From Elusimicrobiota bacterium (lineage in GTDB: Bacteria; Elusimicrobiota; UBA8919): a stretch of DNA of 64,000 nt. Within the stretch, counting starts at the first letter, position 1, and every line of letters starts with the position of its first letter. The stretch covers positions 6,899 through 70,898 of the forward strand of contig JBFLWK010000005.1 in assembly GCA_040757695.1 (NCBI GenBank), in the 5' to 3' direction. Position numbers and translations under genes: made by a program. This document shows positions 1 through 64,000 of this stretch, piece after piece. The notes under the pieces are model-generated. The model saw only the letters and a program-made list of their open reading frames with translations, ran no database searches and was not told the DNA's origin.

Positions 1-749
1 TTGGCACGATTAGATAGTTCCAGAGTAAAACAGGTGTGTCGCAGTAAATGCGGATGGACGGACTTATTAAGATGAACTTTATCAGCATATTGCTTAATCC
101 GTAAAGCAATCGCTCTTTGAGATATAGACCGAGCGGTGTTTGTTCTGTTCGATGGAAACAGGTAAGGATTATTGGTATTGAGTTTAGTTAGGTAATCTTT
201 TATTGTCTGGTAAACTTGTTCCGGGATTTTTAGGATACGTTCTTTGTTGCCTTTACCAGTGACCTTGATTGCGTATGAATTGTCACCTTTGCAGATGTCA
301 CTAACAGTGAGTTTAACAAGTTCACCAATACGAATTCCTATTGATAAGAACAGTGAGAGAATAGCATAGTCTCTTTTACCAGTTAAAGTTTTCTTGTTCG
401 GTGCTTTAAGCAGGGATTTAGCTTCATCAGCAGTAAGTGAGCCAAGTGGTGCTGGTGAATATTTTGGGACTTTTACCTCAAGCGCAGGATTAGAGCTAAT
501 TTCTCCAAGTTTTATAAGGAACTCAAAGAAGGTTTTTAGCAGTTTAAGTTTCCAGGCAACAGTGCCGGGCTTGAGGTTTTTCAGAGATTCTTTGTAATGC
601 AAAATATCAGACATTTGGATTTTACTAACAGACGGGTAATTCAAGAATTCAAAAAAACTATTAAGTTCGTATTCATAGCGTTCTTTTGTTGATACTGAAT
701 TCTGGTTAGATAAAAAAGAGTGAATAAGTTCTTTAATTTTGTAGTTCAT
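1..749 (-). CDS. Tyrosine recombinase / phage integrase (XerC/XerD-like). It starts at 749 and runs out of the window, so the C-terminus is truncated.
   Basis: Reverse-strand translation from the ATG (complement of 747-749): MNYKIKELIHLF...GKGNKERILKIP...HPHLLRHTCF (box II HxLRHT). An AGGAGG RBS lies 8 nt upstream on the minus strand. No stop within the window, which is why it is missing from the ORF track. Confidence 0.85.
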   Translation of the reverse strand, partial: MNYKIKELIHSFLSNQNSVSTKERYEYELNSFFEFLNYPSVSKIQMSDILHYKESLKNLKPGTVAWKLKLLKTFFEFLIKLGEISSNPALEVKVPKYSPAPLGSLTADEAKSLLKAPNKKTLTGKRDYAILSLFLSIGIRIGELVKLTVSDICKGDNSYAIKVTGKGNKERILKIPEQVYQTIKDYLTKLNTNNPYLFPSNRTNTARSISQRAIALRIKQYADKVHLNKSVHPHLLRHTCFTLELSNRA

Positions 750-835
750 ACACGGTCCTCCTTTTCTTCCGAATATATTCGGGAGTTAAGCTCTGGACCA
801 ATTTTAACTCTGTTTCGGAGAGAAGTCAAGTCCTA

Positions 836-876
836 CTTTCTTTTCAGGAGAAAAGAAAGATAGGCAAAGAAAAGCC
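836..876 (+). promoter_or_regulatory. Hairpin (ctttctttt / caggag / aaaagaaag) followed by a CAAAGAAAAG box directly before the ATG at 877. Copy A of a recurring leader motif.
   Basis: Inverted repeat 836-844 / 851-859, box at 865-874. The same ~55-bp element recurs at 6963-7009. Confidence 0.5.
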
Positions 877-1335
877 ATGACAATAAAAGCATCAGATTCC
901 CCTGATGGTCCGTCAACTAATATCAGGAATACCAAGCATCAAGGCTGGTTAGAGTATTATTCTAAACAATTCGGCGTGCATATAAAAACCTGTATTCCTG
1001 ACCAGTGTAAATTCAAAGATAAGTGCAAATACAAAAGAGAAAATACACCTTGCGGAATAGAGCTTGAGAAAGAACGAGAATTACGCAAGAACTTAGGTGA
1101 TTTTCTTTCAGCGGAGATGTTTAACCAGATCCTCAGTTTTATCTTATGGACAAATCGTATTGATGACTGGTTGGCCTTACAGGACCCGGACACAATATTT
1201 ACTAAATATTTCTATTTAATGGATCACAGGATAAGACGGCTACAACATTTTTATCGGATATGTGGTGCTTACTGGCAGAAGCAGAAAAAAGAAGAGACAC
1301 TGGAGGAATACCTTGCCAAGAAAAAGAAAAAGTAA
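877..1335 (+). CDS. Putative terminase small subunit or other DNA-binding packaging protein. Cys-rich N-terminus, Lys-rich C-terminus.
   Basis: ORF sits immediately upstream of, and overlaps, the large terminase. Contains CKFKDKCKYKRENTPCG. No SD; it starts within the repeated leader. Function assigned by position only. Confidence 0.3.
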   Translation: MTIKASDSPDGPSTNIRNTKHQGWLEYYSKQFGVHIKTCIPDQCKFKDKCKYKRENTPCGIELEKERELRKNLGDFLSAEMFNQILSFILWTNRIDDWLALQDPDTIFTKYFYLMDHRIRRLQHFYRICGAYWQKQKKEETLEEYLAKKKKK

Positions 1336-2803
1336 ATTAGAGAATCTTACTGATATCATAAGTTTCTGTAAAGATGCGAAACTGCTCAATATACCTTTAT
1401 ATCCAAGGCAGGAATTATTACTACGGGTATTTTACGGGTTAGACCTGAATGCTGAACAGGAAGATGACTGGTGCAAACTTATGGGTATATCAAAATATGT
1501 TCCTCAGAAATATCAGGATGCAGTCTGGGTATTAGGTTCAAGGTCAGGTAAGACCACTTTAGCTGCAGCAGTCAGTGCCTATGAAACTATCTGTGTTAAC
1601 CACAGCACAGTTTTAAGGGATGAAGAATATGCGTATGCAATAATTGTTGCTTCAAGTTTAGTTCAGGCAAAATCTACTGCTACACAGAGTTTAATAAACT
1701 TCTTCCGTGCATCACCGTTCTTACGAACAATGGTTATAGAAGAGAAAACTTATGGTTTGAGAAGATTATCCACTACAGAACAGCAACTGGTACTCTCCAA
1801 TAACAAAATAATCCGTGCAGTACCTTTCTCAAGCAGAGTTTCCCGCGGTATTCCAATTTACTGTTTGATAGGTGATGAAATTGCTTACTGGAAAAAAGAA
1901 TCTGCTGCACAGAATACTGATGAAGAAGTGCTTAATTCACTTATACCGAGGATGGCACAGTTTGACAAGATGGCCAAAGTGCTTTTGATATCTACACCGG
2001 GTGATAAAACAGGAGTGTTATGGGACAGATGGTCTAATCGTGAAAAACTTAGAGAATTTCAGTTGAGCGTGAACCTGCCAACATGGGAGATGAACCCAAC
2101 TATACCTGAAAGTTTCTATGAAAAAGAACGTCTTCGTGATTCAGTTGCATTTGATGTTGAATTTGGTGCTAAATGGGCAGAGAGTATCTCATCATTATTA
2201 CCTGCGGATAAAATTGATACCTGTGTGAAGGATTATCAAATATTACCTTACTCTGAAAAGTATGAATATTATCTTGCTCTTGACCCGGCATTTACTTCTA
2301 ACAGGTTCGGTTTAGCAATAGGCCATTATGATAGAGACCGAGGTAAAGTAGTTATAGATGTTCTTGATGCTTGGGAGCCAAAAGAAGGACTGCCAGTTAT
2401 AGTTGATGAAGTTGTCAGTAATATCATTTCTTATTTCAAACGATACAGAATCAGTTATGCACAGACAGACCAGTATTCAGGGGAGATGCTCCGACAGAAA
2501 TTAGCAGGTTATGGAATTGAGTTAGAAGTTAAACCGTTCACAGCACAATACAAAAAACAGTTTTATTCTACACTCAAGTCATTAATAAATCAGGAGTTGA
2601 TTGAATTACCGAATAATCCGATAGCGATTAAAGAACTTAAAGATTTACAGATAAAATTCAATGCCGGTGGTTCTTATTCAATCTCACATCCTATTGGTAG
2701 TTCATATTCTGATGATTTAGCTGATTGTATTGGAATTATAACAGAACTGTGTTCACAGGTTTTTGAATATGAGGAGCCAGAAGTAGAAGCAGCAGTACTA
2801 TAG
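1262..2803 (+). CDS. Terminase large subunit (ATPase plus RNaseH-like nuclease).
   Basis: Walker A GSRSGKTT, Walker B LIGDEIAYW, C-terminal nuclease segment LALDPAFTSNRFGLAIGHYD. True start is uncertain because no clear RBS precedes 1262. Confidence 0.88.
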   Translation: MVLTGRSRKKKRHWRNTLPRKRKSKLENLTDIISFCKDAKLLNIPLYPRQELLLRVFYGLDLNAEQEDDWCKLMGISKYVPQKYQDAVWVLGSRSGKTTLAAAVSAYETICVNHSTVLRDEEYAYAIIVASSLVQAKSTATQSLINFFRASPFLRTMVIEEKTYGLRRLSTTEQQLVLSNNKIIRAVPFSSRVSRGIPIYCLIGDEIAYWKKESAAQNTDEEVLNSLIPRMAQFDKMAKVLLISTPGDKTGVLWDRWSNREKLREFQLSVNLPTWEMNPTIPESFYEKERLRDSVAFDVEFGAKWAESISSLLPADKIDTCVKDYQILPYSEKYEYYLALDPAFTSNRFGLAIGHYDRDRGKVVIDVLDAWEPKEGLPVIVDEVVSNIISYFKRYRISYAQTDQYSGEMLRQKLAGYGIELEVKPFTAQYKKQFYSTLKSLINQELIELPNNPIAIKELKDLQIKFNAGGSYSISHPIGSSYSDDLADCIGIITELCSQVFEYEEPEVEAAVL

Positions 2804-2823
2804 TCAAATGAAGGTATATAAAA

Positions 2824-4455
2824 ATGGACGATACAGAATTCGTTGAAGAAACAAACGAATCCGAACTTGAAGATATTCAGTTGGTGAAAGTTTATACATT
2901 CGGCACAGAGCCAGAACCTAAAACTAAACAACTTAAAGATGAATTTGCTGGATTGATTGAACAGGGTGATGCTATTGCACCACCAATAGATCTTAAAACG
3001 TGGGCATTACAATTAGAGAGGAACACAAGACTGAACCGTGCCATTACGACGATTGCAAGAAACACTGTCGGGTTAGGCTGGGACATAGTTCAAAAAGAAG
3101 AACTTACAAAACCCGAATCAAATGCATCTGCTGAAGAGAAAAGAATATATGAAGAACTTAAAACAAATGCAGATGAAGAAGAAAAACGGATTGAAAAACT
3201 TTTTGAACGACCAAATCCGCGGATGCCTTTTACAAAAGTGATGTTTTTAGTCAAGGTTGATGAGGAAGCAACAGGAAATGGTTATCTTGAAGTGTCACGA
3301 AATAACGCAGGAATCATAGACGGATTATTCCATGCACCTTCACATACTATTCGTGTCCGAAAAAACGGTGGTTTTGTTCAGATACGCAACGGTCTTACAA
3401 GATATTTTAAGGAGTTCGGTGACAGAAGAGTTATTGATAATCGTACAGGTGAAGAATTCAAACCTAAATCTCCAGATGACTTATTACCACAGGAACACAG
3501 AGCAAACGAACTGATACATTTTATGATTTATTCTCCACGGTCATCTCACTACGGTGTACCACGACATACTGCTACTGCCTGCGCTATTGCAGGTAATCGG
3601 TTAGCAGCAGAACGTAATGTTGTTTTCTTTGAGAACGATGCTGTTGGCAGGATGGCCATAATTGTTTCTAATGGCAAATTGTCTAAAGATTCTATTGAGA
3701 CAATAAAACAGTTTATTGAGATGAAAGGTAAGGGTGTGAAAAATGCACATCGTGTAATGCTGCTACAGGCGGAACCTAAAAAGCCCGGTATCACAAGGCC
3801 AGAAGATCAGGTTAAAATAGAACTTAAACCACTAACTGTAGGTGTAACCGAAGATGCAAGTTTCCTGAAATATCGTCAAGCAAATGATGAAGAGATAAGA
3901 GAATCTTTTGGACTGGATACTTCATTTTTCAGTTCAGGTGGTACTAACAGGGCGGCAGGAATTGTAGGCCGGCAGATAACTATAGAGCAAGAGTTCGAAC
4001 CTGATATCCGTGAAAAAGAGTATATCATAAACCATACCATCTTGGCTGATTTTGGTGCAAAATATGTCAAATTCCAGTTCAAGCGACCCAAGGCAACTGA
4101 CTCACTTGGTGATGCAAGAATATTTGCTCAGTTATCACGCACAGGTGGTATTACACCCAATGATACTCGCAGACTTTTAAGGACATTAGGATTTGATGGT
4201 TTCTTACCATTTAAAGAAACATGGGGTTCAAAACCAATACAATTCTCCTTACAGGAAATGGCTCAAATAGAATATGGCAACGAAGGTGAAGATGAGGAAT
4301 CAATTGATGGAGAAGAAGCAATTACAGGATTAGTAACTTTAAATCAACTATTAAAATCAGCAATTGAAAAATATCGTGATAAATCAGCACATAAGAAAAT
4401 AAGTTGTAATGAAAAAAACAATTTAGAAGTAAAAATCAAAAATAATAATTTATGA
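2824..4455 (+). CDS. Phage portal protein (HK97-like family).
   Basis: 543 aa, located after TerL, portal-like conserved core (…YGVPRHTATACAIAGNRLAAERNVVFFENDA…). RBS aaggta…ATG. Confidence 0.75.
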   Translation: MDDTEFVEETNESELEDIQLVKVYTFGTEPEPKTKQLKDEFAGLIEQGDAIAPPIDLKTWALQLERNTRLNRAITTIARNTVGLGWDIVQKEELTKPESNASAEEKRIYEELKTNADEEEKRIEKLFERPNPRMPFTKVMFLVKVDEEATGNGYLEVSRNNAGIIDGLFHAPSHTIRVRKNGGFVQIRNGLTRYFKEFGDRRVIDNRTGEEFKPKSPDDLLPQEHRANELIHFMIYSPRSSHYGVPRHTATACAIAGNRLAAERNVVFFENDAVGRMAIIVSNGKLSKDSIETIKQFIEMKGKGVKNAHRVMLLQAEPKKPGITRPEDQVKIELKPLTVGVTEDASFLKYRQANDEEIRESFGLDTSFFSSGGTNRAAGIVGRQITIEQEFEPDIREKEYIINHTILADFGAKYVKFQFKRPKATDSLGDARIFAQLSRTGGITPNDTRRLLRTLGFDGFLPFKETWGSKPIQFSLQEMAQIEYGNEGEDEESIDGEEAITGLVTLNQLLKSAIEKYRDKSAHKKISCNEKNNLEVKIKNNNL

Positions 4456-6677
4456 ATACACTTTGTTTAACTGAATCACAGGCAGAGATAATGGCACAGC
4501 TATCAAGAAGAACACTTTCATATTTCTATCCTGAAGGCACTATTTATAAAAGCGAAGACGATCCAGAACCTTATGAAACAGATATGTTTTCAATAGTTCG
4601 CAGTGTATTCAGACAAATGCTTAAAGAAACCATCCCAGAAGGTGATGTAGTTAACAGGTTAATAGAATCTGGATTTACAGTATCTGAAGGTAAACTGAAC
4701 TTCAAACCAGATGCACTAGAAACATTTCACAAAGAGTTAGACCATAAACTTGGAGAAGAAGTGGTTGACCGGATAGCAGAGGATACACATAAAATCATTA
4801 ATAATATTTATGTTACTTCAAAAGAAGTGGCAGCAAAGAAAATAAAAGCAGAAGTATCTATTAAAGGTGCAGATAAAGCAACTATTGATATACTGTCAGA
4901 TGCAAATAATTTCTTTATCCGCAATACATACAATGCACATTTAGTAGATGCAGTCAATGAGAAAGCAATTGAAGTAATAAATCGTGGTTTAGGTGCAGAA
5001 GAATTAGGACTTGTTTTGAAAGACGAACTCAGTGAACTGATTGGTACAAAAAGCGATTTTTATTTTCGTGTATTAGCCAATGATGTAATTAACCGGGCTC
5101 GTACTTTCGCCCAGGTAATTCAATATCGCGAAGTTGGTATTACTACATATGAGTGGGTCACGATGGCAGATGAACGTGTTTGCCCGATTTGTGCCTACAT
5201 GGATGGACGCATTTTTAGAATAGAGACAGCAGGTGAGATTGTCCAGGAGATAATAGATTTTGGTATACCTGAAAATGCTGGACAGGTAGAAGAGTTTAAA
5301 CAGATAAAACCATGGCTTGGGTTTGACCCGCAGAGAGCTCTTGCTGGTAATTCTGCTATATTCTTGCAACAAGGCGATAGACGAACTTTTCTACCTAATT
5401 CAAATTTTAGATTTGATTCAGCAGGAATAGCGTTTCCGTTGGCTAATCCAAAATCAAGAGAAGATAATACACGACTTGAAGATTTACACACAATTTTGCC
5501 CCCACTTCATGGAATGTGTCGCTGTACAACTGTAGTTTCAGAAGAATCAATTCGTGAATATTTAGGTGAACAGGAATTAGTTAATTTTGAGACATCTCCT
5601 TATGAGCCAATTTCAAGAGAGAAACTTATTGATAGAAGCAATTTAGAACTTCGTGAGTTAGCAAAAGAACGAGGGATAAAATATTTCCGCGTAATGAACA
5701 AACAGGAACTGATTACAGTTCTGTCCAATCCATCAAAAGCAATTGAGATTGGTAAGATTGCACGGCAGAGATGGCAGAAGCAAGGACCGCAGGTACCACC
5801 CAGAACAGATATCAAGAAGTTAGCAGATGAGTTAAAAGAAAAACCAGTCTCAGAATTAATGCGTATCGCACAGGAAAAAGGAATAAAGAATTTTCGAGTA
5901 ATGCGTAAAGAAGAACTGATTAGTGTACTTTCGGATCCGTCTAAATATGACCAGATACAGGAAACAGTAAAACAAAGGATACGGGAGGCACGCGGACAAC
6001 CCGGAGCAAAACCAGGTACCACAAAAGCAGATGAATTAGGACTGGAAGATGTTGCGGAAAGGAAAAAAAATGCAATTGATACAATTCTGACAAATGCAGA
6101 AACAAAGATTGATTTTATTTCAAATGAAGAATTCAGGAAAAAGTTAAAACCCTGGTTAAAAGATTTTGAACTGGATGTATTAGAAAAAGCAGTAGAGAAA
6201 AACTTAAAGATCTCGCTTTATCGTGACGATCACAGTGTTCCCTGGCGAGGTACTGCGGATAATTTTTCTGGTATTTATTGGAATGAAAAACATCAGTTAG
6301 GATTAGTCTACAGGACCGGTGGATATAGAAGGATGACATTTGACCATGAGATGGGACATTTTATTGACCACGAACATCCTGCTTCATGGGATATCAAAAG
6401 AAAATATATACTTGATGAATTTAAACGAGAACAAAAGATTGCTAATGAATTAGTCCCCAAGGAAGACCAGTGGCTTCCCTGGGAGGCAAAATGGAAGTTG
6501 ATTAAACGTGCAGATGATATTGTCTCTGAATATGGTATGAGAAATGAAGGCGAATTTTTTGCTGAGTCAGTAATGATCTATATGTACAAAAGTCCATTTA
6601 ATAAATTACAACGAGTAGCACCTGATATATATAAAGCATTCAAAGATAAAATATTCAGAAGGGAGTTCAAAACATGA
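4452..6677 (+). CDS. Minor head protein of the MuF / SPP1 gp7 family, fused to two Rho-N-like motifs and a C-terminal HExxH zinc-metallopeptidase-like domain.
   Basis: Position after the portal. MuF-like Cys pairs CPICAYMDGR / CRCTTV. Repeats LELRELAKERGIKYFRVMNKQELITVL and SELMRIAQEKGIKNFRVMRKEELISVL resemble the Rho_N fold. C-terminus carries HEMGHFIDHEH followed by EGEFFAES. Confidence 0.7.
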   Translation: MNTLCLTESQAEIMAQLSRRTLSYFYPEGTIYKSEDDPEPYETDMFSIVRSVFRQMLKETIPEGDVVNRLIESGFTVSEGKLNFKPDALETFHKELDHKLGEEVVDRIAEDTHKIINNIYVTSKEVAAKKIKAEVSIKGADKATIDILSDANNFFIRNTYNAHLVDAVNEKAIEVINRGLGAEELGLVLKDELSELIGTKSDFYFRVLANDVINRARTFAQVIQYREVGITTYEWVTMADERVCPICAYMDGRIFRIETAGEIVQEIIDFGIPENAGQVEEFKQIKPWLGFDPQRALAGNSAIFLQQGDRRTFLPNSNFRFDSAGIAFPLANPKSREDNTRLEDLHTILPPLHGMCRCTTVVSEESIREYLGEQELVNFETSPYEPISREKLIDRSNLELRELAKERGIKYFRVMNKQELITVLSNPSKAIEIGKIARQRWQKQGPQVPPRTDIKKLADELKEKPVSELMRIAQEKGIKNFRVMRKEELISVLSDPSKYDQIQETVKQRIREARGQPGAKPGTTKADELGLEDVAERKKNAIDTILTNAETKIDFISNEEFRKKLKPWLKDFELDVLEKAVEKNLKISLYRDDHSVPWRGTADNFSGIYWNEKHQLGLVYRTGGYRRMTFDHEMGHFIDHEHPASWDIKRKYILDEFKREQKIANELVPKEDQWLPWEAKWKLIKRADDIVSEYGMRNEGEFFAESVMIYMYKSPFNKLQRVAPDIYKAFKDKIFRREFKT

Positions 6678-6958
6678 GATACGCAATGATTGCCAAACAA
6701 ATCAAAGGCAAGTTAGAAGCAGTTGGGACAATTGACATTGATGAAAAAGGGTTTAAGTTTGAGACTGCTGATAAGAAACTTAAAAAACTTTTAACCGAAG
6801 TACAAAAGAAAGGCATTGATGCAATAGTAGATGGTGGTGAAAGAGACAATATTCATCATGACTTGTGGAAGAAAATAAAAATTACTGAAAATAGAACCGG
6901 TCCCCTACAGGATTTGTTAGAACAGAACGGTTACTACTGGTGGGAAGAGAAGGAATAA
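6674..6958 (+). CDS. Hypothetical small protein.
   Basis: ORF with a GGAG RBS, translationally coupled to the upstream gene. Confidence 0.4.
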   Translation: MRYAMIAKQIKGKLEAVGTIDIDEKGFKFETADKKLKKLLTEVQKKGIDAIVDGGERDNIHHDLWKKIKITENRTGPLQDLLEQNGYYWWEEKE

Positions 6959-6962
6959 CTTA

Positions 6963-7006
6963 CTTTCTTTTTCAGGAGAAAAAGAAAGATAAGCAAAGAA
7001 AAAGCC
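6963..7006 (+). promoter_or_regulatory. Copy B of the hairpin + CAAAGAAAAAG leader. Identical architecture to 836-876, up to and including ATGACAATAAA.
   Basis: ctttcttttt / caggag / aaaaagaaag at 6963-6988, box at 6994-7004. Confidence 0.5.
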
Positions 7007-7765
7007 ATGACAATAAATACAGAGACACAAGAAGAACTGAATAATGAAGTTTACAAATTAGATAAAGATGCTGACTTAAGTAAAAAGAGCAAAGAAGCAC
7101 TCTGGTATGATGATGCCATACTTCACTATCGTTATCATAAAGCAAAACAGGGATTGAAATATCAGGGCTGGAGTTTAGAAGATTTTGTCAATTTGCATGT
7201 ACTAATCTTACAAGAACTTAAAAAACGTAAATTACCACATTTTGACCGCGATGATGAATTAGATATGGATACAAAACCTTTTTTGAAACAATATGCTCCT
7301 ATTGAACCATCAGGTGAAAAACTTGGTGAACGAATTTATTTGAAAGATATATTACCATACTTTAAAACATTTTTAATCCGTAAACCGTATATCTGGCTTG
7401 TTGGCGGGCTGGTAGTGAATGGCAGTACAGAAGGTGATATTGACTTATTAGTTAATGATTCACCTGATATAAGGCCAGAATTTAAGCATATATTAGAATG
7501 GCGGATAATGAGAAGTTTCCCGAAAGAATACTGGTCAAGATTTCAATTCCATTATAATCAGTTCTGGGGACCATTTACAGATCATCTTCCTTTGTATAAC
7601 TTAACTTTTGAACGTTGTCCTGATACAGAAATTATTCGTATGTCTGCTGATAGTCAAAAAGAAGATATAGAACAATTTATTCTGAAAGATTTTACAAAAG
7701 AAGAACTATTGGAACTTATTTACTGGACAGAAAATAAACTTAAGAGTTTAGAAGAGAAAAAATAA
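7007..7765 (+). CDS. Putative minimal nucleotidyltransferase (Pol-beta superfamily).
   Basis: GG-x9-DID signature (VGGLVVNGSTEGDIDLLV). Stop TAA at 7763-7765 abuts the ATG at 7766 of the ligase / MTase / PE gene. Confidence 0.4.
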   Translation: MTINTETQEELNNEVYKLDKDADLSKKSKEALWYDDAILHYRYHKAKQGLKYQGWSLEDFVNLHVLILQELKKRKLPHFDRDDELDMDTKPFLKQYAPIEPSGEKLGERIYLKDILPYFKTFLIRKPYIWLVGGLVVNGSTEGDIDLLVNDSPDIRPEFKHILEWRIMRSFPKEYWSRFQFHYNQFWGPFTDHLPLYNLTFERCPDTEIIRMSADSQKEDIEQFILKDFTKEELLELIYWTENKLKSLEEKK

Positions 7766-10700
7766 ATGAATATAAAAGATATACTCATTAATTTCAAGAA
7801 AAGATTACTTGAACAACTTGGTGAGCTCTTATTTTTCAAACAAGAAGTGCGAACAACTAATCCAGAGATACAGCGTCAAGCAAAGGCATCATTAAAGGAA
7901 GATAAGATAAAACTATTCAGGTTTTTTATTCCATTAAAATCAGCATTTTCACCATTTATGGCTTACAGATTAGCTGAGAAATATAAGGTCAGCGATGTAA
8001 TTGCACACCTTAAAGAAATTGCTGAAAGAAGAAAATTAGGTACTGAGATACCTGCTGTTATCCTGCAGAAAAAATACGATGGTATTCGTGGGCAGATACA
8101 CAAATCTAAAGATAGAGTTTTGATTCTAACTGATGATGGCACCAATGTAACTGCCCGGCTACCGAATGTAGTTAAAGAAGTTTTAGATATTGAACATCCT
8201 GAAGAATTTATACTTGATTGTGAAATAGAACTCTGGGAGAATGATAAACATCTGCCACGAGAAAAAATTGCCGGATATTTACACAGTAAAGATAAGCCGG
8301 ATGATTCAGAAATCGTGGTAAATGTGTTTGATATCCTCTACTGTTATGATAAAGAAATACAGCATAAAGAACTCAATCTAAATAAAGGTGATTTACATAA
8401 TGAAGCACAGCAAATTCGGTTAAAATACCTCAATTTAATTCAATTTGGACAATCAGTAATAGATGAGCCGGATACAAAAATAAAACTCAATTTAGCACCT
8501 GCGGATTATGTTGATAACATAAAGGACTTAGAAGCATCATTACAGAAATTTGCTAACTCTGCATATTCAGAAGGTTCAATGATTAAACTGGCTGATTCAA
8601 TCTATCCTTTGAACGGTGTAACAACAGAAGTGGTAAAGTACAAAAAATATGTAGATGCACATGTAAAAATTTGGCGTGTGAATAAAACCAAAGTTCCAAC
8701 TGTATTCAATTATGATTTTGCTGTGGGATTCAGGAAAGAAGATTTAGTTGACCCTAAGACAATAGTAAAAATTGGTGATAAAGAATACTCTAAAGCAGGC
8801 AGATCATATAACACTGATGTTAAATGTGAAATCGGTGATGTAATTACTATTCGGTTTCATACCATTAACTTGTATCGCAATTTAGAGACAGGTAAAATTC
8901 GTATACATCTTTATGAACCACGATTTCACGAATTAAGAACATTTCAACAAGAACCAGATATGATTTCGCAGATAATTGAAGTAGGGAGGGAAGCAGGTTT
9001 ACTTGAAGAAAAGACAGAAACCAAAGACCTTGCTTTAGCGCCTGAAATAATTACTGATGGAGAACCAGATGGTGATATTCTCAAGATAAATTATTTAGGT
9101 AACAAACGCAGGTTTGCCAAGCTAATTGTTTCCAAGTTTCCTAAAAATGCAAAGAAAGTGTTTGACCCTGCCTGTGGTTGTTCAGCAGTACTCATGGAAG
9201 CAGCAAAACAAGGATATGAAGTCTGGGGTAATGATATTTCTATTTATCCTTACTGGTTCTCTAAAGGAATCTTTGAAGGAGCAAAACTCAATGAGGAAGA
9301 TGCAGAAAAAATACTTTCTTATAAAAAACACGATGGCTGGCTGACTACAGAATGGCAAGGACAGTATCCTGAAGTTAAAGATTTCAGAAGGATTTTGGAC
9401 GGTCTTGTATTGCAGTCAAAAGAATTTCAGGGAGCAAAATTATGGTCAGTAAGAGCAGTCTTATGCAGGTTTTTAGGAGCATTGTTTGGTGATGTCCCTT
9501 CCTGGTTGTGTGTTGAATATGCTCGTGGTAGAACTCCAAACCTGAAAGTAACCTTAAACAATTCTATTAAAGAGATAAACAGTTACATAGAACAGATTGG
9601 TGGTAAAGGAAAAATAACCAGTGAAGATGCACTTAAAATGAGAATGCCTGATACAGATATTATATATTTTGACCCACCTTATTTCCCTAAAGGTCGTGGT
9701 CCGATAAAATATTTCGCCTGGTATAAAGTAATCAATTCTTTATTACTTCAGAAAGAATGGAAACCTGATGCAGAAGAGTTGTCACCTGAGAACTTGAAAA
9801 TCTTATTAGAAAAACTGTGTAAACATTCAAAATATTTATTCCTATCAACAGAAAGGAATTCTCGTATACCATGGCTAAGTGAATTAAAAAGACATAAAAA
9901 TAAAGTTACTGTCCGAAGGTTATCTTACGAACAGCAATCAAATGTAACAGGTAGAAGTACTCACCAAAGACAGAACCTTATTTCAGGTAAAAGTGCCATT
10001 TTGATTAAACAACAAGATCCATATTTACGTTATCCACCAGAAGATGAAACTTATAGATATGTTGTACAAGAACACTGGCGTGGATCCTCTATGCACAACG
10101 ACTTCAGGTATGAGATTATCAAAAATGAGTTACTATTAGGTTGGACAATAGATTCTTTAATCAAAGGAACAATAAAAGAGCCTATAACAACTTTATCACA
10201 AGCAAAGGAACTTAAATTTGATGATTACTCTAAAATAAACTGGGATACAGGTGAATTTAAGAAACGCAAAAAGAAAGGTGCAGAAAAATTAGTTGATGTT
10301 GAACTTGCTTGTCAAAGGAAAAGTCCGGAACCCTTCGCTTGGTTAGAAGTAGAAGGAGTAGCTCCAACAGGAAGTGTTGGTGCAACCAAAAAATTTCCAG
10401 GCGTGTTTCGTATTGTAGATAAAGGCACAATTGAAGTAGGTGCATTGAAACCCTGGTTAGCAGAATATTTCCCTAAGTCATCTCGCAACCAAGGTGGATT
10501 TAGATACCGTATTTTTTTCAGACAGCTACGCACATCTGCAATTACCGGAAAAGAAAAATTTATTAAATCAATAGAATCACAAAAAATTTATGACGCAATA
10601 AAACAAGCTTTCACCAGCGTTGATTTAAATCCTGAAGATAAAGATTGGGATTTAAGAATTATGGAGACCATCAAGCAAGAGATTAAACCTTTACCTGTAA

Positions 10701-11512
10701 GTGAAACAGAATTTCGTGAAGAAGCAGCGTGGTTTTTAATAAAACCTATTGACCAGACACCATATGTCCTATCAGATAGGGCAGTAGAAGAGTTATGGGT
10801 TTCACCACAAGGAATTTCTGCATTGCCTAAAAGTATTCGTGAAGAGATACCAAAAGAATACAGATACTGGTTATTAGAAGATGAAAAGAACCGTCGTGCA
10901 ATAAGAGATAAATTGGTTTCTGCAATAAAGACAGGAGAATTGAAAATAGATTTTGGAAAACTTACAAAAACATTACAGGATGCAAGATTTGTATTGCAAT
11001 ACCATTATTTTACTAAACGGGGACAAAAACCTGTCCGTGCAGGTGCAACTTATAGTCATTATGACCTGAGAATAGATACAGATAAACCATACTTGATGCA
11101 CTGGGTAATGGATCACAATATAATTGATGCAAACCAAACTGTTGGTTATTACAAAGAAGACAAGGATAAAAAAGTTCTTGAAGTTGGTGGCACGGAAGAT
11201 AAACCTGAATATTTCCCACCGGGTAGTTTACTTAATCCAACAAAAGATACAGCAAGTTTTGTAGTCAAATTGGATGAGGGTAAGTGTATAGTTCTGATTG
11301 ACCGCTATGATTTAAAGAAGGTTCAATTCAAAGGTAAAAAACTACGCGGGTTATGGTTACTTGAAAAAAAGAATGATAACTGGCTCATTGAACGAACTCA
11401 GGCAGCACCTGAAATAAAAGGGAAAGGTTACTTCGTCAGTGCTATACAGAAGGAGGCAGGAACAGAATTATGGACATCAAAGGAATCAATTTCCAGTACA
11501 ATTTTGACATAA
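7766..11512 (+). CDS. Multidomain 1248-aa protein: ATP-dependent DNA ligase (N-terminal), Dam-family N6-adenine DNA methyltransferase (middle), and two LigD-type 3'-phosphoesterase (PE) modules (C-terminal).
   Basis: Ligase motifs: I KYDGIR, III DCEIE, IV EGSMIKL, V VVKYKK. MTase motifs: NYLGNKRR (Dam KWAGGK-like), FDPACGCSAV (FxGxG), DPPY, C-terminal VTVRRLSYEQQSNVTG. PE copies: YVVQEHWRGSSMHNDFRYE, and FVLQYHYF…YSHYDLRID…LRGLWLLEKK. Confidence 0.75.
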   Translation: MNIKDILINFKKRLLEQLGELLFFKQEVRTTNPEIQRQAKASLKEDKIKLFRFFIPLKSAFSPFMAYRLAEKYKVSDVIAHLKEIAERRKLGTEIPAVILQKKYDGIRGQIHKSKDRVLILTDDGTNVTARLPNVVKEVLDIEHPEEFILDCEIELWENDKHLPREKIAGYLHSKDKPDDSEIVVNVFDILYCYDKEIQHKELNLNKGDLHNEAQQIRLKYLNLIQFGQSVIDEPDTKIKLNLAPADYVDNIKDLEASLQKFANSAYSEGSMIKLADSIYPLNGVTTEVVKYKKYVDAHVKIWRVNKTKVPTVFNYDFAVGFRKEDLVDPKTIVKIGDKEYSKAGRSYNTDVKCEIGDVITIRFHTINLYRNLETGKIRIHLYEPRFHELRTFQQEPDMISQIIEVGREAGLLEEKTETKDLALAPEIITDGEPDGDILKINYLGNKRRFAKLIVSKFPKNAKKVFDPACGCSAVLMEAAKQGYEVWGNDISIYPYWFSKGIFEGAKLNEEDAEKILSYKKHDGWLTTEWQGQYPEVKDFRRILDGLVLQSKEFQGAKLWSVRAVLCRFLGALFGDVPSWLCVEYARGRTPNLKVTLNNSIKEINSYIEQIGGKGKITSEDALKMRMPDTDIIYFDPPYFPKGRGPIKYFAWYKVINSLLLQKEWKPDAEELSPENLKILLEKLCKHSKYLFLSTERNSRIPWLSELKRHKNKVTVRRLSYEQQSNVTGRSTHQRQNLISGKSAILIKQQDPYLRYPPEDETYRYVVQEHWRGSSMHNDFRYEIIKNELLLGWTIDSLIKGTIKEPITTLSQAKELKFDDYSKINWDTGEFKKRKKKGAEKLVDVELACQRKSPEPFAWLEVEGVAPTGSVGATKKFPGVFRIVDKGTIEVGALKPWLAEYFPKSSRNQGGFRYRIFFRQLRTSAITGKEKFIKSIESQKIYDAIKQAFTSVDLNPEDKDWDLRIMETIKQEIKPLPVSETEFREEAAWFLIKPIDQTPYVLSDRAVEELWVSPQGISALPKSIREEIPKEYRYWLLEDEKNRRAIRDKLVSAIKTGELKIDFGKLTKTLQDARFVLQYHYFTKRGQKPVRAGATYSHYDLRIDTDKPYLMHWVMDHNIIDANQTVGYYKEDKDKKVLEVGGTEDKPEYFPPGSLLNPTKDTASFVVKLDEGKCIVLIDRYDLKKVQFKGKKLRGLWLLEKKNDNWLIERTQAAPEIKGKGYFVSAIQKEAGTELWTSKESISSTILT

Positions 11513-12999
11513 CAAAAACATATGAGGAAGAAGGTAATTGGATAGTAGAAGGACTCTGTGCAACGAGTGATTTAGATTTGCAGGGAGATATTATTACCCA
11601 GAGAGCATTAGAACTATCCGCAAAAGACCTTGAAGAATATTCTACTGTATTACATAACCACAATGAAGATGAAGCAATAGGTAAGGTTATTCGTTCGGAA
11701 TCCGTAGAAGATGGTTTATGGTTAAAAGTATTTATTTCAAAAACAGTACCTGACATCTGGCAGAAAATCAAAGAAGGAGTACTGAATAAATTCAGTATCC
11801 GAGGTAAAGTATTAGAGGCTAAAAAAACATGGATAGAGAAACTACAAAAATTTGTCAAATTTATCCTGCGGATGAAATTAGTAGAAGCGTCCATAGTAGC
11901 AGTACCAGCAAATGCTAAAGCCAGGACGTTGAGATGGTACATCGAGAAAGCACTCGATGAGTTTGAAAAAAACGGAGGTGAATTAGAAACCATGAATGAA
12001 AAAGAATTGGAAGAGTTAGCAAATAAGAATCAAACTGATCAAGTAGATTCACCCAGCCCCTATATACAGGAGCTGGGTTCACAAGAAGAAAAACAGGATG
12101 GGAATGTTCCTGAAGATGAAGAAGAGCTTATAGAAGCAGTTGATGAGCCGGATCTGGAAAATACCGATGAAACAAAAGTTGAATCCACTAAGGTAGATAA
12201 ACAGGAAAATAAAAAGTCATCTGCCGAGTCAGAAGAAATAAAAGGATTCCCTGCACCAGAAAAATTATGGCAGGAATGGTCAGAGTATTGTAAAGGCAAA
12301 TCTGCCTCAGGCACAACAGCTAATGAACTGGTTTGGGATGTATGGGTAGAGTTCTGTAAATATAAAGGATATCCATATCCTTACCCGTATCCGTATGCAA
12401 GACCATTTGTTCCTCAAGCACGACTCAGGGAATTAATATCGCTTTTGGATGAGTGGATAGAAGATGAAGAAGACCCGGATACTAAAACAATGTTAGAGGA
12501 AATCAGATCTATCTTGAGAAACCTCACAGGTGAAAGATACCCCTATCCGTATCCCTACCCGTATCCTAAACCGTCTAACAGAACGACAAAATCAGAAAAC
12601 CTATCTGAAGAGAAAATAGAAAAAATAGGTAGAAAAATTTCTGCCAAACGGTTAGCTGAACTGAAAAAATTAGCAGAGACACTTCAGAGCTTAATTGCTG
12701 AATTAACAGGTGAAACGAAGACAAACCAAGCTGAAAAACAGGAAGTAATAAAGAAAGATGAGCTCAAATCAGAGACCAAAGATGAACCCAAAGAAGATTC
12801 AAGTAAAGTCAGTAAAGATATAGAAGAAAAGTTTGTGAATACTTTTGAGAATCTGACCAAGAACCTGCTTAAACGAATTGAGAATTTAGAAAATGTAGCA
12901 GGTAAAAGTCAGGTAATCAAAGGTCAGGAAGATGAAGAAGGTGAGGCGGAAAAAGGTTCAGTCTGGAAAGGTGTTATCCGTCCACTTTATGAGAAGTAG
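11470..12999 (+). CDS. Prohead protease (HK97 / U35-like) fused to a scaffold-like acidic coiled-coil C-terminus that carries two YPYPYPYP repeat blocks.
   Basis: N-terminal domain resembles HK97 prohead protease and is followed by a Glu/Lys-rich region. Position between head accessory genes and the capsid gene. Confidence 0.75.
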   Translation: MDIKGINFQYNFDITKTYEEEGNWIVEGLCATSDLDLQGDIITQRALELSAKDLEEYSTVLHNHNEDEAIGKVIRSESVEDGLWLKVFISKTVPDIWQKIKEGVLNKFSIRGKVLEAKKTWIEKLQKFVKFILRMKLVEASIVAVPANAKARTLRWYIEKALDEFEKNGGELETMNEKELEELANKNQTDQVDSPSPYIQELGSQEEKQDGNVPEDEEELIEAVDEPDLENTDETKVESTKVDKQENKKSSAESEEIKGFPAPEKLWQEWSEYCKGKSASGTTANELVWDVWVEFCKYKGYPYPYPYPYARPFVPQARLRELISLLDEWIEDEEDPDTKTMLEEIRSILRNLTGERYPYPYPYPYPKPSNRTTKSENLSEEKIEKIGRKISAKRLAELKKLAETLQSLIAELTGETKTNQAEKQEVIKKDELKSETKDEPKEDSSKVSKDIEEKFVNTFENLTKNLLKRIENLENVAGKSQVIKGQEDEEGEAEKGSVWKGVIRPLYEK

Positions 13000-13031
13000 A
13001 AAAAAACACAATACAGGAGGTGTTAAAACAA

Positions 13032-14324
13032 ATGAGTAGAAACGATGAATTAATAAGGAAAACAGTTGAATCGTCTGATTTCCTGAATGGTGGGTTATTA
13101 AACCCGGAACAGCAAACTGAGTTTATTAAACTTGTCCGACAGTATTCTAAAATGATTCCATTAGTAAGACAGGAGCATTTAACTGTACCTAAAAAGGATA
13201 TTGATAAACTGCATATTGGTGAACCGGTTACTCGTAAAGCAGAAGAGAATGTTGCCACAGGACCAACAGGTAAACCTGTTTTTAACCAGATAAAGATAGA
13301 GACTGAAAAGGTAAAATCCGAATGGCACATAACAACAGAAGCACTGGATGAAAATATTGCCAGAGAAAAATTAGAACAACAGGTTATGGAAGCAATGATG
13401 CAGCAGATTTCTACTGACTTAGAGAATTTGGCTATAAATGGTAATGTGAACTTAACCGATGACGGGACACCTATAAGTGCATTACTTCGTGCAAATGATG
13501 GCTGGGACAAATTAACTGATGATGCCCATATTGTTGATGTTGAAGGGAACTATATTTCAAAACGAGTCTTTGCTGCGATGCTGCGCCAGATGCCAAACCA
13601 GTATCGTAACGACCCCACTCTGAAATGGTTTCTATCTAAAGGTGTGCATGTAGACTGGATGGATTTGAATGCTGACAGAGCATCAGCAACAGGTGATGAA
13701 TCGCTTGCCGGTAAAGCACCTGCTCCTTTCGGTATTCCAATAGTTGAGGTGCCTTTGATTCCAGATGATAAAGATCTTAAAGTTGGTACCGCTACCCGTG
13801 CATATCACTTAGGTAAAAGAACAGGTCCGTTCCAGATTCGTAAAGGTGTGAATGATATCCTCAACATTGAAGTGGATAATACCGGTCCAGTGAGAGTTGA
13901 ACTTCCACAGGGTACTTTTGAAGCATTCCAGATTGCCGGGCTTATAAATGGTAGTGACGCTAAACTAACCGGTGTAGCAAGTGACGACGGTGAAGGTAAA
14001 GTATTCTTACAGAGTCCAACCACCGGTGCAACTTCAGAGATTGATATTAAAGATGGCACAGTAAATACTACTCTGGGATTCACTGTAGGAGTATATGTTG
14101 GTGGTGCAGAAGGTGGAGCAAATACAGTTAAAGAAGGTTCTTTTATCTGGTTATCTAATCCAAAGAATTTTGTCTGGGCAATATACAGAGGTACAAGGGT
14201 ATATTCCAAATTTGTCCAGGAAAATGACCGTATAGAGACAGTTGTTTATAACCGTGTTGATGGACAGATAGAGAATAAGAATGCTTTGGTGAAAGCTGTT
14301 AATATTCGTGTAAGAACATTCTAG
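13032..14324 (+). CDS. Major capsid protein (HK97 fold).
   Basis: ~430 aa, directly after the protease/scaffold gene. AGGAGG RBS 11 nt before the ATG at 13032. The track's 13020 start is an upstream GTG. Confidence 0.8.
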   Translation: MSRNDELIRKTVESSDFLNGGLLNPEQQTEFIKLVRQYSKMIPLVRQEHLTVPKKDIDKLHIGEPVTRKAEENVATGPTGKPVFNQIKIETEKVKSEWHITTEALDENIAREKLEQQVMEAMMQQISTDLENLAINGNVNLTDDGTPISALLRANDGWDKLTDDAHIVDVEGNYISKRVFAAMLRQMPNQYRNDPTLKWFLSKGVHVDWMDLNADRASATGDESLAGKAPAPFGIPIVEVPLIPDDKDLKVGTATRAYHLGKRTGPFQIRKGVNDILNIEVDNTGPVRVELPQGTFEAFQIAGLINGSDAKLTGVASDDGEGKVFLQSPTTGATSEIDIKDGTVNTTLGFTVGVYVGGAEGGANTVKEGSFIWLSNPKNFVWAIYRGTRVYSKFVQENDRIETVVYNRVDGQIENKNALVKAVNIRVRTF

Positions 14325-14326
14325 TC

Positions 14327-14387
14327 ACTTTCTTTTCGTAGTGAAAAGAAAGTCGTTAGCAACGACAGGCAGGTAACCAAAGAAAAA
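14327..14387 (+). promoter_or_regulatory. Copy C: hairpin (actttcttttc / gaaaagaaagt) plus a second small hairpin, then the CCAAAGAAAAAC box. Post-capsid.
   Basis: Inverted repeat 14327-14353, gtcgtt / aacgac at 14352-14366, box at 14377-14387. Confidence 0.5.
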
Positions 14388-14425
14388 CTATTTTTATTAA
14401 GTCCGTTGAGGAGGTGCTATGTCAT

Positions 14426-14626
14426 ATGGCTGAGATACGAGTGAAATCTAATTTCGGTGAAGCTGGTGCCGGTATTTACTGTCCTGGAGAAGTTGGTTTG
14501 AAAGAGATACTACAAGCAATTGTAGAAAACCAGCAAAAAATATATCAGGCAGTAAATGAATTAAATACCAAAGCCAAATTAGAGATTACTTTACCTGAGT
14601 TAGATAAAATCATATTTGAAAAATGA
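14426..14626 (+). CDS. Small hypothetical protein (head-associated).
   Basis: ATG at 14426 with GAGGAGG 14 nt upstream. Confidence 0.45.
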   Translation: MAEIRVKSNFGEAGAGIYCPGEVGLKEILQAIVENQQKIYQAVNELNTKAKLEITLPELDKIIFEK

Positions 14627-14628
14627 TC

Positions 14629-14655
14629 CCGATTGAAACATCGGGACAAAGAAAA
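14629..14655 (+). promoter_or_regulatory. Copy D: hairpin cccgattgaaacatcggg plus the ACAAAGAAAAA box.
   Basis: Perfect 6-bp stem. Same box as copies A, B, C and E. Confidence 0.5.
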
Positions 14656-14678
14656 ACTATCTATTGAGGAGGTCTATC

Positions 14679-14981
14679 ATGGCTCAAGCAGTTGCTTATT
14701 TTAAGTCTAAGAAAGCCTTATCTTATCAACGTCAAGGCAGTTTAGGTCAGGTTTATCTTTTTAAACTTAACGAACCAGTAGCAGTCAGATTAGAACAGGA
14801 TATAAGTTTATTCCGTAGCGATACTAACCTAATTGAGACGACATCTACTGGTGAACCTATAACCACAGAGACTGATAGTGAACAGATACAACCTCTGAGT
14901 CATGCATCAGTACGGGTTATTATGGATAAAGGAAAAGATAAATCAATAAAAGAGAATTCAAAAAAGAAATCTAAAAAATGA
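14679..14981 (+). CDS. Hypothetical protein (possible head completion / decoration).
   Basis: ATG at 14679 preceded by GAGGAGG. The track start 14664 is an upstream TTG. Confidence 0.45.
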   Translation: MAQAVAYFKSKKALSYQRQGSLGQVYLFKLNEPVAVRLEQDISLFRSDTNLIETTSTGEPITTETDSEQIQPLSHASVRVIMDKGKDKSIKENSKKKSKK

Positions 14982-15024
14982 ACCCCTCAACTTTGTTCAG
15001 GGTTCATACTGAGGATATTGAAGT

Positions 15025-15858
15025 ATGAAATTTCCTTTTGAATATACAACTATTTCCAGACTTCGGAATGAAGGAATAAGTGTTCAAGAACTTGATGATC
15101 AGCGAGCCAGGGACATAATTGAACTTATGTCTCTGTACATTAACAGCCTTACTGACCAGTGGTTTACGCCTGTAGAAGATACTGTAAGTTTAGATGGAAA
15201 CAATACATCAAGTATCTTTTTAAGAAACCTAATTCCGATAATAAAAGTTAAACGGCTCTGTGTTTCTGATGAAGTAATTGAGCCGGAGAAATATCAAATA
15301 GATTGGCGTAGAATAAGATTGTTAGAAGGACATTTTCCGGAAGGAAGATTGAACATAGAAATAGAAGGAGTATTCGGCTGGTTAGAGAATCAAAAAGAGC
15401 AATCCGCTTTATTACAGAGTGAAATAATAACAGGATCCGTAGAAGCAATATTAGATTCTGTTGAAGGATTTAATGTTCGTGATATCGTAGATTTTATTGA
15501 TACTAAAAATCACGGCATAAGAATCATTATAAATGAGATTGATGTACAATCAAGAAAACTTAAATTTGATTCTGTTAGAGTAACTCTAAAAATTGAACCA
15601 GGAGCAAAAGTAATCTCTTACGGTACTGTACCAAAATTGATTGAAAGAGCTTGTATGTTACTTGTGATAAACAACAAAGAGAAAATTAACTCTGCTGAAT
15701 GGTCTGAAAAAAAGTTTTCCGGTCTCTTAAAACGAGAAACTGTTGATAATTACTCCTGGGAAATATTTCAGGAGGCAGCTGGGATGATTACCAGCGATCC
15801 TCTTACTGATGAAATTCTTGGTAATTATTGTCCACCACCAACTGTTGAGTTTATATGA
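15025..15858 (+). CDS. Putative head-tail connector / head completion protein.
   Basis: Position between capsid and tail genes. Translationally coupled to the next ORFs. Confidence 0.35.
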   Translation: MKFPFEYTTISRLRNEGISVQELDDQRARDIIELMSLYINSLTDQWFTPVEDTVSLDGNNTSSIFLRNLIPIIKVKRLCVSDEVIEPEKYQIDWRRIRLLEGHFPEGRLNIEIEGVFGWLENQKEQSALLQSEIITGSVEAILDSVEGFNVRDIVDFIDTKNHGIRIIINEIDVQSRKLKFDSVRVTLKIEPGAKVISYGTVPKLIERACMLLVINNKEKINSAEWSEKKFSGLLKRETVDNYSWEIFQEAAGMITSDPLTDEILGNYCPPPTVEFI

Positions 15859-16289
15859 TACCTCAGAGGATGAATTTAGTAAAAGTGAAATTATTACTTT
15901 TAGCACGCAAAGGAAGAGAAGTCAGTACCAATATCCAAACACCAGTTTTAGATAAAGATTTTTCCGAACCTAAAGGTGCTAAAGTGTACGGTTCAAATCA
16001 GGGCAGAAATATACCTTTAGAAGCATCAGCGCAGGTAGATTACCGAAGGACAGAACAGCGGACAAGGACATCAACAGGAGAAGTTCCTGAATCAAATGGT
16101 CATCTGGTTTTTAAGTCAGACACTTTTGATAGTTTATCTGACAAACCCAAACGAGGTGACAGGATAGTAGAGATAGCGGGAAGACCTGTGGACTATAAAA
16201 TTATTGAAATTAGACCTCAAGCACATTTGCGAGGTATAGCACATTTAGTTTTTGTTTATTTTCAACATACACAGGAAGGACTGACATGA
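15855..16289 (+). CDS. Putative head-tail joining protein.
   Basis: Overlapping start/stop with neighbours, in the late operon. Confidence 0.35.
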   Translation: MIPQRMNLVKVKLLLLARKGREVSTNIQTPVLDKDFSEPKGAKVYGSNQGRNIPLEASAQVDYRRTEQRTRTSTGEVPESNGHLVFKSDTFDSLSDKPKRGDRIVEIAGRPVDYKIIEIRPQAHLRGIAHLVFVYFQHTQEGLT

Positions 16290-16786
16290 CTTGGAAATAT
16301 GGTGATTGGAATAGATTAAAGAATTTCCTTAACAGAAACAAAATTCAGAATACGGCAATACAAGAATTTTCTAATGCAATAAGAAGGGGTGCATTATTGG
16401 TCTTGAGAAATATCAGGATGGGTATTGTCCGTCAGCGGTCAGAATGGCCACCGTTGAGTGAGATTACTCTACGCAAGAAAGCACCTAAGACAAAGAAACT
16501 GATTGATACAGGTGAGATGATCAGGTCAATAATAGCAATATTTCCAACTAAATTAACTGCTGAGGTAGGTATTCCTAAAGGCAAACAAGCGGGTAATGGA
16601 AAAACAACTCAGATTCATGTTTATGCTACCACACAAGAAAAAGGTGCAATAATTCGTCAGAATGGCAGAACAGTAGTAATTCCCAAACGACCATTTATTG
16701 AACCCGGCTTTGAAGAATCAGTTCCTACTCTTGCGGAATTTAATTATCAGGCAGCAAAAAATATGATGGATAAACTGATACGATAG
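16286..16786 (+). CDS. Putative tail completion / neck protein.
   Basis: Coupled ORF in the late operon. Confidence 0.35.
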   Translation: MTWKYGDWNRLKNFLNRNKIQNTAIQEFSNAIRRGALLVLRNIRMGIVRQRSEWPPLSEITLRKKAPKTKKLIDTGEMIRSIIAIFPTKLTAEVGIPKGKQAGNGKTTQIHVYATTQEKGAIIRQNGRTVVIPKRPFIEPGFEESVPTLAEFNYQAAKNMMDKLIR

Positions 16787-16828
16787 TTTCATCCTGAATG
16801 AAATGAAGGATCTCAAAGGATATTAAAA

Positions 16829-18064
16829 ATGCCAACAAAAGAGATTATGTTTTTAGATAAAAAACAATTTGAATTTGATGATGTGAAAATTGCTTTTGTT
16901 CCTCCGATAATAAAGTTAAAAAGAACAGATGGAAATGGAAGGTTTGCATGGGATGGCAAATTTCAAGGACCTGCTGAAATTATTTGTCCGAATTTTCAAG
17001 CAGGTGGTTTAACTGAGTTGTTTGCTTTTGAAGAATATTGCGAATATAACGGTGGAAATATAATGTATCAGTTATCCAATGACAATGGTAAAAAATGGTT
17101 TTATTGGAACGGAGCAAGTTGGATAGAAACTGTATTGGATTTTAATACAGCAGAAGAAATAGACAAAAATATTTCTTCTTTTCCTTTGACTGCAGAAAGA
17201 CAGATTAAACTAAAAATGAAACTTTCTCCATCAACAGATTTCCTGAATTCACCTGAACTAAAAATAATTGCACTGCATTACGAATTAGACTATGACTGGT
17301 TTGAAGATATAAAACGCACATTAAAACATTATTTAGAAAACAATTTCAGTCCAAAACTTACCAGTGCAATGGTCATTCCAATAGATACTGCTTTAATAGT
17401 TTTAAATACAAATTTTCAAGTGAGAGATATAACAGGTGTGTATAACCTTACCGCGGATCCTAACAGGTTGGTCAATATATTCAGTTCATTAGAGCAAATA
17501 GAAACTGGTAAAGACCAGAATGGAGAACCAATAATTGAGAACCGTATAAACTTGAGTTCAATACAATCTGCTAACAGCATCATTGAAGTTTGTTACAGAG
17601 GTACAGTTCCTGTATTTCTATCAGCGGATGAAGATTTTCAGGTAGCGAGGTTACCTTCAATATTAGTGGAGGTACCGTCTGTAACCGAGAACTTAAGTTT
17701 ACGCAATTTTGATAGAAAAACAGAACGCAGTCAAACAAATTTCATAGCACGGACAAGACAGCAGCCGGTATGGTATGATGCACAGATAATAATCTCCTGT
17801 ATATCAGAATCTGAGTTAGAAAGTCTGAAAATGGTCCAGGAGTTACAAAGAATATTCAACATAAAAGATATGAAACTTGTATCAGAAGCAAGTGGTGAAG
17901 AACTTGAAGTTTATGACCTATCACCATTTACTGATTCTGATAGACCGACTATTGGCTTATCGGTTAAACAAATAAATTTTATTCTCTGTGGAAGATACTG
18001 GCTTGGTAAGTATGAAGAAAAAGAACTTGCACAGGAATTAGAACTAAATGTTCAGCAGATTTAA
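16829..18064 (+). CDS. Hypothetical structural protein upstream of the sheath.
   Basis: 411-aa ORF with an RBS, in the late operon. Confidence 0.35.
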   Translation: MPTKEIMFLDKKQFEFDDVKIAFVPPIIKLKRTDGNGRFAWDGKFQGPAEIICPNFQAGGLTELFAFEEYCEYNGGNIMYQLSNDNGKKWFYWNGASWIETVLDFNTAEEIDKNISSFPLTAERQIKLKMKLSPSTDFLNSPELKIIALHYELDYDWFEDIKRTLKHYLENNFSPKLTSAMVIPIDTALIVLNTNFQVRDITGVYNLTADPNRLVNIFSSLEQIETGKDQNGEPIIENRINLSSIQSANSIIEVCYRGTVPVFLSADEDFQVARLPSILVEVPSVTENLSLRNFDRKTERSQTNFIARTRQQPVWYDAQIIISCISESELESLKMVQELQRIFNIKDMKLVSEASGEELEVYDLSPFTDSDRPTIGLSVKQINFILCGRYWLGKYEEKELAQELELNVQQI

Positions 18065-18091
18065 AGGAATTCAAAAGGAGGCGAGTAAACT

Positions 18092-20047
18092 ATGGTAGAA
18101 ACATTACATCCGGGTGTATATGTAATAGAAAAATTTGAAGTACCACCTGCATTTGAAGGTGTAGGAGTTTCAACAGGTGGTTTTATAGGAGTAGCAAAGA
18201 AAGGTCCAACACAATCGGCAGGGTTTGTTTCAAGTTTTACAGAGTTTGTCAGAAAATATGGTGGCTTCTATAAAGGTAATTACCTTGCATATGCAGTAAG
18301 AGCATTTTTTGATAATGGTGGCACGCGATGTTTTATTGCCAGAGTAGCAGGCCAGGGTGCAGCACAGTCATTTCATATTTTAAATGACTACGCTGGAAAA
18401 AACACCTTAAGAATAACAGCAGCAAATGCTGGTGACTGGGGTAATAGAATATCAGTTGATACTTTGAAAGTAGAAACTACTACAGAGGGAGAATTAGCAG
18501 GAGGTGCAACCTCAGTAGTTTTATCTTCAGTACGTGGTATAGAAGTTGGTGATTTACTTGATATTACTGACGGAGCAAATTCAGTTCAAGTTTATGTAGT
18601 TTCTGTTAACACTTCAACAAGAACAATTACTTTCCGTGCAGTAGATTTAGTCACACCTATATCAGCCGGTGCAAAAATGAGAACATCAACTACTCATAAG
18701 GCAAATACTTCTTTAGTAAAAGAATTACTCAATGGAGCAAAACAAGCAGAACTCAGGTCTTCAAAAAATATCCGTATCGGTTCGGTCCTCTATATTGATG
18801 ATGGCACAACAGGAACAAGTGTTTTAGTTAAAGGTATTTCCGGGAATACAGTATTTTTTGACCCTGTAAATATACCTGCAACAATTAATCAGAATGCTAT
18901 TGTTGTAAGTCAGGAATTCAACATCAAAGTATATGATGAAGGTATATTAGTAGAAACACACGAATTCCTTTCTTTAGAACCGAGCAATGAAACTGACTAT
19001 GTAGAAAAACGACTTGCAGGTAGAGGTAATCTATCTGAATTTGTCATTGCTACTGATGAAAAAAGCACAACAGGTGAATTACCTAAAAAGATTCCTTCTC
19101 CAGTCTTACAGGTATATCTGAGAGATGGATTGGATGGTTCAGCACCTACTGATGATGAGTATATCGGTAAGCAGAGTGAACCTAAATCAGGGATTTACTT
19201 ATTTGATGGAATAAAAGAAGTCAATATGATTTCAACTCCAGGAGTGACTTCTCTAACAGTTCAGACAAACGGAATTACTTATTGTGAGAACAGAAAAAAC
19301 TGTATGTATATCACTGAAACACCACTTGAAGTAGATACAGTTCTTGAAGCAGAAGAATACCGAAGCCGAATACTAAATATTGACTCAAGTTATGCTGCAC
19401 TTTACTGGCCATGGATTGTTATCAACGATCCTACTTCAGATAATGTCCAATTGAATATTCCTCCAAGTGGTGCTGTCCAGGGAATATATGCTGATGTTGC
19501 AATCCGCAGAGGTGTTCATAAAGCACCTGCTAATGAAAGAATCAGAGGTGCATTAGGATTAATAACTGATGGTAAGAACATTGATTATGATGCAGCACAG
19601 GATATACTCAACCCGATAGGTGTAAATGTCATCAGACCTTTTTCTGGCAGAGGAATACGAGTCTTCGGCGAACGGACATTATGGACAGTTAAAGATGGCA
19701 GACACTATGTCCATACCCGCAGGACGCTTATATTTATTGAAGAGACAATCAAAGATAATTCTTTATTTATCAATTTTGAACCTAATGATGAAGACTTATG
19801 GCGAAATATTGAAATATCTGTTTCAGCATTCTTGACTGATGTTTGGCGCTCAGGTGCATTGCAACCAAGGGATGATAAATCAAGAGCATTTTTCGTCAAA
19901 TGCGATGCTGAAAGCAATCCATCCTCATCAGTCAGGTTAGGCAAAGTTATCTGCCAGGTAGGAGTCAATATAACAGGAACTGCTGAGTTTGTAATCTTTT
20001 ATGTTACTGGTTTTGATGGTGGCAGATTAGTAGAAGAACTTGGCTAA
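18092..20047 (+). CDS. Contractile tail sheath protein.
   Basis: Begins with the LHPGVYVIEKF motif that is characteristic of sheath proteins. 651 aa, followed by the tube gene. Confidence 0.85.
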   Translation: MVETLHPGVYVIEKFEVPPAFEGVGVSTGGFIGVAKKGPTQSAGFVSSFTEFVRKYGGFYKGNYLAYAVRAFFDNGGTRCFIARVAGQGAAQSFHILNDYAGKNTLRITAANAGDWGNRISVDTLKVETTTEGELAGGATSVVLSSVRGIEVGDLLDITDGANSVQVYVVSVNTSTRTITFRAVDLVTPISAGAKMRTSTTHKANTSLVKELLNGAKQAELRSSKNIRIGSVLYIDDGTTGTSVLVKGISGNTVFFDPVNIPATINQNAIVVSQEFNIKVYDEGILVETHEFLSLEPSNETDYVEKRLAGRGNLSEFVIATDEKSTTGELPKKIPSPVLQVYLRDGLDGSAPTDDEYIGKQSEPKSGIYLFDGIKEVNMISTPGVTSLTVQTNGITYCENRKNCMYITETPLEVDTVLEAEEYRSRILNIDSSYAALYWPWIVINDPTSDNVQLNIPPSGAVQGIYADVAIRRGVHKAPANERIRGALGLITDGKNIDYDAAQDILNPIGVNVIRPFSGRGIRVFGERTLWTVKDGRHYVHTRRTLIFIEETIKDNSLFINFEPNDEDLWRNIEISVSAFLTDVWRSGALQPRDDKSRAFFVKCDAESNPSSSVRLGKVICQVGVNITGTAEFVIFYVTGFDGGRLVEELG

Positions 20048-20076
20048 AACATAAATTCCATAGGAGGTGGTTTAAA

Positions 20077-20574
20077 GTGAGTGTAAAAATTATTGAAGGA
20101 AGAAGAGTTGATCCTTTTCGTGGGTTTAAGTTCCGTGTAATAGATGTCCCTCGTAGATTTGAATCCGCAGGATTTACTACTGTTTCTGGCTTGAACACAG
20201 AGACAGAAGTAGTTGAATATCGTGAAGGTGATTCTGCCGGTCATATGCATAAACTTCCCGGACTTACCACTTTTGAAGATATTACACTTTCACGTGGTAA
20301 AAGTACAATTGATGATTTCCAGATCTGGCGGAATGAAGTTTATGAAGTTGACCGTGGTGGTGGATTACCTGATCGTGAATTTCGCAGGAACTTAATTATT
20401 GAATTAAGAGATTATCAAAATGTACCTGTAAAATCCTGGGAAGTGAGAGATGCCTGGGCAACAAGGCTTGAACACGGTGACTTAGATGCCACATCATCTG
20501 ATGTATGGATAGAAACATTGGTTCTTGCTCATGAAGGATTAAAAGCATTGAATATACAAGAATCAAGAAAATAA
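20077..20574 (+). CDS. Tail tube protein (contractile tail / eCIS tube family).
   Basis: 165 aa. N-terminal GFKFRVIDVPRRFE…SGLNTETEVVEYREGDS is typical of tube proteins. Directly after the sheath. Confidence 0.8.
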   Translation: MSVKIIEGRRVDPFRGFKFRVIDVPRRFESAGFTTVSGLNTETEVVEYREGDSAGHMHKLPGLTTFEDITLSRGKSTIDDFQIWRNEVYEVDRGGGLPDREFRRNLIIELRDYQNVPVKSWEVRDAWATRLEHGDLDATSSDVWIETLVLAHEGLKALNIQESRK

Positions 20575-20576
20575 TC

Positions 20577-20603
20577 CCGATTGCAAATATCGGGACAAAG
20601 AAA
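20577..20603 (+). promoter_or_regulatory. Copy E: hairpin cccgattgcaaatatcggg plus the ACAAAGAAAAG box. Post-tube.
   Basis: Near-identical to copy D. Confidence 0.5.
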
Positions 20604-20637
20604 AGATATTTAGTTTAAAACCCGAAGGAGGACAAAG

Positions 20638-21456
20638 ATGGACGAAGAATTAACTAAAAACAAAGAAATCTCAACAATAGAAAAACAAAAAGAAAAAATA
20701 CCTGTTCTTTATTTATCCTGTGGAATTTATGATGAAAAAGGCAACCTGCATCGTGAAGTAACTTTAAGTAAAATGACTGGCAGGGACAGAAAAGAAATCG
20801 CCAGCCAAGATGTAATGCGTAATGGTGGACGTGTCATCACAACCTTACTTACCAATTGTATAAAGACCCTCGGTGATTTAGACCTGTCAAATCGTGAACA
20901 TAAAACAAAACTTATCCGAGAAATGCTTTCTGCTGACCGTACCTACCTTATACTTCAACTGCGTAAAATATCTATCGGTAACAGTATTCTATTAAATCTA
21001 ACCTGTCCGAACTGTAATGAAAAAAACGAGTTTGATTTTAATATTGATGAAATTGAAGTTAAACCATTAGAAAAAGAAGAATTCTACAGAGAAGGAAACT
21101 ACGAAAGAATAATGACAATTGATTTACCTGAATATAATGCCAATGCAGTATTACGTTATCCACAGGGCTATGATGAAGAAATAATATTTCCATTAATCAG
21201 ATCTAACCCTGTAGAAGCAGGACAGAAAATGCTATTAAGGTGTTTAAAAGAGTTCAATGGACAGACAACATTTCCGTCTAATTTTTTGGATGATATGGAA
21301 GTAGGTATCCTGGATGCTTTAACAGATGGATTTATTTCCCGACAACCGGGACCTGATATAAAACCAACAATAGAATGTTTCAGTTGCAGACAGAACATAA
21401 GAGTGGAGGTATCCGGCGTGGATTTTTTATTCTCCCCGACACGTCGGGGCAGATAG
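20638..21456 (+). CDS. Tail assembly chaperone (gpG-like) containing a zinc-ribbon. Zero-frame product.
   Basis: Sits between tube and tape measure. CPNCNEKNEF motif. Ends shortly after a slippery site. Confidence 0.6.
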   Translation: MDEELTKNKEISTIEKQKEKIPVLYLSCGIYDEKGNLHREVTLSKMTGRDRKEIASQDVMRNGGRVITTLLTNCIKTLGDLDLSNREHKTKLIREMLSADRTYLILQLRKISIGNSILLNLTCPNCNEKNEFDFNIDEIEVKPLEKEEFYREGNYERIMTIDLPEYNANAVLRYPQGYDEEIIFPLIRSNPVEAGQKMLLRCLKEFNGQTTFPSNFLDDMEVGILDALTDGFISRQPGPDIKPTIECFSCRQNIRVEVSGVDFLFSPTRRGR

Positions 21457-21617
21457 ATGAAGAAATATTCACAATAGCATTAACTTTAGGTTGGTCTTAC
21501 AATGAAATACTTGATATGCCAGAAGATGAAAGAAAACAGTGGTATAAATATTGTGCAGAGTATCATGAGAAAATATCTCGTGCAGTAAAGACAAATATAC
21601 CAAAAAGAAGGAAATAG
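21375..21617 (+). CDS. -1 frame extension of the tail chaperone (gpGT-like frameshift product; fusion joins at ~21429).
   Basis: Slippery heptamer T TTT TTA at 21423-21429, a 5-nt spacer, then hairpin ccccgac-ac-gtcgggg at 21435-21450. This ORF is in the -1 frame relative to 20638. Confidence 0.6.
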   Translation: MFQLQTEHKSGGIRRGFFILPDTSGQIDEEIFTIALTLGWSYNEILDMPEDERKQWYKYCAEYHEKISRAVKTNIPKRRK

Positions 21618-21629
21618 GAGTGTGACAGA

Positions 21630-24386
21630 GTGGCTGATTTTTCTCGGGTTTTAGGATTAGGTGTAATTTTAAGTTTTAAAGACAGGCTATCAGCAAAAGT
21701 AGGAACAGCAGCAGCTAAATTAACTGCCTTAGAAGAAGCTGCTGGAAGAAGTGCTACTCGGGTTCAGAAGTTGACCACTGCATTTAAAGTAGGTGCAGCA
21801 GCAATGGTTGCAGGTGGAGGTATCCTTGCAGGATTAGGTATTGGAATAAAAACTGCTGCTACTTTTGAAGACATAATGTTTAATGTGCAGAGAACAACAG
21901 GTTTTACTGATGAACAGATACAACAACTATCAAGAGAGTTAATTATCCTCTCTGCTAACTTACCATTATCTGCTGAAGAGTTAGGTAAAGTATCAATTTT
22001 AGCCGGCCAGTTAGGTATAGGCGTAGAGGAAGGTATAGAAGGGGTTAAAGCATTAGCATTTAATGCAGCTCGCATGGCAAGAACAAGTGAATTAACAGAA
22101 GAACAGGCAACAGAAGCATTTGCACGACTGGCAAAAATCTTTGGTTTAAGTATCAAAGAAAGTGAAAAGATAGGTTCAGCATTAGTTAAGATGGCTAATA
22201 TCTCAACAGCAACAGCAGGTGAAATAGTTGATATGAGTTTACGGTTCGGTGGGTTAGCAAATGCTATGGGAATAACAATGGATGAGGCAGCAGCGTTTTC
22301 TGCTACGATGCGTGATGCAGGTATAATGGTAGAATTAGGTGGAACGGCGATGATGCGGATAATAGCAACCATGGCAGAAAAGACAGAAGCATTTGCAGAG
22401 ATTGTTGGTCTATCAGCACCGAAGTTTAAAGAACTATTTGGTAAAGCACCAGCTAAAGCATTACAACTTTTCTTTGCTGCGTTCGGTGAAATGAAAAAAG
22501 AAGAGATTATTGAGCGGATGGAAAAATTAGGTTTTGAAGGTGTCCGGGTTGGTTCAGTAGTGTTTGGATTAAGCAAGCAGACCGAAGCACTCGCAAGGAA
22601 TTTAAAAGAATCATCTGTTGCATTTTCTCAAGGAACTGTTTTAGGTGAATTATATGAAAAAATGACAAGAAGTCTGGATGATAAATTAGCAACTTTATGG
22701 GGCAGTATAAAAAATCTATGGATAATTATTGGTATGGCATTAATTCCTGCAATTAAACAGGTGGTTGACTGGGGTATTAAATTTCTTACCTTTATATTTC
22801 ATTTACCCAAACCTGTTTTAGTAGGTGCTACTGTCCTGACTGCATTAACAGGTGTAATATTATTTGTCGGTGGAGCAATAACCACTCTGGTGGCTACACT
22901 CGGTATATTAAAGATTGGTCTTACGCAGAGTGCTATTGCCTGTGAATGGTTAACCATTGCCCAGTATGGTGGCTTAAAAGCATTGGTTTTATCACTGGCA
23001 AGATTTACTGCTTTAAATATTCAATTAGCAATAATGAAAACAGGAATGTTCATTGTCGCTGTTGCTACAAAACTCTGGACTGCCGCCCAGTGGTTACTCA
23101 ATGTTGCTTTAACTGCTAACCCTATTGGAATTGTAATTGTTGCTATTGGTGCATTGGTTGGTGCAATTATTTTCTTACTTGTAAAACTTGGTTTATGGAA
23201 TAAAGTAGTTACAGCTGTCTGGCCTGTTCTTTTAGTACTTAAAAATATTGCAATCAGTCTTGGCCAGGCTTTAATAAAATTTCTGTTTCTTCCGCAGCAG
23301 TTATTAATTCAGGGGTTTATTAAACTACTTCAAATGTTAGGATTATGGAATAAAATTACACCTGGAGTCAGAGAAGTAATTTCATCTTTAGCAGATCCAT
23401 TTAAGTTATTCGGAAAAATAGTCCCGAACATAATTTCTGGTATTATTGAATGCTTTAAACATTTAGGTAAAAATCTAACAAATATATATTCCTGGATTGT
23501 TGATAACATGCAGATATTAGTCAGTGGAATCTCAGATGCATTCAAAGGAATTTTTAACATCTTAAAAACAGCAGCTAAATGGTGGTTTATTCTCTTAGTT
23601 CTACCAGTGTATGCAGTCATCGGTGTAATAATAAAATTTATCAAATGGACCGGTATTTTAGGATTAGCAATAAAAATTGTAGGAGTGACATTAAAGATAT
23701 TCAGTCAGGAAATAGTTAACCTTTTTAAGATATTAGTTTTACTCTCTACAAAAATAGGCGAAGGAATAATATCAGTTTTTCAAGGTTTAATAAAAACACT
23801 AATCCCTGTCTGGAAAATGTTTGTTAAGAGCGTACAATTTGCTTTTAATGAGGTAGTTGCACTTACAAAAACAGTTGGTAAATTTCTGTATCAGTACGGA
23901 GTACAACCATGGATAGAAATTGGTAAAGGAATTGTGAATGTATTCAAGAATGTTATCTCGGTAGTTTCTTCTGTTTTTGAAAAAATAAAAGATATTGTTA
24001 TGACACCAATAAAATTTGTCTGGAATACTTTAGTTGATTTAACTAAACAAGTCCCGAAAGTGTTATTACCACAGGTCCTGCAGAACTTAAAACCATTAGC
24101 AGAAGGTGCAATAGTAGTCAAAGCAACTCCAGCAATAATAGGTGAAGCAGGCCCAGAGGCAGTTTTACCTTTAACTTCACCACGGTTCCAGGAAGCAGTT
24201 GAAAAACCTGTCCAGAGAAAAATCAGAGAACTGGCAGATGAAGGAGTAAAGATAATTAAGTTTATGGTTACTATACCGGTAGAGATTGATGGCTACCAGA
24301 TAGCAAAAATAGTTCGTGAATTTGAAGAGGAAGAAAATATACGCAGTTTTGTTGCACCGGTAAGATTAGTAAGAGGAACAATATAA
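21630..24386 (+). CDS. Tail tape measure protein.
   Basis: 918 aa, Ala/Gly-rich N-terminus, long hydrophobic central segments, position after G/GT. Confidence 0.8.
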   Translation: MADFSRVLGLGVILSFKDRLSAKVGTAAAKLTALEEAAGRSATRVQKLTTAFKVGAAAMVAGGGILAGLGIGIKTAATFEDIMFNVQRTTGFTDEQIQQLSRELIILSANLPLSAEELGKVSILAGQLGIGVEEGIEGVKALAFNAARMARTSELTEEQATEAFARLAKIFGLSIKESEKIGSALVKMANISTATAGEIVDMSLRFGGLANAMGITMDEAAAFSATMRDAGIMVELGGTAMMRIIATMAEKTEAFAEIVGLSAPKFKELFGKAPAKALQLFFAAFGEMKKEEIIERMEKLGFEGVRVGSVVFGLSKQTEALARNLKESSVAFSQGTVLGELYEKMTRSLDDKLATLWGSIKNLWIIIGMALIPAIKQVVDWGIKFLTFIFHLPKPVLVGATVLTALTGVILFVGGAITTLVATLGILKIGLTQSAIACEWLTIAQYGGLKALVLSLARFTALNIQLAIMKTGMFIVAVATKLWTAAQWLLNVALTANPIGIVIVAIGALVGAIIFLLVKLGLWNKVVTAVWPVLLVLKNIAISLGQALIKFLFLPQQLLIQGFIKLLQMLGLWNKITPGVREVISSLADPFKLFGKIVPNIISGIIECFKHLGKNLTNIYSWIVDNMQILVSGISDAFKGIFNILKTAAKWWFILLVLPVYAVIGVIIKFIKWTGILGLAIKIVGVTLKIFSQEIVNLFKILVLLSTKIGEGIISVFQGLIKTLIPVWKMFVKSVQFAFNEVVALTKTVGKFLYQYGVQPWIEIGKGIVNVFKNVISVVSSVFEKIKDIVMTPIKFVWNTLVDLTKQVPKVLLPQVLQNLKPLAEGAIVVKATPAIIGEAGPEAVLPLTSPRFQEAVEKPVQRKIRELADEGVKIIKFMVTIPVEIDGYQIAKIVREFEEEENIRSFVAPVRLVRGTI

Positions 24387-24983
24387 ATGCCCATATCTTA
24401 CGAAGAACGAAAAGCACAGATATTAAATGAAGCGGGTATATCACCGGAACCTGTTAGACCAAAACAATTAACTGTTGAGACAACTAAAAAACGGAAATTC
24501 TTAACATGTTTAGGAGCAAGCAGTAACCGTGCTTTATTAGTTAGAGAAGATAACTTAAGTGATTTTCTTATTTTTCATTACAATCCGCCCGAATTCAGTG
24601 ATGCTGAAACTGCTGAATATTCTGACGGTGAAACAAAAGGTTTAGCAAGACCAATTAAACAATACACTCGCGGTGGTGACAGGACAGTATCATTCCAGTT
24701 ATTCTTTAATACTTTTGGTAGAAAAAGAAACGACCCTTATCAGAAGACAGTCGAAGAATCAATTAAATGGCTCAGAGAAGTTAAATCACCTGTTGTACAG
24801 TCAACCTCAACTGGCGGTAAAGTTCCCCCCAGACTTTATTTTATCTGGGGACAGTTACCACCATTCAGATGTATTTTAACAAGTATGAATGTGGTAAGGA
24901 CAGTGTTTGACCCGAAGACAAAAGAAGCATTAAGGGCAACAGCAGATATAACACTGATTGAATATATAGACGCACCCTTATGA
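24387..24983 (+). CDS. Tail protein (gpU-like / tube-baseplate adaptor).
   Basis: Position immediately after the tape measure, as in P2-like and eCIS clusters. Confidence 0.35.
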   Translation: MPISYEERKAQILNEAGISPEPVRPKQLTVETTKKRKFLTCLGASSNRALLVREDNLSDFLIFHYNPPEFSDAETAEYSDGETKGLARPIKQYTRGGDRTVSFQLFFNTFGRKRNDPYQKTVEESIKWLREVKSPVVQSTSTGGKVPPRLYFIWGQLPPFRCILTSMNVVRTVFDPKTKEALRATADITLIEYIDAPL

Positions 24984-24993
24984 GAATAAATTT

Positions 24994-25293
24994 ATGATTT
25001 TTCCAGGTTCAAGATATAAAGGAGTTCCTTATTCAGCAATAAAACTAAAGGATGAAAAAATAGTAACAGTCCTTCATCAGAGACAGTTTGTCAAAAGGGA
25101 AGATATTGGTGAGAACTTTATTATTTATGAAGTTCAGGAAGGAGATGAGTTAGATTTACTTGCTTATAAGTTTGGTGGTAAAGCACGACTCTGGTGGCTG
25201 ATTGCAGATATAAATGAATTAGATTATCCTTGGACATTAAAGCGTGGTCAGAAACTGATTATACCCAGTATTGAAGAATTTGCTAAGAGATGA
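24994..25293 (+). CDS. LysM-like tail protein (P2 gpX-like).
   Basis: 99 aa with a YEVQEGDELDLLAYKF…WW LysM-like segment. Conserved position. Confidence 0.5.
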   Translation: MIFPGSRYKGVPYSAIKLKDEKIVTVLHQRQFVKREDIGENFIIYEVQEGDELDLLAYKFGGKARLWWLIADINELDYPWTLKRGQKLIIPSIEEFAKR

Positions 25294-26510
25294 CACAAAG
25301 TGTCATCCTGAACAGAGTGAAGGATCTCATAATGATAGATCGCAGTCAACCTGTTTATAGGATAAAAATTGAAGGAGTGGATTTAGAAAAGTTCGGTTAC
25401 AACTTTATTGTTGAATCAGTAATGACTGAGGAACATGATACATTAGCAGATATATCTAAAGTGGTGATAGTCAATAAGGACCTGAAATTTACCAATGACC
25501 TTATGTTTTTAGAAAAATCAAAAATGGAAATATTTCTTGGATATCCGGAAGAATTAGAATATAAAGGATGTTTTTATTTAGATGAACCAAAGTTTGTTTT
25601 CCCTGAACAAGGTACACCTAAAATAATTCTATCAGGCAAAGGTGAAGAGATATCGCTTGCCTATTCTGAAAAAAGAAGAGTATTCAGAAACATCACTGAT
25701 TCTGAATTAGCAGAGAAAATAGCAAAAGAGTATGGATTAAAGACAGATATTGAACCTACTAAAAAACGGTATGACCAGATATCACAGATGAATGAATCGG
25801 ATATTGCATTATTACATAGACGAGCAGGATTACATGGATTTTTGGTTTATGTGGAGAATGGAACTTTACATTTTCATCCTGTAAGAAATGAAGATTCAGG
25901 AATTAAACTTACTTATGGTGGTGAGCAAAGTAGCCTGTTGAGTTTTGAAGTTAAAGAACAACTTTTCCTGCGTGCCTTAGAAGTTATCAGCACCTGCAGA
26001 GATAAGTTCAAAAAAACAGTTGTGGATGTATCCAGTGAAAACGAACCCGATGAATTTACAAAAGCTCAATCTGACAGGGATGTAAGAAGGTCCTATGAGA
26101 TAGCCAAAAGTAAACAAGAACAGGCAAAAGGATATCTCTTAAATAGCGGTCATCTGATGGATGCAGAAGAACTTGAAGAGCAGACAAAATCAGCCGGGAT
26201 GGTTTCTCAATGGTTCATTGAAGCAGAAGCAAAATCTATTGGTTTACCTAAAATCAAAGCAAAACGAATAATAGAGTTTGATGGATTAAAGAATTTCAGT
26301 GGGAAATATTATGTAAAAATGGCAAGACATATGATCAGGAATGGATATACTGTTCTTATGGATGTAGGAAGTACTGTTACCGGCAACTTGAGACAGGGTG
26401 AACCTTTGAGTCCTGTGTATTCCAGTTCTGCTGGAACTCGTTTTCCTGACCGAGAAAAAGATAATCAGATAAAAAAAAGCAAAATACTTTCAGTCGCTGA
26501 AATAATATAG
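25290..26510 (+). CDS. Tail / baseplate hub protein (late control gene D-like).
   Basis: 406 aa, after the LysM-like gene. Synteny with P2 gpD / Afp7. Confidence 0.5.
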   Translation: MTQSVILNRVKDLIMIDRSQPVYRIKIEGVDLEKFGYNFIVESVMTEEHDTLADISKVVIVNKDLKFTNDLMFLEKSKMEIFLGYPEELEYKGCFYLDEPKFVFPEQGTPKIILSGKGEEISLAYSEKRRVFRNITDSELAEKIAKEYGLKTDIEPTKKRYDQISQMNESDIALLHRRAGLHGFLVYVENGTLHFHPVRNEDSGIKLTYGGEQSSLLSFEVKEQLFLRALEVISTCRDKFKKTVVDVSSENEPDEFTKAQSDRDVRRSYEIAKSKQEQAKGYLLNSGHLMDAEELEEQTKSAGMVSQWFIEAEAKSIGLPKIKAKRIIEFDGLKNFSGKYYVKMARHMIRNGYTVLMDVGSTVTGNLRQGEPLSPVYSSSAGTRFPDREKDNQIKKSKILSVAEII

Positions 26511-26542
26511 GTGACAAAAATGCGATTTTGTATGAGGTGTAT

Positions 26543-26977
26543 TTATTTGATAGGAATCAAAATAATTTTCTTGTTTTTATTATCAAAATTTACATTAAAT
26601 TTTCTGAAGAAATCTATTCGTCCTAAAATGAATGGAGTTTGTTCATTTTCAGAAAAGAAACATCTGACCTTTGATGTGATATCTCGGATTTTTATCTTGA
26701 TACTGCTGATATATACTTTTACTCCTTTCCCCTCAATCCCATATGAGCGTTCACTGGGACAACTTTTTAAATCAATACCAATCGCCTTTGCCATTGATTT
26801 TGGGAGCATAGAACAATCAGCGCCTGAATCAAGAATAAAAGAGACCGGAATATATCCATACTTTGTTTCAAGTTCAACAGTTATTTTTGGGTCAATGACT
26901 TTACCTAAAGTTGTAAGTTTTTCTTTTAAAGGGAATTCAATAGACACAGATTCTTCCTTTTGGTTCGATGTATTCAA
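26543..26977 (-). CDS. Retropepsin-like (clan AA) aspartic protease.
   Basis: Catalytic FILDSGAD motif (D-S/T-G-A), ~140 aa, ending GRIDFFRKF as in bacterial and archaeal retropepsin-like proteins. Confidence 0.65.
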   Translation of the reverse strand: MNTSNQKEESVSIEFPLKEKLTTLGKVIDPKITVELETKYGYIPVSFILDSGADCSMLPKSMAKAIGIDLKSCPSERSYGIEGKGVKVYISSIKIKIRDITSKVRCFFSENEQTPFILGRIDFFRKFNVNFDNKNKKIILIPIK

Positions 26978-27134
26978 TGGTCAAATTTTTATCACCAAGT
27001 TTTTCTTTGACTTGTTTGAACAATTTATCTGTAGTTTTTTCGGAGGCAACAACTTTGCCTTTGAGAGTTGCAATGAATTTACCACCATATTTTTCTTGAA
27101 GTTGAATATAAGAAAGATGTTTCATTTTTATCAC
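26937..27134 (-). CDS. Small hypothetical protein, middle gene of the antisense cassette.
   Basis: 65-aa ORF tightly spaced between the DUF104-like gene and the protease gene. Confidence 0.4.
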   Translation of the reverse strand: MIKMKHLSYIQLQEKYGGKFIATLKGKVVASEKTTDKLFKQVKEKLGDKNLTIEYIEPKGRICVY

Positions 27135-27144
27135 GCTCCTTTAA

Positions 27145-27375
27145 TTATTTTCCGTAGAGGTATTTGTCATGATTTCTACTAACGTCAGTTCGTCCACTTT
27201 TTATGATGCCACAATATTTTTTAAGTGCCTTCTTTTGAGATTTAACCAATTGTGGTATTTCTTCTTCTGCAGGAAATATCATCAATTGAATCTTTTTGTG
27301 CTCAGGCAATTTAACTTTTTCAAGTGGCCTGAAGATACCATTTTCATAAACTGCTGTAACTGTTGTTTTTGCCAT
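27145..27375 (-). CDS. DUF104 (AF2212-like) antitoxin-type small protein.
   Basis: MAKTTVTAVYENGIFRPLEKVKLPEHKKIQLMIF matches the VYENGVLKPLE…GxKVxV signature. Antisense to the tail operon. Confidence 0.55.
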   Translation of the reverse strand: MAKTTVTAVYENGIFRPLEKVKLPEHKKIQLMIFPAEEEIPQLVKSQKKALKKYCGIIKSGRTDVSRNHDKYLYGK

Positions 27376-27436
27376 GTTTTTAACTTCTTGCTAAATATAA
27401 TATACAAAATATTAAAACAAAAATCAAATAAAAATT

Positions 27437-28627
27437 ATGAAAAAAATATTTTACGGTAAATATGCAGGTCAGGTTTTTGATAATAACGATCCTAAAAAAC
27501 TCGGCAGGATAAAAGCATTGGTTGAGGAAGTGGGTTTTGTCTCTGAACCTACTGACTGGGCCTGGCCATGTGTTTCTCCTTATGGCGGAATCAAAGATAC
27601 TGGCAGTATCTGGGTACCAGAAATCGGTATGAATGTCTGGATAGAATTTGAATCAGGTGATGTAAACAAACCGATATGGTCCGGTGTTTACTGGTCAGAG
27701 CCAGGTGGTAAATCAGAAATACCTGAGTTAGCAAAAGGTATTCCAGATGAATCAACCAGGATACCTAAAGAATTAGACCAGGCAGAAACGGGCTCAGGTA
27801 AGATATTCAATGAGCCACCTTCTGCTTTTGCTGCTAAGTATCCATATAACAAAGTGATGAAAACAAAATCAGGCCATATTATTGAGATAGATGATACACC
27901 AGGACAAGAACGAATACATATTTATCATAAAAGCGGAACATATAAAGAGATAAAACGTGATGGAAGTTTAACAGAAAAAGTTATCGGTAAACTTCACAGT
28001 GTTGTAATTGGCGATGTTGTCCTTCATTATAACAATAAAGTTTATATTGTAGTAGAAGGAGATATTGAAGAAACAAACTACAGAACTAAAACAGTCTACC
28101 TTAAACAAGGATTAAATGAAATTGTTGATGGCCCGATAACAAGGGAATATAGCAGTGACGAAACAATAACAATAAAAGGCAAACGAAGAATAAACTACAA
28201 AGGTGGGATAGAAGAAAATTTCTCGGGTTCAATATCTAAATCAATAATCGGTAGTGAAGCAAAAGTTATCGGTGGTGCTAAAGACACAATGATTTTAGAG
28301 ACAGAAAGAAAACAGATCGGTAATGCATCAGGTCAGAACATAGCAAAATCAGTAGATATTTTATTAGGTGATTATGTGTTAAATTTAATAAGTGGGAATC
28401 AAAAGATAGAACTTAAGTTAGGAGATTTTATTCTTAATTTACTTACGGGTAAGATTGATTTAAAAACACAGGTAGGGAATATTTTAATAGAAACATCCAC
28501 AGGTAATATTCAATTAAATGGTGGTAATACACTTTTTGATGGTGTGGTAACTAAAAGTTGTATGTGTCCGTTTTTAGGTTCACCACATATTGATGGTTCT
28601 ATCAGAGTATTAGCAAAGAAAATGTAG
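27437..28627 (+). CDS. Baseplate central spike (gpV / VgrG-like OB-fold).
   Basis: N-terminal YGKYAGQVFDNNDPKKLGRIKALV is the typical gpV motif. 396 aa. Confidence 0.8.
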   Translation: MKKIFYGKYAGQVFDNNDPKKLGRIKALVEEVGFVSEPTDWAWPCVSPYGGIKDTGSIWVPEIGMNVWIEFESGDVNKPIWSGVYWSEPGGKSEIPELAKGIPDESTRIPKELDQAETGSGKIFNEPPSAFAAKYPYNKVMKTKSGHIIEIDDTPGQERIHIYHKSGTYKEIKRDGSLTEKVIGKLHSVVIGDVVLHYNNKVYIVVEGDIEETNYRTKTVYLKQGLNEIVDGPITREYSSDETITIKGKRRINYKGGIEENFSGSISKSIIGSEAKVIGGAKDTMILETERKQIGNASGQNIAKSVDILLGDYVLNLISGNQKIELKLGDFILNLLTGKIDLKTQVGNILIETSTGNIQLNGGNTLFDGVVTKSCMCPFLGSPHIDGSIRVLAKKM

Positions 28628-28639
28628 GAGATAGAAAAG

Positions 28640-28966
28640 ATGCCACTGAACAGTGCAATACTAAAAAATATTGTTAACCAAGCAATGCCGACTAAAGAAC
28701 AGATAAAGAATGATATCTGGCAGAGTTTACAATCTGCTGGATTTAAACAACACGGGTTTGAAGGAGTACCTGACTTAAAAGATATTTCAGATAAGATCGC
28801 TGAACGGTTATGGCAACATACAAAAGAAACATCTGACATATTATGTGAAAAGATAATTGAACATATTATAACAAATGCAGTTGTGTCAACTACAGTGCAG
28901 GTGGTAATTACCTGTCCTGCGGGACCGGGGACAGGAACTGGTACCGGCACAGGAACAATATCATGA
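28640..28966 (+). CDS. Small spike-associated protein ending in a (Gly-Thr) repeat. No PAAR motif seen.
   Basis: ORF coupled to the spike gene. C-terminal PAGPGTGTGTGTIS is encoded by a hexanucleotide micro-repeat at 28915-28960. Confidence 0.4.
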   Translation: MPLNSAILKNIVNQAMPTKEQIKNDIWQSLQSAGFKQHGFEGVPDLKDISDKIAERLWQHTKETSDILCEKIIEHIITNAVVSTTVQVVITCPAGPGTGTGTGTGTIS

Positions 28967-29129
28967 AATGGGAAAGTAATAAAACACCTGGTGTCGTAGA
29001 AAAATTAAAGATTCTAAATAAAAAATTAGAAGAGATTATTACTCTTGTATGTTCAAGAGACATAAAAAAAGTTTCCACATTAAAGAAACTTTTAGAATTA
29101 AAAACAAGAACAACTGAAGATATAAAATC

Positions 29130-30245
29130 ATGACAGGATGGCAAACACTTAATTTATCTGATTTATTACCTTCTGAACTTGAGCCGTTAGTAAATCAGGC
29201 AGGTAATATTGCACAGAGTATTTCTGGTATTCTATCTAACATGGCCAGTGTAGTAGATACCATAACACCATTCATTGTAGATTATGTTGACCCTGTAGAA
29301 GTAATTGTTCAGAGTTTTGTTACAGAGGTGCAGAACTTTTTATCTGACTTAAAAAATACTGGAGTGTATCTGTTAGCAATACCAGGTCCAAAAACAGTTA
29401 AACAAAAACAGAGCACAGATAAGTTTTTTGAAGTTATAGAGAATTCATTTTATGATGTTGGAGATCCTGATAGACCGCAATTCAGTGAATCAGCAAGTAT
29501 TGCCGGAGTGGTCGTTCTTGTTGGCAGTTTTACTTTTTCTGGAATAGCAAATGATTTAAACAAGTTAGGTAGAGTATTTGGAATAAAAGATTTTTCAGAT
29601 GTTTTCAGAACAACCATTAAAAAACCACAACTTGTAACTCATTTGGTTTCTGCAGTGGAACCTTCCTTAAAGAAACAGAACTTAAAAGTTCAAACTACTG
29701 AAGGATTTGTACCTTCCGGAGCAGTTCTAATTGATGATGAAATAATTGAATATGAAGATAAAACTACTGATGAATTTATTAACTGCCGGGTTTTAAGGAA
29801 ACATCTGACAGGTGCTGAAGTCACTCCTGGATGGAAGTCATTTATAGGTGAGCCACCTGACTGGAACAGAACTAAAGTTATAGATTTATTTCCTTCTTTA
29901 GGAAATCTTTTAAGAACAATAGAATCATTTGTGAACAATGTATTACAGGCGCCAAAAGTATCTCAAGTAATCTCAAACTTCTCTAATTTACTTCAGGATA
30001 AGGCTAATACTTTATCTACTATTGCAAGTTATCTCAATGTAGCATTGAATAATTTAGTTAATGACTTCCCTGAGACAGGATTCAATATATTGAAAATAGC
30101 GCCTGTTACCGGTGGCAATAGAGCATTTATAGAAACAATGAAGAATGGAGAAAATAAACCACAATATTCAGAAGATGCTTATACAGCAGGAATAGTAATT
30201 GTTACAGGCAGTGCGGGTTATGAAGTCTTAGAAAAATTCTTCTAA
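29130..30245 (+). CDS. Hypothetical baseplate protein.
   Basis: 371 aa inside the baseplate block. Confidence 0.4.
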   Translation: MTGWQTLNLSDLLPSELEPLVNQAGNIAQSISGILSNMASVVDTITPFIVDYVDPVEVIVQSFVTEVQNFLSDLKNTGVYLLAIPGPKTVKQKQSTDKFFEVIENSFYDVGDPDRPQFSESASIAGVVVLVGSFTFSGIANDLNKLGRVFGIKDFSDVFRTTIKKPQLVTHLVSAVEPSLKKQNLKVQTTEGFVPSGAVLIDDEIIEYEDKTTDEFINCRVLRKHLTGAEVTPGWKSFIGEPPDWNRTKVIDLFPSLGNLLRTIESFVNNVLQAPKVSQVISNFSNLLQDKANTLSTIASYLNVALNNLVNDFPETGFNILKIAPVTGGNRAFIETMKNGENKPQYSEDAYTAGIVIVTGSAGYEVLEKFF

Positions 30246-30257
30246 CAGGAGACCGGA

Positions 30258-30851
30258 ATGAAAGCCATTAGCGATTTCTTTAAAGCAATACCGTCTGGAT
30301 TTAAGCAATTATTTATGAATGTTATGACAGATATCAGTGAAGATTCTTCACAGAGGTTACTTGATAACCTGAAAGAACGAATCAAGGAACTGGACGAAAA
30401 AATCATCAAAGCAAGAAGCAGACAGAAGGCATGGCGTTCTTCTCTTAATGACGCAGAGATGCTGATGGAACACCTTGTTAAATATTGTGAGACAAATTCT
30501 ACTGTTGATATAGAACTATTGAAAGATTTACTCGCAGGAAGAATAGATGATTTGAAGACACTCATTGTAAAATCTGACCCATTTGAATATGTAGAGAAAA
30601 AACGCACTCTTGAAGTGCTGTTAGCCAAACTAATCCAGAGACAGAAAATCGCTGAGATGATATTTAAAGAAGTTTATGCTCTTGAAAAGACCGAAGATGA
30701 AATACAGGAAACAAAAACTAAAACTTCTACTGATGACACAGTTCAAAAAGTGCCAGTAAATCCCACCTCTGTAAGCAGGAGCGGGGTAAACAAAACAATA
30801 AAAGAGATAGAAAAGAAACCTGCTGCAACAGAAAAACAAGGAGCGAACTAA
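30258..30851 (+). CDS. Coiled-coil hypothetical protein.
   Basis: 197 aa, rich in Glu/Lys/Leu heptads. Confidence 0.4.
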   Translation: MKAISDFFKAIPSGFKQLFMNVMTDISEDSSQRLLDNLKERIKELDEKIIKARSRQKAWRSSLNDAEMLMEHLVKYCETNSTVDIELLKDLLAGRIDDLKTLIVKSDPFEYVEKKRTLEVLLAKLIQRQKIAEMIFKEVYALEKTEDEIQETKTKTSTDDTVQKVPVNPTSVSRSGVNKTIKEIEKKPAATEKQGAN

Positions 30852-30854
30852 AAA

Positions 30855-31274
30855 ATGCCTGTTAAAAGAAAGTTTTTAGGTGCTGGATTAAAGTTTCCTT
30901 TTTCTATAAGTCCTGGCGGAACGAGTAAATCCGGGCTGGATACTTCAGAAGAAGAACAGCATGTTAATGAATCAATATTTCAGATACTTGCAGCCAGGCT
31001 TGGTGAACGGGTAATGAGACGTGATTTCGGTTCAAGACTGCAGGAGATACCTTTTGAGCCAACAGATGATGCTACTATATCTTTAATAAAACATTTTGTA
31101 ATTGATTCATTAAGAAAATGGGAACGAAGAGTTGAAGTCAATGATATAGACATAGAAACAAGATCAAAGGAAGGTAGGATAGAAGTGAAGTTATCAATCA
31201 GATACATAAAAACCAACAGAGTGGGCAACTTTGTATACCCATTTTTTCTTACTGGTGGAGCAGTTAGCATATGA
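30855..31274 (+). CDS. Baseplate wedge protein gpW / gp25-like.
   Basis: ESIFQILAARLGERVMRRDFGSRLQEIPFEP matches the GPW_gp25 signature. 139 aa. Confidence 0.8.
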   Translation: MPVKRKFLGAGLKFPFSISPGGTSKSGLDTSEEEQHVNESIFQILAARLGERVMRRDFGSRLQEIPFEPTDDATISLIKHFVIDSLRKWERRVEVNDIDIETRSKEGRIEVKLSIRYIKTNRVGNFVYPFFLTGGAVSI

Positions 31275-32959
31275 CAGAAGAACTAAAAGTTCCACAGGTA
31301 GACTATTCAAGTAGAGATTATGAATCAATCATTTCTGACCTGATTGCCAAAATACCGTTTTATGTAGAAGAATGGACTGATTTTAATCCTTCGGACCTCG
31401 GAATAGTACTGTTAGAACTATTCTCTTATACTGCTGATGGACTACACTATTATGTTGACCGTATGTTAAATGAGGCATTCCTGCCTACAGCAGTCCAGAG
31501 ACAGAGTGTAATAAATCTTTTAAAGTTAATAGGTTACACAATGTTCAGTGCAGTTCCAGCAAGTGTCAATTTAGAATTTAATTTAGGTGAAGTAAAACCC
31601 AGAGATATATTGATTCCGAAAGGGACAAGAATACAGACTGCAGGTGGTTCACCACTTATTTTTGAAACAACAGATGATTTGATAATTCCTGCTGGTGAAC
31701 TTACAGGTGAAATAACTGCTATTGAAGGTGAAACAAAGCAGGAAGATGTAGGTATTTCTAATGGTGATATGAACCAGAAATTCTCATTAGAAGGTGTACC
31801 AATAATTGATGGTACATTAAAGATATTTATTGATGAAGGTGCAGGGGATGTCTTATGGAATGAAGCAAAATATTTTGTTGATGTGGGACCTAATGAACAG
31901 AAATACTGCACTACAAGAGATGCTGAAGATAAAATAACCATTATGTTTGGGGATGGTATAAATGGCAGAATACCTAAAAACGGTGCAAAAATAAATGCAG
32001 AATACAGAATAGGTGGTGGTAAGAGAGGCAATGTCGGAGCAAATACAATCACTCAGGTGCTGGATACAATAATGCTTGAAGGGGTACCTATAACAATTGA
32101 TGTAACAAATCCACTGGCGTCTTCTGGTGGAGCAGATAAAGAAACAATAGAACATGCAAAAAAATATTCACCATTGCAGTTACGAGGGCAGAACCGAGCT
32201 GTCTCACTTTCAGATTATATCTGGTTAGCAGAAGGCTATCCTGGGGTATTAAAAGCAACAGTCCGTGCTTTAGTATATAAGGTCTGGGTAACAATTGTCC
32301 CTGAAGGTGGCGGATATCCATCTGAAGTTTTAAAGACAGGATTATTAGAGTATTTGAATGAACGTAAAACTATAACCACACAGGTTTATATTGAAGATCC
32401 GAAATATGTTGAAATAGATTTATCCGCAGATATTGTATGTAAGGGAAACTTTAAAAAAGCAGATGTAGAAAATAATGTATATGAAGCAGTAAACAATTTC
32501 TTTGCAATTGAGAATGTAGATTTTGAGCAACGAATAAATATCAGTGATATGTATGCATTGCTTGATGGAACAGAAGGTGTTGACTATTTAACAATGAAAA
32601 AACTTATGATGCATCCGTTGGTTTATATTGGCAGACAGTCAGCAACAGCAGAATTTAAAGATATCACTGTGAAAGAAAACATAAAGACAGAAGAATGGAC
32701 AATAAATATGATTAGCAGAACTCAATTTACTGTTGAAGGTACTGTAAGTGGTTTACAGACAAATACTGGAACTATTGGAACTAAATATACAACTGATAAC
32801 GGTGAACTTGAATTTATTCTATCTGTGCTTGTGGGTGAATTATCTGTTGATGACTGGTGGATAATAAGAGTCAGTCAGTGGTTAGGTAATGTGATGATTA
32901 AACAGAATGAATTACCAGCAAAAGGTATTGTCCAATTCAATATTACAGGGGGAATTTAA
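31271..32959 (+). CDS. Baseplate J-like protein.
   Basis: 562 aa, follows gp25-like in the conserved W-J-I order. Confidence 0.6.
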   Translation: MTEELKVPQVDYSSRDYESIISDLIAKIPFYVEEWTDFNPSDLGIVLLELFSYTADGLHYYVDRMLNEAFLPTAVQRQSVINLLKLIGYTMFSAVPASVNLEFNLGEVKPRDILIPKGTRIQTAGGSPLIFETTDDLIIPAGELTGEITAIEGETKQEDVGISNGDMNQKFSLEGVPIIDGTLKIFIDEGAGDVLWNEAKYFVDVGPNEQKYCTTRDAEDKITIMFGDGINGRIPKNGAKINAEYRIGGGKRGNVGANTITQVLDTIMLEGVPITIDVTNPLASSGGADKETIEHAKKYSPLQLRGQNRAVSLSDYIWLAEGYPGVLKATVRALVYKVWVTIVPEGGGYPSEVLKTGLLEYLNERKTITTQVYIEDPKYVEIDLSADIVCKGNFKKADVENNVYEAVNNFFAIENVDFEQRINISDMYALLDGTEGVDYLTMKKLMMHPLVYIGRQSATAEFKDITVKENIKTEEWTINMISRTQFTVEGTVSGLQTNTGTIGTKYTTDNGELEFILSVLVGELSVDDWWIIRVSQWLGNVMIKQNELPAKGIVQFNITGGI

Positions 32960-33894
32960 TGCCGGCAGAAAGAGGATGGTTAGCACCTGCTGACTTTAAA
33001 GCAGGTGAAGTAGACGAAGGTGGAGCAATAGATTTATCCTGGCAGAATCCTGCTGCTACTGACTGGGTAATAACTAAAATATACAGGAGTATAGGTTGTT
33101 ATGTAACCGACCCTTATGACTGGCGAGGTAAGTTAGTTTATGAAGGTAAAGGAACAAAATACAGGGATGAAAATTTAGAACCTTTACGGGTTTATTATTA
33201 TGTTGCATTCGGGTTTGATACTGATGGAAACTACGGTGCACTGTGTTTCAGTAGAGACTGGGCTTTAGTAGTAAAAGACTACAAGTATGAAGATTGGTTA
33301 TATTCACATTTACCTGCAATATATCGTCAGTATGATACTCAAGATAAAGTATTGAAAAGATTCTTAAGACTACCAGCATTAAAACTGAACGTAATCAGGT
33401 CATTCATTGAAGCATTTCCGCAGATGATAGATGCGGATACCTGTCCTGTTGACTATTTATGGGCAATAGCACAGTTGTTAGGAGTTGACCTTGAAGCGGT
33501 TCTTACAACACAGGAACAGAGAGCACATGTCAAAACCATACTTGATGCACGCTCATGGAAAGGTACACTCAGAGCATTGGAATATCGTCTGCGCTGGTTT
33601 CTCAAATGGAATGTATATGCTCGTGAAGGTTTTGAAAGAGTCATGATTACAAACAGGCAGGACCGAAGAACAGGCAGTTTGAAATATGTTGACCTACTTC
33701 GCAAGGAAGATGACCGTGCTGGATATGTAGCAGCAACGCGTGGTGGCTATGCTGCTGTTGATTCTGTGAATGTGTATATTTATGTTGACCCTGAAGATGT
33801 TCTGAAAGAAACTAAAAAAGAACGAGTTCCTGTATATGAAGAAGACTGGTTACCTGTTGGAGTTTATCCATATAACATATTTGTTGAGGTTTAA
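32959..33894 (+). CDS. Baseplate gpI-like protein.
   Basis: 311 aa. Position J to I to fiber. Confidence 0.45.
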   Translation: MPAERGWLAPADFKAGEVDEGGAIDLSWQNPAATDWVITKIYRSIGCYVTDPYDWRGKLVYEGKGTKYRDENLEPLRVYYYVAFGFDTDGNYGALCFSRDWALVVKDYKYEDWLYSHLPAIYRQYDTQDKVLKRFLRLPALKLNVIRSFIEAFPQMIDADTCPVDYLWAIAQLLGVDLEAVLTTQEQRAHVKTILDARSWKGTLRALEYRLRWFLKWNVYAREGFERVMITNRQDRRTGSLKYVDLLRKEDDRAGYVAATRGGYAAVDSVNVYIYVDPEDVLKETKKERVPVYEEDWLPVGVYPYNIFVEV

Positions 33895-33897
33895 ACT

Positions 33898-36306
33898 ATG
33901 CCATTAAAATTTGGTGTTTCTAAAGATTCATTTAATGAACTAAAGAATTTTGATTTTCTTGTTTTACAGCAGGACGTTCCTTGGCTTGATAGTGATTTCA
34001 ATGAAATGCAAGAAATCTTTAGAAATAAGCGTATTAAGATTTTACAGGACTTGTATCAGAATGGTGTAAACGGTGTCCCTGAAGATGACTTTAAGATATC
34101 CGCATCAGCAATAAATCAAACACAGAATTTTCTCATAAAGAAAGGCAGAGCATATATTAACGGGAAGATACTTGAACAGCATGAAGATTTTGAATATATA
34201 GACCGTGCTAATGTTTTATACGGTGTAACAAGGTTTGAACAGGATATAGACTGGTCAAAGTCAGATATATGGCTATGGTTATATCCGGAAGAAATTCTGA
34301 TAACAGAAGATGATGACCCTGCTATTGTCAATGCCGGGTTTGGTGAGACCTGTGGCAGGAAAAAGATTGTAAATGTGATTTATCCTGATTATACAGGTGC
34401 TGATTTATCTGCAACAAAAGGAATTCGGTTAGCAAAGATAACTCCTCAGAGTGGTGGAATTGTTACTGAATTCAGCATTCAGGACTTGCGTGAAGAAAAG
34501 AAAATACATGCTGAATTAGCAAAAGTTATTGACCAGACAGATATTCGTCCTGATACAACCGAGCAGGATACATGGGATGGTTCAATTGATACCTTACTGA
34601 ATAATCTCAACCGGATACGCAGTAAAATAAAAGAAATACTTGGTGGAACCAACTGGAAAGATCCATATCCATTTAATTTACGCACTGGCGGACAGGTAAC
34701 TGGCAGTATATTTACTAAATCAGGTGGAACTGTAGGAACAGAAAGTCCTGATGGTTTAATCAGTTCATTCTTAAGAACATTTAACAATTTAGTTGATATT
34801 AAAATTGATGGAACAGTGGGCAGTGACTTTCGGTTTGCTATTCGTTTCCCTGACGGTTCAGAATATTTAACCATAAAAGCAAATGGTTATGTTGGAATAA
34901 AACAGCCTCTCCCGTCTTACGGTCTGGATGTAAATGAGTCAGCCCGTATTGTCAATGATTTATATGCTAACCATGATTTCTGGCTAACAAACAGGTTTTT
35001 AATTTCTGCTACTGATAGATGGTGGTCAATAGAACGTTCAGGCCAGGGATTAAAAATCAGAGATAATAATGTCGGTGATAGATTAACAATTGATGCCAAC
35101 GGTATTTTAAGTTTTTTAGGTCCGACTTTAGATATAGGTGCAAACAAAATCAGGTTCTCACAGGAGAGTGATTTTGCTGATATTTACCTGAAGAGGTTCG
35201 GTACAGACCGTGTTGATTTGCAGATAGAATTCGGTGATAATGATACTGAAAGATTGATAATCTCACAGAATGCATCTTCCGGTAGTGGCTGGAAAGACCT
35301 GCTAATTCTAACAAGAACTCTCTTGCAACTGTATGCAGGGCTGGAAATAAGTGATAATGTTTCTGCACAGGGAATTTATTCGTCAGGAAAATTAGAATCA
35401 GGAAGCATAGTAGATTTACCTTATGCTGGTGGTAGTAAATCCAGCAATGCATTAACCTGGCGAGGAAACTGTGGAATTTATTTATCAAGTGGAATATGTC
35501 TGGAAACTGATGCTGGTAATCCTGCTGTTAAGCTAATGCCTGCGGGTGTGACAAAAGCGTATGCTGATAATGATGGATTTGTTATTTCCGGTCGTCTGTC
35601 AACAGGACATATTTATCAACCAGGATACAATTATATTTATCCAGGACGTGCAGAAAATAGTGCTTCTCAATCCAGCTGGTATTTAGCATCGCATGGTTCA
35701 TACGGCTTATATTCAAATACTGGTTTATATTTGGGTGGCGATTTATGGTGTGGTACTATTGCCAGTCGTGGATATATTGAATCCCATCGGTTTGAAAATC
35801 ATGATAAACCATTTGAATTTTTGAAATCAACATCACTCGGTGCAAATGGTTGGATATACCATGAATATTATGGTAACTGGGGTATATATCATAATAATGA
35901 CGATGACCGGATTGAGTTCTGCAAGGATTCTTCAGGAGCAAGGGATGTTAAAGTATATATTGATTTATTATACGGTCATGTGGTGGCAGACAGCGAAATT
36001 AGAGCTAATCAGTTTTTTGCTAACAGCACAAGTTATTTAGCTGAGACTTACTTGAATGGAATCTTATGGATGCAGGATAACAGAGATATAAGAATGGGTA
36101 AAAATGCTGTTCTTTATCCAGGCAGAGTTGATGGAAGTGGTGGTTACCAGAGTAGCTGGTATTTAGGTTCACACAGCAGCTATGGATTATACACGAATAC
36201 AGGTTTATATATAGCAGGAAGTTTGTGGGTAGCAGGAACTTTAAATGCAACAGTAAGTTATGCAAGTCGTGCTGGTTATGCTGACTATGCATATTATGCT
36301 TCGTAA
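33898..36306 (+). CDS. Tail fiber protein with a duplicated C-terminal module.
   Basis: 802 aa, last structural gene. Two related repeats SSWYLASHGSYGLYSNTGLYLGGDLW and SSWYLGSHSSYGLYTNTGLYIAGSLW. Confidence 0.7.
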   Translation: MPLKFGVSKDSFNELKNFDFLVLQQDVPWLDSDFNEMQEIFRNKRIKILQDLYQNGVNGVPEDDFKISASAINQTQNFLIKKGRAYINGKILEQHEDFEYIDRANVLYGVTRFEQDIDWSKSDIWLWLYPEEILITEDDDPAIVNAGFGETCGRKKIVNVIYPDYTGADLSATKGIRLAKITPQSGGIVTEFSIQDLREEKKIHAELAKVIDQTDIRPDTTEQDTWDGSIDTLLNNLNRIRSKIKEILGGTNWKDPYPFNLRTGGQVTGSIFTKSGGTVGTESPDGLISSFLRTFNNLVDIKIDGTVGSDFRFAIRFPDGSEYLTIKANGYVGIKQPLPSYGLDVNESARIVNDLYANHDFWLTNRFLISATDRWWSIERSGQGLKIRDNNVGDRLTIDANGILSFLGPTLDIGANKIRFSQESDFADIYLKRFGTDRVDLQIEFGDNDTERLIISQNASSGSGWKDLLILTRTLLQLYAGLEISDNVSAQGIYSSGKLESGSIVDLPYAGGSKSSNALTWRGNCGIYLSSGICLETDAGNPAVKLMPAGVTKAYADNDGFVISGRLSTGHIYQPGYNYIYPGRAENSASQSSWYLASHGSYGLYSNTGLYLGGDLWCGTIASRGYIESHRFENHDKPFEFLKSTSLGANGWIYHEYYGNWGIYHNNDDDRIEFCKDSSGARDVKVYIDLLYGHVVADSEIRANQFFANSTSYLAETYLNGILWMQDNRDIRMGKNAVLYPGRVDGSGGYQSSWYLGSHSSYGLYTNTGLYIAGSLWVAGTLNATVSYASRAGYADYAYYAS

Positions 36307-36327
36307 CCAAAAGGAGGCGTATTATAA

Positions 36328-36594
36328 ATGGGCAGTTGTAGAAAAGATGTATGGAGTGACTGGTGTGGAGAATATTCCTGGCATTATTATTTACAGTGGG
36401 GTGCTGGAAGTTTTACGGATGACCCTGTCAGCACATCAACAAAAATCAGGGTATCGCATATGAATGAGTTAAGAGATAAACTGAAAAGTTTAAACAGTGT
36501 TGGAACAAACTGCTGGAAATGCTGGTGTCATAACAGATGTACCTGTGATGCGAAGTGTCACTGTGATTGTCATCATTCACACTGGTGGTCATAA
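36328..36594 (+). CDS. Cys/His-rich small protein, a candidate RiPP precursor. Core reads CWKCWCHNRCTCDAKCHCDCHHSHWWS.
   Basis: AAGGAGG RBS 7 nt before the ATG. 10 Cys and 6 His in the last 30 residues. Lies immediately upstream of radical SAM enzymes. Confidence 0.55.
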   Translation: MGSCRKDVWSDWCGEYSWHYYLQWGAGSFTDDPVSTSTKIRVSHMNELRDKLKSLNSVGTNCWKCWCHNRCTCDAKCHCDCHHSHWWS

Positions 36595-36609
36595 TAGAAG
36601 GACATTACG

Positions 36610-38886
36610 ATGTTAAATAAAATCTGGTTATCAGTCACAGATAGGTGTAACCTGAACTGTAAGTACTGTTATGTTCAGAAAAAGTTCGGTCATATGTCTT
36701 TAGATGTAGCAAAACAATCTGTAATTTTTTTATGTGAAAATTCAGAGCAAGATGAAGTAGCAGTTAATTTTTTTGGTGGTGAACCTTTTATGAACTTTGA
36801 AGTTATAAAAGGTTTAATTTTGTATGGTAAAGAAGCCGGAGAAAAATATGGCAAAAACATCAAGTTTGTAATCTCAACGAATGGCACCTTGTTTACAGAT
36901 GATAAAATGGAATTTTTAAGGAAATATAAGAATACAATAGAGATTGATTTTAGTTTAGATGGAATATGTTCAAGGCAGGACCGCAACAGACCTGCGGGAG
37001 AAGTAGGCAGTTACAGAATGATAGTTGAAAATGATGTGTTAGAGAAAATCAAAGAATTCGATAATGTTGTCTATATAACAATCCTACCAGATAATATAAA
37101 AGGATTAGCAGAAGATGTTGAAGAACTGCACAGGAAAGGATTCAACAGATTTAGGATACAGACCGCAATAAATGTTTTCGGCAATATAGAGTGGAAAGAA
37201 CAAGACCTTAATCAGTATGAGAATGAATTAGAAAAAATCGGCGAGTTATTTATACAGCACTATCTTAAACCTGACTGTCTACAAATATTGGGCTGGAACG
37301 ACTATATAGAGGGAACAGTTAAAGGAGATTATGATGGCTGTGTAGCAACATTAGGAGCAGTTAATATTTACCCGAATGGAGATGTGTATCCCTGCGACTA
37401 TTTTTATCAGACAACAGACGAAAAATGGAAGTTAGGAAATATCTTTAATGAAGTAAATTTAGGTAGGAGGAAGAAGTTAGATAAACTTGTTGAAGAGATG
37501 GTGATAGAAAACGGCTGTTATAAATGTGAGTCATCAGGTAACTGTTTTGAAAAATGTATAGCAGTATTCCTGCAGCATAATAAAAAGAAATACTGCCAGC
37601 AAGAAGTTTCAAAAATAAGAATAAAGGTTTTAGACAAAATAAAAGAAAAATTAAAACCCTGGTCTTTCAGATTTTCAAATTTAGAATTATATGTCACAGA
37701 CAAATGTAATCTGAAATGCGATTACTGTTTTGAGAAATTCAGAAAGCCAGATACTATGTCATTAGAAACCTTAAAGAGAGCCACACAGATAGGTTTTGCA
37801 CGAGCAGAAACCGACAAATTAGATATAACATTTTTTGGCGGAGAACCGATGTTAGAATGGCCATTATTGAAGAAATACATTTTATGGGTTTTAGATGAAG
37901 TCAAAAAATATAAAAAGAAAACTGCATTTATAATGACAACAAATGGTATGTTCTGGAATGATGATATAGAAGAATTTATGAAGAACCACAGTGAAGTAAT
38001 TTTCTGGCAGGTAAGTTTAGACGGAATAAAAAAAATAAATGATAGACACAGAGGTAAAGGAACAACAGATACAGTTGTAGAAAACTTAAAGAAAGCAAGG
38101 AAAATATTCACTGGCTCAAATATAGGAATCAGGGCAACACTGTTACCGGATAGCGTGAAATATCTGTCAGATTCCTGTCGGTTCTTCTGGGAAGATTTGG
38201 GTATCAGAGGATTCTCATTTGCACCGGCTTTTGAATTAAACTGGAAAAAAGAAGATTTGGCTACATTAGCAGACCAGTTAGAGAAAGCATTAGATGTAAT
38301 TGAATTCGGAATAAAAGAAAGAGATGTAATAAATGAGTTCATAAATATTATCGACAGGCCATTAGAATGTAATTCTGGTGGCAGATGCGGTGCTGGAAGA
38401 GGAATGTTATCAGTTACACCTGATGGCAGTATTTATCCGTGCCACAGGTTTTATTGCAGTAATACAAGATACAGGTTAGGAGATGTCTGGAATGGAATTC
38501 AGGATTATGACAGATATGAATTTTTCAGAAGATTAGAAAAAAGGCATTTTATTAAATGCAGTGATTGTGAAATAAGTTATTGCTGTGCCTGTATGGCAAC
38601 GAGTGAAGAAATGACAGGCTCAATACTATTACCTGCAATTTCAGGCTGTCAGGTGTTTGAAGTGATAGATAAAGTTATGTGGTTAAAAGGCTGGCCAAGA
38701 ATAAAAAAAGGAGAAGGTGATTATTCAACAGGGCTGAAAGGAGAAATAGAGATTAAATTAAAAAACGGTACCTTAAAAGCGGTAGATAGAAATGATTTGG
38801 TGGTGCAGACACTAAATAGATTATTAGATGATCAGATGAGTATGCGAGAAAGAATAAACAAAATCAAAGCAGAATTAGGAATATAA
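36610..38886 (+). CDS. Tandem (double) radical SAM / SPASM-domain enzyme, a candidate peptide maturase.
   Basis: Two CxxxCxxC sites (CNLNCKYC, CNLKCDYC), each followed by FFGGEP, DG…DxxR, and SPASM Cys clusters (…CESSGNCFEKC and CNSGGRCGAG…CSDCEISYCCAC). Confidence 0.9.
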   Translation: MLNKIWLSVTDRCNLNCKYCYVQKKFGHMSLDVAKQSVIFLCENSEQDEVAVNFFGGEPFMNFEVIKGLILYGKEAGEKYGKNIKFVISTNGTLFTDDKMEFLRKYKNTIEIDFSLDGICSRQDRNRPAGEVGSYRMIVENDVLEKIKEFDNVVYITILPDNIKGLAEDVEELHRKGFNRFRIQTAINVFGNIEWKEQDLNQYENELEKIGELFIQHYLKPDCLQILGWNDYIEGTVKGDYDGCVATLGAVNIYPNGDVYPCDYFYQTTDEKWKLGNIFNEVNLGRRKKLDKLVEEMVIENGCYKCESSGNCFEKCIAVFLQHNKKKYCQQEVSKIRIKVLDKIKEKLKPWSFRFSNLELYVTDKCNLKCDYCFEKFRKPDTMSLETLKRATQIGFARAETDKLDITFFGGEPMLEWPLLKKYILWVLDEVKKYKKKTAFIMTTNGMFWNDDIEEFMKNHSEVIFWQVSLDGIKKINDRHRGKGTTDTVVENLKKARKIFTGSNIGIRATLLPDSVKYLSDSCRFFWEDLGIRGFSFAPAFELNWKKEDLATLADQLEKALDVIEFGIKERDVINEFINIIDRPLECNSGGRCGAGRGMLSVTPDGSIYPCHRFYCSNTRYRLGDVWNGIQDYDRYEFFRRLEKRHFIKCSDCEISYCCACMATSEEMTGSILLPAISGCQVFEVIDKVMWLKGWPRIKKGEGDYSTGLKGEIEIKLKNGTLKAVDRNDLVVQTLNRLLDDQMSMRERINKIKAELGI

Positions 38887-38887
38887 A

Positions 38888-39118
38888 ATGGAACAAAAAG
38901 AAAAGTATGAGGATATTGTTATCAAAGGATTATGTAGGGTTCTTGATAATCAAAAAGAAATAGTAGAAGAAATAGATAGATTACATAAATTAATTCAGGA
39001 AATCAAGAGGATCGCTGTTGCGACGAATAGGGAGCAACAGTTTTGCGGCGGGCGAGTGACGACACGAGCCCGGGGAGAACAAAATGGATGTAGAATATTC
39101 GAGAATGAAAATGGCTGA
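38888..39118 (+). CDS. Small hypothetical ORF. Its 3' half is GC-rich and structured, so coding status is uncertain.
   Basis: ATG abuts the rSAM stop. The distal part coincides with the hairpins listed above. Confidence 0.3.
   Translation: MEQKEKYEDIVIKGLCRVLDNQKEIVEEIDRLHKLIQEIKRIAVATNREQQFCGGRVTTRARGEQNGCRIFENENG
39015..39075 (+). terminator. Terminator-like hairpin (ctgttgc / gcaacag + TTTT) followed by a second GC-rich hairpin just before the 39084 start. Possible attenuator.
   Basis: 7-bp stem 39015-39021 / 39034-39040, then TTTT 39041-39044. A GC-rich island sits in otherwise AT-rich DNA and overlaps the tail of the 38888 ORF. Confidence 0.4.
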
Positions 39119-39611
39119 AGAATATTTCAACTTGTCTGCTATAAACCAGGCAGATATTAAAACTTATGTAGAAGGCCTAACAGATATCTATCCTGGTAAA
39201 TGGACAAATATAAGAGATTATATTGTCACAACAAAAGGATGTTCAAAAAATTTAGCTTTTGCAATAATGACACACGAATTATATGTTGACAAAGTGAATG
39301 GTATTGTCACTGAGGCAATTATGAATGACTTAATTTCATGGCTAAATACAAACGAGAATACTGAGTATTTAAACAATTACTGGCTTCATTCTTTAATAGG
39401 TTTATTATATTTACATTTCGGTAATGCAGAAAAAGGTATAGCCTGGTACAGACATGCACTCAAAATATATTTTGATAAAGTGGATACAGATAAAAATGCT
39501 ACTGATTCTGCATGGAAAGAAAAAATAGAAGAAGTAGTTAGTACATTAGAAAAAGCAATTTTAGACGGAAACATAAATAGATACGTTCCATTAGAGGATG
39601 TTATAGTATGA
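39084..39611 (+). CDS. Hypothetical helical (TPR-like) protein inside the rSAM cluster.
   Basis: 175-aa ORF, RBS ggggaga. Helical repeat-like …YWLHSLIGLLYLHFGNAEKGIAWYRHALKIY. Confidence 0.45.
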   Translation: MDVEYSRMKMAEEYFNLSAINQADIKTYVEGLTDIYPGKWTNIRDYIVTTKGCSKNLAFAIMTHELYVDKVNGIVTEAIMNDLISWLNTNENTEYLNNYWLHSLIGLLYLHFGNAEKGIAWYRHALKIYFDKVDTDKNATDSAWKEKIEEVVSTLEKAILDGNINRYVPLEDVIV

Positions 39612-39612
39612 A

Positions 39613-39697
39613 CCCCGTTAGACCTTTCCAGGTGTCTGATGGGGCGGTCAGATAGTAATAGAATGAGAAATTAAGAATTAGGAGGTCTAACGGGGTG
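39613..39697 (+). promoter_or_regulatory. 13-bp long-range inverted repeat (accccgttagacc / ggtctaacggggt) that sequesters the SD and GTG start of the U32-like gene.
   Basis: Left arm 39612-39624, right arm 39684-39696. SD AGGAGG at 39680-39685, GTG at 39695. Confidence 0.45.
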
Positions 39698-41023
39698 AAA
39701 TTCGCAATTCCTTTCTGCGGTAGTTTGAAGTTAACTGAGAAGATACTGAATACAGGTAAAGACAAAATAGACTGTGTTTATTTTGACTTGAACTTCCGGT
39801 ATTTAGGTTCAGGCAGAGAACAGTCAGGCTACTTTGGAATTTTAAGGTCAAACAAAGAAAAAAAGAAATGGTTAAAAGATTTTGATGCTCGTATTAAAGA
39901 GTTAATAAACGAACTGCATAGAAGAAATATCAAGGCTTATGGTTTGGTTAATCAATTAGTTTTTACTTATGAACAGACAAAAAGATTTAATGAAATTAAA
40001 AGGTATTTGAACAGAATTAAAGATATCGGATTGGACCGGCTTGTAGTAGCCAATCCTTTTGCTTTAAAGATTGCGAAAGATTGCAATTATGATGTTGAAC
40101 TGTCAGTTAATGCACTGGTGCAGGAGCCAATACAATTGGAATTATTATTACAGTTATTTCCAAATATTAAATCTATGTGTGTTCAGAGAGAGTGGAACAG
40201 AAATATTGACTTAATAAAACAGGTTAAAGAACAGTATAAATTAGAAATCAAGATACTGGTTAATGAAGGATGTCTGCCTTACTGTCCGTACAGAATAGAG
40301 CATTTTTCTTTAATGGGATTATTACCCTATCAGTTAAAAGATGAAAGAGCAGCAGTTTCTGTCTTACAGAAATATGGTTTCTGTTACTGGGTTCACAGAA
40401 AAACGCCAGTATACTCTTTGATGTCACCATTTATAAGACCGGAAGATATTAAACTGTATGAAGGTATTGCAGATGTATGCAAAATATCCGGTAGAACAAT
40501 GGGCGATCCGGTTTTACCAATGTTATGTTCTGCATATTTTAACAGTGAATTTGATGGTAATCTTTATTTCCTGTTAGATGGAGCAACAGATTATGTGAGA
40601 AATAATTTTAAGGTTGATAATAAACATTTCCCGGACGATTGGGGAAAGACAGTCAGTCACTGCAAATATAATTGCAGTGAATGTAATTATTGTTTAAAAG
40701 TAGCAGAGAAAATAATTAAGAAAAATACAAGATTTGTTTTTGAAGCAACATCGGAAGATAAAGAGATAGATGAAAATATTAAACTGGCTGCTTTGAAAAG
40801 GTTGAGTATCCTGGTGAATGATACAATGAAAATAATCTGGGGAACTAAAGTGCGGTTTATAGATTATTTGGATAATGATGATTTAGAGATACAATTATTG
40901 AACTTTTTATTTAAGAGAATTCAATTTATTAATGCATTTGTCAGAAAATTAAGTGCAGTATTCAGGATAATTAGATTCTTTTTGAAAAACAGGTGGATAA
41001 AATGGCTTACGAGTATACGCTGA
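39695..41023 (+). CDS. Peptidase U32-family protein (collagenase / UbiU-UbiV / RlhA-like Fe-S enzyme family).
   Basis: Collinear U32 blocks: KFAIPFCG (ELLAPAG-like), DCVYFDL, IKAYGLVNQLVFTYEQ, GLDRLVVANPFALKIAKD, VELSVNALV, Cys cluster CLPYCPY. GTG start. Confidence 0.7.
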   Translation: MKFAIPFCGSLKLTEKILNTGKDKIDCVYFDLNFRYLGSGREQSGYFGILRSNKEKKKWLKDFDARIKELINELHRRNIKAYGLVNQLVFTYEQTKRFNEIKRYLNRIKDIGLDRLVVANPFALKIAKDCNYDVELSVNALVQEPIQLELLLQLFPNIKSMCVQREWNRNIDLIKQVKEQYKLEIKILVNEGCLPYCPYRIEHFSLMGLLPYQLKDERAAVSVLQKYGFCYWVHRKTPVYSLMSPFIRPEDIKLYEGIADVCKISGRTMGDPVLPMLCSAYFNSEFDGNLYFLLDGATDYVRNNFKVDNKHFPDDWGKTVSHCKYNCSECNYCLKVAEKIIKKNTRFVFEATSEDKEIDENIKLAALKRLSILVNDTMKIIWGTKVRFIDYLDNDDLEIQLLNFLFKRIQFINAFVRKLSAVFRIIRFFLKNRWIKWLTSIR

Positions 41024-41439
41024 CAGATAAAAATCCGTTAAAGTTACTGGTTGAAATAAGTAGTGTTATCAGTAAAAAGTTTGAGTTAACCTATATCGGT
41101 CAGAATGGACTGTTAGTTATAGTAGATGAATTAGATACTACCGAGAAGACAGCACTGGATAATGTAATAAACTTACATACAAACACTTTTTATTTAATAA
41201 AAAACAGAAAACAAAATATCAAAGCAGATGGAATAGACACAGAACATTTAATTGCCTGTTATCCATACCAGCAGGGGGTAGTAGATATTATGATAAATGG
41301 AATTAAACAGAGTGAAGCTAATTTTGATGCTATCGGTATTGTAAAGTATGATTTCAAGACAGCAACACCGGGGACTTATGAAATCCAGTTTAAACAAGGA
41401 ACTCTGATTTCCAATATTGTAACAGTAGTGGCAGAATAA
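40993..41439 (+). CDS. Hypothetical protein.
   Basis: 148-aa ORF between the U32 gene and the B12-rSAM gene. Confidence 0.4.
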   Translation: MDKMAYEYTLTDKNPLKLLVEISSVISKKFELTYIGQNGLLVIVDELDTTEKTALDNVINLHTNTFYLIKNRKQNIKADGIDTEHLIACYPYQQGVVDIMINGIKQSEANFDAIGIVKYDFKTATPGTYEIQFKQGTLISNIVTVVAE

Positions 41440-42719
41440 TGAGAGTGTGTTTAGTTTATATTCCACCAGAGGATAATACAGATGGATGTTATATTTTGAA
41501 TCCGTTAATCGGACCGTATCTTTTAGCAGGAATATTACGTGATAAAGGTTATGAAGTAGAAGTTTTCGATAATTTATGTTTTCTGAATGAGGATTACAGT
41601 GAGTTAGTTAAGAAGATTGCCGAATATGATGTAGTTGGGATTTCGCTTCTAACTTTGTCGTGGTATAAAGTCAGAAAATTCTGTGATGATATTAAAGAAT
41701 TGAACCCGCATATCAGAATAGTTGTAGGTGGGCCGCACACAGTTTATTATGACGGATATATTTTAGAAAATTCTAAAGCAGATGCTGTAATAAGAGGAGA
41801 GGGTGAGAGAACATTTTTAAGATATTTAGAAGGTAAAACAGGGAATGGTATGACCATTAGATTGAACAGTGAGATAATCAGATACCCTGATGCAGAATAT
41901 TTAAGTAAAGAGGAATTCAAAGAATACTACAAACCAGCATATGATTTGATTAAGTATAAGTTTCCATTTCTTGCTGGTGAATTTAGTAGAGGTTGCTGGA
42001 ACAATTGTTTGTTCTGTTCAGTATTATACAGGAATAGATGGAGATGTATGGCAGATGTGGATACAGTAATAGAAAGTTATAAAAGAGATATAAATCTGGC
42101 TGGCAATATGGTTAAAGTGAAAGATGCATGGTTATTGATGGACAATTTGTTGAATGGAGATATTAGATGGGCGACAGAAGTTTTAGAGAGAATTGCGGCA
42201 GAAGGATTAAGAATAGGTTTAGCCTGTGATGTACTGGCATTTCAGGATGAAGGTTTTTTGAAAGCATTCAGAAATTCAAAGATAATATTCTGTACACTCG
42301 GTATTGAATGTGGCTATGATGAAGGACTCCAGAGATTAGGTAAGAAGTTCAGAATTAAAGATATAGAAGAAATTGCTCCCAAAATAGCAGGTGTAGGAGA
42401 AATAACAAGTTCTTTTATAATAGGCTTTCCGTGGGAAACTAAAATAGAAGCAGAAAAGACATTAAGGTTTGCACGATATTTAAGAAAGTATGATTGTTTT
42501 GAAAGTATGAACTGGTGGATCCCATTACCATCAAGGTTATGGTTTAATAGAGAGAAATATAGAATTAAAAATGTGGATGAAAGTATATGGGATGGTTTTT
42601 ATTCATTTAAGAATCCTTTTCACAGTGAATGGAATACAGGGGTTTTTCTAAAGACACATCCGGGTATATCACAGAAGGATTATGAATATTTAGAAAAAAT
42701 AAAATGTGAAGGAGGTTAA
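41439..42719 (+). CDS. B12-binding-domain radical SAM enzyme (class-B-like).
   Basis: N-terminal B12-binding Rossmann segment (VVGISLL…IRIVVGGPHTV), then the rSAM Cys motif RGCWNNCLFCS. Confidence 0.85.
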   Translation: MRVCLVYIPPEDNTDGCYILNPLIGPYLLAGILRDKGYEVEVFDNLCFLNEDYSELVKKIAEYDVVGISLLTLSWYKVRKFCDDIKELNPHIRIVVGGPHTVYYDGYILENSKADAVIRGEGERTFLRYLEGKTGNGMTIRLNSEIIRYPDAEYLSKEEFKEYYKPAYDLIKYKFPFLAGEFSRGCWNNCLFCSVLYRNRWRCMADVDTVIESYKRDINLAGNMVKVKDAWLLMDNLLNGDIRWATEVLERIAAEGLRIGLACDVLAFQDEGFLKAFRNSKIIFCTLGIECGYDEGLQRLGKKFRIKDIEEIAPKIAGVGEITSSFIIGFPWETKIEAEKTLRFARYLRKYDCFESMNWWIPLPSRLWFNREKYRIKNVDESIWDGFYSFKNPFHSEWNTGVFLKTHPGISQKDYEYLEKIKCEGG

Positions 42720-42727
42720 AGAAAAAA

Positions 42728-42946
42728 ATGGTTGATATTACAGGAACAGACCAAGGAGTTCAGGTTCATGAAATGCAGAATTTGGTAGACCAGCCAGCAG
42801 GAGCAAGAATTATTGTTTTAGTATTACCTGCAGGCTCAACATCTGCAATACCGGCGGATGCTGAAGTAAAGTATGATGGACAAGTACCAGCGGGAAAGAA
42901 ATTTACAGGTACCATTACACTCTATGGTAAATTAGAAAATGTCTAA
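42728..42946 (+). CDS. Small hypothetical protein (possible second peptide or immunity factor).
   Basis: 72-aa ORF, AGGAGG upstream. Confidence 0.35.
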   Translation: MVDITGTDQGVQVHEMQNLVDQPAGARIIVLVLPAGSTSAIPADAEVKYDGQVPAGKKFTGTITLYGKLENV

Positions 42947-43178
42947 TCAGGAGATTACCATGAAGATTGAAGAAAAAATTGCCAAACTGGAAGAAGAAGG
43001 ACAGAAATTGTCACAAGTATTAAATCAACTGAATACACAGAGACAGCAGTTAGATATTCAGAGGCAGGATATAATTAACAGGTTAATTGAAATTCAGGGT
43101 GCTTTGAAAGAATTAAAAAGTATTTTAGAGGAGAAGAATGCAGAGCCAGAAGGAAAGAAATCCGATAATAGGGTATAG
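42939..43178 (+). CDS. Coiled-coil small protein.
   Basis: 79 aa, heptad-rich (KLEEEGQKLSQVLNQLNTQRQQLDIQRQDIINRLIEIQ). Confidence 0.4.
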   Translation: MSNQEITMKIEEKIAKLEEEGQKLSQVLNQLNTQRQQLDIQRQDIINRLIEIQGALKELKSILEEKNAEPEGKKSDNRV

Positions 43179-43386
43179 AAAAATATTCTGTCAGGTTTTA
43201 GCCATTTGTATAGTAGGTATAAAAATCCTGTTTATGAATGGCGGAGTAGAATGGGGCTGGGTTTTGTTCGCTCTTGTATTTGGTTATTCAGTAGTAAATG
43301 TAGGTCAGAAGGTGACCACGGGCTGGAACCAATCCGTTTTGACGAGTCATCCTGAACACAACAAAGGAACTTCAGATGAAAAATAA
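43138..43386 (+). CDS. Holin-like membrane protein with two predicted TM helices.
   Basis: Hydrophobic segments ILAICIVGIKILFM and WVLFALVFGYSVV. Immediately upstream of the lysin. Confidence 0.45.
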   Translation: MQSQKERNPIIGYRKIFCQVLAICIVGIKILFMNGGVEWGWVLFALVFGYSVVNVGQKVTTGWNQSVLTSHPEHNKGTSDEK

Positions 43387-43729
43387 AAACAATAATAACT
43401 CTGCAACTAAAAATGTTAAATATTTGCGTAGAAGAACTGACCAGATCCTGATTGAGAGTTTTGAGACCTGGCGCAGTGAGTTTGTGGAAATAAAAACAGA
43501 TGTAAAACTGATTCTGCATAAACTTGATAATGAGATAGTTCCTCGGGTAAATGAACATCAGAAAATTCTCTATGGCAATCCTGAGACAATGGGTAAGAAT
43601 GGATTGATTGCTACGGTTCAAGGTGTGAAACATGATATTAAAACTATGAAAACTTTCTTTGCTAGTATCTGGTCAGGAGTATTGATTTTTGTTAACGCCC
43701 TGATAAGTTATTTCATGAAGAAACATTAA
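43376..43729 (+). CDS. Membrane protein with a C-terminal TM helix (holin / antiholin or spanin-like).
   Basis: C-terminal ASIWSGVLIFVNALISYF. Coupled to the amidase gene. Confidence 0.4.
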   Translation: MKNKNNNNSATKNVKYLRRRTDQILIESFETWRSEFVEIKTDVKLILHKLDNEIVPRVNEHQKILYGNPETMGKNGLIATVQGVKHDIKTMKTFFASIWSGVLIFVNALISYFMKKH

Positions 43730-43730
43730 G

Positions 43731-44438
43731 ATGAACTGGTTAATTAATTTATTGAATAGAATAATAGAATTACTGAAGAAAAAGGAAGATAAAATGGAAT
43801 CTTCAAAACCACCAGTTTTGATTATCAAAAAGAAAATAACTGCAGAAGATATTATTTTAGCAAATCCAGAATTGTTTGCCGGAGATAGAAGTAAATGGAT
43901 AAAAGTACAATGGATAGTTGAACACCACAGTGCAACAAAGGACGGTAAAGTACCGGATACTCCCGCTATCTGGAAATATCATACATCATATCGTATTGAC
44001 CATGAAGTAGTATCAAAGGAAGAATTTTATTCAAGAAAAGAACTTGGATATGGCAGAACTTTTCAGGAACCGTGGATAACAATTGGATACAATGCACTGA
44101 TTGAAGAAGTGGAAGACGCTTTGAAAATATTCGCAGGTAGACCGTTAACAATGGATGGAGGTCATACAAAAGGATTGAATACAGTATCAGTTGGTATCTG
44201 CACAATTGGAGATTATGATAAAGAAACGCCTTCGGAAGAGAAATACGAATCTTGTGCTGTATTAACAAAGAAATATATGACAGTTTTTAATTTATCTATT
44301 CAGGCAGTCATTGGCCATAGAGATGCGAATAAAATGCTAGGACTTCACTATAAGAGTTGCCCCGGAGTGAAGTTTGATTTAGAGAAATTGAAACAGATTA
44401 TTTGCAAAATAGATGATAAGAGGCTAATAGGAGTATAA
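43731..44438 (+). CDS. N-acetylmuramoyl-L-alanine amidase endolysin (Amidase_2 / PGRP fold).
   Basis: WIVEHHSAT…, YHTSYRIDHE, GYNALIEE, GHTKGLNTVSVGICTIGDY, …SCPG. Zn-ligand pattern of T7-lysozyme-like amidases. Confidence 0.85.
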   Translation: MNWLINLLNRIIELLKKKEDKMESSKPPVLIIKKKITAEDIILANPELFAGDRSKWIKVQWIVEHHSATKDGKVPDTPAIWKYHTSYRIDHEVVSKEEFYSRKELGYGRTFQEPWITIGYNALIEEVEDALKIFAGRPLTMDGGHTKGLNTVSVGICTIGDYDKETPSEEKYESCAVLTKKYMTVFNLSIQAVIGHRDANKMLGLHYKSCPGVKFDLEKLKQIICKIDDKRLIGV

Positions 44439-44476
44439 AGGTATATAAAATTATCAGAACGGGAGGTGAATCAACA

Positions 44477-44893
44477 ATGCCAGTAGTAATGTTAGAAGTA
44501 GATAAGTTAGTGGATTTTATTAAAAACGAACTGAATGTTGAAGAACTGAAGACATCAGCACAGGCACTTAAGAAGGGTTGGGACTGGAATCCGTTTGATA
44601 AAGATGGTGACGAATATGTTACTGCATGGGAAGAGTTCAAACATAATCTTGACCTGCTCTGGAACTTTTTAGAGAAGATTATGTTTAGTGTAGAAAGAGG
44701 CGCCAGAGTTCTTACTATTACCGAGGGTGGAACGAAGTTAGAAGCAGCAGTTAAGTTTATTGACGAGCTAATTAAGTTGCCATTTTGGCTAGAGTGGCTT
44801 GATCAGCACGTGGTTCAGTTGCTCTTATCACTATTAGTCAAAAAGACTAATGACCAATATGGCCATGACTGGTCAGTAACTGGCAGGGTATAA
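44477..44893 (+). CDS. Hypothetical protein.
   Basis: 138-aa ORF with a GGGAGGTG RBS. Confidence 0.4.
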   Translation: MPVVMLEVDKLVDFIKNELNVEELKTSAQALKKGWDWNPFDKDGDEYVTAWEEFKHNLDLLWNFLEKIMFSVERGARVLTITEGGTKLEAAVKFIDELIKLPFWLEWLDQHVVQLLLSLLVKKTNDQYGHDWSVTGRV

Positions 44894-44993
44894 CTAATAC
44901 CTTGAAGTTATCAAAAATCTGCCAGTTTGCCGAATTTATCAGGTAATACAGACCTCACAAATTCTGTCAAATTTCAGAGAAAAAGGCTTATTC

Positions 44994-45049
44994 TGCCCGC
45001 TGGAGATTCCTATATCAATAAATTGAGAAACTTCAGCGGGTTTTTTTAT
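44994..45049 (+). terminator. Rho-independent terminator at the end of the late / lysis operon.
   Basis: gcccgctggag…cttcagcggg stem followed by TTTTTTTAT (45041-45049). Confidence 0.6.
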
Positions 45050-45207
45050 CGTCGGTGTTCTTCTTTTTTAACCTCTCCTTTTCAGTAAATTCTCCTCGGA
45101 AAGAATTTCTAAACATAACTTGACTTTCCCTTGCAAAGAAGGTAATGAATGAATAGGTAAAATAGCCTATTTTCAGACGGTAAATTTGGGTAAGAAAGGA
45201 GGCAAAA

Positions 45208-45489
45208 TTGATGAGGAAAACACAGGAATCAAAAGCGCAAATCAAAGTAGGTAGAGAAACAGGCATGGGTGTTACCATCGCAGATGGCTCTATGGATTGG
45301 AGTTACTATGTAACCATTAATGGTAGGAGATATGATGTTACTGTAGAACAATTTGCATCAGGTAAATTTAATTCAAAAGTATGGATTTGGGATCATAACA
45401 AGGACCGCCAGGTGCAATTTAACAAACGCATTGAATATATTGTACGAGAGAAAGTGATAGATAAAATTTTAGAGAAAACAGGGAGGTAG
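45208..45489 (+). CDS. Hypothetical small protein.
   Basis: AAGGAGG RBS. Confidence 0.45.
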   Translation: MMRKTQESKAQIKVGRETGMGVTIADGSMDWSYYVTINGRRYDVTVEQFASGKFNSKVWIWDHNKDRQVQFNKRIEYIVREKVIDKILEKTGR

Positions 45490-45496
45490 ATGAAAG

Positions 45497-45778
45497 ATGC
45501 AGACACAGGAAATAAAGCAGAAAGAACTGAAGGATGTAAATCTCACGGAAGAGGATGCGTACCTGAATACCGCATTTGGCAGAATGAAAATTGATAGGAT
45601 TAATAGAAGCGACTGGTGGGTTACTTGCGGTACCGGATGGAATCAAAGGTCATTCAGTTGCCATCCACATGAGATAGTTGAAGTTACTACTAAAACGGAT
45701 CAAAAGAAAATTAGGAGAATCAAAGAGGAGTATGTAGAATTAGGTGGCAAAATGGTAAAGGTAACTACTATTCAATAA
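45497..45778 (+). CDS. Hypothetical small protein.
   Basis: GGGAGG RBS. Confidence 0.45.
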   Translation: MQTQEIKQKELKDVNLTEEDAYLNTAFGRMKIDRINRSDWWVTCGTGWNQRSFSCHPHEIVEVTTKTDQKKIRRIKEEYVELGGKMVKVTTIQ

Positions 45779-45847
45779 GGGACTTACTATTATCCTTAAG
45801 AAAGAATAGTAATGAGCTTCTTGAACTCTGGGGAGGTGTGGAATAAG

Positions 45848-46045
45848 ATGGATAAATTCACTTATTCGTTAGCGAAAAATGTATTGGAACATATTGGAGA
45901 TAGGGACAAAAGTATATTAAAGAAATATCCTGATATACAGATGGTTCATGAAATTATAGCAAACCATCTCTGTTTGAATTACAGTTTACCTGAAATTCAA
46001 CAGGCCATCAGAGACAAAGCAAAAGAACTTACAATAAAAGGATAA
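45848..46045 (+). CDS. Hypothetical small protein.
   Basis: ATG at 45848 with GGGGAGG. Track start 45812 is probably too far upstream. Confidence 0.4.
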   Translation: MDKFTYSLAKNVLEHIGDRDKSILKKYPDIQMVHEIIANHLCLNYSLPEIQQAIRDKAKELTIKG

Positions 46046-46070
46046 AAACTATGGCTAAAAGGTGAAAAAG

Positions 46071-46301
46071 ATGGAATTGAAAAAAGTTATATTTGAATTT
46101 GAGAATGGTAAAAAGAAGATTCTTACAGGTAAAGAACTTGACCAGTGGACATTTATCTGTATGCTACACAGTGATTATCTGCTACCACAGGAACCCGATG
46201 ATATATTAGCAAGTATGTTCAATGGACTTATTCGTGGATTTTTCAGCAGGGAATATATTGCAAAGAAGATGGCAGAAGGTAAAGTAAAAATTTCCGACTG
46301 A
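46071..46301 (+). CDS. Hypothetical small protein.
   Basis: ATG at 46071. Track start 46062 is a GTG. Confidence 0.4.
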   Translation: MELKKVIFEFENGKKKILTGKELDQWTFICMLHSDYLLPQEPDDILASMFNGLIRGFFSREYIAKKMAEGKVKISD

Positions 46302-46316
46302 AGGGAGGTGATTGGA

Positions 46317-46508
46317 ATGCCAGAAAAACCAAAATGTAAGTTGATTGGTGAAGATGGTAATGTTTTTAACATCATTGGCTTGGTTAGTAAGGCACTAAAA
46401 AAATCTGGTCAGCCAGACAAGGCAAAGGAATTTGTTAACCGTGCCTTTAAAGCTAAATCGTATGATGAAGTTCTTGTAATGGCAGACACATACGTAGAAA
46501 TTTGCTAG
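46317..46508 (+). CDS. Hypothetical small protein.
   Basis: ATG at 46317 with GGGAGGTG 8 nt upstream. Confidence 0.45.
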   Translation: MPEKPKCKLIGEDGNVFNIIGLVSKALKKSGQPDKAKEFVNRAFKAKSYDEVLVMADTYVEIC

Positions 46509-46529
46509 GAAAGGAGGTGCTAAAAATCA

Positions 46530-46987
46530 TGTTAGCAGATACAGCAATTGCAGGAAAGAAGTATTTGAGTAAAGATGGTACACCTGTAAAGGTTATCGGA
46601 ACAAAAGGTGACAAAGTCGTGCTAAAAAGCGAAGCCACAGGTAACGAGATTCTTGTCTCAAAGAATTATCATCTTCAGGAGTATGATGAGCAGAAGGTTA
46701 GTACAGAGACAAAGGTTCTAATCAGGGTCAATGGTGGAGACAAAGCAGGACAGAGCCGAAAACCTAAAGGTGAGACACTTGCTTCAGTTATTGACCAGTT
46801 ACTTTTTGCTGGCGGTAAGACCGTAGAAGAAATCGTGAAAGAGATTGAGAAGAAAAAGCTCTCAATAGCAAAAGACCGTGACCTCTCAGCGAATGTTAGA
46901 GCTCGTATGGTGAATTACAGACGGCAGGGATATCAGGTTGAGAAAACTGAAGACAAAAAAGTCAGGATAATTAAGCCGAGTAAGTAA
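46530..46987 (+). CDS. Hypothetical protein.
   Basis: ATG at 46530 with AAGGAGGTG upstream. Confidence 0.45.
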
Positions 46988-47511
46988 TTAAATTGCGCAG
47001 ATAATTCTGTGCATTAAAGGTCGCGAATTTCTTATTAAGCAGAAAATCTCTCTGCAAAATTTAGAGAGAAAATCTTAAATGAAAAAGAAAATTGTATTTC
47101 GTGAATTTAATCTCACATTGTATTGCGATGGAGATATTGATATGGACGGATTTGAAAAGTTCTTTACTAAAAAGATACGAGTTCAGATTATTCAGTTACT
47201 GAAGCAGGCAGGTTACAAGCTAATCAACAAATGCCAGAGATATCGGAGATGAACGATGGACAAACAAGAATTTATCAAAGAGTTGAAAGAAAAAGGCAAG
47301 GTCACTGTAGAGCCAGAAAAGGTTATCGTGCATCTCAGACAACAAGATGGTGAATTAGGTATTGAAATCTATTTGAAAGGTGAAGTAGTATACCTCTCCC
47401 GCAAATCCAGTTTCTGGCAAGATAAGATTTAAGAATTTTTGTAAGACAATTCTCAAAATAATTATCCACACGATCTCTTTCCTATCTTTCCTAAACCTAA
47501 ATTAAAACTAA

Positions 47512-47540
47512 TTGACATTACTTAAATAAAATGTTATAAT
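47512..47540 (+). promoter_or_regulatory. Sigma70-type promoter: TTGACA, 17-nt spacer, TATAAT. It overlaps the palindrome TTATAATTATAA, a possible NikR operator.
   Basis: -35 at 47512-47517, -10 at 47535-47540, 33 nt upstream of the nikR ATG. Confidence 0.6.
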
Positions 47541-47572
47541 TATAATAAATGTAATACAATAGCAGAAAACAA

Positions 47573-47995
47573 ATGAGCAAATTAAAACGGTTCAGTATAT
47601 CACTTGATGATGATCTTGTAACAAGATTTGATAAAGAGATTAGAGAAAAAAATTATCCTACTCGCTCTAAAGCGATAGGAGATTTAATCAGGGAAGATTT
47701 TGTCAAAAAAGAATGGATAGAATGGATAGAAGGAAAAGAAGTAGCGGGAACAATTACTTTGGTTTATAATCACCATAAAAGAGAACTGGTAAATAGATTG
47801 ACCAATATTCAGCATGATTTTCACGATTTCATTATTTCGTCACAACATGTCCATTTAGACTACGACAATTGTCTGGAGATGGTTGTGGTGAAAGGCAAGC
47901 CAAAAGAAGTTGAAAAGTTAGCTCATAGATTAAAATCAACAAAAGGTGTAAAACATGGTTCTTTAACTATGGCAACAACCGGAAAAGAAATATAG
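47573..47995 (+). CDS. nikR: Nickel-responsive regulator NikR.
   Basis: N-terminal ribbon-helix-helix (RFSISLDDDLVTRFD…). C-terminal metal-binding segment QHVHLDYDNCLEMVVVKG…GVKHGSL aligns with E. coli NikR HVHINHDDCLEIAVLKG…GVRHGHL (His87 / His89 / Cys95 ligands conserved). Confidence 0.9.
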   Translation: MSKLKRFSISLDDDLVTRFDKEIREKNYPTRSKAIGDLIREDFVKKEWIEWIEGKEVAGTITLVYNHHKRELVNRLTNIQHDFHDFIISSQHVHLDYDNCLEMVVVKGKPKEVEKLAHRLKSTKGVKHGSLTMATTGKEI

Positions 47996-48149
47996 AAGTA
48001 TTATTTTTTTCTCTAATCGTAACACGATTGTGAAAAATGTATGAAAGGAGGTGGTCCTGATGTGAGAAAGGAGGTTAAAAAAGCACGAAGGCAGCCCTAC
48101 TGAGAAAAGAATTGCCTTCAGCTGGTGCTTAATGTAGTGTTCCAATTTA

Positions 48150-48215
48150 TTGGAACAAGAACCTAAGCCCATAGAAATTATACTAAATTTGTGGGCTAAA
48201 AACAAAGAAAAAGGA
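48150..48215 (+). promoter_or_regulatory. Copy F of the hairpin + ACAAAGAAAAAGG motif, upstream of the TonB-dependent receptor. This copy lies outside the prophage.
   Basis: agcccataga…tgtgggct imperfect inverted repeat, then aaaaacaaagaaaaaggag before the ATG at 48226. Confidence 0.4.
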
Positions 48216-48225
48216 GAAGAGAAAA

Positions 48226-50211
48226 ATGAAAAAAATGGGAGTTTTATTAATTGGAGTTCTGTTATTTAATTTAGTCCAGATTTGCTTAGCAGAAGAAGAA
48301 ATAGTTCCAACTTATAAGTTAGGAGAAATTGTAGTAACTGCTACAAAATCAGAAGAGTTAATTAGAGAGGTACCGGTGACGGCAGTGGTAATAACTGGTG
48401 AAGAGATTGAAAAATCTCAGGCTAAATTTATGAATGATGTCTTGGAAAAGATTCCGGGAATTAGCCTTTCGGGTTCGGATGCGTCAGGAAGGGGGCCAGT
48501 AGTAACCCTGCGTGGTGTTTATCACTATAATTCCAGTTATGTTCTGGTGCTTGTGGATGGGATGCCGATAAATTCTCCTGATACAGGAAAACCTTATGTT
48601 GATGCCATACCTTTATCAAACATAGAAAGGATAGAAGTAATAAAAGGCGGAAATTCTGCTGTCTGGGGCAGTTATGCTATGGGAGGAGTGATAAATATTA
48701 TCACTAAAGAAGGCAAAAAAACTTCTGCCCAGACTACTATTTCTCTGAGTGAATGGAATACAAAAAATTTAGATTTTTCGGGCCAGGCAGCTTTGTCCAA
48801 GGATGTTTACCTTAATATCACAGCAAACTCTAAGATGAGTGATGGCTGGAGAGCCCTTTCAAATTATGACCTTCAGACTTTTGGAGGTTCCTTGACCAAA
48901 GATAATAAAAACCTGAGTTTAAAAACTTCCTTGAGTTTTGGTTACTATGAAGAGGACACTAAGTATCCTGGTTACCTGACTGAAAAACAATGGGAAGATG
49001 GTGACTTGACATCCGGGGATACAACCTACTTTTGTGCAAGTGGAAGACAGGAAAGTAATTATATAAAACTAATATTTAAAAAGGAATTGCCATTCAATCT
49101 TTCTGGAAGGTTAAACTTAAACTATTTCAGCAAAGGTTACACTTTTTATTATCGTTCATCAGGAGGAAGTGCAGATATAAATGATGTTAATGTATTCACT
49201 GGAAGTTTACAGCTCAGTGGAGAAATGACTGAGAATAAATTTACAGTAGGATTGGATATAGATGAAGGTAAAGTAGACAGCCGGAATTATGCTGCTGATG
49301 CTGAGGAAGAAGAGATTGATAAAGATATTTTGAAAAGACATAATGATACTGACATTCACAAATTTGCTATTTATGTTCAAGATATGTGGAAAATTTTCGA
49401 TTGGTTAAATCTGAACATAGGCGTAAGGTATGATAAACTCAAGCATGATATAACTGATAGGATTAAAGATAAGAAATATAATCCTGAAGTTGATGCTATC
49501 AGCCCAAATTTAGGGTTACTTTTTAAAGTGGCTTCTAAATTGAGTCTTTTTGGTTCAATAAGTCGGGCTTTTAGATTACCAATAGAATCTCAGTTTTGTA
49601 AGAATCCTGATTTAGGGCCTGAAAAAGGGGTAAATTGTGAAATAGGAACAAAGTTTTTTACTGAAAAACTATCGAATGAGTTAAGTGTGTACCAGATGAA
49701 TGTAACTGACAAAATTACCTATGAAGAAGTATCCCCAAATAAATGGGAATACCGCAATGTGGGAGAAGTTAAACATCAGGGGATAGAGCTTACTTCCAAT
49801 TTAGACATTACTAATGAATTTTTTGTTTCTCTTTCTGGTGATATAAACCAGACAGAAATCCTTAAAGAGCCAAAATATCCTGAAAGAGTTGGTAAAAATA
49901 TTTATCAAGTTCCTCTCTGGAAAACTTCTCTGGGATTGGGATATGCAGGTGATACAGGTTTTGGAGTAAGAGCCGATTTCAATAAGATCGGAGAATGGTA
50001 TATGGACTATGAAAATGAAGAGAAGTATCCGGGATATTTTAGGACAGACCTGAAGTTCTCATGGGACAAAGATAATGTCAGCTATTACCTAACAGTTGAT
50101 AATATTTTTGATGAAAAGTATTGTCGGCAAGCATATATTTCAGGAACAAGTAAACAATATTATCCGGCTACCCCCAGGACATTTTCAGCTGGAGTTAAAG
50201 TAAAATTTTAA
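48226..50211 (+). CDS. TonB-dependent outer-membrane receptor.
   Basis: Signal peptide, plug-domain motifs (EIVVTATK…, IERIEVIKGGNSAVWG), ~22-strand barrel length, C-terminal …VKVKF. Confidence 0.85.
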   Translation: MKKMGVLLIGVLLFNLVQICLAEEEIVPTYKLGEIVVTATKSEELIREVPVTAVVITGEEIEKSQAKFMNDVLEKIPGISLSGSDASGRGPVVTLRGVYHYNSSYVLVLVDGMPINSPDTGKPYVDAIPLSNIERIEVIKGGNSAVWGSYAMGGVINIITKEGKKTSAQTTISLSEWNTKNLDFSGQAALSKDVYLNITANSKMSDGWRALSNYDLQTFGGSLTKDNKNLSLKTSLSFGYYEEDTKYPGYLTEKQWEDGDLTSGDTTYFCASGRQESNYIKLIFKKELPFNLSGRLNLNYFSKGYTFYYRSSGGSADINDVNVFTGSLQLSGEMTENKFTVGLDIDEGKVDSRNYAADAEEEEIDKDILKRHNDTDIHKFAIYVQDMWKIFDWLNLNIGVRYDKLKHDITDRIKDKKYNPEVDAISPNLGLLFKVASKLSLFGSISRAFRLPIESQFCKNPDLGPEKGVNCEIGTKFFTEKLSNELSVYQMNVTDKITYEEVSPNKWEYRNVGEVKHQGIELTSNLDITNEFFVSLSGDINQTEILKEPKYPERVGKNIYQVPLWKTSLGLGYAGDTGFGVRADFNKIGEWYMDYENEEKYPGYFRTDLKFSWDKDNVSYYLTVDNIFDEKYCRQAYISGTSKQYYPATPRTFSAGVKVKF

Positions 50212-50232
50212 AGGAGCGATAGAACTGAGATA

Positions 50233-51102
50233 ATGAATAAAAAAGTCTGGGCAGGGATAATATTTATTGTTATCCTTGCCATGAGCCTTAGTATTTTTTT
50301 ATACAGGACCAGGAAACACGAAAAAGAGAAAGAAAAAAAACATATCTATGAAAGAATTGTTTCTCTTTCCTGTACTACAGAAATTCTCTGTGATTTGGGT
50401 GCAGAAGATAAGATTGCAGCTATATCTGGCATAGAAAAAGAGAGTCCTTATTATGAAACTCTAAAACTTAAACCGAAATGTGGTGGAGATATCAGAAATG
50501 TCAATTTAGAGAAGGTTTTAGGATTTCAACCAGACCTGGTTTTTTGCTGGGAAACTCAGGCAGATACCTTAAAGGAAAGAGGATTAAATGTTTATGCCAC
50601 AAAGACCTATGATATTGAAGGTGTAATGGAGCTAATTATGAATGTAGGAATATTAGCTGGGAAGGAGACAGAGGCGAAAAGAATTGTTTCTGCTATGAGA
50701 GAAAAAATAGATAAAATAACTAAAAAGGTGAAAGAAATAAAGCATAAACCATTAGTATATTTTGAAGCACATGCTTTAGGAAAAACAAGAAGTGCTGGTT
50801 CTCTTACCCACGATTTAATTACCAGAGCAGGTGGAATAAATATTGCTAAGGATGAACCTGTTCCTTTCCCACTTCTTTCACAGGAATTTATAATTGAAAA
50901 AAATCCTGATATAATTATTGTAGAAGAATATGGGGATATACCACAAGAGATAAAGAGAAGAGATGGCTGGCAAAATATAAAGGCTGTGAAGAATAACAGG
51001 GTTTATAGAAGTTATATTTATTTCACTAATTATACCCCAAGATGTATTGAAGGTTTAGAACAGTATGCCAAATGGTTTCACCCTGAGGTATTTAAACAAT
51101 GA
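50233..51102 (+). CDS. ABC-transporter periplasmic substrate-binding protein (BtuF / FhuD-like class).
   Basis: Signal / TM anchor, ~290 aa, within a BtuFCD-like gene set. Confidence 0.7.
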   Translation: MNKKVWAGIIFIVILAMSLSIFLYRTRKHEKEKEKKHIYERIVSLSCTTEILCDLGAEDKIAAISGIEKESPYYETLKLKPKCGGDIRNVNLEKVLGFQPDLVFCWETQADTLKERGLNVYATKTYDIEGVMELIMNVGILAGKETEAKRIVSAMREKIDKITKKVKEIKHKPLVYFEAHALGKTRSAGSLTHDLITRAGGINIAKDEPVPFPLLSQEFIIEKNPDIIIVEEYGDIPQEIKRRDGWQNIKAVKNNRVYRSYIYFTNYTPRCIEGLEQYAKWFHPEVFKQ

Positions 51103-52106
51103 AAAAGAATTTAATTTTAATTCTTCTTGCTTTAGGGCTTCTTATGACAATTTTGGTAACCTTGACGATTGGTCCTGTTCATATTCCAGTTGGTATTGTT
51201 ATTAAAGTATTATTTTCAAAAATTGTAAGCATTCCTCAGACCTGGCAAGATAATTTTCAGGAAATTATATTAAATGTGAGACTACCAAGGATACTGCTTG
51301 GTGTTTTTGCTGGGTGTGCTTTAAGTATTTCTGGATGTACAATGCAAGCTTTATTTAGAAATCCGATGGCATCACCTTACGTTTGTGGAGTGGCATCCGG
51401 CGGAGCATTTGGTGCTTCGTTAATTATAGTCTTAGGTATATCTCAAGTTTTGGTAATGCCTGTAGCATTTTTCTTTTCTTTATTAACTGTTTTCCTTGTT
51501 TATCATTTAGCTAAGGTAGGCAGGAAAATTCCTGTAGAAACTTTACTCCTTTCTGGTATTGCTCTTTCGCTTTTTTTCTCTGCGCTTACTTCTTTTATTC
51601 AGTATATGGCTAAAGAAGAAGAACTCCGTCAGATTATATTTTGGCTTATGGGTGGACTATGGGCAAGTAACTGGAATAAGGTGTTGAGTGTTTTTCCTGT
51701 TATCTTATTAGGTATATTATGCCTTCTATATTTTAGCCGGGAACTAAATATTCTTCTTTTAGGTGAAGAACAGGCATTGGATGTTGGGGTGGAGGTAGAA
51801 GGTACAAGAAAGATTATTCTTATATTAACTGCACTTATTACTGCAAGTGCAGTAGCAACTTGCGGAATTATTGGGTTTGTAGGTTTGGTAATCCCGCATA
51901 TAATGAGGATTATTATTGGTCCTGACCATCGTTTTCTTCTTCTTGCTTCAGCTATTTCAGGAAGTATATTTTTGGTCTGGGTTGACACTTTTGCTCGGAT
52001 ACTTATTTCTCCAACTGAACTTCCAGTAGGAATAATTACTGCCTTAATTGGAGTGCCATTTTTCCTGTTTCTATTACGAAGAAGAAAAAGATTAAGTGGA
52101 TTTTAG
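51099..52106 (+). CDS. ABC permease, FecCD / BtuC family.
   Basis: Polytopic protein. The …LLSGIALS…F…L… family pattern is visible. Confidence 0.85.
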   Translation: MKKNLILILLALGLLMTILVTLTIGPVHIPVGIVIKVLFSKIVSIPQTWQDNFQEIILNVRLPRILLGVFAGCALSISGCTMQALFRNPMASPYVCGVASGGAFGASLIIVLGISQVLVMPVAFFFSLLTVFLVYHLAKVGRKIPVETLLLSGIALSLFFSALTSFIQYMAKEEELRQIIFWLMGGLWASNWNKVLSVFPVILLGILCLLYFSRELNILLLGEEQALDVGVEVEGTRKIILILTALITASAVATCGIIGFVGLVIPHIMRIIIGPDHRFLLLASAISGSIFLVWVDTFARILISPTELPVGIITALIGVPFFLFLLRRRKRLSGF

Positions 52107-52108
52107 AA

Positions 52109-52897
52109 ATGGAATTGAGGATTTTTAACTTAAGTTTCTCTTACGATACAATAAAAGCATTAGAGAAAGTTTCTTTAGAAGTGATTGCTGGAGAGATTTT
52201 AGGAATTATCGGTCCAAACGGCTCAGGTAAAACTACACTACTGAAATGTATAAATAGAAAGTTAAAGCCTAAGATAGGGACAGTTTTAGTTGATGGTAAA
52301 AATATTTTTGAAATGTCTCGTAAAGAAGTGGCAAAAAATATAGGTATTGTCCCCCAGATTTCTTCGGTCTCCTTTTCATTTACTGTATTTGACATAGTTC
52401 TGATGGGTAGATATTCTCGCACTAAAAGATTTGTCAGAGAGACAGAAGAAGATATATCTATTGCTCAACATTGTTTAGAACTTACTGGTATAAAACATTT
52501 ATCTTCAAGGTTTATAACTGAGATTTCTGGTGGCGAATATCAAAAAGTAATTATTACTCGTGCTCTAACACAGGAGCCAAAAATTTTACTTTTGGATGAA
52601 CCTACTCTGCATCTGGATATTAGTCACCAAATTGAAATATTAAATTTAGTTCGTAATCTGGCTCAGAAAAAGAAGTTAGCAGTAGTAATGGTCTTACATG
52701 ACTTAAATCTCGCTGCAAGATATAGTGATAGAATAATAATGTTAAAAAATGGTAAAGTATTCGCTTCAGGAACACCTGAAGAAGTTATTAGTATAAAGAA
52801 TATTGATGAAGTTTATGACATTGAGGTAGAAATAAATCGTAATAATAAAGAAGGTTACTTGAATATCGTTCCGCTTTCAACAAGAAGGCAATTATGA
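52109..52897 (+). CDS. ABC ATPase (FecE / BtuD-like).
   Basis: Walker A GPNGSGKTT, signature SGGEYQK, Walker B LLLLDEP, H-loop. Confidence 0.9.
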   Translation: MELRIFNLSFSYDTIKALEKVSLEVIAGEILGIIGPNGSGKTTLLKCINRKLKPKIGTVLVDGKNIFEMSRKEVAKNIGIVPQISSVSFSFTVFDIVLMGRYSRTKRFVRETEEDISIAQHCLELTGIKHLSSRFITEISGGEYQKVIITRALTQEPKILLLDEPTLHLDISHQIEILNLVRNLAQKKKLAVVMVLHDLNLAARYSDRIIMLKNGKVFASGTPEEVISIKNIDEVYDIEVEINRNNKEGYLNIVPLSTRRQL

Positions 52898-53895
52898 ATG
52901 AAATTATACTGAATGCACTACGAGATTTACTCAATTTTGTCCCGAAAACTCTTTTTATAATGTTTATTTCTTTAACTGCGATCTGGATATTGATTCAAAA
53001 AGGAATAATTGACAGAATAAGTTTTATAGGGAAACCGCTTGCTAAAATCATTGGCTTACCCGAGGATATAGGTATTGTCTTTATTACATCTTTCGGTTCA
53101 GTTCTGAGTGGAAATGTGTTGTTATCAGATTTCAATAAGAGAGGAATACTGACAGATCATCAAACCTATCTTGGTTCTTTGTTCAATTCAATACCTGTAT
53201 ATATCAAAGAATCGTTTACTTATCAAATTCCTGTAATAATATCTGTTCTTGGATTAAAAGTCGGACTGGTATGTTTTACCTGTTTCGTATTTTCGGGTTT
53301 TGCAAAATTACTCTTTATATCTATTATGGCAAGAAAAAGACAGAATAAGGTGATATCAATTAATAATAACATTGGTTTACAAAGACAAAATAAAGAAGGA
53401 GCAATGCCTGCTAACTGTTTTGTCCCATCTGCACAGACAGGTAAGAATAAAACTTTTAGTTTTACACAACAGTTAAAGATATTTGTAAAAATGGGTGGAA
53501 TTTATGTTGGAGTAACATTTATCATTTTTTGTCTTATCAATTCTGGATTTATTAATTATATTGAGAGACTTGTCAATCCTTTAACTGATATCTTGAGGTT
53601 GCTACCGGCAGTTGCTATTCCTGTAGGAACTTATATCTTTAGTCCTCTTGTTGGCGCATCAACTGTTGGAGCAATGCTTCAAAATGGTAAGATTTTAGAA
53701 ATTGATGCGATGATTGTAACATTGTTAGGAGGTTTTTTGATGCTTCCAGTATTTATGATTAGAGGAAGTTTAGCAAAATATACTTCAGTTTTTGGTATCC
53801 CGCTTGGTTTAAAAATTATATTCACTTCTACAATCATAGGTATGGGAACAAGATTAATTTTTCTATTAGTAATTTTAATAATTAGAGGAGCCTAA
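52894..53895 (+). CDS. Polytopic membrane protein (nucleoside-recognition / Gate-like domain).
   Basis: Multiple TM helices. Located between the ABC ATPase gene and the chelatase genes. Confidence 0.45.
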   Translation: MNEIILNALRDLLNFVPKTLFIMFISLTAIWILIQKGIIDRISFIGKPLAKIIGLPEDIGIVFITSFGSVLSGNVLLSDFNKRGILTDHQTYLGSLFNSIPVYIKESFTYQIPVIISVLGLKVGLVCFTCFVFSGFAKLLFISIMARKRQNKVISINNNIGLQRQNKEGAMPANCFVPSAQTGKNKTFSFTQQLKIFVKMGGIYVGVTFIIFCLINSGFINYIERLVNPLTDILRLLPAVAIPVGTYIFSPLVGASTVGAMLQNGKILEIDAMIVTLLGGFLMLPVFMIRGSLAKYTSVFGIPLGLKIIFTSTIIGMGTRLIFLLVILIIRGA

Positions 53896-53897
53896 TT

Positions 53898-56800
53898 ATG
53901 AGTCAACAAATTCCCTGGTCAGGATATTATCATCCTAAATCTGGAGTAACAATTCGTAAGCCATGGTTAACAGACAATGGTCAACAATTATCAGGAAAGG
54001 TAGGTATATTTTTTTCACGTTCCTTATTGATTAAGAAAGACCTTAATTTAGTTAATTCTTTAATCAAAAAGTTAGAAAAGAGGAAAATCTTTCCTGTGGC
54101 TGTTTTTGCCCAGAAAAAAGAATATGGTGGTCCTGGTTGTCCAGGACTTGAGCCAGGTCTGAAATTGTTAAAAGGTGTAGATTTAATTATTAATTTAGAA
54201 TCATCTTTTCTTATCCAAAAATCAGTTGAAAACGAAAAAACTATAATAGAAGAAATAAATGTACCAATTATTCAGACAATTTATTCAAGTTCAAGAACAG
54301 AAAAAGAATGGGAAGAAAATCCTCAAGGGATAAGTCCTACCAACCAGATTTATTGGGTTGCTCAGCCAGAATATAATGGTGTAATTGAACCAATTCTAAC
54401 TTCCTGTCGTGATGAGAAAAGCGATGATACATTTGGCAGAAGAAAACCAGTAGAAGAAAGAGTAGAGTTTTTACTGGATAGAATTTGTACCTGGTTGAAA
54501 CTCTACCATCTTCCAGCAAGCAAAAGACGAATAACTTTTCTTTTACATAATGCTCCCTGTGCTGGTGTAGAAGCTTCCATTGGAGGAGCATCAGGACTTG
54601 ACACTATGGAAAGTGTAGTGCGGATTATGAAACAAATGAAAAATAGGGAATATAAAATACACAATTGTCCCGAAAATGGCAAAGGATTAATTGACCTTAT
54701 TTTGAATAAGAAGGCAATAAGTGAATTTCGCTGGACAACTATAGATGAAATAGTAAAAAAGGGTGGTGTAATAGAATTTATTACTGTAGAAAAATATAAT
54801 CAATGGTTAAATGAACTTACTCCCACTCTGAAAGAAAAGATGATCTCTAGCTGGGGCAAACCACCAGGAGAAGGCATGGTCTACGAAGGTAAAATAGTGG
54901 TGACCGGAATGAATTTTGGCAATATAAATATCCTGGTTGAACCCAAAAGAGGTTGTTATGGAGCAAGATGTGATGGTAAGGTATGCAAAATCTTACATGA
55001 CCCTAAAGTCCCCCCTACTCACCAGTGTTATGCCACTTATAAATGGGCACAGGAAAATTCCGATGCACTTATTTCCGTAGGAACGCATGGATACATAGAA
55101 TTCTTACCAGGTAAATCCGTGGGATTGAGTAAAGAATGTTTCCCGGAAATTATTGTAGGCGATAAACCTCATTTGTATATCTATACAGTAAAGAATCCAG
55201 CTGAGGGAATACTTGCTAAACGCAGAGCTTATGCTACCTTAGTTGACCATATGATTCCTGTAATGAAACCTTCTGGTTTGTATGATGAACTAAGCGAAAT
55301 AGAAGAATTATCAAGGCAGTATTCTCAAGCAAAACTTCTCAATGAAAAAGAAAGATGCGAAGTTATTATGAAAGATATTTACTCTCTTGCCGGCAAAACA
55401 AATCTTATTGACAAAAATAAAGAGTTATCTGATAATTCTTTTATTGAATCCCTGCACAATAAACTAAATCTTTTTCGAGAAACCCAGATCCGTGATGGTA
55501 TGCATATATTAAGTCAAGTGCCTGACAAGGAAGGAATTATTAATATGTTAGTTTCTATTCTTCGTTTTGAAGGAAGCCATCCTTCAATAAGGCGATTAAT
55601 TTTGGAGTTAATGGGCTATAACTATGAAGAAATAGTTCAGAATCCAGAAAAAATTGTAGATGGAAAGAGTTATGGGGAACTATTAGAAGAAAGTACTCAA
55701 ATAGCAAAAAAGTTATTGAATATAGCGTTAAAAAGTATGCGAGATTACAAGAAGAAAATCTATGGAATTATCAAAATAAAAAACAAAAATAAAGTTAAAG
55801 GTCTAATTGAGTTAGTCATCTGGGCAAAAGATATAATCCTTCCTAAATTAAAAATGACTAAAAGAGAAATCCCTCAGATTCTTAAGGGATTAGAAAAAAA
55901 ATATATTGAACCTGGTGCTTCTGGACTTTTGACCAGAGGAAAAATAGAGGTATTACCAACCGGGAAGAATTTCTATAGTATCGATCCAAGAACCATTCCA
56001 ACAAGGGCTGCTTGGAAAGTAGGAATAAAAATGGCAAATGAACTTTTAAATAGATATCTCCGGGAGGAGGATAAATATCCAGAAAATATCGGGATGGTCT
56101 TGTGGAGTATAGATGGTTATCGGGCTGATGGTGAACAAATCTCGCAGATATTATATCTTCTTGGAGCAAAACCTGTCTGGACAGAGTCGGGAGTTGTAAA
56201 AGGGACGGAAGTTATTCCATTGAAAGAATTAAATAGACCCCGTATAGATGTAACTATCAGAACAAGTGGTATCTTCTGTGACACGCTTCCTCATTTGATT
56301 GAACTACTTGATGAAACTATAATCAAACTTACACAACTTAACGAATCCCAAGAGGATAACTTCATAAAAAAACATGTAGATGAGTATAAAAAAATGCACA
56401 AAACCCAAACAGGCGATGGTTATGATGAAAAGGAAGCAGAACGTCAGGCAACTTACCGTTTATTCTGTGCTCAACCCGGTACTTATGGTGGTAACGGCGT
56501 CAGTTTAATGATTGATGCTAGTGCTTGGCAGAGTATGAAGGATTTAGGGGAAATTTATATAGAAAGAGGTGGGTATGCCTATGGGAAAGGAGTTTTTGGA
56601 GAGAAATCACATAAAGAATTTGCTCATCAATTAGGTAAAGTAGAGACAACTTTTCATAAATTGGCTTCAGATGAGACAGACCTTCTTGATTGTTGCTGTT
56701 TTTATGATTTTCAAGGAGGGATGTATTCTGCGACTAAATCTTTGGGAGGAAAGGCACCAAAAGTTTACTGGGGAGATATGCATGATCCACAAAGACCTCA

Positions 56801-57302
56801 AATAAGAGAAATGAAAGAGGAAATTGAAAGAGTGGTTCGTACCAGACTCTTGAATCCCAAATGGATAGAAGGGATGAAAAGACATGGATATAAAGGTGCG
56901 TCTGATATTTCCAAACGTATTGTCCGGATTTATGGCTGGGATGCATCAGCCGAAGTTGTAGCTGATTGGATATTTGATGATATAGCACAAGTTTTTGTTT
57001 TAGATAAAAAGATGAGGAAATTCTTTGAAGATAATAATCCTTGGGCATTAGAAGAGATAGCAAGACGCCTTCTGGAAGCAGAAAGAAGGGGTATCTGGAA
57101 AGCAGATCCACAGGTGTTAAAAGAATTACAGGACAATTATTTTGAGATTGAAGGATGGATGGAAGAGAAAATGGGAGATGTCACAGGAGAATATCAAGGT
57201 GGAAGTGTCGATATATTGACCAAGACAGAAGTAGAAGAATGGAATAAGAAAGGTCACTTTAGTATAGACAATTTTCGAAAATCGGAGGTAAAAACAAAAT
57301 GA
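53898..57302 (+). CDS. CobN / Mg-chelatase H-family large chelatase subunit.
   Basis: 1134 aa, CobN-like length and conserved blocks. Followed by a ChlI/ChlD-type partner. Confidence 0.8.
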
Positions 57303-59293
57303 CTTGTAGAGAAACAGTATTTCCTTTCACAGCAATCGTCGGACAGGAAAAGATGAAAAAAGCTCTTGTCCTGAACGCGATCAATCCGCTTCTAGGAGGC
57401 GTTTTGATAAGAGGAGAAAAGGGAACAGCAAAATCAACTGCTGCCCGCGGTTTAGCTGATTTACTGCCAGAGATAGAGGTAGTTGAAGATTGTTTATTTA
57501 ATTGTAATCCCCGTGAAACTCACCAGATGTGTTACAATTGTCGAGCTAAAATAGAAAAAGGAGAAAAACTTAAAACTGTAAATAGAAAGATGAAAGTCGT
57601 TGACCTACCTTTAGGAGCAACAGAAGACAGAGTGATTGGAACACTTGATATAGAAAAAGCAATAAGAAAAGGAAGGAAACATTTTGAGCCAGGTATTCTA
57701 GCAGAGGTAAATAGGGGAATACTTTATGTTGATGAAGTGAACTTACTTGACGACCATTTAGTAGATGTTTTATTGGATGCAGCAGCAATGGGTGTAAACA
57801 TTGTAGAAAGAGAGGGTGTTTCCTACTCACATCCTGCAAGATTTATTCTGGTAGGAACAATGAATCCTGAAGAAGGAGAAATACGGCCACAACTTTTAGA
57901 TAGATTTGGACTCTGTGTTGAAATCCATGGGTTAAATGATTCCGATCAGAGAGAAGAAGTAGTAAAAAGATGTATAGAATATGAAAAAGCACCACATCAA
58001 TTTGAAAAGAAATGGGAAGTAGAACAGAAAGACATGCAAGAGGTAGTTGTTAGAGCTCAAAAGATTTTTCCACAAGTAATCTACTCCCAAGATATGTTAA
58101 AATTAGTAACCAAAATAGCTATTGATATGGGAGTAGATGGACATCGGGCAGATATTTTTATAATAAAAACTGCACAAACAATAGCTGCATATCATCAAAG
58201 AAAAAAAGTTACAGAAGAGGATATTAAAGAAGCAGCGGAATTGGTGTTACCGCATAGGATGAGAAAGAAACCATTCCAACAGCCAGAAGTCAGTCCAGAG
58301 CGAATAGAAGAGTCAATTAGAAAACAGAGAGAAAAGAAAAACCAACACAAAGAGACAAAATCTCAAATACCAGATAATCAAAAACAAAAGGAGAATAATA
58401 CTGAACAAGAAAAATCAAATGCATCTTCTGACACTAATTTTGAAATAGGAGGTTCTTTTGCAGTAAAAAAAATAGCTCCTGAGAAAGATAGAATATCAAG
58501 AACAGGAGCGGGTAGGAGAAGCAGTACAAAGACCCATTCTAAATCTGGTCATTATGTACGGAGTAAAATTCCAGAGGTATCCACAGGCTTTAGCCTGCGA
58601 GATGATATTGCTTTTGATGCTACCTTAAGAGCCGCTGCACCACATCAGAATATTAGAGCATTAGAGCACAAAAGCACAAGAGTGATTATAAAACAGCAGG
58701 ATATTCGTCAAAAAGTGAGAGAAAAAAAGATAGGTAATACAATTGTATTTATAGTTGACTCTTCTGGTTCAATGGGAGCAAATCAAAGAATGATAGAAAC
58801 AAAGGGAGCAATACTTTCTCTTTTAATTGATGCTTACCAGAAAAGAGACAAAGTCGGATTAGTTGCTTTTAAAGGAAATAAAGCAGAGGTTTTATTACCG
58901 TTGACATCAAGTGTTGAGTTGGCAAAGAAGCAACTTGAGGAATTACCTACTGGAGGGAGAACCCCTTTATCTAAAGGTCTACTAACTGGTTATGAACTAC
59001 TTCAAAATGAACTAAAGAAAAATTCTAAAATTAAACCTTTATTAGTTCTAATTTCAGACGGAAAAGCTAATGTGAGTATGGGTAAGGAAAATGTTTTTGA
59101 AGAAGTTAGAAAAATTGCTGATGATATAAGAAAATCAGAGATTAAGTCAATAGTAATTGATACTGAGTCCAGTTTTGTTAGTTTTAATAAATCATTTGAA
59201 ATCGCTGATGCGATGGGAGGAAGATACTATAAATTAGAAGATTTGAAGGCAGGTGATATTGTCAAAGCAGTAGAAGAATTTATTAAAACTTGA
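57299..59293 (+). CDS. Chelatase ChlI/ChlD-like subunit: AAA+ ATPase fused to a C-terminal vWA domain.
   Basis: Walker [10 protein letters not shown], Walker [11 protein letters not shown], then a vWA MIDAS segment ([10 protein letters not shown]). Confidence 0.85.
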
Positions 59294-59314
59294 AAAAAGA
59301 AGGAGAAAAAAATA

Positions 59315-59851
59315 ATGTTTGATTTTATTCTTAAAGGTGGAATTTTGATGTGGCCAATTTTGTTATGTTCTGTAATTGCAGTCACTATTGTGTTAGAAAG
59401 ATTTTATAATCTTCGTAGAGTAAAAACTGATATCTCTAATTTTTTGTCTCATTTGAAACAATCTTTAAACAAAAGAAAACTTAAGCCAGAAGAGATGGAA
59501 AAAAGAGTTGTTCGTATGGGTTCAGAACAAGTGCGTAAATGGGAGAAAAATTTGAGAGGTTTAGCTACTATCGCTAATGTTGCTCCTTTGTTAGGTTTAC
59601 TGGGTACGGTAACAGGAATGATTAAGGCTTTTATTAAAATTCAGCAATTAGGTGGACAGGTTGATGCCAGCGTTTTATCTGGAGGTATTTGGGAGGCATT
59701 ATTAACCACTGCGGCCGGTTTAACTATAGCCATACCTGTGCTGGTTATTTATCATTATTTTGAAGGTAAAGTTGATAATTATTCAAATCAACTTAAAAAT
59801 GCTGTTTGTGAATATTTAGAATCATTAAGTGGGGAAGAAAGTGGAATTTGA
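59315..59851 (+). CDS. exbB: ExbB / TolQ / MotA-family proton channel.
   Basis: Three TM helices and the conserved …GLLGTVTGMIKAF… motif. Confidence 0.85.
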   Translation: MFDFILKGGILMWPILLCSVIAVTIVLERFYNLRRVKTDISNFLSHLKQSLNKRKLKPEEMEKRVVRMGSEQVRKWEKNLRGLATIANVAPLLGLLGTVTGMIKAFIKIQQLGGQVDASVLSGGIWEALLTTAAGLTIAIPVLVIYHYFEGKVDNYSNQLKNAVCEYLESLSGEESGI

Positions 59852-60254
59852 AGGTAGGAAGAAAGTCAGATTATTCTTGAATATAACCCCGTTAATTGAT
59901 GTGGTATTCTTATTATTAATCTTTTTCATGCTGTCATCTCATTTTGTTGTCCAACTAGGAATAAAGATCACTTTACCGCAAGCAAAAACTTCTAAATTAC
60001 ATTCAGAAGAAGAAATTATCATATTTATCAGTTCTGATAATAGACTCTATTTTAATAAGAAATCCATAACCCTTGACAGTCTTTTTACATTATTAGAAAA
60101 GGAATTAAGAAAAAGTGAGAGAAATGCAGTGATTGTTAAAGCTGATGAAAAGATTAACTTAGGTTTAGCAGTAAAAGTTATGGATATTGCTAAAGATGCC
60201 GGAGCTGAAGGAGTAATAATTTCAACCAAAATAGAGGAAAAAGATGATAAGTGA
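59829..60254 (+). CDS. exbD: ExbD / TolR.
   Basis: N-terminal TM (LNITPLIDVVFLLLIFFM). 141 aa. Confidence 0.8.
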   Translation: MGKKVEFEGRKKVRLFLNITPLIDVVFLLLIFFMLSSHFVVQLGIKITLPQAKTSKLHSEEEIIIFISSDNRLYFNKKSITLDSLFTLLEKELRKSERNAVIVKADEKINLGLAVKVMDIAKDAGAEGVIISTKIEEKDDK

Positions 60255-60873
60255 CAAAGTAACCAGAGTCACATTTTTTGTTTCCTTAACAGGACATATA
60301 TTATTTTTAGGACTACCTGGAAAAATTTTTAATTTATGCTTACCTACAACTGAAAAGTCAAAAGATATAATAATTCAAATTGAAATAGAAAAGCCGATAT
60401 ACCTGCCAAAGATAAATAAAGTAGGTAACGAGAAAAAAATAAACAAAATAAAAAAAGAATTAAAACTGCCTGAACCAAATGTCTTACCTGAACTTCAACC
60501 TGAAGAAGTTGTATTAGAAAATTCAGATTTACAACATTCTCAAGAAATAATTGAAGTAATTGATCCTGCTGAAGAGGCAATGCTTCGTTATCAGGATATA
60601 ATCAAACATAAAATTGAAGAAAAAAGAAATTATCCTACTTTGGCTAGAACCCAAGGAATAGAAGGTATAGTGTGTCTTAAATTTATAATTCTCTCTACTG
60701 GGCAAGCTGATAAAATCGAAATAGTAAAATCCTCCGGAGAAGGAATTTTAGATCAATCCACAATCAATACTTTAAAAAAAGCTAATCCTTTTCCTCCTCT
60801 ACCAAAAGAAATTAGGGCTTCTTATATCCAGATGGAAGTAACTCTTGTTTACACTTTGAAAGAGTTTAATTAA
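60244..60873 (+). CDS. tonB: TonB-family energy transducer.
   Basis: N-terminal TM, Pro/Glu/Lys-rich linker, TonB_C domain (…EGIVCLKFIILSTGQADKIEIVKSSG…). Confidence 0.75.
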   Translation: MISDKVTRVTFFVSLTGHILFLGLPGKIFNLCLPTTEKSKDIIIQIEIEKPIYLPKINKVGNEKKINKIKKELKLPEPNVLPELQPEEVVLENSDLQHSQEIIEVIDPAEEAMLRYQDIIKHKIEEKRNYPTLARTQGIEGIVCLKFIILSTGQADKIEIVKSSGEGILDQSTINTLKKANPFPPLPKEIRASYIQMEVTLVYTLKEFN

Positions 60874-61076
60874 GGTTCTGATACACCGGCTAAAGTTCGG
60901 GTCTTTAAAATTCTTTTATTTTTTGTACAATATATTTGTCAGGTGTGGATTGGTCTTTTTCATAGCGATAAACAGTTATCTTATTGAGCCATGGCTATAC
61001 GCTCCTTTTTGGTTTTTTTTCAGTGGTAATTCTTCCAATAAAACCATTCAAATTTTTTCTGAAAAATTTTTTTTGC

Positions 61077-61553
61077 TTACCTGCTCTTGAAAATCTCTTT
61101 TAATTTTTGTATGATTATACTGTCAGGTTTGGAATGGTTCTTTTCATAACGACAGAGGGATACCTTGTGGATTCCCAGCATTCTGGCTAAATCTTTCTGT
61201 TGCAGGTGGTGTTTTAGTCGAAGTTTTTTGATTTTGCTACCTCGGGTATCAGAGCGACAGAAGTAATCGTAAGAATCCTTGATCCCTACCCGGGCAGCAG
61301 GTGGCAGCAGTTCAAGTGGGGTTACTTTAAGAGTAGTGGCGATTTTCTCTAAGACAAATGGATTAAGGTCAAGAATTCTGCCTTGTTCGTATCGACCAAT
61401 AATGGATGTGGCTAACCCTGTGGATTTAGCCAAATTCGCTTGATTTAAGCCAATTTTGACGCGTAGTGCCTTTATTCTGGCACCCAAGGTAAGGTTAGGG
61501 TCTTCAAGGTTAATATTAGGGAAACCCCCAATTTGTGAACATTTTAATGCCAT
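61077..61553 (-). CDS. XRE-family transcriptional regulator with two HTH domains.
   Basis: Two Cro/C1-type HTHs (LGARIKALRVKIGLNQANLAKSTGL…IGRYEQG and IKKLRLKHHLQQKDLARMLGI…LCRYEKN). Overlaps the 3' end of the recombinase gene. Confidence 0.8.
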   Translation of the reverse strand: MALKCSQIGGFPNINLEDPNLTLGARIKALRVKIGLNQANLAKSTGLATSIIGRYEQGRILDLNPFVLEKIATTLKVTPLELLPPAARVGIKDSYDYFCRSDTRGSKIKKLRLKHHLQQKDLARMLGIHKVSLCRYEKNHSKPDSIIIQKLKEIFKSR

Positions 61554-63363
61554 TTTCTGTGTTTATTAACCCATAAACGAAGTCATCTGTGAATAAAAAC
61601 GGTGTGTAGTTAGAGGACAACCCGGGGAGCCACTTACCACGAAATTTCAAACCTGGAATTTTGTCGGTTACATCATCCAAAGTCCACTTCTTTTTTTGCC
61701 TAATATACTGAACAATCCTTTCTATTGGCGGCAAGTTCCCACGAGGAAATATTCTAATATAACCTTTCCTTGTTTTCTTTGATATTTTTACTGTTACCCT
61801 TCGTAATAACAGATGAAACCACATCATCCTTTCTTCAGGTGTAGCCTCGTCATACGATTTATCAAATTCTTTCCAATAAGTCATCATCAAGTCAACATCT
61901 ACTTTCTGGCTTTTTAATCGTCGTAAACGTGCTTCAAGGATTGGAATTTCTTCTTCATGTTGTTCTATTTCCGATTCGGCTTCTATAAGCATTTGGTTTA
62001 AATTCTTACGAAGTGTAACGAACTCTTTACCTGAAAGGCTCAATATCTTATTCTGCAGATTTGTTTTTCTGCGTTTTGCAGTAAGCTTCAAATCAATCTT
62101 GCGCTTGAGTTCTTCGGATAATTCAAATATTTCCTTTTCCTGCACTTCTTCTGCTACTTTTCTTGATGCTTCAACAACAGCTGGTTGCTGACTCAATTCA
62201 AAAAGATATTTTCTTAGGAAATTTTCAATCTCCTTTGCACCGATTGCAACCGACTCACAAATATTTTTATCCGCCATTTTTAATATTTTAGAACATTTAT
62301 AGTAAAAATACTTTATCCCCTTTTTCTTCCCCCAATGGGTTGTCATACCATGTCCACAAAATCCACAAAACAATCTTTTTAGTAAAGGCAGCTCGTATTT
62401 ACTCTCAACTTGTGCCCGAGGTTGCTCAGCGTTTTTCTTTAGCAACTTTTGAACACGCTCAAAAAGCGGCTCAGGCACTATCGGGGTATGAATGCCTTCT
62501 GTTTCTTGATTTTTAAATATTATCTTTCCTATGTAAAATCGCTTTTTCAAATGATTATGTACGCTATCTCTATTAAAAAGACTACCGCCAACTATTTCTC
62601 CTGTCTTCGTAGTCCACTTCTTTGTCCGATAACCTTTCCTATTTAGTTCTTTTGCTACTTTACTACAGGACTCAAGTTCTAAATATAATTTAAACATACG
62701 TCTAACTAAATTTGCTTCCTTCTGATTTACAGTGTGTTTTCCATCTTTCCAGTCGTATCCAAGTATATGCCGACCACCGCCCCACAACCGCTTTTTGAAT
62801 CGCTCAAGCATGGCTTCAAAGGTTCTTTCCTTAATTAGGTCTGACTCAAGTTCTGCGAAGACAGCAAAAATATTACGCATTACTTTACCTTCAATCGTTT
62901 TTTGGTCAAAACTTTGTCTTAATGTTTCATACACAATTCCATGTTTATCAAATTCAGCCATAATATCGTGAAAATCTTTCACCCTTCTACTTAACCGGTC
63001 AATTCTTGTCGTAAGCACATGTGTAAATTTCTCTTGTCTTGCATCTTCTAAAAGACGTTGAAGTTCTTTTCTACCTTCAAATTTTGTTCCTGTAAAAACT
63101 TCAGAATAAACATCATATATCTTGTAACCCCGGGCCTTACAGAACTCTCTTAAATGTTTTTCCTGAATACTGGTTGATTTGAGTTCATCAGGATTTTCAT
63201 GGACTGTCTTATCGTAAGTACTTACTCTGCAATATAATGCTGCAATTGCTTCTTTCTTTTCTTCTTTTTCAATTTCATTTTTCATTTGAATATCCCTAAA
63301 AAGAATTGAGCCGGGTGCCGCCCTAACAGAGATTAGGTAGGTTAACCCGGCTCTTTGAAACAT
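61516..63363 (-). CDS. Large serine recombinase (serine integrase).
   Basis: Resolvase catalytic domain (ALYCRVSTYDKT), recombinase domain, zinc ribbon CGFCGH…C, coiled-coil C-terminus. The real start may be the internal Met (MKNEIEKEE…). Confidence 0.9.
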   Translation of the reverse strand: MFQRAGLTYLISVRAAPGSILFRDIQMKNEIEKEEKKEAIAALYCRVSTYDKTVHENPDELKSTSIQEKHLREFCKARGYKIYDVYSEVFTGTKFEGRKELQRLLEDARQEKFTHVLTTRIDRLSRRVKDFHDIMAEFDKHGIVYETLRQSFDQKTIEGKVMRNIFAVFAELESDLIKERTFEAMLERFKKRLWGGGRHILGYDWKDGKHTVNQKEANLVRRMFKLYLELESCSKVAKELNRKGYRTKKWTTKTGEIVGGSLFNRDSVHNHLKKRFYIGKIIFKNQETEGIHTPIVPEPLFERVQKLLKKNAEQPRAQVESKYELPLLKRLFCGFCGHGMTTHWGKKKGIKYFYYKCSKILKMADKNICESVAIGAKEIENFLRKYLFELSQQPAVVEASRKVAEEVQEKEIFELSEELKRKIDLKLTAKRRKTNLQNKILSLSGKEFVTLRKNLNQMLIEAESEIEQHEEEIPILEARLRRLKSQKVDVDLMMTYWKEFDKSYDEATPEERMMWFHLLLRRVTVKISKKTRKGYIRIFPRGNLPPIERIVQYIRQKKKWTLDDVTDKIPGLKFRGKWLPGLSSNYTPFLFTDDFVYGLINTENGIKMFTNWGFP

Positions 63364-63725
63364 GAGTATTTACTCTCAGAATATTATTGGTTTTGAATTC
63401 TCTGTTAGGGCAATTTCTTTGCATGGGTTTTGAAGTATTAATATAATATAGCACATTTTACTATAATTGTCAAGTTTTTTTTCCAGTTTTTTTCAAACCT
63501 AAACATTCTCTTAATGTTAAGAAAATTGTAAAGCATTAGACACAATACTAATTGTGTCTACCCACATTTTTATAAAAACAGCCAGAATACCCCACCGCTT
63601 GCGGTGGGGATGAATGGCTCCTTATTTTGAGTAAAAAAATCGCGGTGGCTTTAGCCATGAATTCAGCGTAATGCCCCGCCTTTTAAGGCGGGGATAGCTG
63701 AATTCAAGCGATTTTTTTACTTTGC

Positions 63726-63754
63726 TTGACTTTTTTTTACAAATGTGATAAAAT
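63726..63754 (+). promoter_or_regulatory. Sigma70-type promoter: TTGACT, 17-nt spacer, TGn-TAAAAT. Directly downstream of a nested palindrome.
   Basis: -35 at 63726-63731, extended -10 at 63746-63754. Upstream of the excisionase-like gene. Confidence 0.55.
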
Positions 63755-63809
63755 GTATTAGCAACAATTGGCAAATAAAACAATCTATTGGAAACTTTGG
63801 AGAGAAAAA

Positions 63810-63992
63810 ATGACTAATTGGCTTACAACAGAAGAATTAGCAGAATACTTAAAGATTAGCAAAGAGTCAGTTTATAAATTTGCTCGTTCTAAACAGTTAC
63901 CGTCATCAAAAATCAACAGACAATGGCGTTTCAACAAAGACATTATTGACAACTGGCTACTCACAACACAAAGTTACAAAAAGAAACCATAG
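63810..63992 (+). CDS. Excisionase / recombination-directionality-factor-like HTH protein.
   Basis: MTNWLTTEELAEYLKISKESVYKFARSKQLPSSKINRQWRFNKDIIDNWL matches the excisionase (HTH_17) pattern. GGAGAG RBS. Confidence 0.65.
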   Translation: MTNWLTTEELAEYLKISKESVYKFARSKQLPSSKINRQWRFNKDIIDNWLLTTQSYKKKP

Positions 63993-64000
63993 GAAATACT

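Follow-up and report, generated by a model that had tools for sequence, protein, structure and literature searches.

The 0.93-kb interval between the coupled gpD-like and spike genes of an Elusimicrobiota myovirus prophage appears to be a moron in antisense orientation, found in a 64-kb stretch of DNA that is referred to here as the window. Its three genes read as a chimera of two pieces of toxin–antitoxin (TA) type, a vapB-type antitoxin gene and an overlapping pair of genes encoding a DUF5678 protein and a retropepsin-like aspartic protease. The explanation that we favor overall, with a probability of about 0.5, is that of a chimeric moron in which the captured antitoxin gene and promoter drive a TA- or abortive infection (Abi)-like DUF5678–protease pair. 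This pair is a promising candidate for a new kind of module built on a protease.

Gene content and organization of the cassette

Three co-oriented open reading frames (ORFs) were identified on the minus strand at 26543-27375, precisely where an earlier sequence-only reading had placed three genes between the gpD-like and spike genes, and the identities, strand, and placement proposed there were confirmed by the ORFs, the Pfam matches, and the NCBI gene calls. On the same contig, NCBI predicts identical proteins of 76, 62, and 134 aa, named antitoxin family protein, DUF5678 domain-containing protein, and retropepsin-like aspartic protease. The features of the region are as follows:

25290..26510, plus strand: flanking gene of the tail operon, encoding a gpD-like baseplate hub (PF05954, weak; phrog_52 tail protein, E 4.6e-23)
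26511..27436, no strand: inserted interval, apparently a moron, 926 nt, spanning from the gpD-like stop to the spike start
26543..26947, minus strand: retropepsin-like aspartic protease gene, 134 aa from GTG (PF13650 and PF13975)
26937..26947, minus strand: 11 nt shared by the end of the DUF5678 gene (stop) and the beginning of the protease gene (GTG start), GTGTCTATTGA (read from the sequence)
26937..27125, minus strand: DUF5678 gene, 62 aa from ATG, or 65 aa from an upstream GTG (PF18929)
27145..27375, minus strand: AF2212-like (DUF104/COG2880) VapB-type antitoxin gene, 76 aa, without a PIN partner (PF01954)
27399..27427, minus strand: promoter-like site TTGATT-17 nt-TATATT, upstream of the AF2212-like gene (consensus scan)
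27437..28627, plus strand: flanking gene of the tail operon, encoding a gpV-type spike (PF04717, E 7.4e-18; phrog_430, E 8.6e-43)

Both flanking genes are parts of a myovirus tail operon. Within the cassette, the AF2212-like and DUF5678 genes are separated by 19 nt, while the DUF5678 and protease genes share an 11-nt overlap that implies translational coupling. None of the three ORFs is interrupted, and their ribosome-binding sites (RBSs) and coupling are preserved; the DUF5678 gene has an AGGAG site 10 nt upstream, and the protease gene has AAGGAAG in front of its GTG start (its mechanically called ORF opens at TTG 26977 and encodes 144 aa). The Pfam families named for checking, PF01954, PF13650, and PF13975, were all matched above their gathering cutoffs, the AF2212-like protein scoring 46.1 bits against a cutoff of 21.6 (PF01954, E 6.7e-12) and the protease 37.1 bits against 24.3 (PF13650, E 5.4e-9) and 33.8 bits against 28.2 (PF13975, E 5.4e-8). 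The DUF5678 protein matched PF18929 with 46.7 bits against 23.2 (E 2.7e-12). A search of PHROGs returned no match for any of the three cassette genes, and no tRNA genes were found in the window. All three products are basic proteins. Both cassette junctions were reproduced in an independent Logan assembly (L001).

Two plus-strand ORFs, at 26511-27182 and 27169-27459, cover the same interval, and being long and on the strand of the tail operon they could in principle be the real genes, with the minus-strand ORFs arising by chance. This is almost certainly wrong: the plus-strand ORFs have no Pfam match and their translations are low-complexity and Phe/Ile-rich, whereas each of the three minus-strand ORFs has a significant Pfam match and dozens of homologues. 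Moreover, GC skew and AT skew both reverse sign over the cassette interval, as expected if the coding strand is the opposite one, which argues against plus-strand genes. Homology refutes the plus-strand alternative and agrees with the original suspicion that these ORFs are spurious. The base composition of the cassette showed no clear deviation.

Insertion between two coupled tail genes

The distance from the gpD-like gene to the spike gene is 926 nt here, compared with an ATGA overlap of the two genes in the sole syntenic phage relative found in our viral scans (L012), where the cassette is absent. The suggestion that the cassette is a moron was borne out by this comparison. The insertion parts a translationally coupled pair of tail genes, yet both genes stay whole. 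No cassette gene is present at any of 42 further viral loci with a spike gene, and metagenome contigs scanned with the gpD-like protein and with its alignment yielded no further syntenic phage. Likewise, the protease had no match in IMG/VR, INPHARED (50,697 phage genomes), or PLSDB, the AF2212-like protein none in IMG/VR or the same INPHARED set (50,697 phage genomes), and the DUF5678 protein none in IMG/VR. A search for repeats at the insertion site gave merely short AT-rich matches; a 10-nt inverted repeat bracketing the cassette, TTTATTTGAT (26542-26551 and 27423-27432), was discarded, being close to chance expectation. No terminator was detected 3' of the protease gene.

Origin of the AF2212-like antitoxin gene

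Proteins of COG2880 are predicted AbrB-type antitoxins of PIN toxins (PMC2701414). The AF2212-like protein of the cassette matches AF_2212 in the PDB (2nwt, E 8e-5) and is 72-82% identical to chromosomal antitoxins of Elusimicrobia and Goldbacteria whose genes are immediately followed by that of a PIN toxin, a 133-aa PIN gene beginning 4 nt downstream in these relatives. A PIN gene of 133-136 aa follows the gene of each of three relatives, P0017 (82%), P0023 (72%), and P0025 (54%), while two others, P0016 and P0022, are orphan copies in chromosomes without PIN. At the DNA level, homology to the chromosomal copies spans the -35/-10 elements and the RBS and stops at the stop codon of the AF2212-like gene, an extent that indicates an exact replacement of the PIN gene. 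The promoter-like site is at chance level and not significant by consensus scan alone; its -35/-10 pair with the 17-nt spacer is conserved in the same register upstream of three chromosomal AF2212-like homologues (alignment A4). In the window, tblastn with three PIN partners as queries found no PIN gene (best E 6.8), and the gene directly downstream of the AF2212-like gene is the DUF5678 gene and not a PIN gene, so that the arrangement is not that of a VapB–VapC locus. The AF2212-like gene is under purifying selection (dN/dS 0.07-0.16 against the chromosomal copies), with the C-terminal half of the protein more conserved and its residues S66, H69, D70, Y72, L73, and Y74 invariant.

On this sequence evidence, the AF2212-like gene can be assigned to the vapB type (COG2880, AbrB superfamily) and was apparently captured together with its own promoter and RBS from a bacterial AF2212–PIN locus. 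The loss of the PIN toxin gene begins precisely at the stop codon of the antitoxin gene, with the DUF5678 and protease genes now in its place.

The DUF5678–protease pair

The DUF5678 gene is situated immediately upstream of the protease gene and overlaps its start in all five annotated contexts and in 22 of the 31 species loci that could be assessed. The pair was found in at least seven phyla, namely Nitrospirota, Omnitrophota, Planctomycetota, Chloroflexota, Bipolaricaulota, CPR, and Micrarchaeota, and the identities of the DUF5678 and protease proteins run in parallel across the loci. An AF2212-like gene was beside the pair in 0 of the 5 annotated contexts and 0 of 32 genome loci (a narrow HMM was used for the 32); at one locus (L008) such a gene lies nearby, on the other strand and belonging to its own PIN pair. 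A pooled Pfam scan of 150 neighboring ORFs revealed no recurrent third neighbor. The contexts are heterogeneous and the neighbors mostly housekeeping genes, not defense islands; those in the annotated contexts include HicA/DUF2283, AF2212 with PIN, and TraG/TraH. Disrupted protease copies were seen at three loci (L080, L091, and L083), and two database proteins, P0040 and P0063, are putative in-frame read-throughs from DUF5678 into the protease. The pair shows some of the generic traits of type II TA systems, namely two small, adjacent, co-oriented, overlapping genes conserved together, with a patchy, horizontally mobile distribution and variable contexts. Taken together, the two genes form a self-contained overlapping module that occurs in variable contexts across many bacterial and archaeal phyla. 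Our literature search found no paper on DUF5678, the DUF5678–protease pair, PDC-M52, or retropepsin-type toxins.

The DUF5678 protein carries a C-terminal motif, EYIEPKGxICVY, that is invariant among close homologues, and the family profile recovers 199 clusters at 50% identity. Its structure model (pLDDT 71) gave no significant match in the PDB and no recognizable DNA-binding or inhibitor fold, and the structural matches of the model were uncharacterized viral proteins only. A ubiquitin-like nature was considered and rejected. A phmmer search against the PDB gave polyubiquitin at E 1e-10, but no single stretch passed; with a profile of 81 sequences ubiquitin disappeared and other tandem-repeat proteins came up instead, and hhalign returned a probability of 0.2%. 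The polyubiquitin match is thus best read as an artefact of weak matches summed over repeats. Long matches in the DUF5678 family search were repeat proteins as well, such as carrier-protein arrays.

The protease has both motifs of its class intact, D40-S-G-A-D44 (DSGA) and I-L108-G109-R (ILGRID), and D40, G42, A43, D44, L108, and G109 are invariant among 14 homologues. Its AlphaFold2 model (pLDDT 92.0, pTM 0.81) shows a single-lobe retropepsin fold, for which the best Foldseek matches in the PDB, at probability 1.00, were APRc (5c9f), the FIV, HIV, and EIAV proteases, and the Ddi1 RVP domain, APRc being the closest (E 6e-6, TM 0.66). The sequence-only reading had allowed that the DSGA protein might lack the second catalytic features and be inert; given the second motif and the confident retropepsin fold, those features are present. 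Neither a signal peptide nor a transmembrane segment was found in the protease, which is predicted to be cytoplasmic. It scored under the cutoffs of two NCBIfam models, TIGR03698 (22.1 bits vs. 57.35) and TIGR02281 (18.6 bits vs. 57.95).

Possible function of the cassette

In the favored explanation, the captured promoter would direct leftward transcription of all three genes, independent of late tail transcription, and the AF2212-like protein would repress this promoter. It might also neutralize host VapC/PIN toxins in trans, as its conserved toxin-binding C-terminal half is retained. Translational coupling would set a fixed DUF5678:protease ratio, and DUF5678, an inhibitor or a cleavable partner, would keep the cytoplasmic aspartic protease dimer inactive. 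Once DUF5678 was depleted or displaced, by loss of the prophage or by the transcription shut-off of a superinfecting phage, the freed protease would cut cellular or phage proteins and growth would stop. Such a module would work as an addiction or abortive-infection system based on a protease. It is from the gene architecture alone that we infer toxicity of the protease and its inhibition by DUF5678. Several observations count against this explanation, including the basic nature of all three proteins, the housekeeping neighbors of the pair, the DUF5678 model with no DNA-binding or inhibitor fold, and the 81 DUF5678 proteins with no match to PDC-M52A; the same applies to the undetected terminator, the chance-level promoter scan, and the fact that characterized bacterial retropepsin-like enzymes are not toxins.

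The sequence-only reading had proposed a TA or Abi cassette with the protease as effector and the DUF104 protein as its antitoxin. It is plausible that the protease module is TA-like; what found no support is this role of the DUF104/AF2212 protein and, with it, the idea of a single three-gene system, for the conserved partner of the protease is DUF5678 (5/5 contexts, 22/31 loci) and the nearest kin of the AF2212-like protein are PIN-linked and vapB-type. A tripartite arrangement, with the AF2212-like protein as antitoxin or regulator of a protease toxin and DUF5678 as an accessory adaptor or chaperone, would suit three tightly packed, co-oriented genes behind one promoter-like site and an AF2212-like gene under purifying selection, and antitoxin families are known to have swapped their toxins in the course of TA evolution. 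Associations between antitoxin and toxin families have been tabulated (PMC2701414). We nevertheless consider this arrangement unlikely, since the pair occurs without an AF2212-like gene in the 5 annotated contexts and the 32 genome loci (narrow HMM), the one nearby copy, at L008, is part of a separate PIN pair on the opposite strand, and the closest AF2212-like relatives are PIN-paired or solitary. In addition, the toxin-binding C-terminal half has hardly changed relative to the PIN-linked copies, so the protein has not adapted to a new partner.

A further alternative, which we judge doubtful, takes DUF5678 and the protease as a non-toxic regulatory or processing pair (cf. ImmA/ImmR and RimB/RimK), DUF5678 being a substrate, pro-domain, or activator and the protease a specific enzyme that in the prophage processes a regulator or inactivates a host defense protein, with the AF2212-like protein as an independent anti-VapC decoy. 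RimB and APRc are specific processing enzymes that act with partner proteins (PMC11957791, PMC4140852), and the COG2856–Xre cassettes offer a precedent for a protease with a small regulator (PMC2701414). The putative read-throughs P0040 and P0063 fit a pro-domain or processing relation better than a classical TA system, the invariant DUF5678 C-terminus could be a recognition or cleavage site, and the neighbors of the pair are mostly housekeeping genes. However, the patchy cross-phylum spread, the variable contexts, the proximity to TA and conjugation genes, and the occasional pseudogenisation are more typical of selfish or defense modules, and no conserved third gene that might encode a substrate was found. 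That the cassette is passenger DNA acquired by illegitimate recombination, a neutral cargo heading for decay and functionless for phage and lysogen, seems more improbable still: the absence of the three genes from the other viral sequences searched does suggest a recent one-off acquisition, and neither a terminator nor clear insertion repeats were found, but the three ORFs, RBSs, coupling, and catalytic residues are intact, the AF2212-like gene has a dN/dS of 0.07-0.16 against its chromosomal copies, and the coupled tail gene pair was split with neither gene destroyed.

Returning to the chimeric moron with a TA- or Abi-like pair, its boldest extension, which we hold only tentatively, would make DUF5678–retropepsin pairs a new and wide TA/Abi family with a cytoplasmic aspartic protease as effector, a toxin class not yet described, the prophage copy being wired behind a stolen vapB promoter and antitoxin. 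If so, one moron would disarm host VapC, as a counter-defense, and at the same time give the lysogen a protease-based switch for suicide or exclusion. An aspartic protease would then join the known toxin activities, and a function would be gained for a DUF with about 200 sequence clusters spread over bacteria and archaea, CPR and DPANN lineages among them. Should the pair turn out to be no toxin module, the cassette would be one more moron in an uncultivated phage. The exact PIN replacement behind a captured antitoxin and promoter offers a snapshot of how phages and hosts shuffle TA parts, and the possible neutralization of host VapC in trans by the orphan antitoxin is a directly testable counter-defense idea.

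Comparison with known systems

When compared to prophage morons, that is, lysogenic-conversion or exclusion genes in late operons, the cassette is likewise a block in opposite orientation between conserved late genes, with its own promoter-like element, and is missing in a syntenic relative; it differs in that no terminator was detected and the base composition is not clearly deviant. With type II VapB (AF2212-like/COG2880/DUF104)–VapC (PIN) systems it shares family membership, promoter, RBS, and the conserved C-terminal half, in contrast to the toxin position, which is held by an unrelated two-gene module.

Among candidate defense systems, the window protease resembles PADLOC PDC-M52B (E 3.4e-7), and 11 of 14 protease homologues match this component B nearly full length, with E values down to 1e-7, so retropepsin-like proteins have already been flagged in candidate defense loci. 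The AF2212-like and DUF5678 genes had no match in PADLOC, and none of 81 DUF5678 proteins convincingly matched PDC-M52A or other PADLOC models, which indicates a partner different from that of PDC-M52. With component A missing, the locus does not have both components of PDC-M52, which is itself an unvalidated candidate. The COG2856 (ImmA/IrrE) Zn-protease with an Xre repressor is a precedent for a protease with a small regulator; it is common on mobile elements and prophages, and in some cases the two are fused or the cassette is linked to PIN or RelE toxins (PMC2701414). Our pair is similar as a cassette of a small protein and a protease of ~130-160 aa, but is of the aspartic and not the zinc class and has a partner without HTH.

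Finally, the retropepsin-like enzymes characterized in bacteria carry out specific processing together with partner proteins (RimB, PMC11957791; APRc, PMC4140852), and neither APRc of Rickettsia (PDB 5c9f), RimB of Pseudomonas, nor the Rlo proteases of P. aeruginosa are toxins. The protease described here has in common with them a single-lobe clan AA architecture with D-S/T-G-A and hydrophobic-hydrophobic-Gly motifs and, with RimB, a predicted cytoplasmic location and predicted work with a partner protein. It is only 14-18% identical to APRc, and it is set apart by having no membrane anchor or signal peptide, by scores below the TIGR03698 and TIGR02281 cutoffs, and by its different, dedicated small partner DUF5678 and TA-like genomic behavior.

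Identification of the antisense cassette

Three closely spaced ORFs were called on the minus strand of the window at positions 26543-27375, as proposed from the sequence alone, and the NCBI annotation of the source contig (73,306 bp, Elusimicrobiota MAG) contains the identical three proteins.

27375..27145, minus strand: gene 1, AF2212-like protein, 76 aa (PF01954, E 6.7e-12; also matches the AF_2212 structure 2nwt)
27125..26937, minus strand: gene 2, DUF5678 protein, 62 aa from ATG (PF18929, E 2.7e-12)
26947..26543, minus strand: gene 3, retropepsin-like protease, 134 aa (aspartyl-protease models PF13650 and PF13975, both above gathering scores)

The DUF104 and aspartyl-protease assignments of the sequence-only reading were thereby borne out. 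Genes 1 and 2 are separated by 19 nt, and genes 2 and 3 share 11 nt (GTGTCTATTGA); AGGAG lies 10 nt upstream of the gene 2 ATG, and AAGGAAG is located ahead of the GTG start of gene 3. The two long plus-strand ORFs across the interval, described earlier as lacking recognisable features, had no family match and showed an odd composition rich in Phe/Ile, and both GC skew and AT skew reverse their sign across the cassette. Since both cassette/tail-gene junctions are present in an independent Logan assembly of the region, an assembly chimera was excluded.

Phage context and insertion site

The window encodes a contractile-tailed phage, in which the head genes (terminase, portal, MuF-like protein, S78 prohead protease, and capsid) are followed by genes encoding the sheath, gp19-type tube, tape measure, CIS_tube protein, LysM protein, and gpD-like hub. 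The cassette is situated between the gpD-like hub and the gpV-type spike, after which gp25, J, and I are located. An amidase gene at 43.7 kb is followed by host-like metal-uptake genes, the span 47573-63363 including those encoding NikR, a TonB-dependent receptor, a periplasmic binding protein, a FecCD ABC transporter, CobN, a chelatase, and TonB. Two further genes come after them.

61077-61553, minus strand: double-HTH repressor-like gene
61516-63363, minus strand: large serine recombinase, 615 aa

Because the window carries these host-like genes together with the repressor-like and recombinase genes, the phage is likely an integrated prophage.

The searches yielded a single syntenic relative (IMGVR_UViG_3300039302_000015), in which the tube, LysM, gpD, and spike genes are arranged as in the window, with protein identities of 42% (gpD) and 52% (spike). 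In this relative, the stop codon of gpD and the start codon of the spike gene are combined in ATGA (7230-7233), whereas in the window the two genes are separated by 926 nt (26511-27436), so the cassette is an antisense moron, as its placement had suggested. Toxin–antitoxin-like morons are common in prophages. All three cassette genes were absent from 42 other viral loci with a spike gene, and the searches run in IMG/VR, INPHARED, or PLSDB for single genes of the cassette returned no relatives. No meaningful flanking repeats were found at the insertion; a perfect 10-nt inverted repeat, TTTATTTGAT/ATCAAATAAA (26542-26551 and 27423-27432), flanks the cassette almost exactly and was rejected as an insertion signature, being at about chance level in AT-rich DNA.

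Other parts of the phage region also deserve mention. Between the tail-fibre genes and the amidase gene (36610-42719), genes for a 758-aa double radical-SAM/SPASM protein, a peptidase U32-like protein, and a B12-binding radical-SAM protein form a block that is unusual in the late region of a phage and may represent a cluster for the modification of peptides or nucleosides. The head-morphogenesis region includes a 1248-aa ORF (7766-11512) with ATP-dependent DNA ligase and D12-class N6-adenine methyltransferase domains. The 741-aa MuF-like protein (4452-6677), which contains Rho_N repeats and whose C-terminus weakly matches the anthrax lethal factor domain (PF07737, E 2e-4), may be a capsid-packaged MuF-type polymorphic toxin. 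After the spike gene, a 108-aa ORF (28640-28966) ends in a C-terminal Gly-Thr repeat (PAGPGTGTGTGTGTIS) and lacks a PAAR or other Pfam match; the syntenic relative has a small Cys-rich ORF at the corresponding position.

Conservation of the DUF5678-protease pair

The protease had 13 homologues with identities of 44-59%. Precomputed annotation was available for five contexts, and in each of these a DUF5678 gene was located directly upstream, overlapping the protease start. A wider survey, in which each species was represented by a single genome, yielded 32 loci from Nitrospirota, Omnitrophota, Planctomycetota, Chloroflexota, Bipolaricaulota, Microgenomates, Micrarchaeota, and Methanobacteriota; a DUF5678-type ORF preceded the protease directly on the same strand in 22 of the 31 assessable loci. 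Paired identities run in parallel (DUF5678 43-54%, proteases 42-53%). An AF2212-like gene accompanied the pair in none of the annotated and survey loci, the HMM used for the latter being narrow; in locus L008, a nearby AF2212-like gene was paired with a PIN gene of its own on the opposite strand. When 150 neighbouring ORFs were pooled and scanned against Pfam, no recurrent third gene emerged; individual neighbours included HicA/DUF2283, an AF2212+PIN pair, TraG/TraH, AAA_15/AAA_21 ATPases, and transposases.

Disrupted protease copies were present in three loci and are signs of module decay: on a Dehalococcoidia chromosome (L083, 1917-7595), three DDE transposase copies are interleaved with protease fragments, and in two Chloroflexia loci (L080, 3995-4402; L091, 3995-4401) the protease ORF is broken by a stop codon or frameshift. 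A Nitrospirota-type contig with the pair (L002) bears a second DUF5678 gene of 88 aa followed by a 63-aa non-protease gene (8967-9390, minus strand), so DUF5678 may also pair with other partners.

The DUF5678 family comprises about 199 clusters at 50% identity, nearly all stand-alone proteins of 60-100 aa. Its model, of moderate confidence (pLDDT 71), consists of three strands at the N-terminus, then a helix and two more strands; it had no significant match in the PDB, and only uncharacterised phage proteins were similar. A likeness to ubiquitin was discarded as an artefact of summed repeat matches. The C-terminal EYIEPKGxICVY is invariant in close homologues and partly dual-coded with the protease start. 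Two proteins from the representative search, P0040 (90 aa) and P0063 (103 aa), read through from DUF5678 into the conserved N-terminal part of the protease in the same frame (..VEFPLVNKRTSFG.. and ..RIEFPLRQIRTEFG.., respectively); they could represent natural gene fusions, frameshifted variants, or truncated contigs, and hint at a physical or pro-domain relationship.

In the protease, D40, G42, A43, and D44 of the DSGAD motif are invariant among 14 homologues, as are L108 and G109 of the ILGR motif, the second motif; a lack of second catalytic features in an inert protein would have counted against the sequence-only reading. AlphaFold2 modelled the protein with high confidence (pLDDT 92), and the model's best PDB matches were Rickettsia APRc, retroviral proteases, and Ddi1 RVP domains. 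No signal peptide or membrane segment was predicted, and the protein scored below the cutoffs of both NCBIfam clan AA subfamilies. Judging from motifs and model, the protease looks active.

Origin of the AF2212-like gene

COG2880/DUF104/AF2212 proteins are predicted AbrB-superfamily antitoxins of PIN toxins (Makarova et al., PMC2701414). The relatives of gene 1 are much closer than those of the pair (identity 72-82%). The genes for P0017 (Goldbacteria MAG) and P0023 (Elusimicrobia CG1_02_37_114) each have a 133-aa PIN gene 4 nt downstream, and a 136-aa PIN gene comes after the gene for P0025, a relative with 54% identity; P0016 and P0022 are orphans. DNA similarity to the chromosomal loci begins about 60 nt upstream of the gene 1 start codon, includes a conserved promoter-like TTGAYT-17 nt-TATAYT and the ribosome-binding site, and ends just past the stop codon; the chromosomal PIN start position corresponds to the DUF5678 ribosome-binding site in the window. 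No PIN gene was found in the 64-kb window. Compared with the chromosomal copies, gene 1 has a dN/dS of 0.07-0.16, with a better conserved C-terminal half and invariant C-terminal residues S66, H69, D70, Y72, L73, and Y74.

Interpretation and comparison with known systems

The cassette is a chimera in which a vapB-type antitoxin gene and its promoter are joined to a conserved DUF5678-retropepsin pair that occupies the place of the PIN toxin gene. The earlier proposal of a single three-gene system, with a DUF104-type antitoxin, a small protein, and a protease effector, is disfavoured, as the partner statistics point against it: an AF2212-like gene accompanies the pair in none of the other loci examined. 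Passenger DNA without function is likewise disfavoured, given the intact ORFs and purifying selection. By analogy with ImmA/ImmR or RimB, it is quite possible that the pair is a non-toxic processing or regulatory unit.

Under the chimera reading, the AF2212-like protein could repress the operon and also act in trans as a decoy against host VapC toxins, and DUF5678 would hold the protease in check; release of the protease might then cause growth arrest, resulting in addiction, abortive infection, or exclusion. Two aspects of this arrangement are notable: the DUF5678-retropepsin pair is widely conserved, and PIN has been replaced exactly downstream of a captured vapB promoter.

A search of the literature library used here found no papers on DUF5678, retropepsin-type toxins, or PDC-M52, the last being an unvalidated PADLOC candidate defence system. 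The cassette protease and 11 of 14 homologues resemble PDC-M52 component B; DUF5678 does not correspond to component A. Structurally, the predicted cassette protease has its top match in APRc, the retropepsin-like protease of Rickettsia.

Follow-up and report, generated by a model that had tools for sequence, protein, structure and literature searches.

PapB, the maturase of PapA (freyrasin), cross-links Cys to Asp or Glu and accepts spacings of 0 to 6 residues between them (PMC9413430). CteB, of the SCIFF family (TIGR03974), makes Cys thioether cross-links in a Cys-rich peptide. [quoted passage not shown] The CXXX-repeat rSAM target system (TIGR04114, TIGR04115, TIGR04117 and TIGR04119) is defined bioinformatically, and no paper on these families was found in the literature search. 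As for the tail genes, gpG follows gpH in phage P2, and Tfa proteins are not known to be rich in Cys or to come with radical-SAM enzymes.

The locus compared here with these systems lies in a window (the whole stretch of 64,000 nucleotides analysed) from an Elusimicrobiota MAG, where a myovirus-type prophage carries, between its tail-fibre gene and its endolysin, an 88-aa Cys/His-rich ORF, a 758-aa double rSAM/SPASM fusion, a weakly U32-like protein and a B12-binding rSAM. An earlier note, made from the letters of the sequence, had read this cassette as a RiPP-like cluster, an interpretation which as a whole is partly supported. The best explanation, to which we give a probability of about 0.5, is a phage tail-module protein thioether-stapled by its own maturases, i.e. 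a hardened tail-associated protein and not a secreted antibiotic.

Gene content and enzymes of the locus

All features given below with window coordinates lie on the forward strand. Genes for terminase, portal, sheath and tape measure are found 5' of the cassette, and its upstream context (31271..36306) consists of a baseplate J-like gene (31271-32959; phrog_219/phrog_6, baseplate wedge), a P2 gpI-like gene (32959-33894; PF09684 Tail_P2_I) and a putative tail fibre of 802 aa (33898-36306), in the same order as in the viral locus L091, whose fibre counterpart of 804 aa matches phrog_7389 (tail fibre) at 2.8e-76. Downstream is an amidase endolysin (43731..44438; phrog_35436, phrog_822, phrog_1493). 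Gene content and position are directly established: every cluster ORF is present at the coordinates given in the earlier note, and the domains of the rSAM enzymes were recovered by family models. Assignment of the cluster to the late gene string also agrees with its tail-to-lysis position, in which promoter/terminator signals are not in excess.

The 758-aa product (36610-38886) gave two matches each to Radical_SAM, Fer4_12 and SPASM, and its N-terminal module (residues 1-350; 36610..37659) and C-terminal module (residues 351-758; 37660..38886) share 30% identity. CxxxCxxC motifs are found at residues 13/17/20 and 366/370/373 respectively, with seven SPASM Cys in residues 244-329 of the first half and SPASM Cys within residues 587-680 of the second, which is the closer of the two, by higher scores, to the main rSAM of other loci. 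The best curated family of both halves is the PapB ranthipeptide maturase, aligned end to end (model positions 4-324 of 330 for the N-terminal half), followed by SCIFF and QhpD. The N- and C-terminal halves scored 201 and 218 bits with the PapB model (cut-off 340 bits) and 145 and 159 bits with the SCIFF model (cut-off 425 bits), both remaining under the cut-off of every curated family. An identity as anaerobic sulfatase maturase, raised earlier as a possible objection, is not favoured, the halves being nearer to the thioether-forming RiPP maturases PapB, SCIFF/CteB and QhpD. The fusion itself is uncommon, as had been noted, with only a handful of fused double rSAMs among 76 matches.

The SPASM architecture of the window enzyme thus matches that of PapB, and its presumed substrate has Cys followed by Asp, within the range of spacings that PapB accepts. 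The window system differs from PapB/PapA in its scores under the cut-off, in being RRE-less, in the fusion of two modules, in a CxC-periodic substrate with a folded N-terminal unit in place of a PapA-type leader and in its location in a phage tail module, and its thioether chemistry is inferred. CteB (5WGG) is the nearest solved structure (133.8 bits), but the alignment begins at CteB residue 99, no RRE was found in either rSAM half, and the window peptide is not a ~45-aa six-Cys SCIFF. The CXXX-repeat system shares the adjoining of a long Cys-repeat protein and an RRE-less SPASM rSAM, whereas the window tail has a period of 2 (CxC) and not 4, and the halves scored 110 and 131 bits with TIGR04115 (cut-off 350).

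The second enzyme recognised earlier as a B12-binding (class B) rSAM (41439..42719) was confirmed as such (PF02310, 61.5 bits; PF04055, 35.6 bits) and is a candidate C-methyltransferase, with 9ccb, CysS and TokK as closest PDB chains and weak matches to ApyD and TIGR03975. Its homologues adjoin Cys-tail genes in L086 and L089, and the enzyme recurs across L086-L090, which are sister loci. By sequence comparison, on the other hand, the window's phage appears to be alone in having the U32-like gene and four small ORFs. The 442-aa protein (39695..41023; phrog_5757, 2.3e-14) had been called a U32-family enzyme, and PF01136 is indeed just over its cut-off (24.2 vs 22.4 bits), but over model positions 2-90 of 233 only and with the UbiU model reaching 15 bits where its cut-off is 440. 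A comparison with PDB sequences gave no match for the protein, no relatives were present in viral contigs or fetched loci, and the assignment is weak. Neither the 76-aa ORF (38888..39118), which overlaps the next ORF, nor the 148-aa ORF (40993..41439) has a family match or a homologue in other loci, and the 72-aa ORF (42728..42946), the last gene before the lysis region, has no family match. The 175-aa protein (39084..39611), proposed together with the rSAM N-termini as a place to look for an RRE, showed no PqqD/RRE match and a weak TPR-like signal under the cut-off (TPR_8, E=0.0039). Its position is comparable to that of family-less proteins between Cys-tail and rSAM genes in L002, L086 and L089; BLASTP against the L086 and L002 counterparts was not significant. 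Since neither the U32-like gene nor any of the small ORFs recurs in other loci, their description as tailoring enzymes is unsupported.

The 88-aa protein and its relatives in other phages

The 88-aa gene (36328..36594), called by both NCBI and Logan and presumed to encode the substrate, is preceded by the strong ribosome-binding site already remarked upon (AAGGAGG, 36311..36317, read from the sequence 10 nt 5' of the ATG). The protein consists of a W/Y-rich N-terminus (residues 1-27), a 'WTD...IK..H..ELR' unit (28-56), a short linker and a Cys/His/Asp tail (62-88; 36511..36591), which tail analysis places in the period-2 CxC class and which is the presumed modification site. The tail Cys are at positions 62, 65, 67, 71, 73, 77, 79 and 81, with two C-x-C-D motifs. 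Residues lying between Cys are T, S, D, E, N, Q, G and H. A Cys-rich C-terminus had been described correctly, but not with 10 Cys and 6 His in the last ~30 residues: there are 8 Cys and 5 His in the final 27 residues (CWKCWCHNRCTCDAKCHCDCHHSHWWS), and 10 Cys is the count for the entire protein.

Conservation of this ORF was found in two comparisons. An HMM made with 16 units taken from other phages, the window's own sequence being left out, matched the single helix-forming unit (residues 28-56, SFTDDPVSTSTKIRVSHMNELRDKLKSLN; 36409..36495) at E=2.5e-6 among 7,984 ORFs, where all of its matches were Cys-repeat proteins, and phmmer matched the 88-aa protein to a 145-aa protein of L086 at E=7.5e-9. 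CxCD motifs are common to its tail and those of its relatives, and the tails of P0084, P0181, P0145 and P0136 are of the same CxC type. Thus, by sequence, the seemingly orphan peptide is a member of a phage Cys-tail family already present in sequence data.

In other phage proteins the matching ~30-aa unit, s[WF]TDdp..t.IK..H..ELR, stands ahead of a Cys-repeat tail, usually as a tandem of three, of which the third, tail-proximal copy aligns with the single unit of the 88-aa protein. Databases contain 8,323 representatives of the family, for which Pfam has no model. The unit is predicted to be helical: AF2 gave pLDDT >90 and three helices across the three units of P0084, with no structural neighbour of the domain in the PDB, while the monomer of the 88-aa protein was poorly predicted overall, with helix 42-58 alone confident. 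Elsewhere the unit is fused to FN3, Ig-like, Big, BACON, peptidase, amidase and other domains, and in cellular proteins it is carried on secreted enzymes, a setting that would be consistent also with binding outside the cell and without connection to virions. Judged from these sequences and models, the unit is an autonomous, folded, widely reused domain and not a disposable leader.

Co-occurrence of the Cys-tail and rSAM genes was observed far beyond chance. A same-strand Cys-repeat ORF lies at most 3 kb from the rSAM in 27 of 33 non-redundant viral rSAM clusters, as compared with 1/33 for ORFs farther away, 1/33 for the opposite strand and about 2/80 with the same query in cellular genomes; at the level of sequence, the rSAM/SPASM enzyme and the small Cys-rich ORF truly belong together. 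Many of the partner proteins have 200-500 aa, some with FN3 or Hint domains. The neighbourhood comparison suggested earlier revealed the order baseplate J, gpI, fibre, Cys-tail protein, rSAM(s) and B12-rSAM repeated in sister loci. The Cys-tail gene follows baseplate and fibre genes in the window, L091, L086-88, L089-90 and L076, and gpJ-like or fibre genes in L007, L013 and L040. This slot, which comes right after a gene for a tail fibre or for host specificity in loci of myovirus type and of siphovirus type alike, favours the tail-fibre accessory that the earlier note had listed as an alternative. The same note had taken phage-borne cassettes of this kind to be essentially undescribed. No description was found in the papers searched, but the cassette is not rare: viral stretches encoding relatives number at least 374, some of its parts are already represented by curated models (TIGR04114/04115/04117 and PHROGs 1802/6085), and many sister viral loci (L045 type) reach TIGR04114 and almost reach TIGR04117.

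Weighing of other explanations

A true RiPP would have an N-terminal leader recognised by the maturases and a Cys tail cleaved by a host or other protease, to be released by lysis as a bacteriocin, signal or metallophore. The precursor-maturase pairing of such an architecture holds in the viral clusters above; the precursor gene adjoins SPASM maturases whose nearest families are RiPP maturases, a conserved motif lies N-terminal to the Cys core, and B12-rSAMs, here with their weak ApyD and TIGR03975 matches, are common RiPP tailoring enzymes. The absence of exporter and leader peptidase, correctly reported before, is in itself compatible with release by lysis, by which late-infection products are freed anyway, so that a free extracellular role keeps some probability. 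However, family-model searches of the cluster ORFs detected no peptidase, exporter or RRE, no double-glycine site or immunity gene was found at the cluster, and the proposed weapon or signal gained no specific support. Against a RiPP also counts that the supposed leader is an autonomous domain widespread outside RiPP contexts, that many partner proteins are of 200-500 aa with extra domains and that the fixed slot after fibre/host-specificity genes in unrelated phage types is not expected of a cargo toxin. Consequently, this explanation is considered unlikely.

It is more doubtful that the product is a tail-fibre assembly chaperone or scaffold in the P2 gpG slot, intracellular and outside the finished particle, whose modification tunes its stability or metal/redox state. 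The gene order W-J-I-H followed by the Cys-tail gene gives it the position of gpG/Tfa in P2-/Mu-like phages, directly 3' of the fibre gene, with baseplate J and gpI before it, and its small size and predicted need for a partner also fit; but family-model searches did not relate the protein to any known Tfa or gpG family, it is hard to explain why a transient chaperone should have two to four radical-SAM enzymes dedicated to it, and siphovirus-type loci place the gene after gpJ-like proteins, for which there is no chaperone of this kind. His or Cys residues bind metal ions in T4 gp37 and at the tips of PAAR proteins or spikes, and with such metal-ligating tips on other phage fibres and spikes the Cys- and His-rich tail (CHCDCHHSH) could hold Fe, Zn or an Fe-S cluster, the rSAMs not being cross-linkers of the 88-aa protein. 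This seems very unlikely, His being absent from most family tails (CTCTCT, CTGSCTGS) and the tight strand-specific pairing of Cys-repeat ORFs with SPASM thioether-type rSAMs arguing for an enzyme-substrate pair. Accessory genes are often located near phage tail-fibre genes, which would suit an effector of conflict acting inside the cell or in the periplasm, for example in superinfection exclusion or anti-defence, much as HxsA does after its maturation by rSAMs. The paired rSAMs with a small repeat-bearing protein in a phage-host setting resemble HXS (PMC13128918), and the halves match the HxsB model moderately (98 and 77 bits). Yet the HxsB and HxsC scores are far under the cut-offs, the 88-aa protein has no signal peptide or peptidoglycan-binding domain, and the window system is phage-encoded, with Cys repeats, in a tail-gene string, the gene being embedded in many lineages among late structural genes and not in early/lysogeny regions; such an effector is the least probable of the explanations.

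Proposed maturation of a tail-module protein

The preferred explanation, a tail-module protein stapled by its own maturases, regards the cassette as a conserved part of the tail-fibre (host-recognition) module and the 88-aa gene product as the probable substrate of the rSAM enzymes. Its CxC tail with C-x-C-D motifs would be modified late in infection, within the anaerobic cytoplasm of the host, by the fused SPASM rSAM pair, most likely through thioether cross-links from Cys sulfur to carbon of nearby Asp, Thr, His or Asn (-2 Da per link), the chemistry of PapB, CteB and QhpD. The B12-dependent rSAM would probably add a further modification, most likely C-methylation, and the N-terminal domain would be retained on the product, because peptidase and exporter were not found. 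Related proteins having three tandem units, the one-unit version may trimerise or dock on a partner such as the trimeric fibre; trimerisation is a conjecture given the poor model of the lone 88-aa protein.

The mature product, whose presence in the virion we infer, would be a rigid tail-fibre-associated protein resisting proteases and redox changes, as a tip, cap, adaptor or assembly factor. Taken together, the cassette recurs in many uncultured phages and would therefore probably provide them with a hardened protein associated with the tail, and not with an antibiotic for secretion.

The fused radical-SAM/SPASM enzyme and its Cys-tail neighbour

The 758-aa product of the gene at 36610-38886 (+) gave two matches each to Radical_SAM, Fer4_12 and SPASM (PF13186), with CxxxCxxC at 13/17/20 and 366/370/373; the SPASM Cys are complete in each half (residues 244-329 and 587-680). 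This bears out the tandem pair of complete rSAM and SPASM domains described in the earlier note. The two halves share 30% identity. For each of them PapB was the best family, with end-to-end alignment, and the features of that family, the rSAM CxxxCxxC and the SPASM auxiliary-cluster Cys set, are present in the fused enzyme. Scored separately against the PapB model (NF047865), the halves reached 201.1 and 218.2 bits, below the cut-off of 340 bits, and the whole fusion exceeds that cut-off (412 bits) only because its two modules sum. SCIFF, nif11, CcpM, QhpD and CXXX-repeat maturases came next, the halves scoring 145 and 159 bits against a cut-off of 425 for SCIFF (TIGR03974) and 110 and 131 bits against 350 for the CXXX-repeat rSAM (TIGR04115). 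An anaerobic sulfatase maturase or cofactor enzyme, which the earlier note had set against its own reading, was ruled out on scores far below those of the PapB-type families: the sulfatase-maturase model TIGR03942 gave 129.9 bits summed over both modules against a cut-off of 349, neither half alone reached the 1e-20 listing threshold, and this objection therefore does not apply. By sequence, the fused enzyme is placed outside every curated equivalog family.

Among solved structures the nearest is that of the SCIFF thioether maturase CteB, with an alignment that begins at CteB residue 99; therefore, the N-terminal RRE is absent from the window enzyme. No PqqD/RRE domain of the kind used in PapB-type leader recognition was found in the fused enzyme, in which CxxxCxxC begins at residue 13, nor in the neighbouring ORFs, including the 76-aa ORF (38888-39118) and the 175-aa ORF (39084-39611), the latter singled out in the earlier note.

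The 88-aa ORF (36328-36594, +) lies 15 nt from the fused rSAM gene, carries AAGGAGG 10 nt 5' of its ATG and is a gene call in both NCBI and Logan, the NCBI contig being one of 73,306 bp from an Elusimicrobiota MAG; all other ORFs first claimed were likewise found in place. The earlier note had credited the tail with 10 Cys and 6 His, slightly too many: 8 Cys and 5 His were counted in the final 27 residues (CWKCWCHNRCTCDAKCHCDCHHSHWWS). The Cys recur with a period of 2 (CxC) and C-x-C-D motifs are present. This distinguishes the tail from the period-4 Cys repeats of CXXX-repeat targets, and the 88-aa precursor with its 8-Cys tail also differs from SCIFF precursors of about 45 aa with six Cys; sister viral proteins such as that of locus L045, on the other hand, do satisfy TIGR04114 (42.8 bits against 20). 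No NCBIfam model matched the window peptide, a word-indexed search of 5.8 billion proteins returned only the peptide itself, and tblastn against GenBank phages with this peptide, that of viral locus L002 and two N-terminal domains gave nothing useful. Relatives were reached through genomic context, and the peptide is not an orphan.

Cys-tail proteins and their place in phage tail modules

As a single-protein query against viral contigs the fused rSAM found no relatives. Phage-borne rSAM clusters had been called essentially undescribed, which holds for the searchable literature but not for sequence data, where they are common: an IMG/VR scan with a double-rSAM alignment yielded at least 374 viral stretches encoding relatives. 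In almost all of the 79 loci kept, a Cys-dense ORF with CxC or CxxxC repeats adjoins the rSAM gene or genes on the same strand. After collapsing the loci at 60% rSAM identity into 33 non-redundant clusters, a same-strand Cys-repeat ORF lay within 3 kb of the rSAM in 27, compared with one of 33 in a similar length of more distant DNA and one of 33 on the opposite strand. In species-representative bacterial and archaeal genomes, about 2 of 80 loci recovered with the same query had true Cys repeats, which makes the pairing a strongly phage-enriched feature. The proposed adjacency of precursor and modifying enzyme holds both in the window and across the viral clusters.

Further fused double rSAMs were found (P0003, P0004 and P0026), and at many loci two to four rSAM genes occur separately, so that the window enzyme is a fused pair and not a new architecture in kind. 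Nor is the fusion confined to phages, since one also occurs at L003 (7471-15375), a GC-rich, non-phage-looking locus with two B12-rSAMs, an epimerase and a CHAT-TPR protein, in which no Cys-rich partner is evident. Related rSAMs also occur in the annotated isolates Campylobacter phage CP220 and Phass-1, which were uninformative. In two contigs of jumbo-phage size (186-246 kb; L048 7992-17048 and L008 3371-12248) the cassettes are expanded to three or four rSAM genes, and genes for two or three different Cys-repeat proteins are interspersed among them.

At L002 a 95-aa ORF after fibre-like genes, one gene 5' of the double rSAM, has the layout of the window peptide (...VIKASHIEDLREK... then CSCTCTCTCKCTCTCTC...). 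The part before the tail contains a unit of about 30 aa with the consensus s[WF]TDdp..g.t.IK..H[IV].ELR.aI, which stands in one to three copies at the start of many partner proteins. When an HMM was made from 16 units taken from six other phages, the window excluded, it recovered the window peptide at residues 28-56 (E=2.5e-6) among 7,984 ORFs and the L002 peptide at 9e-4, and all 12 of its matches were Cys-repeat ORFs. In three-unit relatives it is the third unit, nearest the tail, with which the window unit aligns; the motif in these proteins reads FTDxxLTAGxTxIKAVHITELRTAIN (P0084, the protein of L086-88, and relatives). By phmmer the window peptide matched the L086 Cys-tail protein at 7.5e-9, and the tails of P0084, P0181, P0145 and P0136, composed of Cys, His and Asp with repeated C-x-C-D, are very similar to that of the window. 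No smaller version was encountered than that of the window, which consists of a single 88-aa substrate and a single fused enzyme.

AlphaFold2 modelled P0084 from a 50-sequence alignment with a pLDDT of 83.5 and a pTM of 0.80 as three helices with an extended segment ahead of each one and an unstructured Cys tail (pLDDT about 48). Fold searches with the three-unit domain gave no neighbour in PDB and, in BFVD, uncharacterised phage proteins as best matches (TM about 0.5). The window peptide alone was modelled with a pLDDT of 56, confident only for a helix at 42-58, and because of this low confidence it was left out of the fold comparison; such a model would fit a single unit in need of partners. 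A three-unit profile recovered 185 proteins, with Cys tails in 27 of the 120 listed, and an exhaustive profile search 8,323 representatives (50% identity) at E<=1e-3 and 2,117 at E<=1e-30. No Pfam model exists for the domain, which is mostly C-terminal in large proteins and in cellular ones follows InlB-type repeats, M10/M6 peptidases, an amidase, FN3, Big, BACON or Calx-beta domains, or is the sole domain after a signal peptide; these proteins, among them secreted peptidases, an amidase and Ig-like repeat proteins, come mostly from soil MAGs. The unit is thus an autonomous, widely reused domain and not just a leader.

The position of the Cys-tail gene was compared between loci. In L086-88 a tape measure gene is followed, after further genes, by baseplate J, 334-aa, 47-aa and 381-aa fibre-like products, the 145-aa Cys-tail protein, a 332-aa protein with no family match, rSAM, B12-rSAM, rSAM and more family-less genes. 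In L089/90 (P0181) the order is tail protein, 158-aa Cys-tail protein, family-less protein, flavokinase-like protein, rSAM and B12-rSAM, and in L091 (P0085) gp25, baseplate J, Tail_P2_I, an 804-aa fibre, the 210-aa Cys-tail protein and rSAM. According to PHROG matches, the upstream neighbour in myovirus-type loci is phrog_7389 at L091 (2.8e-76), a baseplate wedge protein at L076 and a tail or baseplate protein at L089, and in siphovirus-type loci the central tail fibre J at L007 and L013 (1e-116 and 3.5e-60) and a tail fibre at L040. By these matches it is a tail-fibre or host-specificity protein in both types alike. The family was defined operationally by one or more WTD..IK..H..ELR units ahead of a Cys-repeat tail, in a protein encoded beside at least one SPASM rSAM gene and downstream of a fibre or host-specificity gene; the window combines the unit, a CxC tail, the adjoining rSAM and the fibre context, the last seen here and in the sister loci. 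The Cys-tail protein with its thioether-type SPASM rSAMs, and with a B12-rSAM in the window subclass, forms a conserved cassette of the host-recognition module in many phages. The 371-aa partner at L040 (4405-5520), with three units and a CxxC/CxxxC array, runs directly into a Hint (intein-like) domain (PF05203, 1.2e-9), an indication that in some lineages the Cys-repeat segment may be autoproteolytically released or ligated.

Companion genes and prophage setting in the window

The B12-binding radical SAM enzyme (41439-42719, +) is clear as first described: PF02310 (61.5 bits against 32.1) and PF04055 (35.6 against 29.5) both score above cut-off, which places it in class B, and its sequence contains CWNNCLFC. 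Two methyltransferases, CysS and TokK, are among its nearest PDB chains, no equivalog model reached its cut-off, and phmmer matched it to its counterparts at L089 (1e-11) and L086 (7e-6). An alignment-based scan of viral contigs for the B12-rSAM returned one locus, L172, without a Cys-rich partner. The U32 assignment of the product of 39695-41023 (+) proved marginal, with PF01136 at 24.2 against 22.4 bits and phrog_5757 at 2.3e-14 in its favour, but with only model positions 2-90 of 233 covered and UbiU at 15 bits against 440. This protein matched no PDB sequence and found no relatives among viral contigs. The 76-, 175-, 148- (40993-41439) and 72-aa (42728-42946) ORFs received no significant family assignment, the 175-aa ORF giving a sub-threshold TPR signal only, and none of these genes, nor the U32-like one, has a counterpart in the sister loci. 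Since no RRE signal was seen and the family-less proteins in the same slot of L086 and L002 have no significant similarity to the 175-aa protein, a conserved trans-acting recognition protein is unsupported.

Within L086 and within L089, the SPASM rSAM and the B12-rSAM have in common a C-terminal helical motif of about 30 aa (..K.a.vLlDIaSQNeEI..), located at 11290-11389 and 12700-12851 in L086 and at 4650-4774 and 6140-6302 in L089, which could be a common docking element. A docking helix of this kind in the window, where the enzyme C-terminus and the 76-aa ORF resemble the motif by eye, was rejected as the HMM does not reach these segments.

The window phage is of myovirus type, with terminase, portal, sheath, tape measure, gp25-like, baseplate J and P2 gpI-like proteins and an 802-aa putative fibre (33898-36306), which is followed by the cluster and then by the amidase endolysin (43731-44438). 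The genes from fibre to lysis overlap or are tightly packed, and promoter-like and terminator-like sites among them are not commoner than in shuffled sequence, which is consistent with, though not proof of, one late transcript. In the head-gene region, 7766-11512 (+) encodes a 1248-aa fusion of an ATP-dependent DNA ligase (PF01068) and a D12-class N6-adenine DNA methyltransferase (PF02086). A Mu F-like head protein is encoded at 4452-6677 (+), with two Rho_N motifs and a C-terminal region that matches the anthrax lethal factor N/C-terminal domain (ATLF) weakly and below threshold.

A complete metal-uptake/chelatase operon lies at 47573-60873 (+), encoding NikR, a TonB-dependent receptor, a BtuF-like binding protein, a FecCD permease, an ABC ATPase, a Gate-domain protein, CobN (1146 bits), a ChlI/D-like AAA+VWA protein, ExbB, ExbD and TonB, with a double-HTH regulator and a large serine recombinase on its 3' side (61077-63363, -). 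This host-like operon from about 47.5 kb, together with the HTH regulator and the recombinase, indicates that the element is probably an integrated prophage; the operon looks like flanking host DNA or, alternatively, unusual prophage cargo. It stands 5 kb from the B12-dependent rSAM gene, by coincidence or otherwise.

Proposed modification and fate of the Cys-tail protein

PapB/freyrasin, SCIFF/CteB and the CXXX-repeat families, the last defined by bioinformatics, already follow the logic of a Cys-rich target matured by a SPASM enzyme. Cross-links made by PapB run from Cys to Asp or Glu, and the enzyme accepts residue spacings of 0 to 6 (PMC9413430). The PapB family is characterised by thioethers between Cys-S and the beta- or gamma-carbon of Asp/Glu; for the C-x-C-D motifs of the window substrate such chemistry is predicted. 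The rSAM modules would turn tail Cys into thioether bridges to neighbouring residues, for which Asp would be the obvious acceptor in the CxCD motifs; other tails of the family are dominated by T, S, E, N and Q. The B12-rSAM would add a methyl or other modification; its nearest solved relatives include methyltransferases. The one-unit protein would trimerise or dock to give the helical bundle that three-unit relatives form in one chain, and the product, kept intact, would join the fibre. Its gene stands in the slot that belongs to gpG in P2-like phages.

The earlier note had read the cassette as a RiPP cluster with a bacteriocin-like product. Of this architecture the precursor beside its enzyme stands, but not a disposable leader removed by a peptidase, the N-terminal unit being an autonomous domain. 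A free RiPP set loose at lysis is a less likely rival reading; no peptidase, transporter or immunity family was found in 36328-42946. Less likely still is a conflict effector by analogy with HxsA, an rSAM-matured protein (PMC13128918). The phage-like contig L004, with gyrase and topoisomerase IV genes near, encodes at 6552-11289 two single rSAMs, a fused double rSAM and a 209-aa protein with Cys arrays at both ends, the C-terminal SSHYSSHYSSHYSSS tail of which consists of three His-Xaa-Ser repeats, as in the HXS defence effector.

Two further rivals keep the protein with the particle or its assembly. The protein may be an assembly chaperone, in keeping with the gpG-like slot of its gene. It might also form a metal-binding tip, given the Cys and His of the window tail; the maturase beside it is of thioether type. 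Against these alternatives, a modified protein that stays whole and associated with the fibre is a reading to which we give even odds, and the relationship of enzyme and substrate is considerably more secure than the role in the virion. In its widest form, to which we assign a probability of roughly one in three, phages of anaerobes would staple a tail-fibre-associated virion protein, built on an unannotated three-helix anchoring domain, with thioethers and a B12-dependent modification by means of their own radical-SAM enzymes; this would be an unrecognised class of covalent virus-particle modification, widespread in gut, sediment and soil among phages of myovirus and siphovirus type.

No description of the cassette, with its location in the phage tail module, folded N-terminal unit, period-2 CxC(D) tails and conserved B12-rSAM partner, was found in the searchable full-text literature, and PHROGs 1802 and 6085, which hold components of it, have no assigned function. 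The cassette is common in uncultured phages under families labelled 'unknown function', and its window version is a directly testable system. RRE-independent maturases for very regular CxC or CxxxC arrays may find use in peptide stapling, and the phages carrying the cassette offer an approach to the function of a large unannotated extracellular domain family. Should the product be virion-associated, radical-SAM thioether chemistry, hitherto studied mainly in small secreted peptides, would also harden or shape the host-recognition apparatus of viruses.
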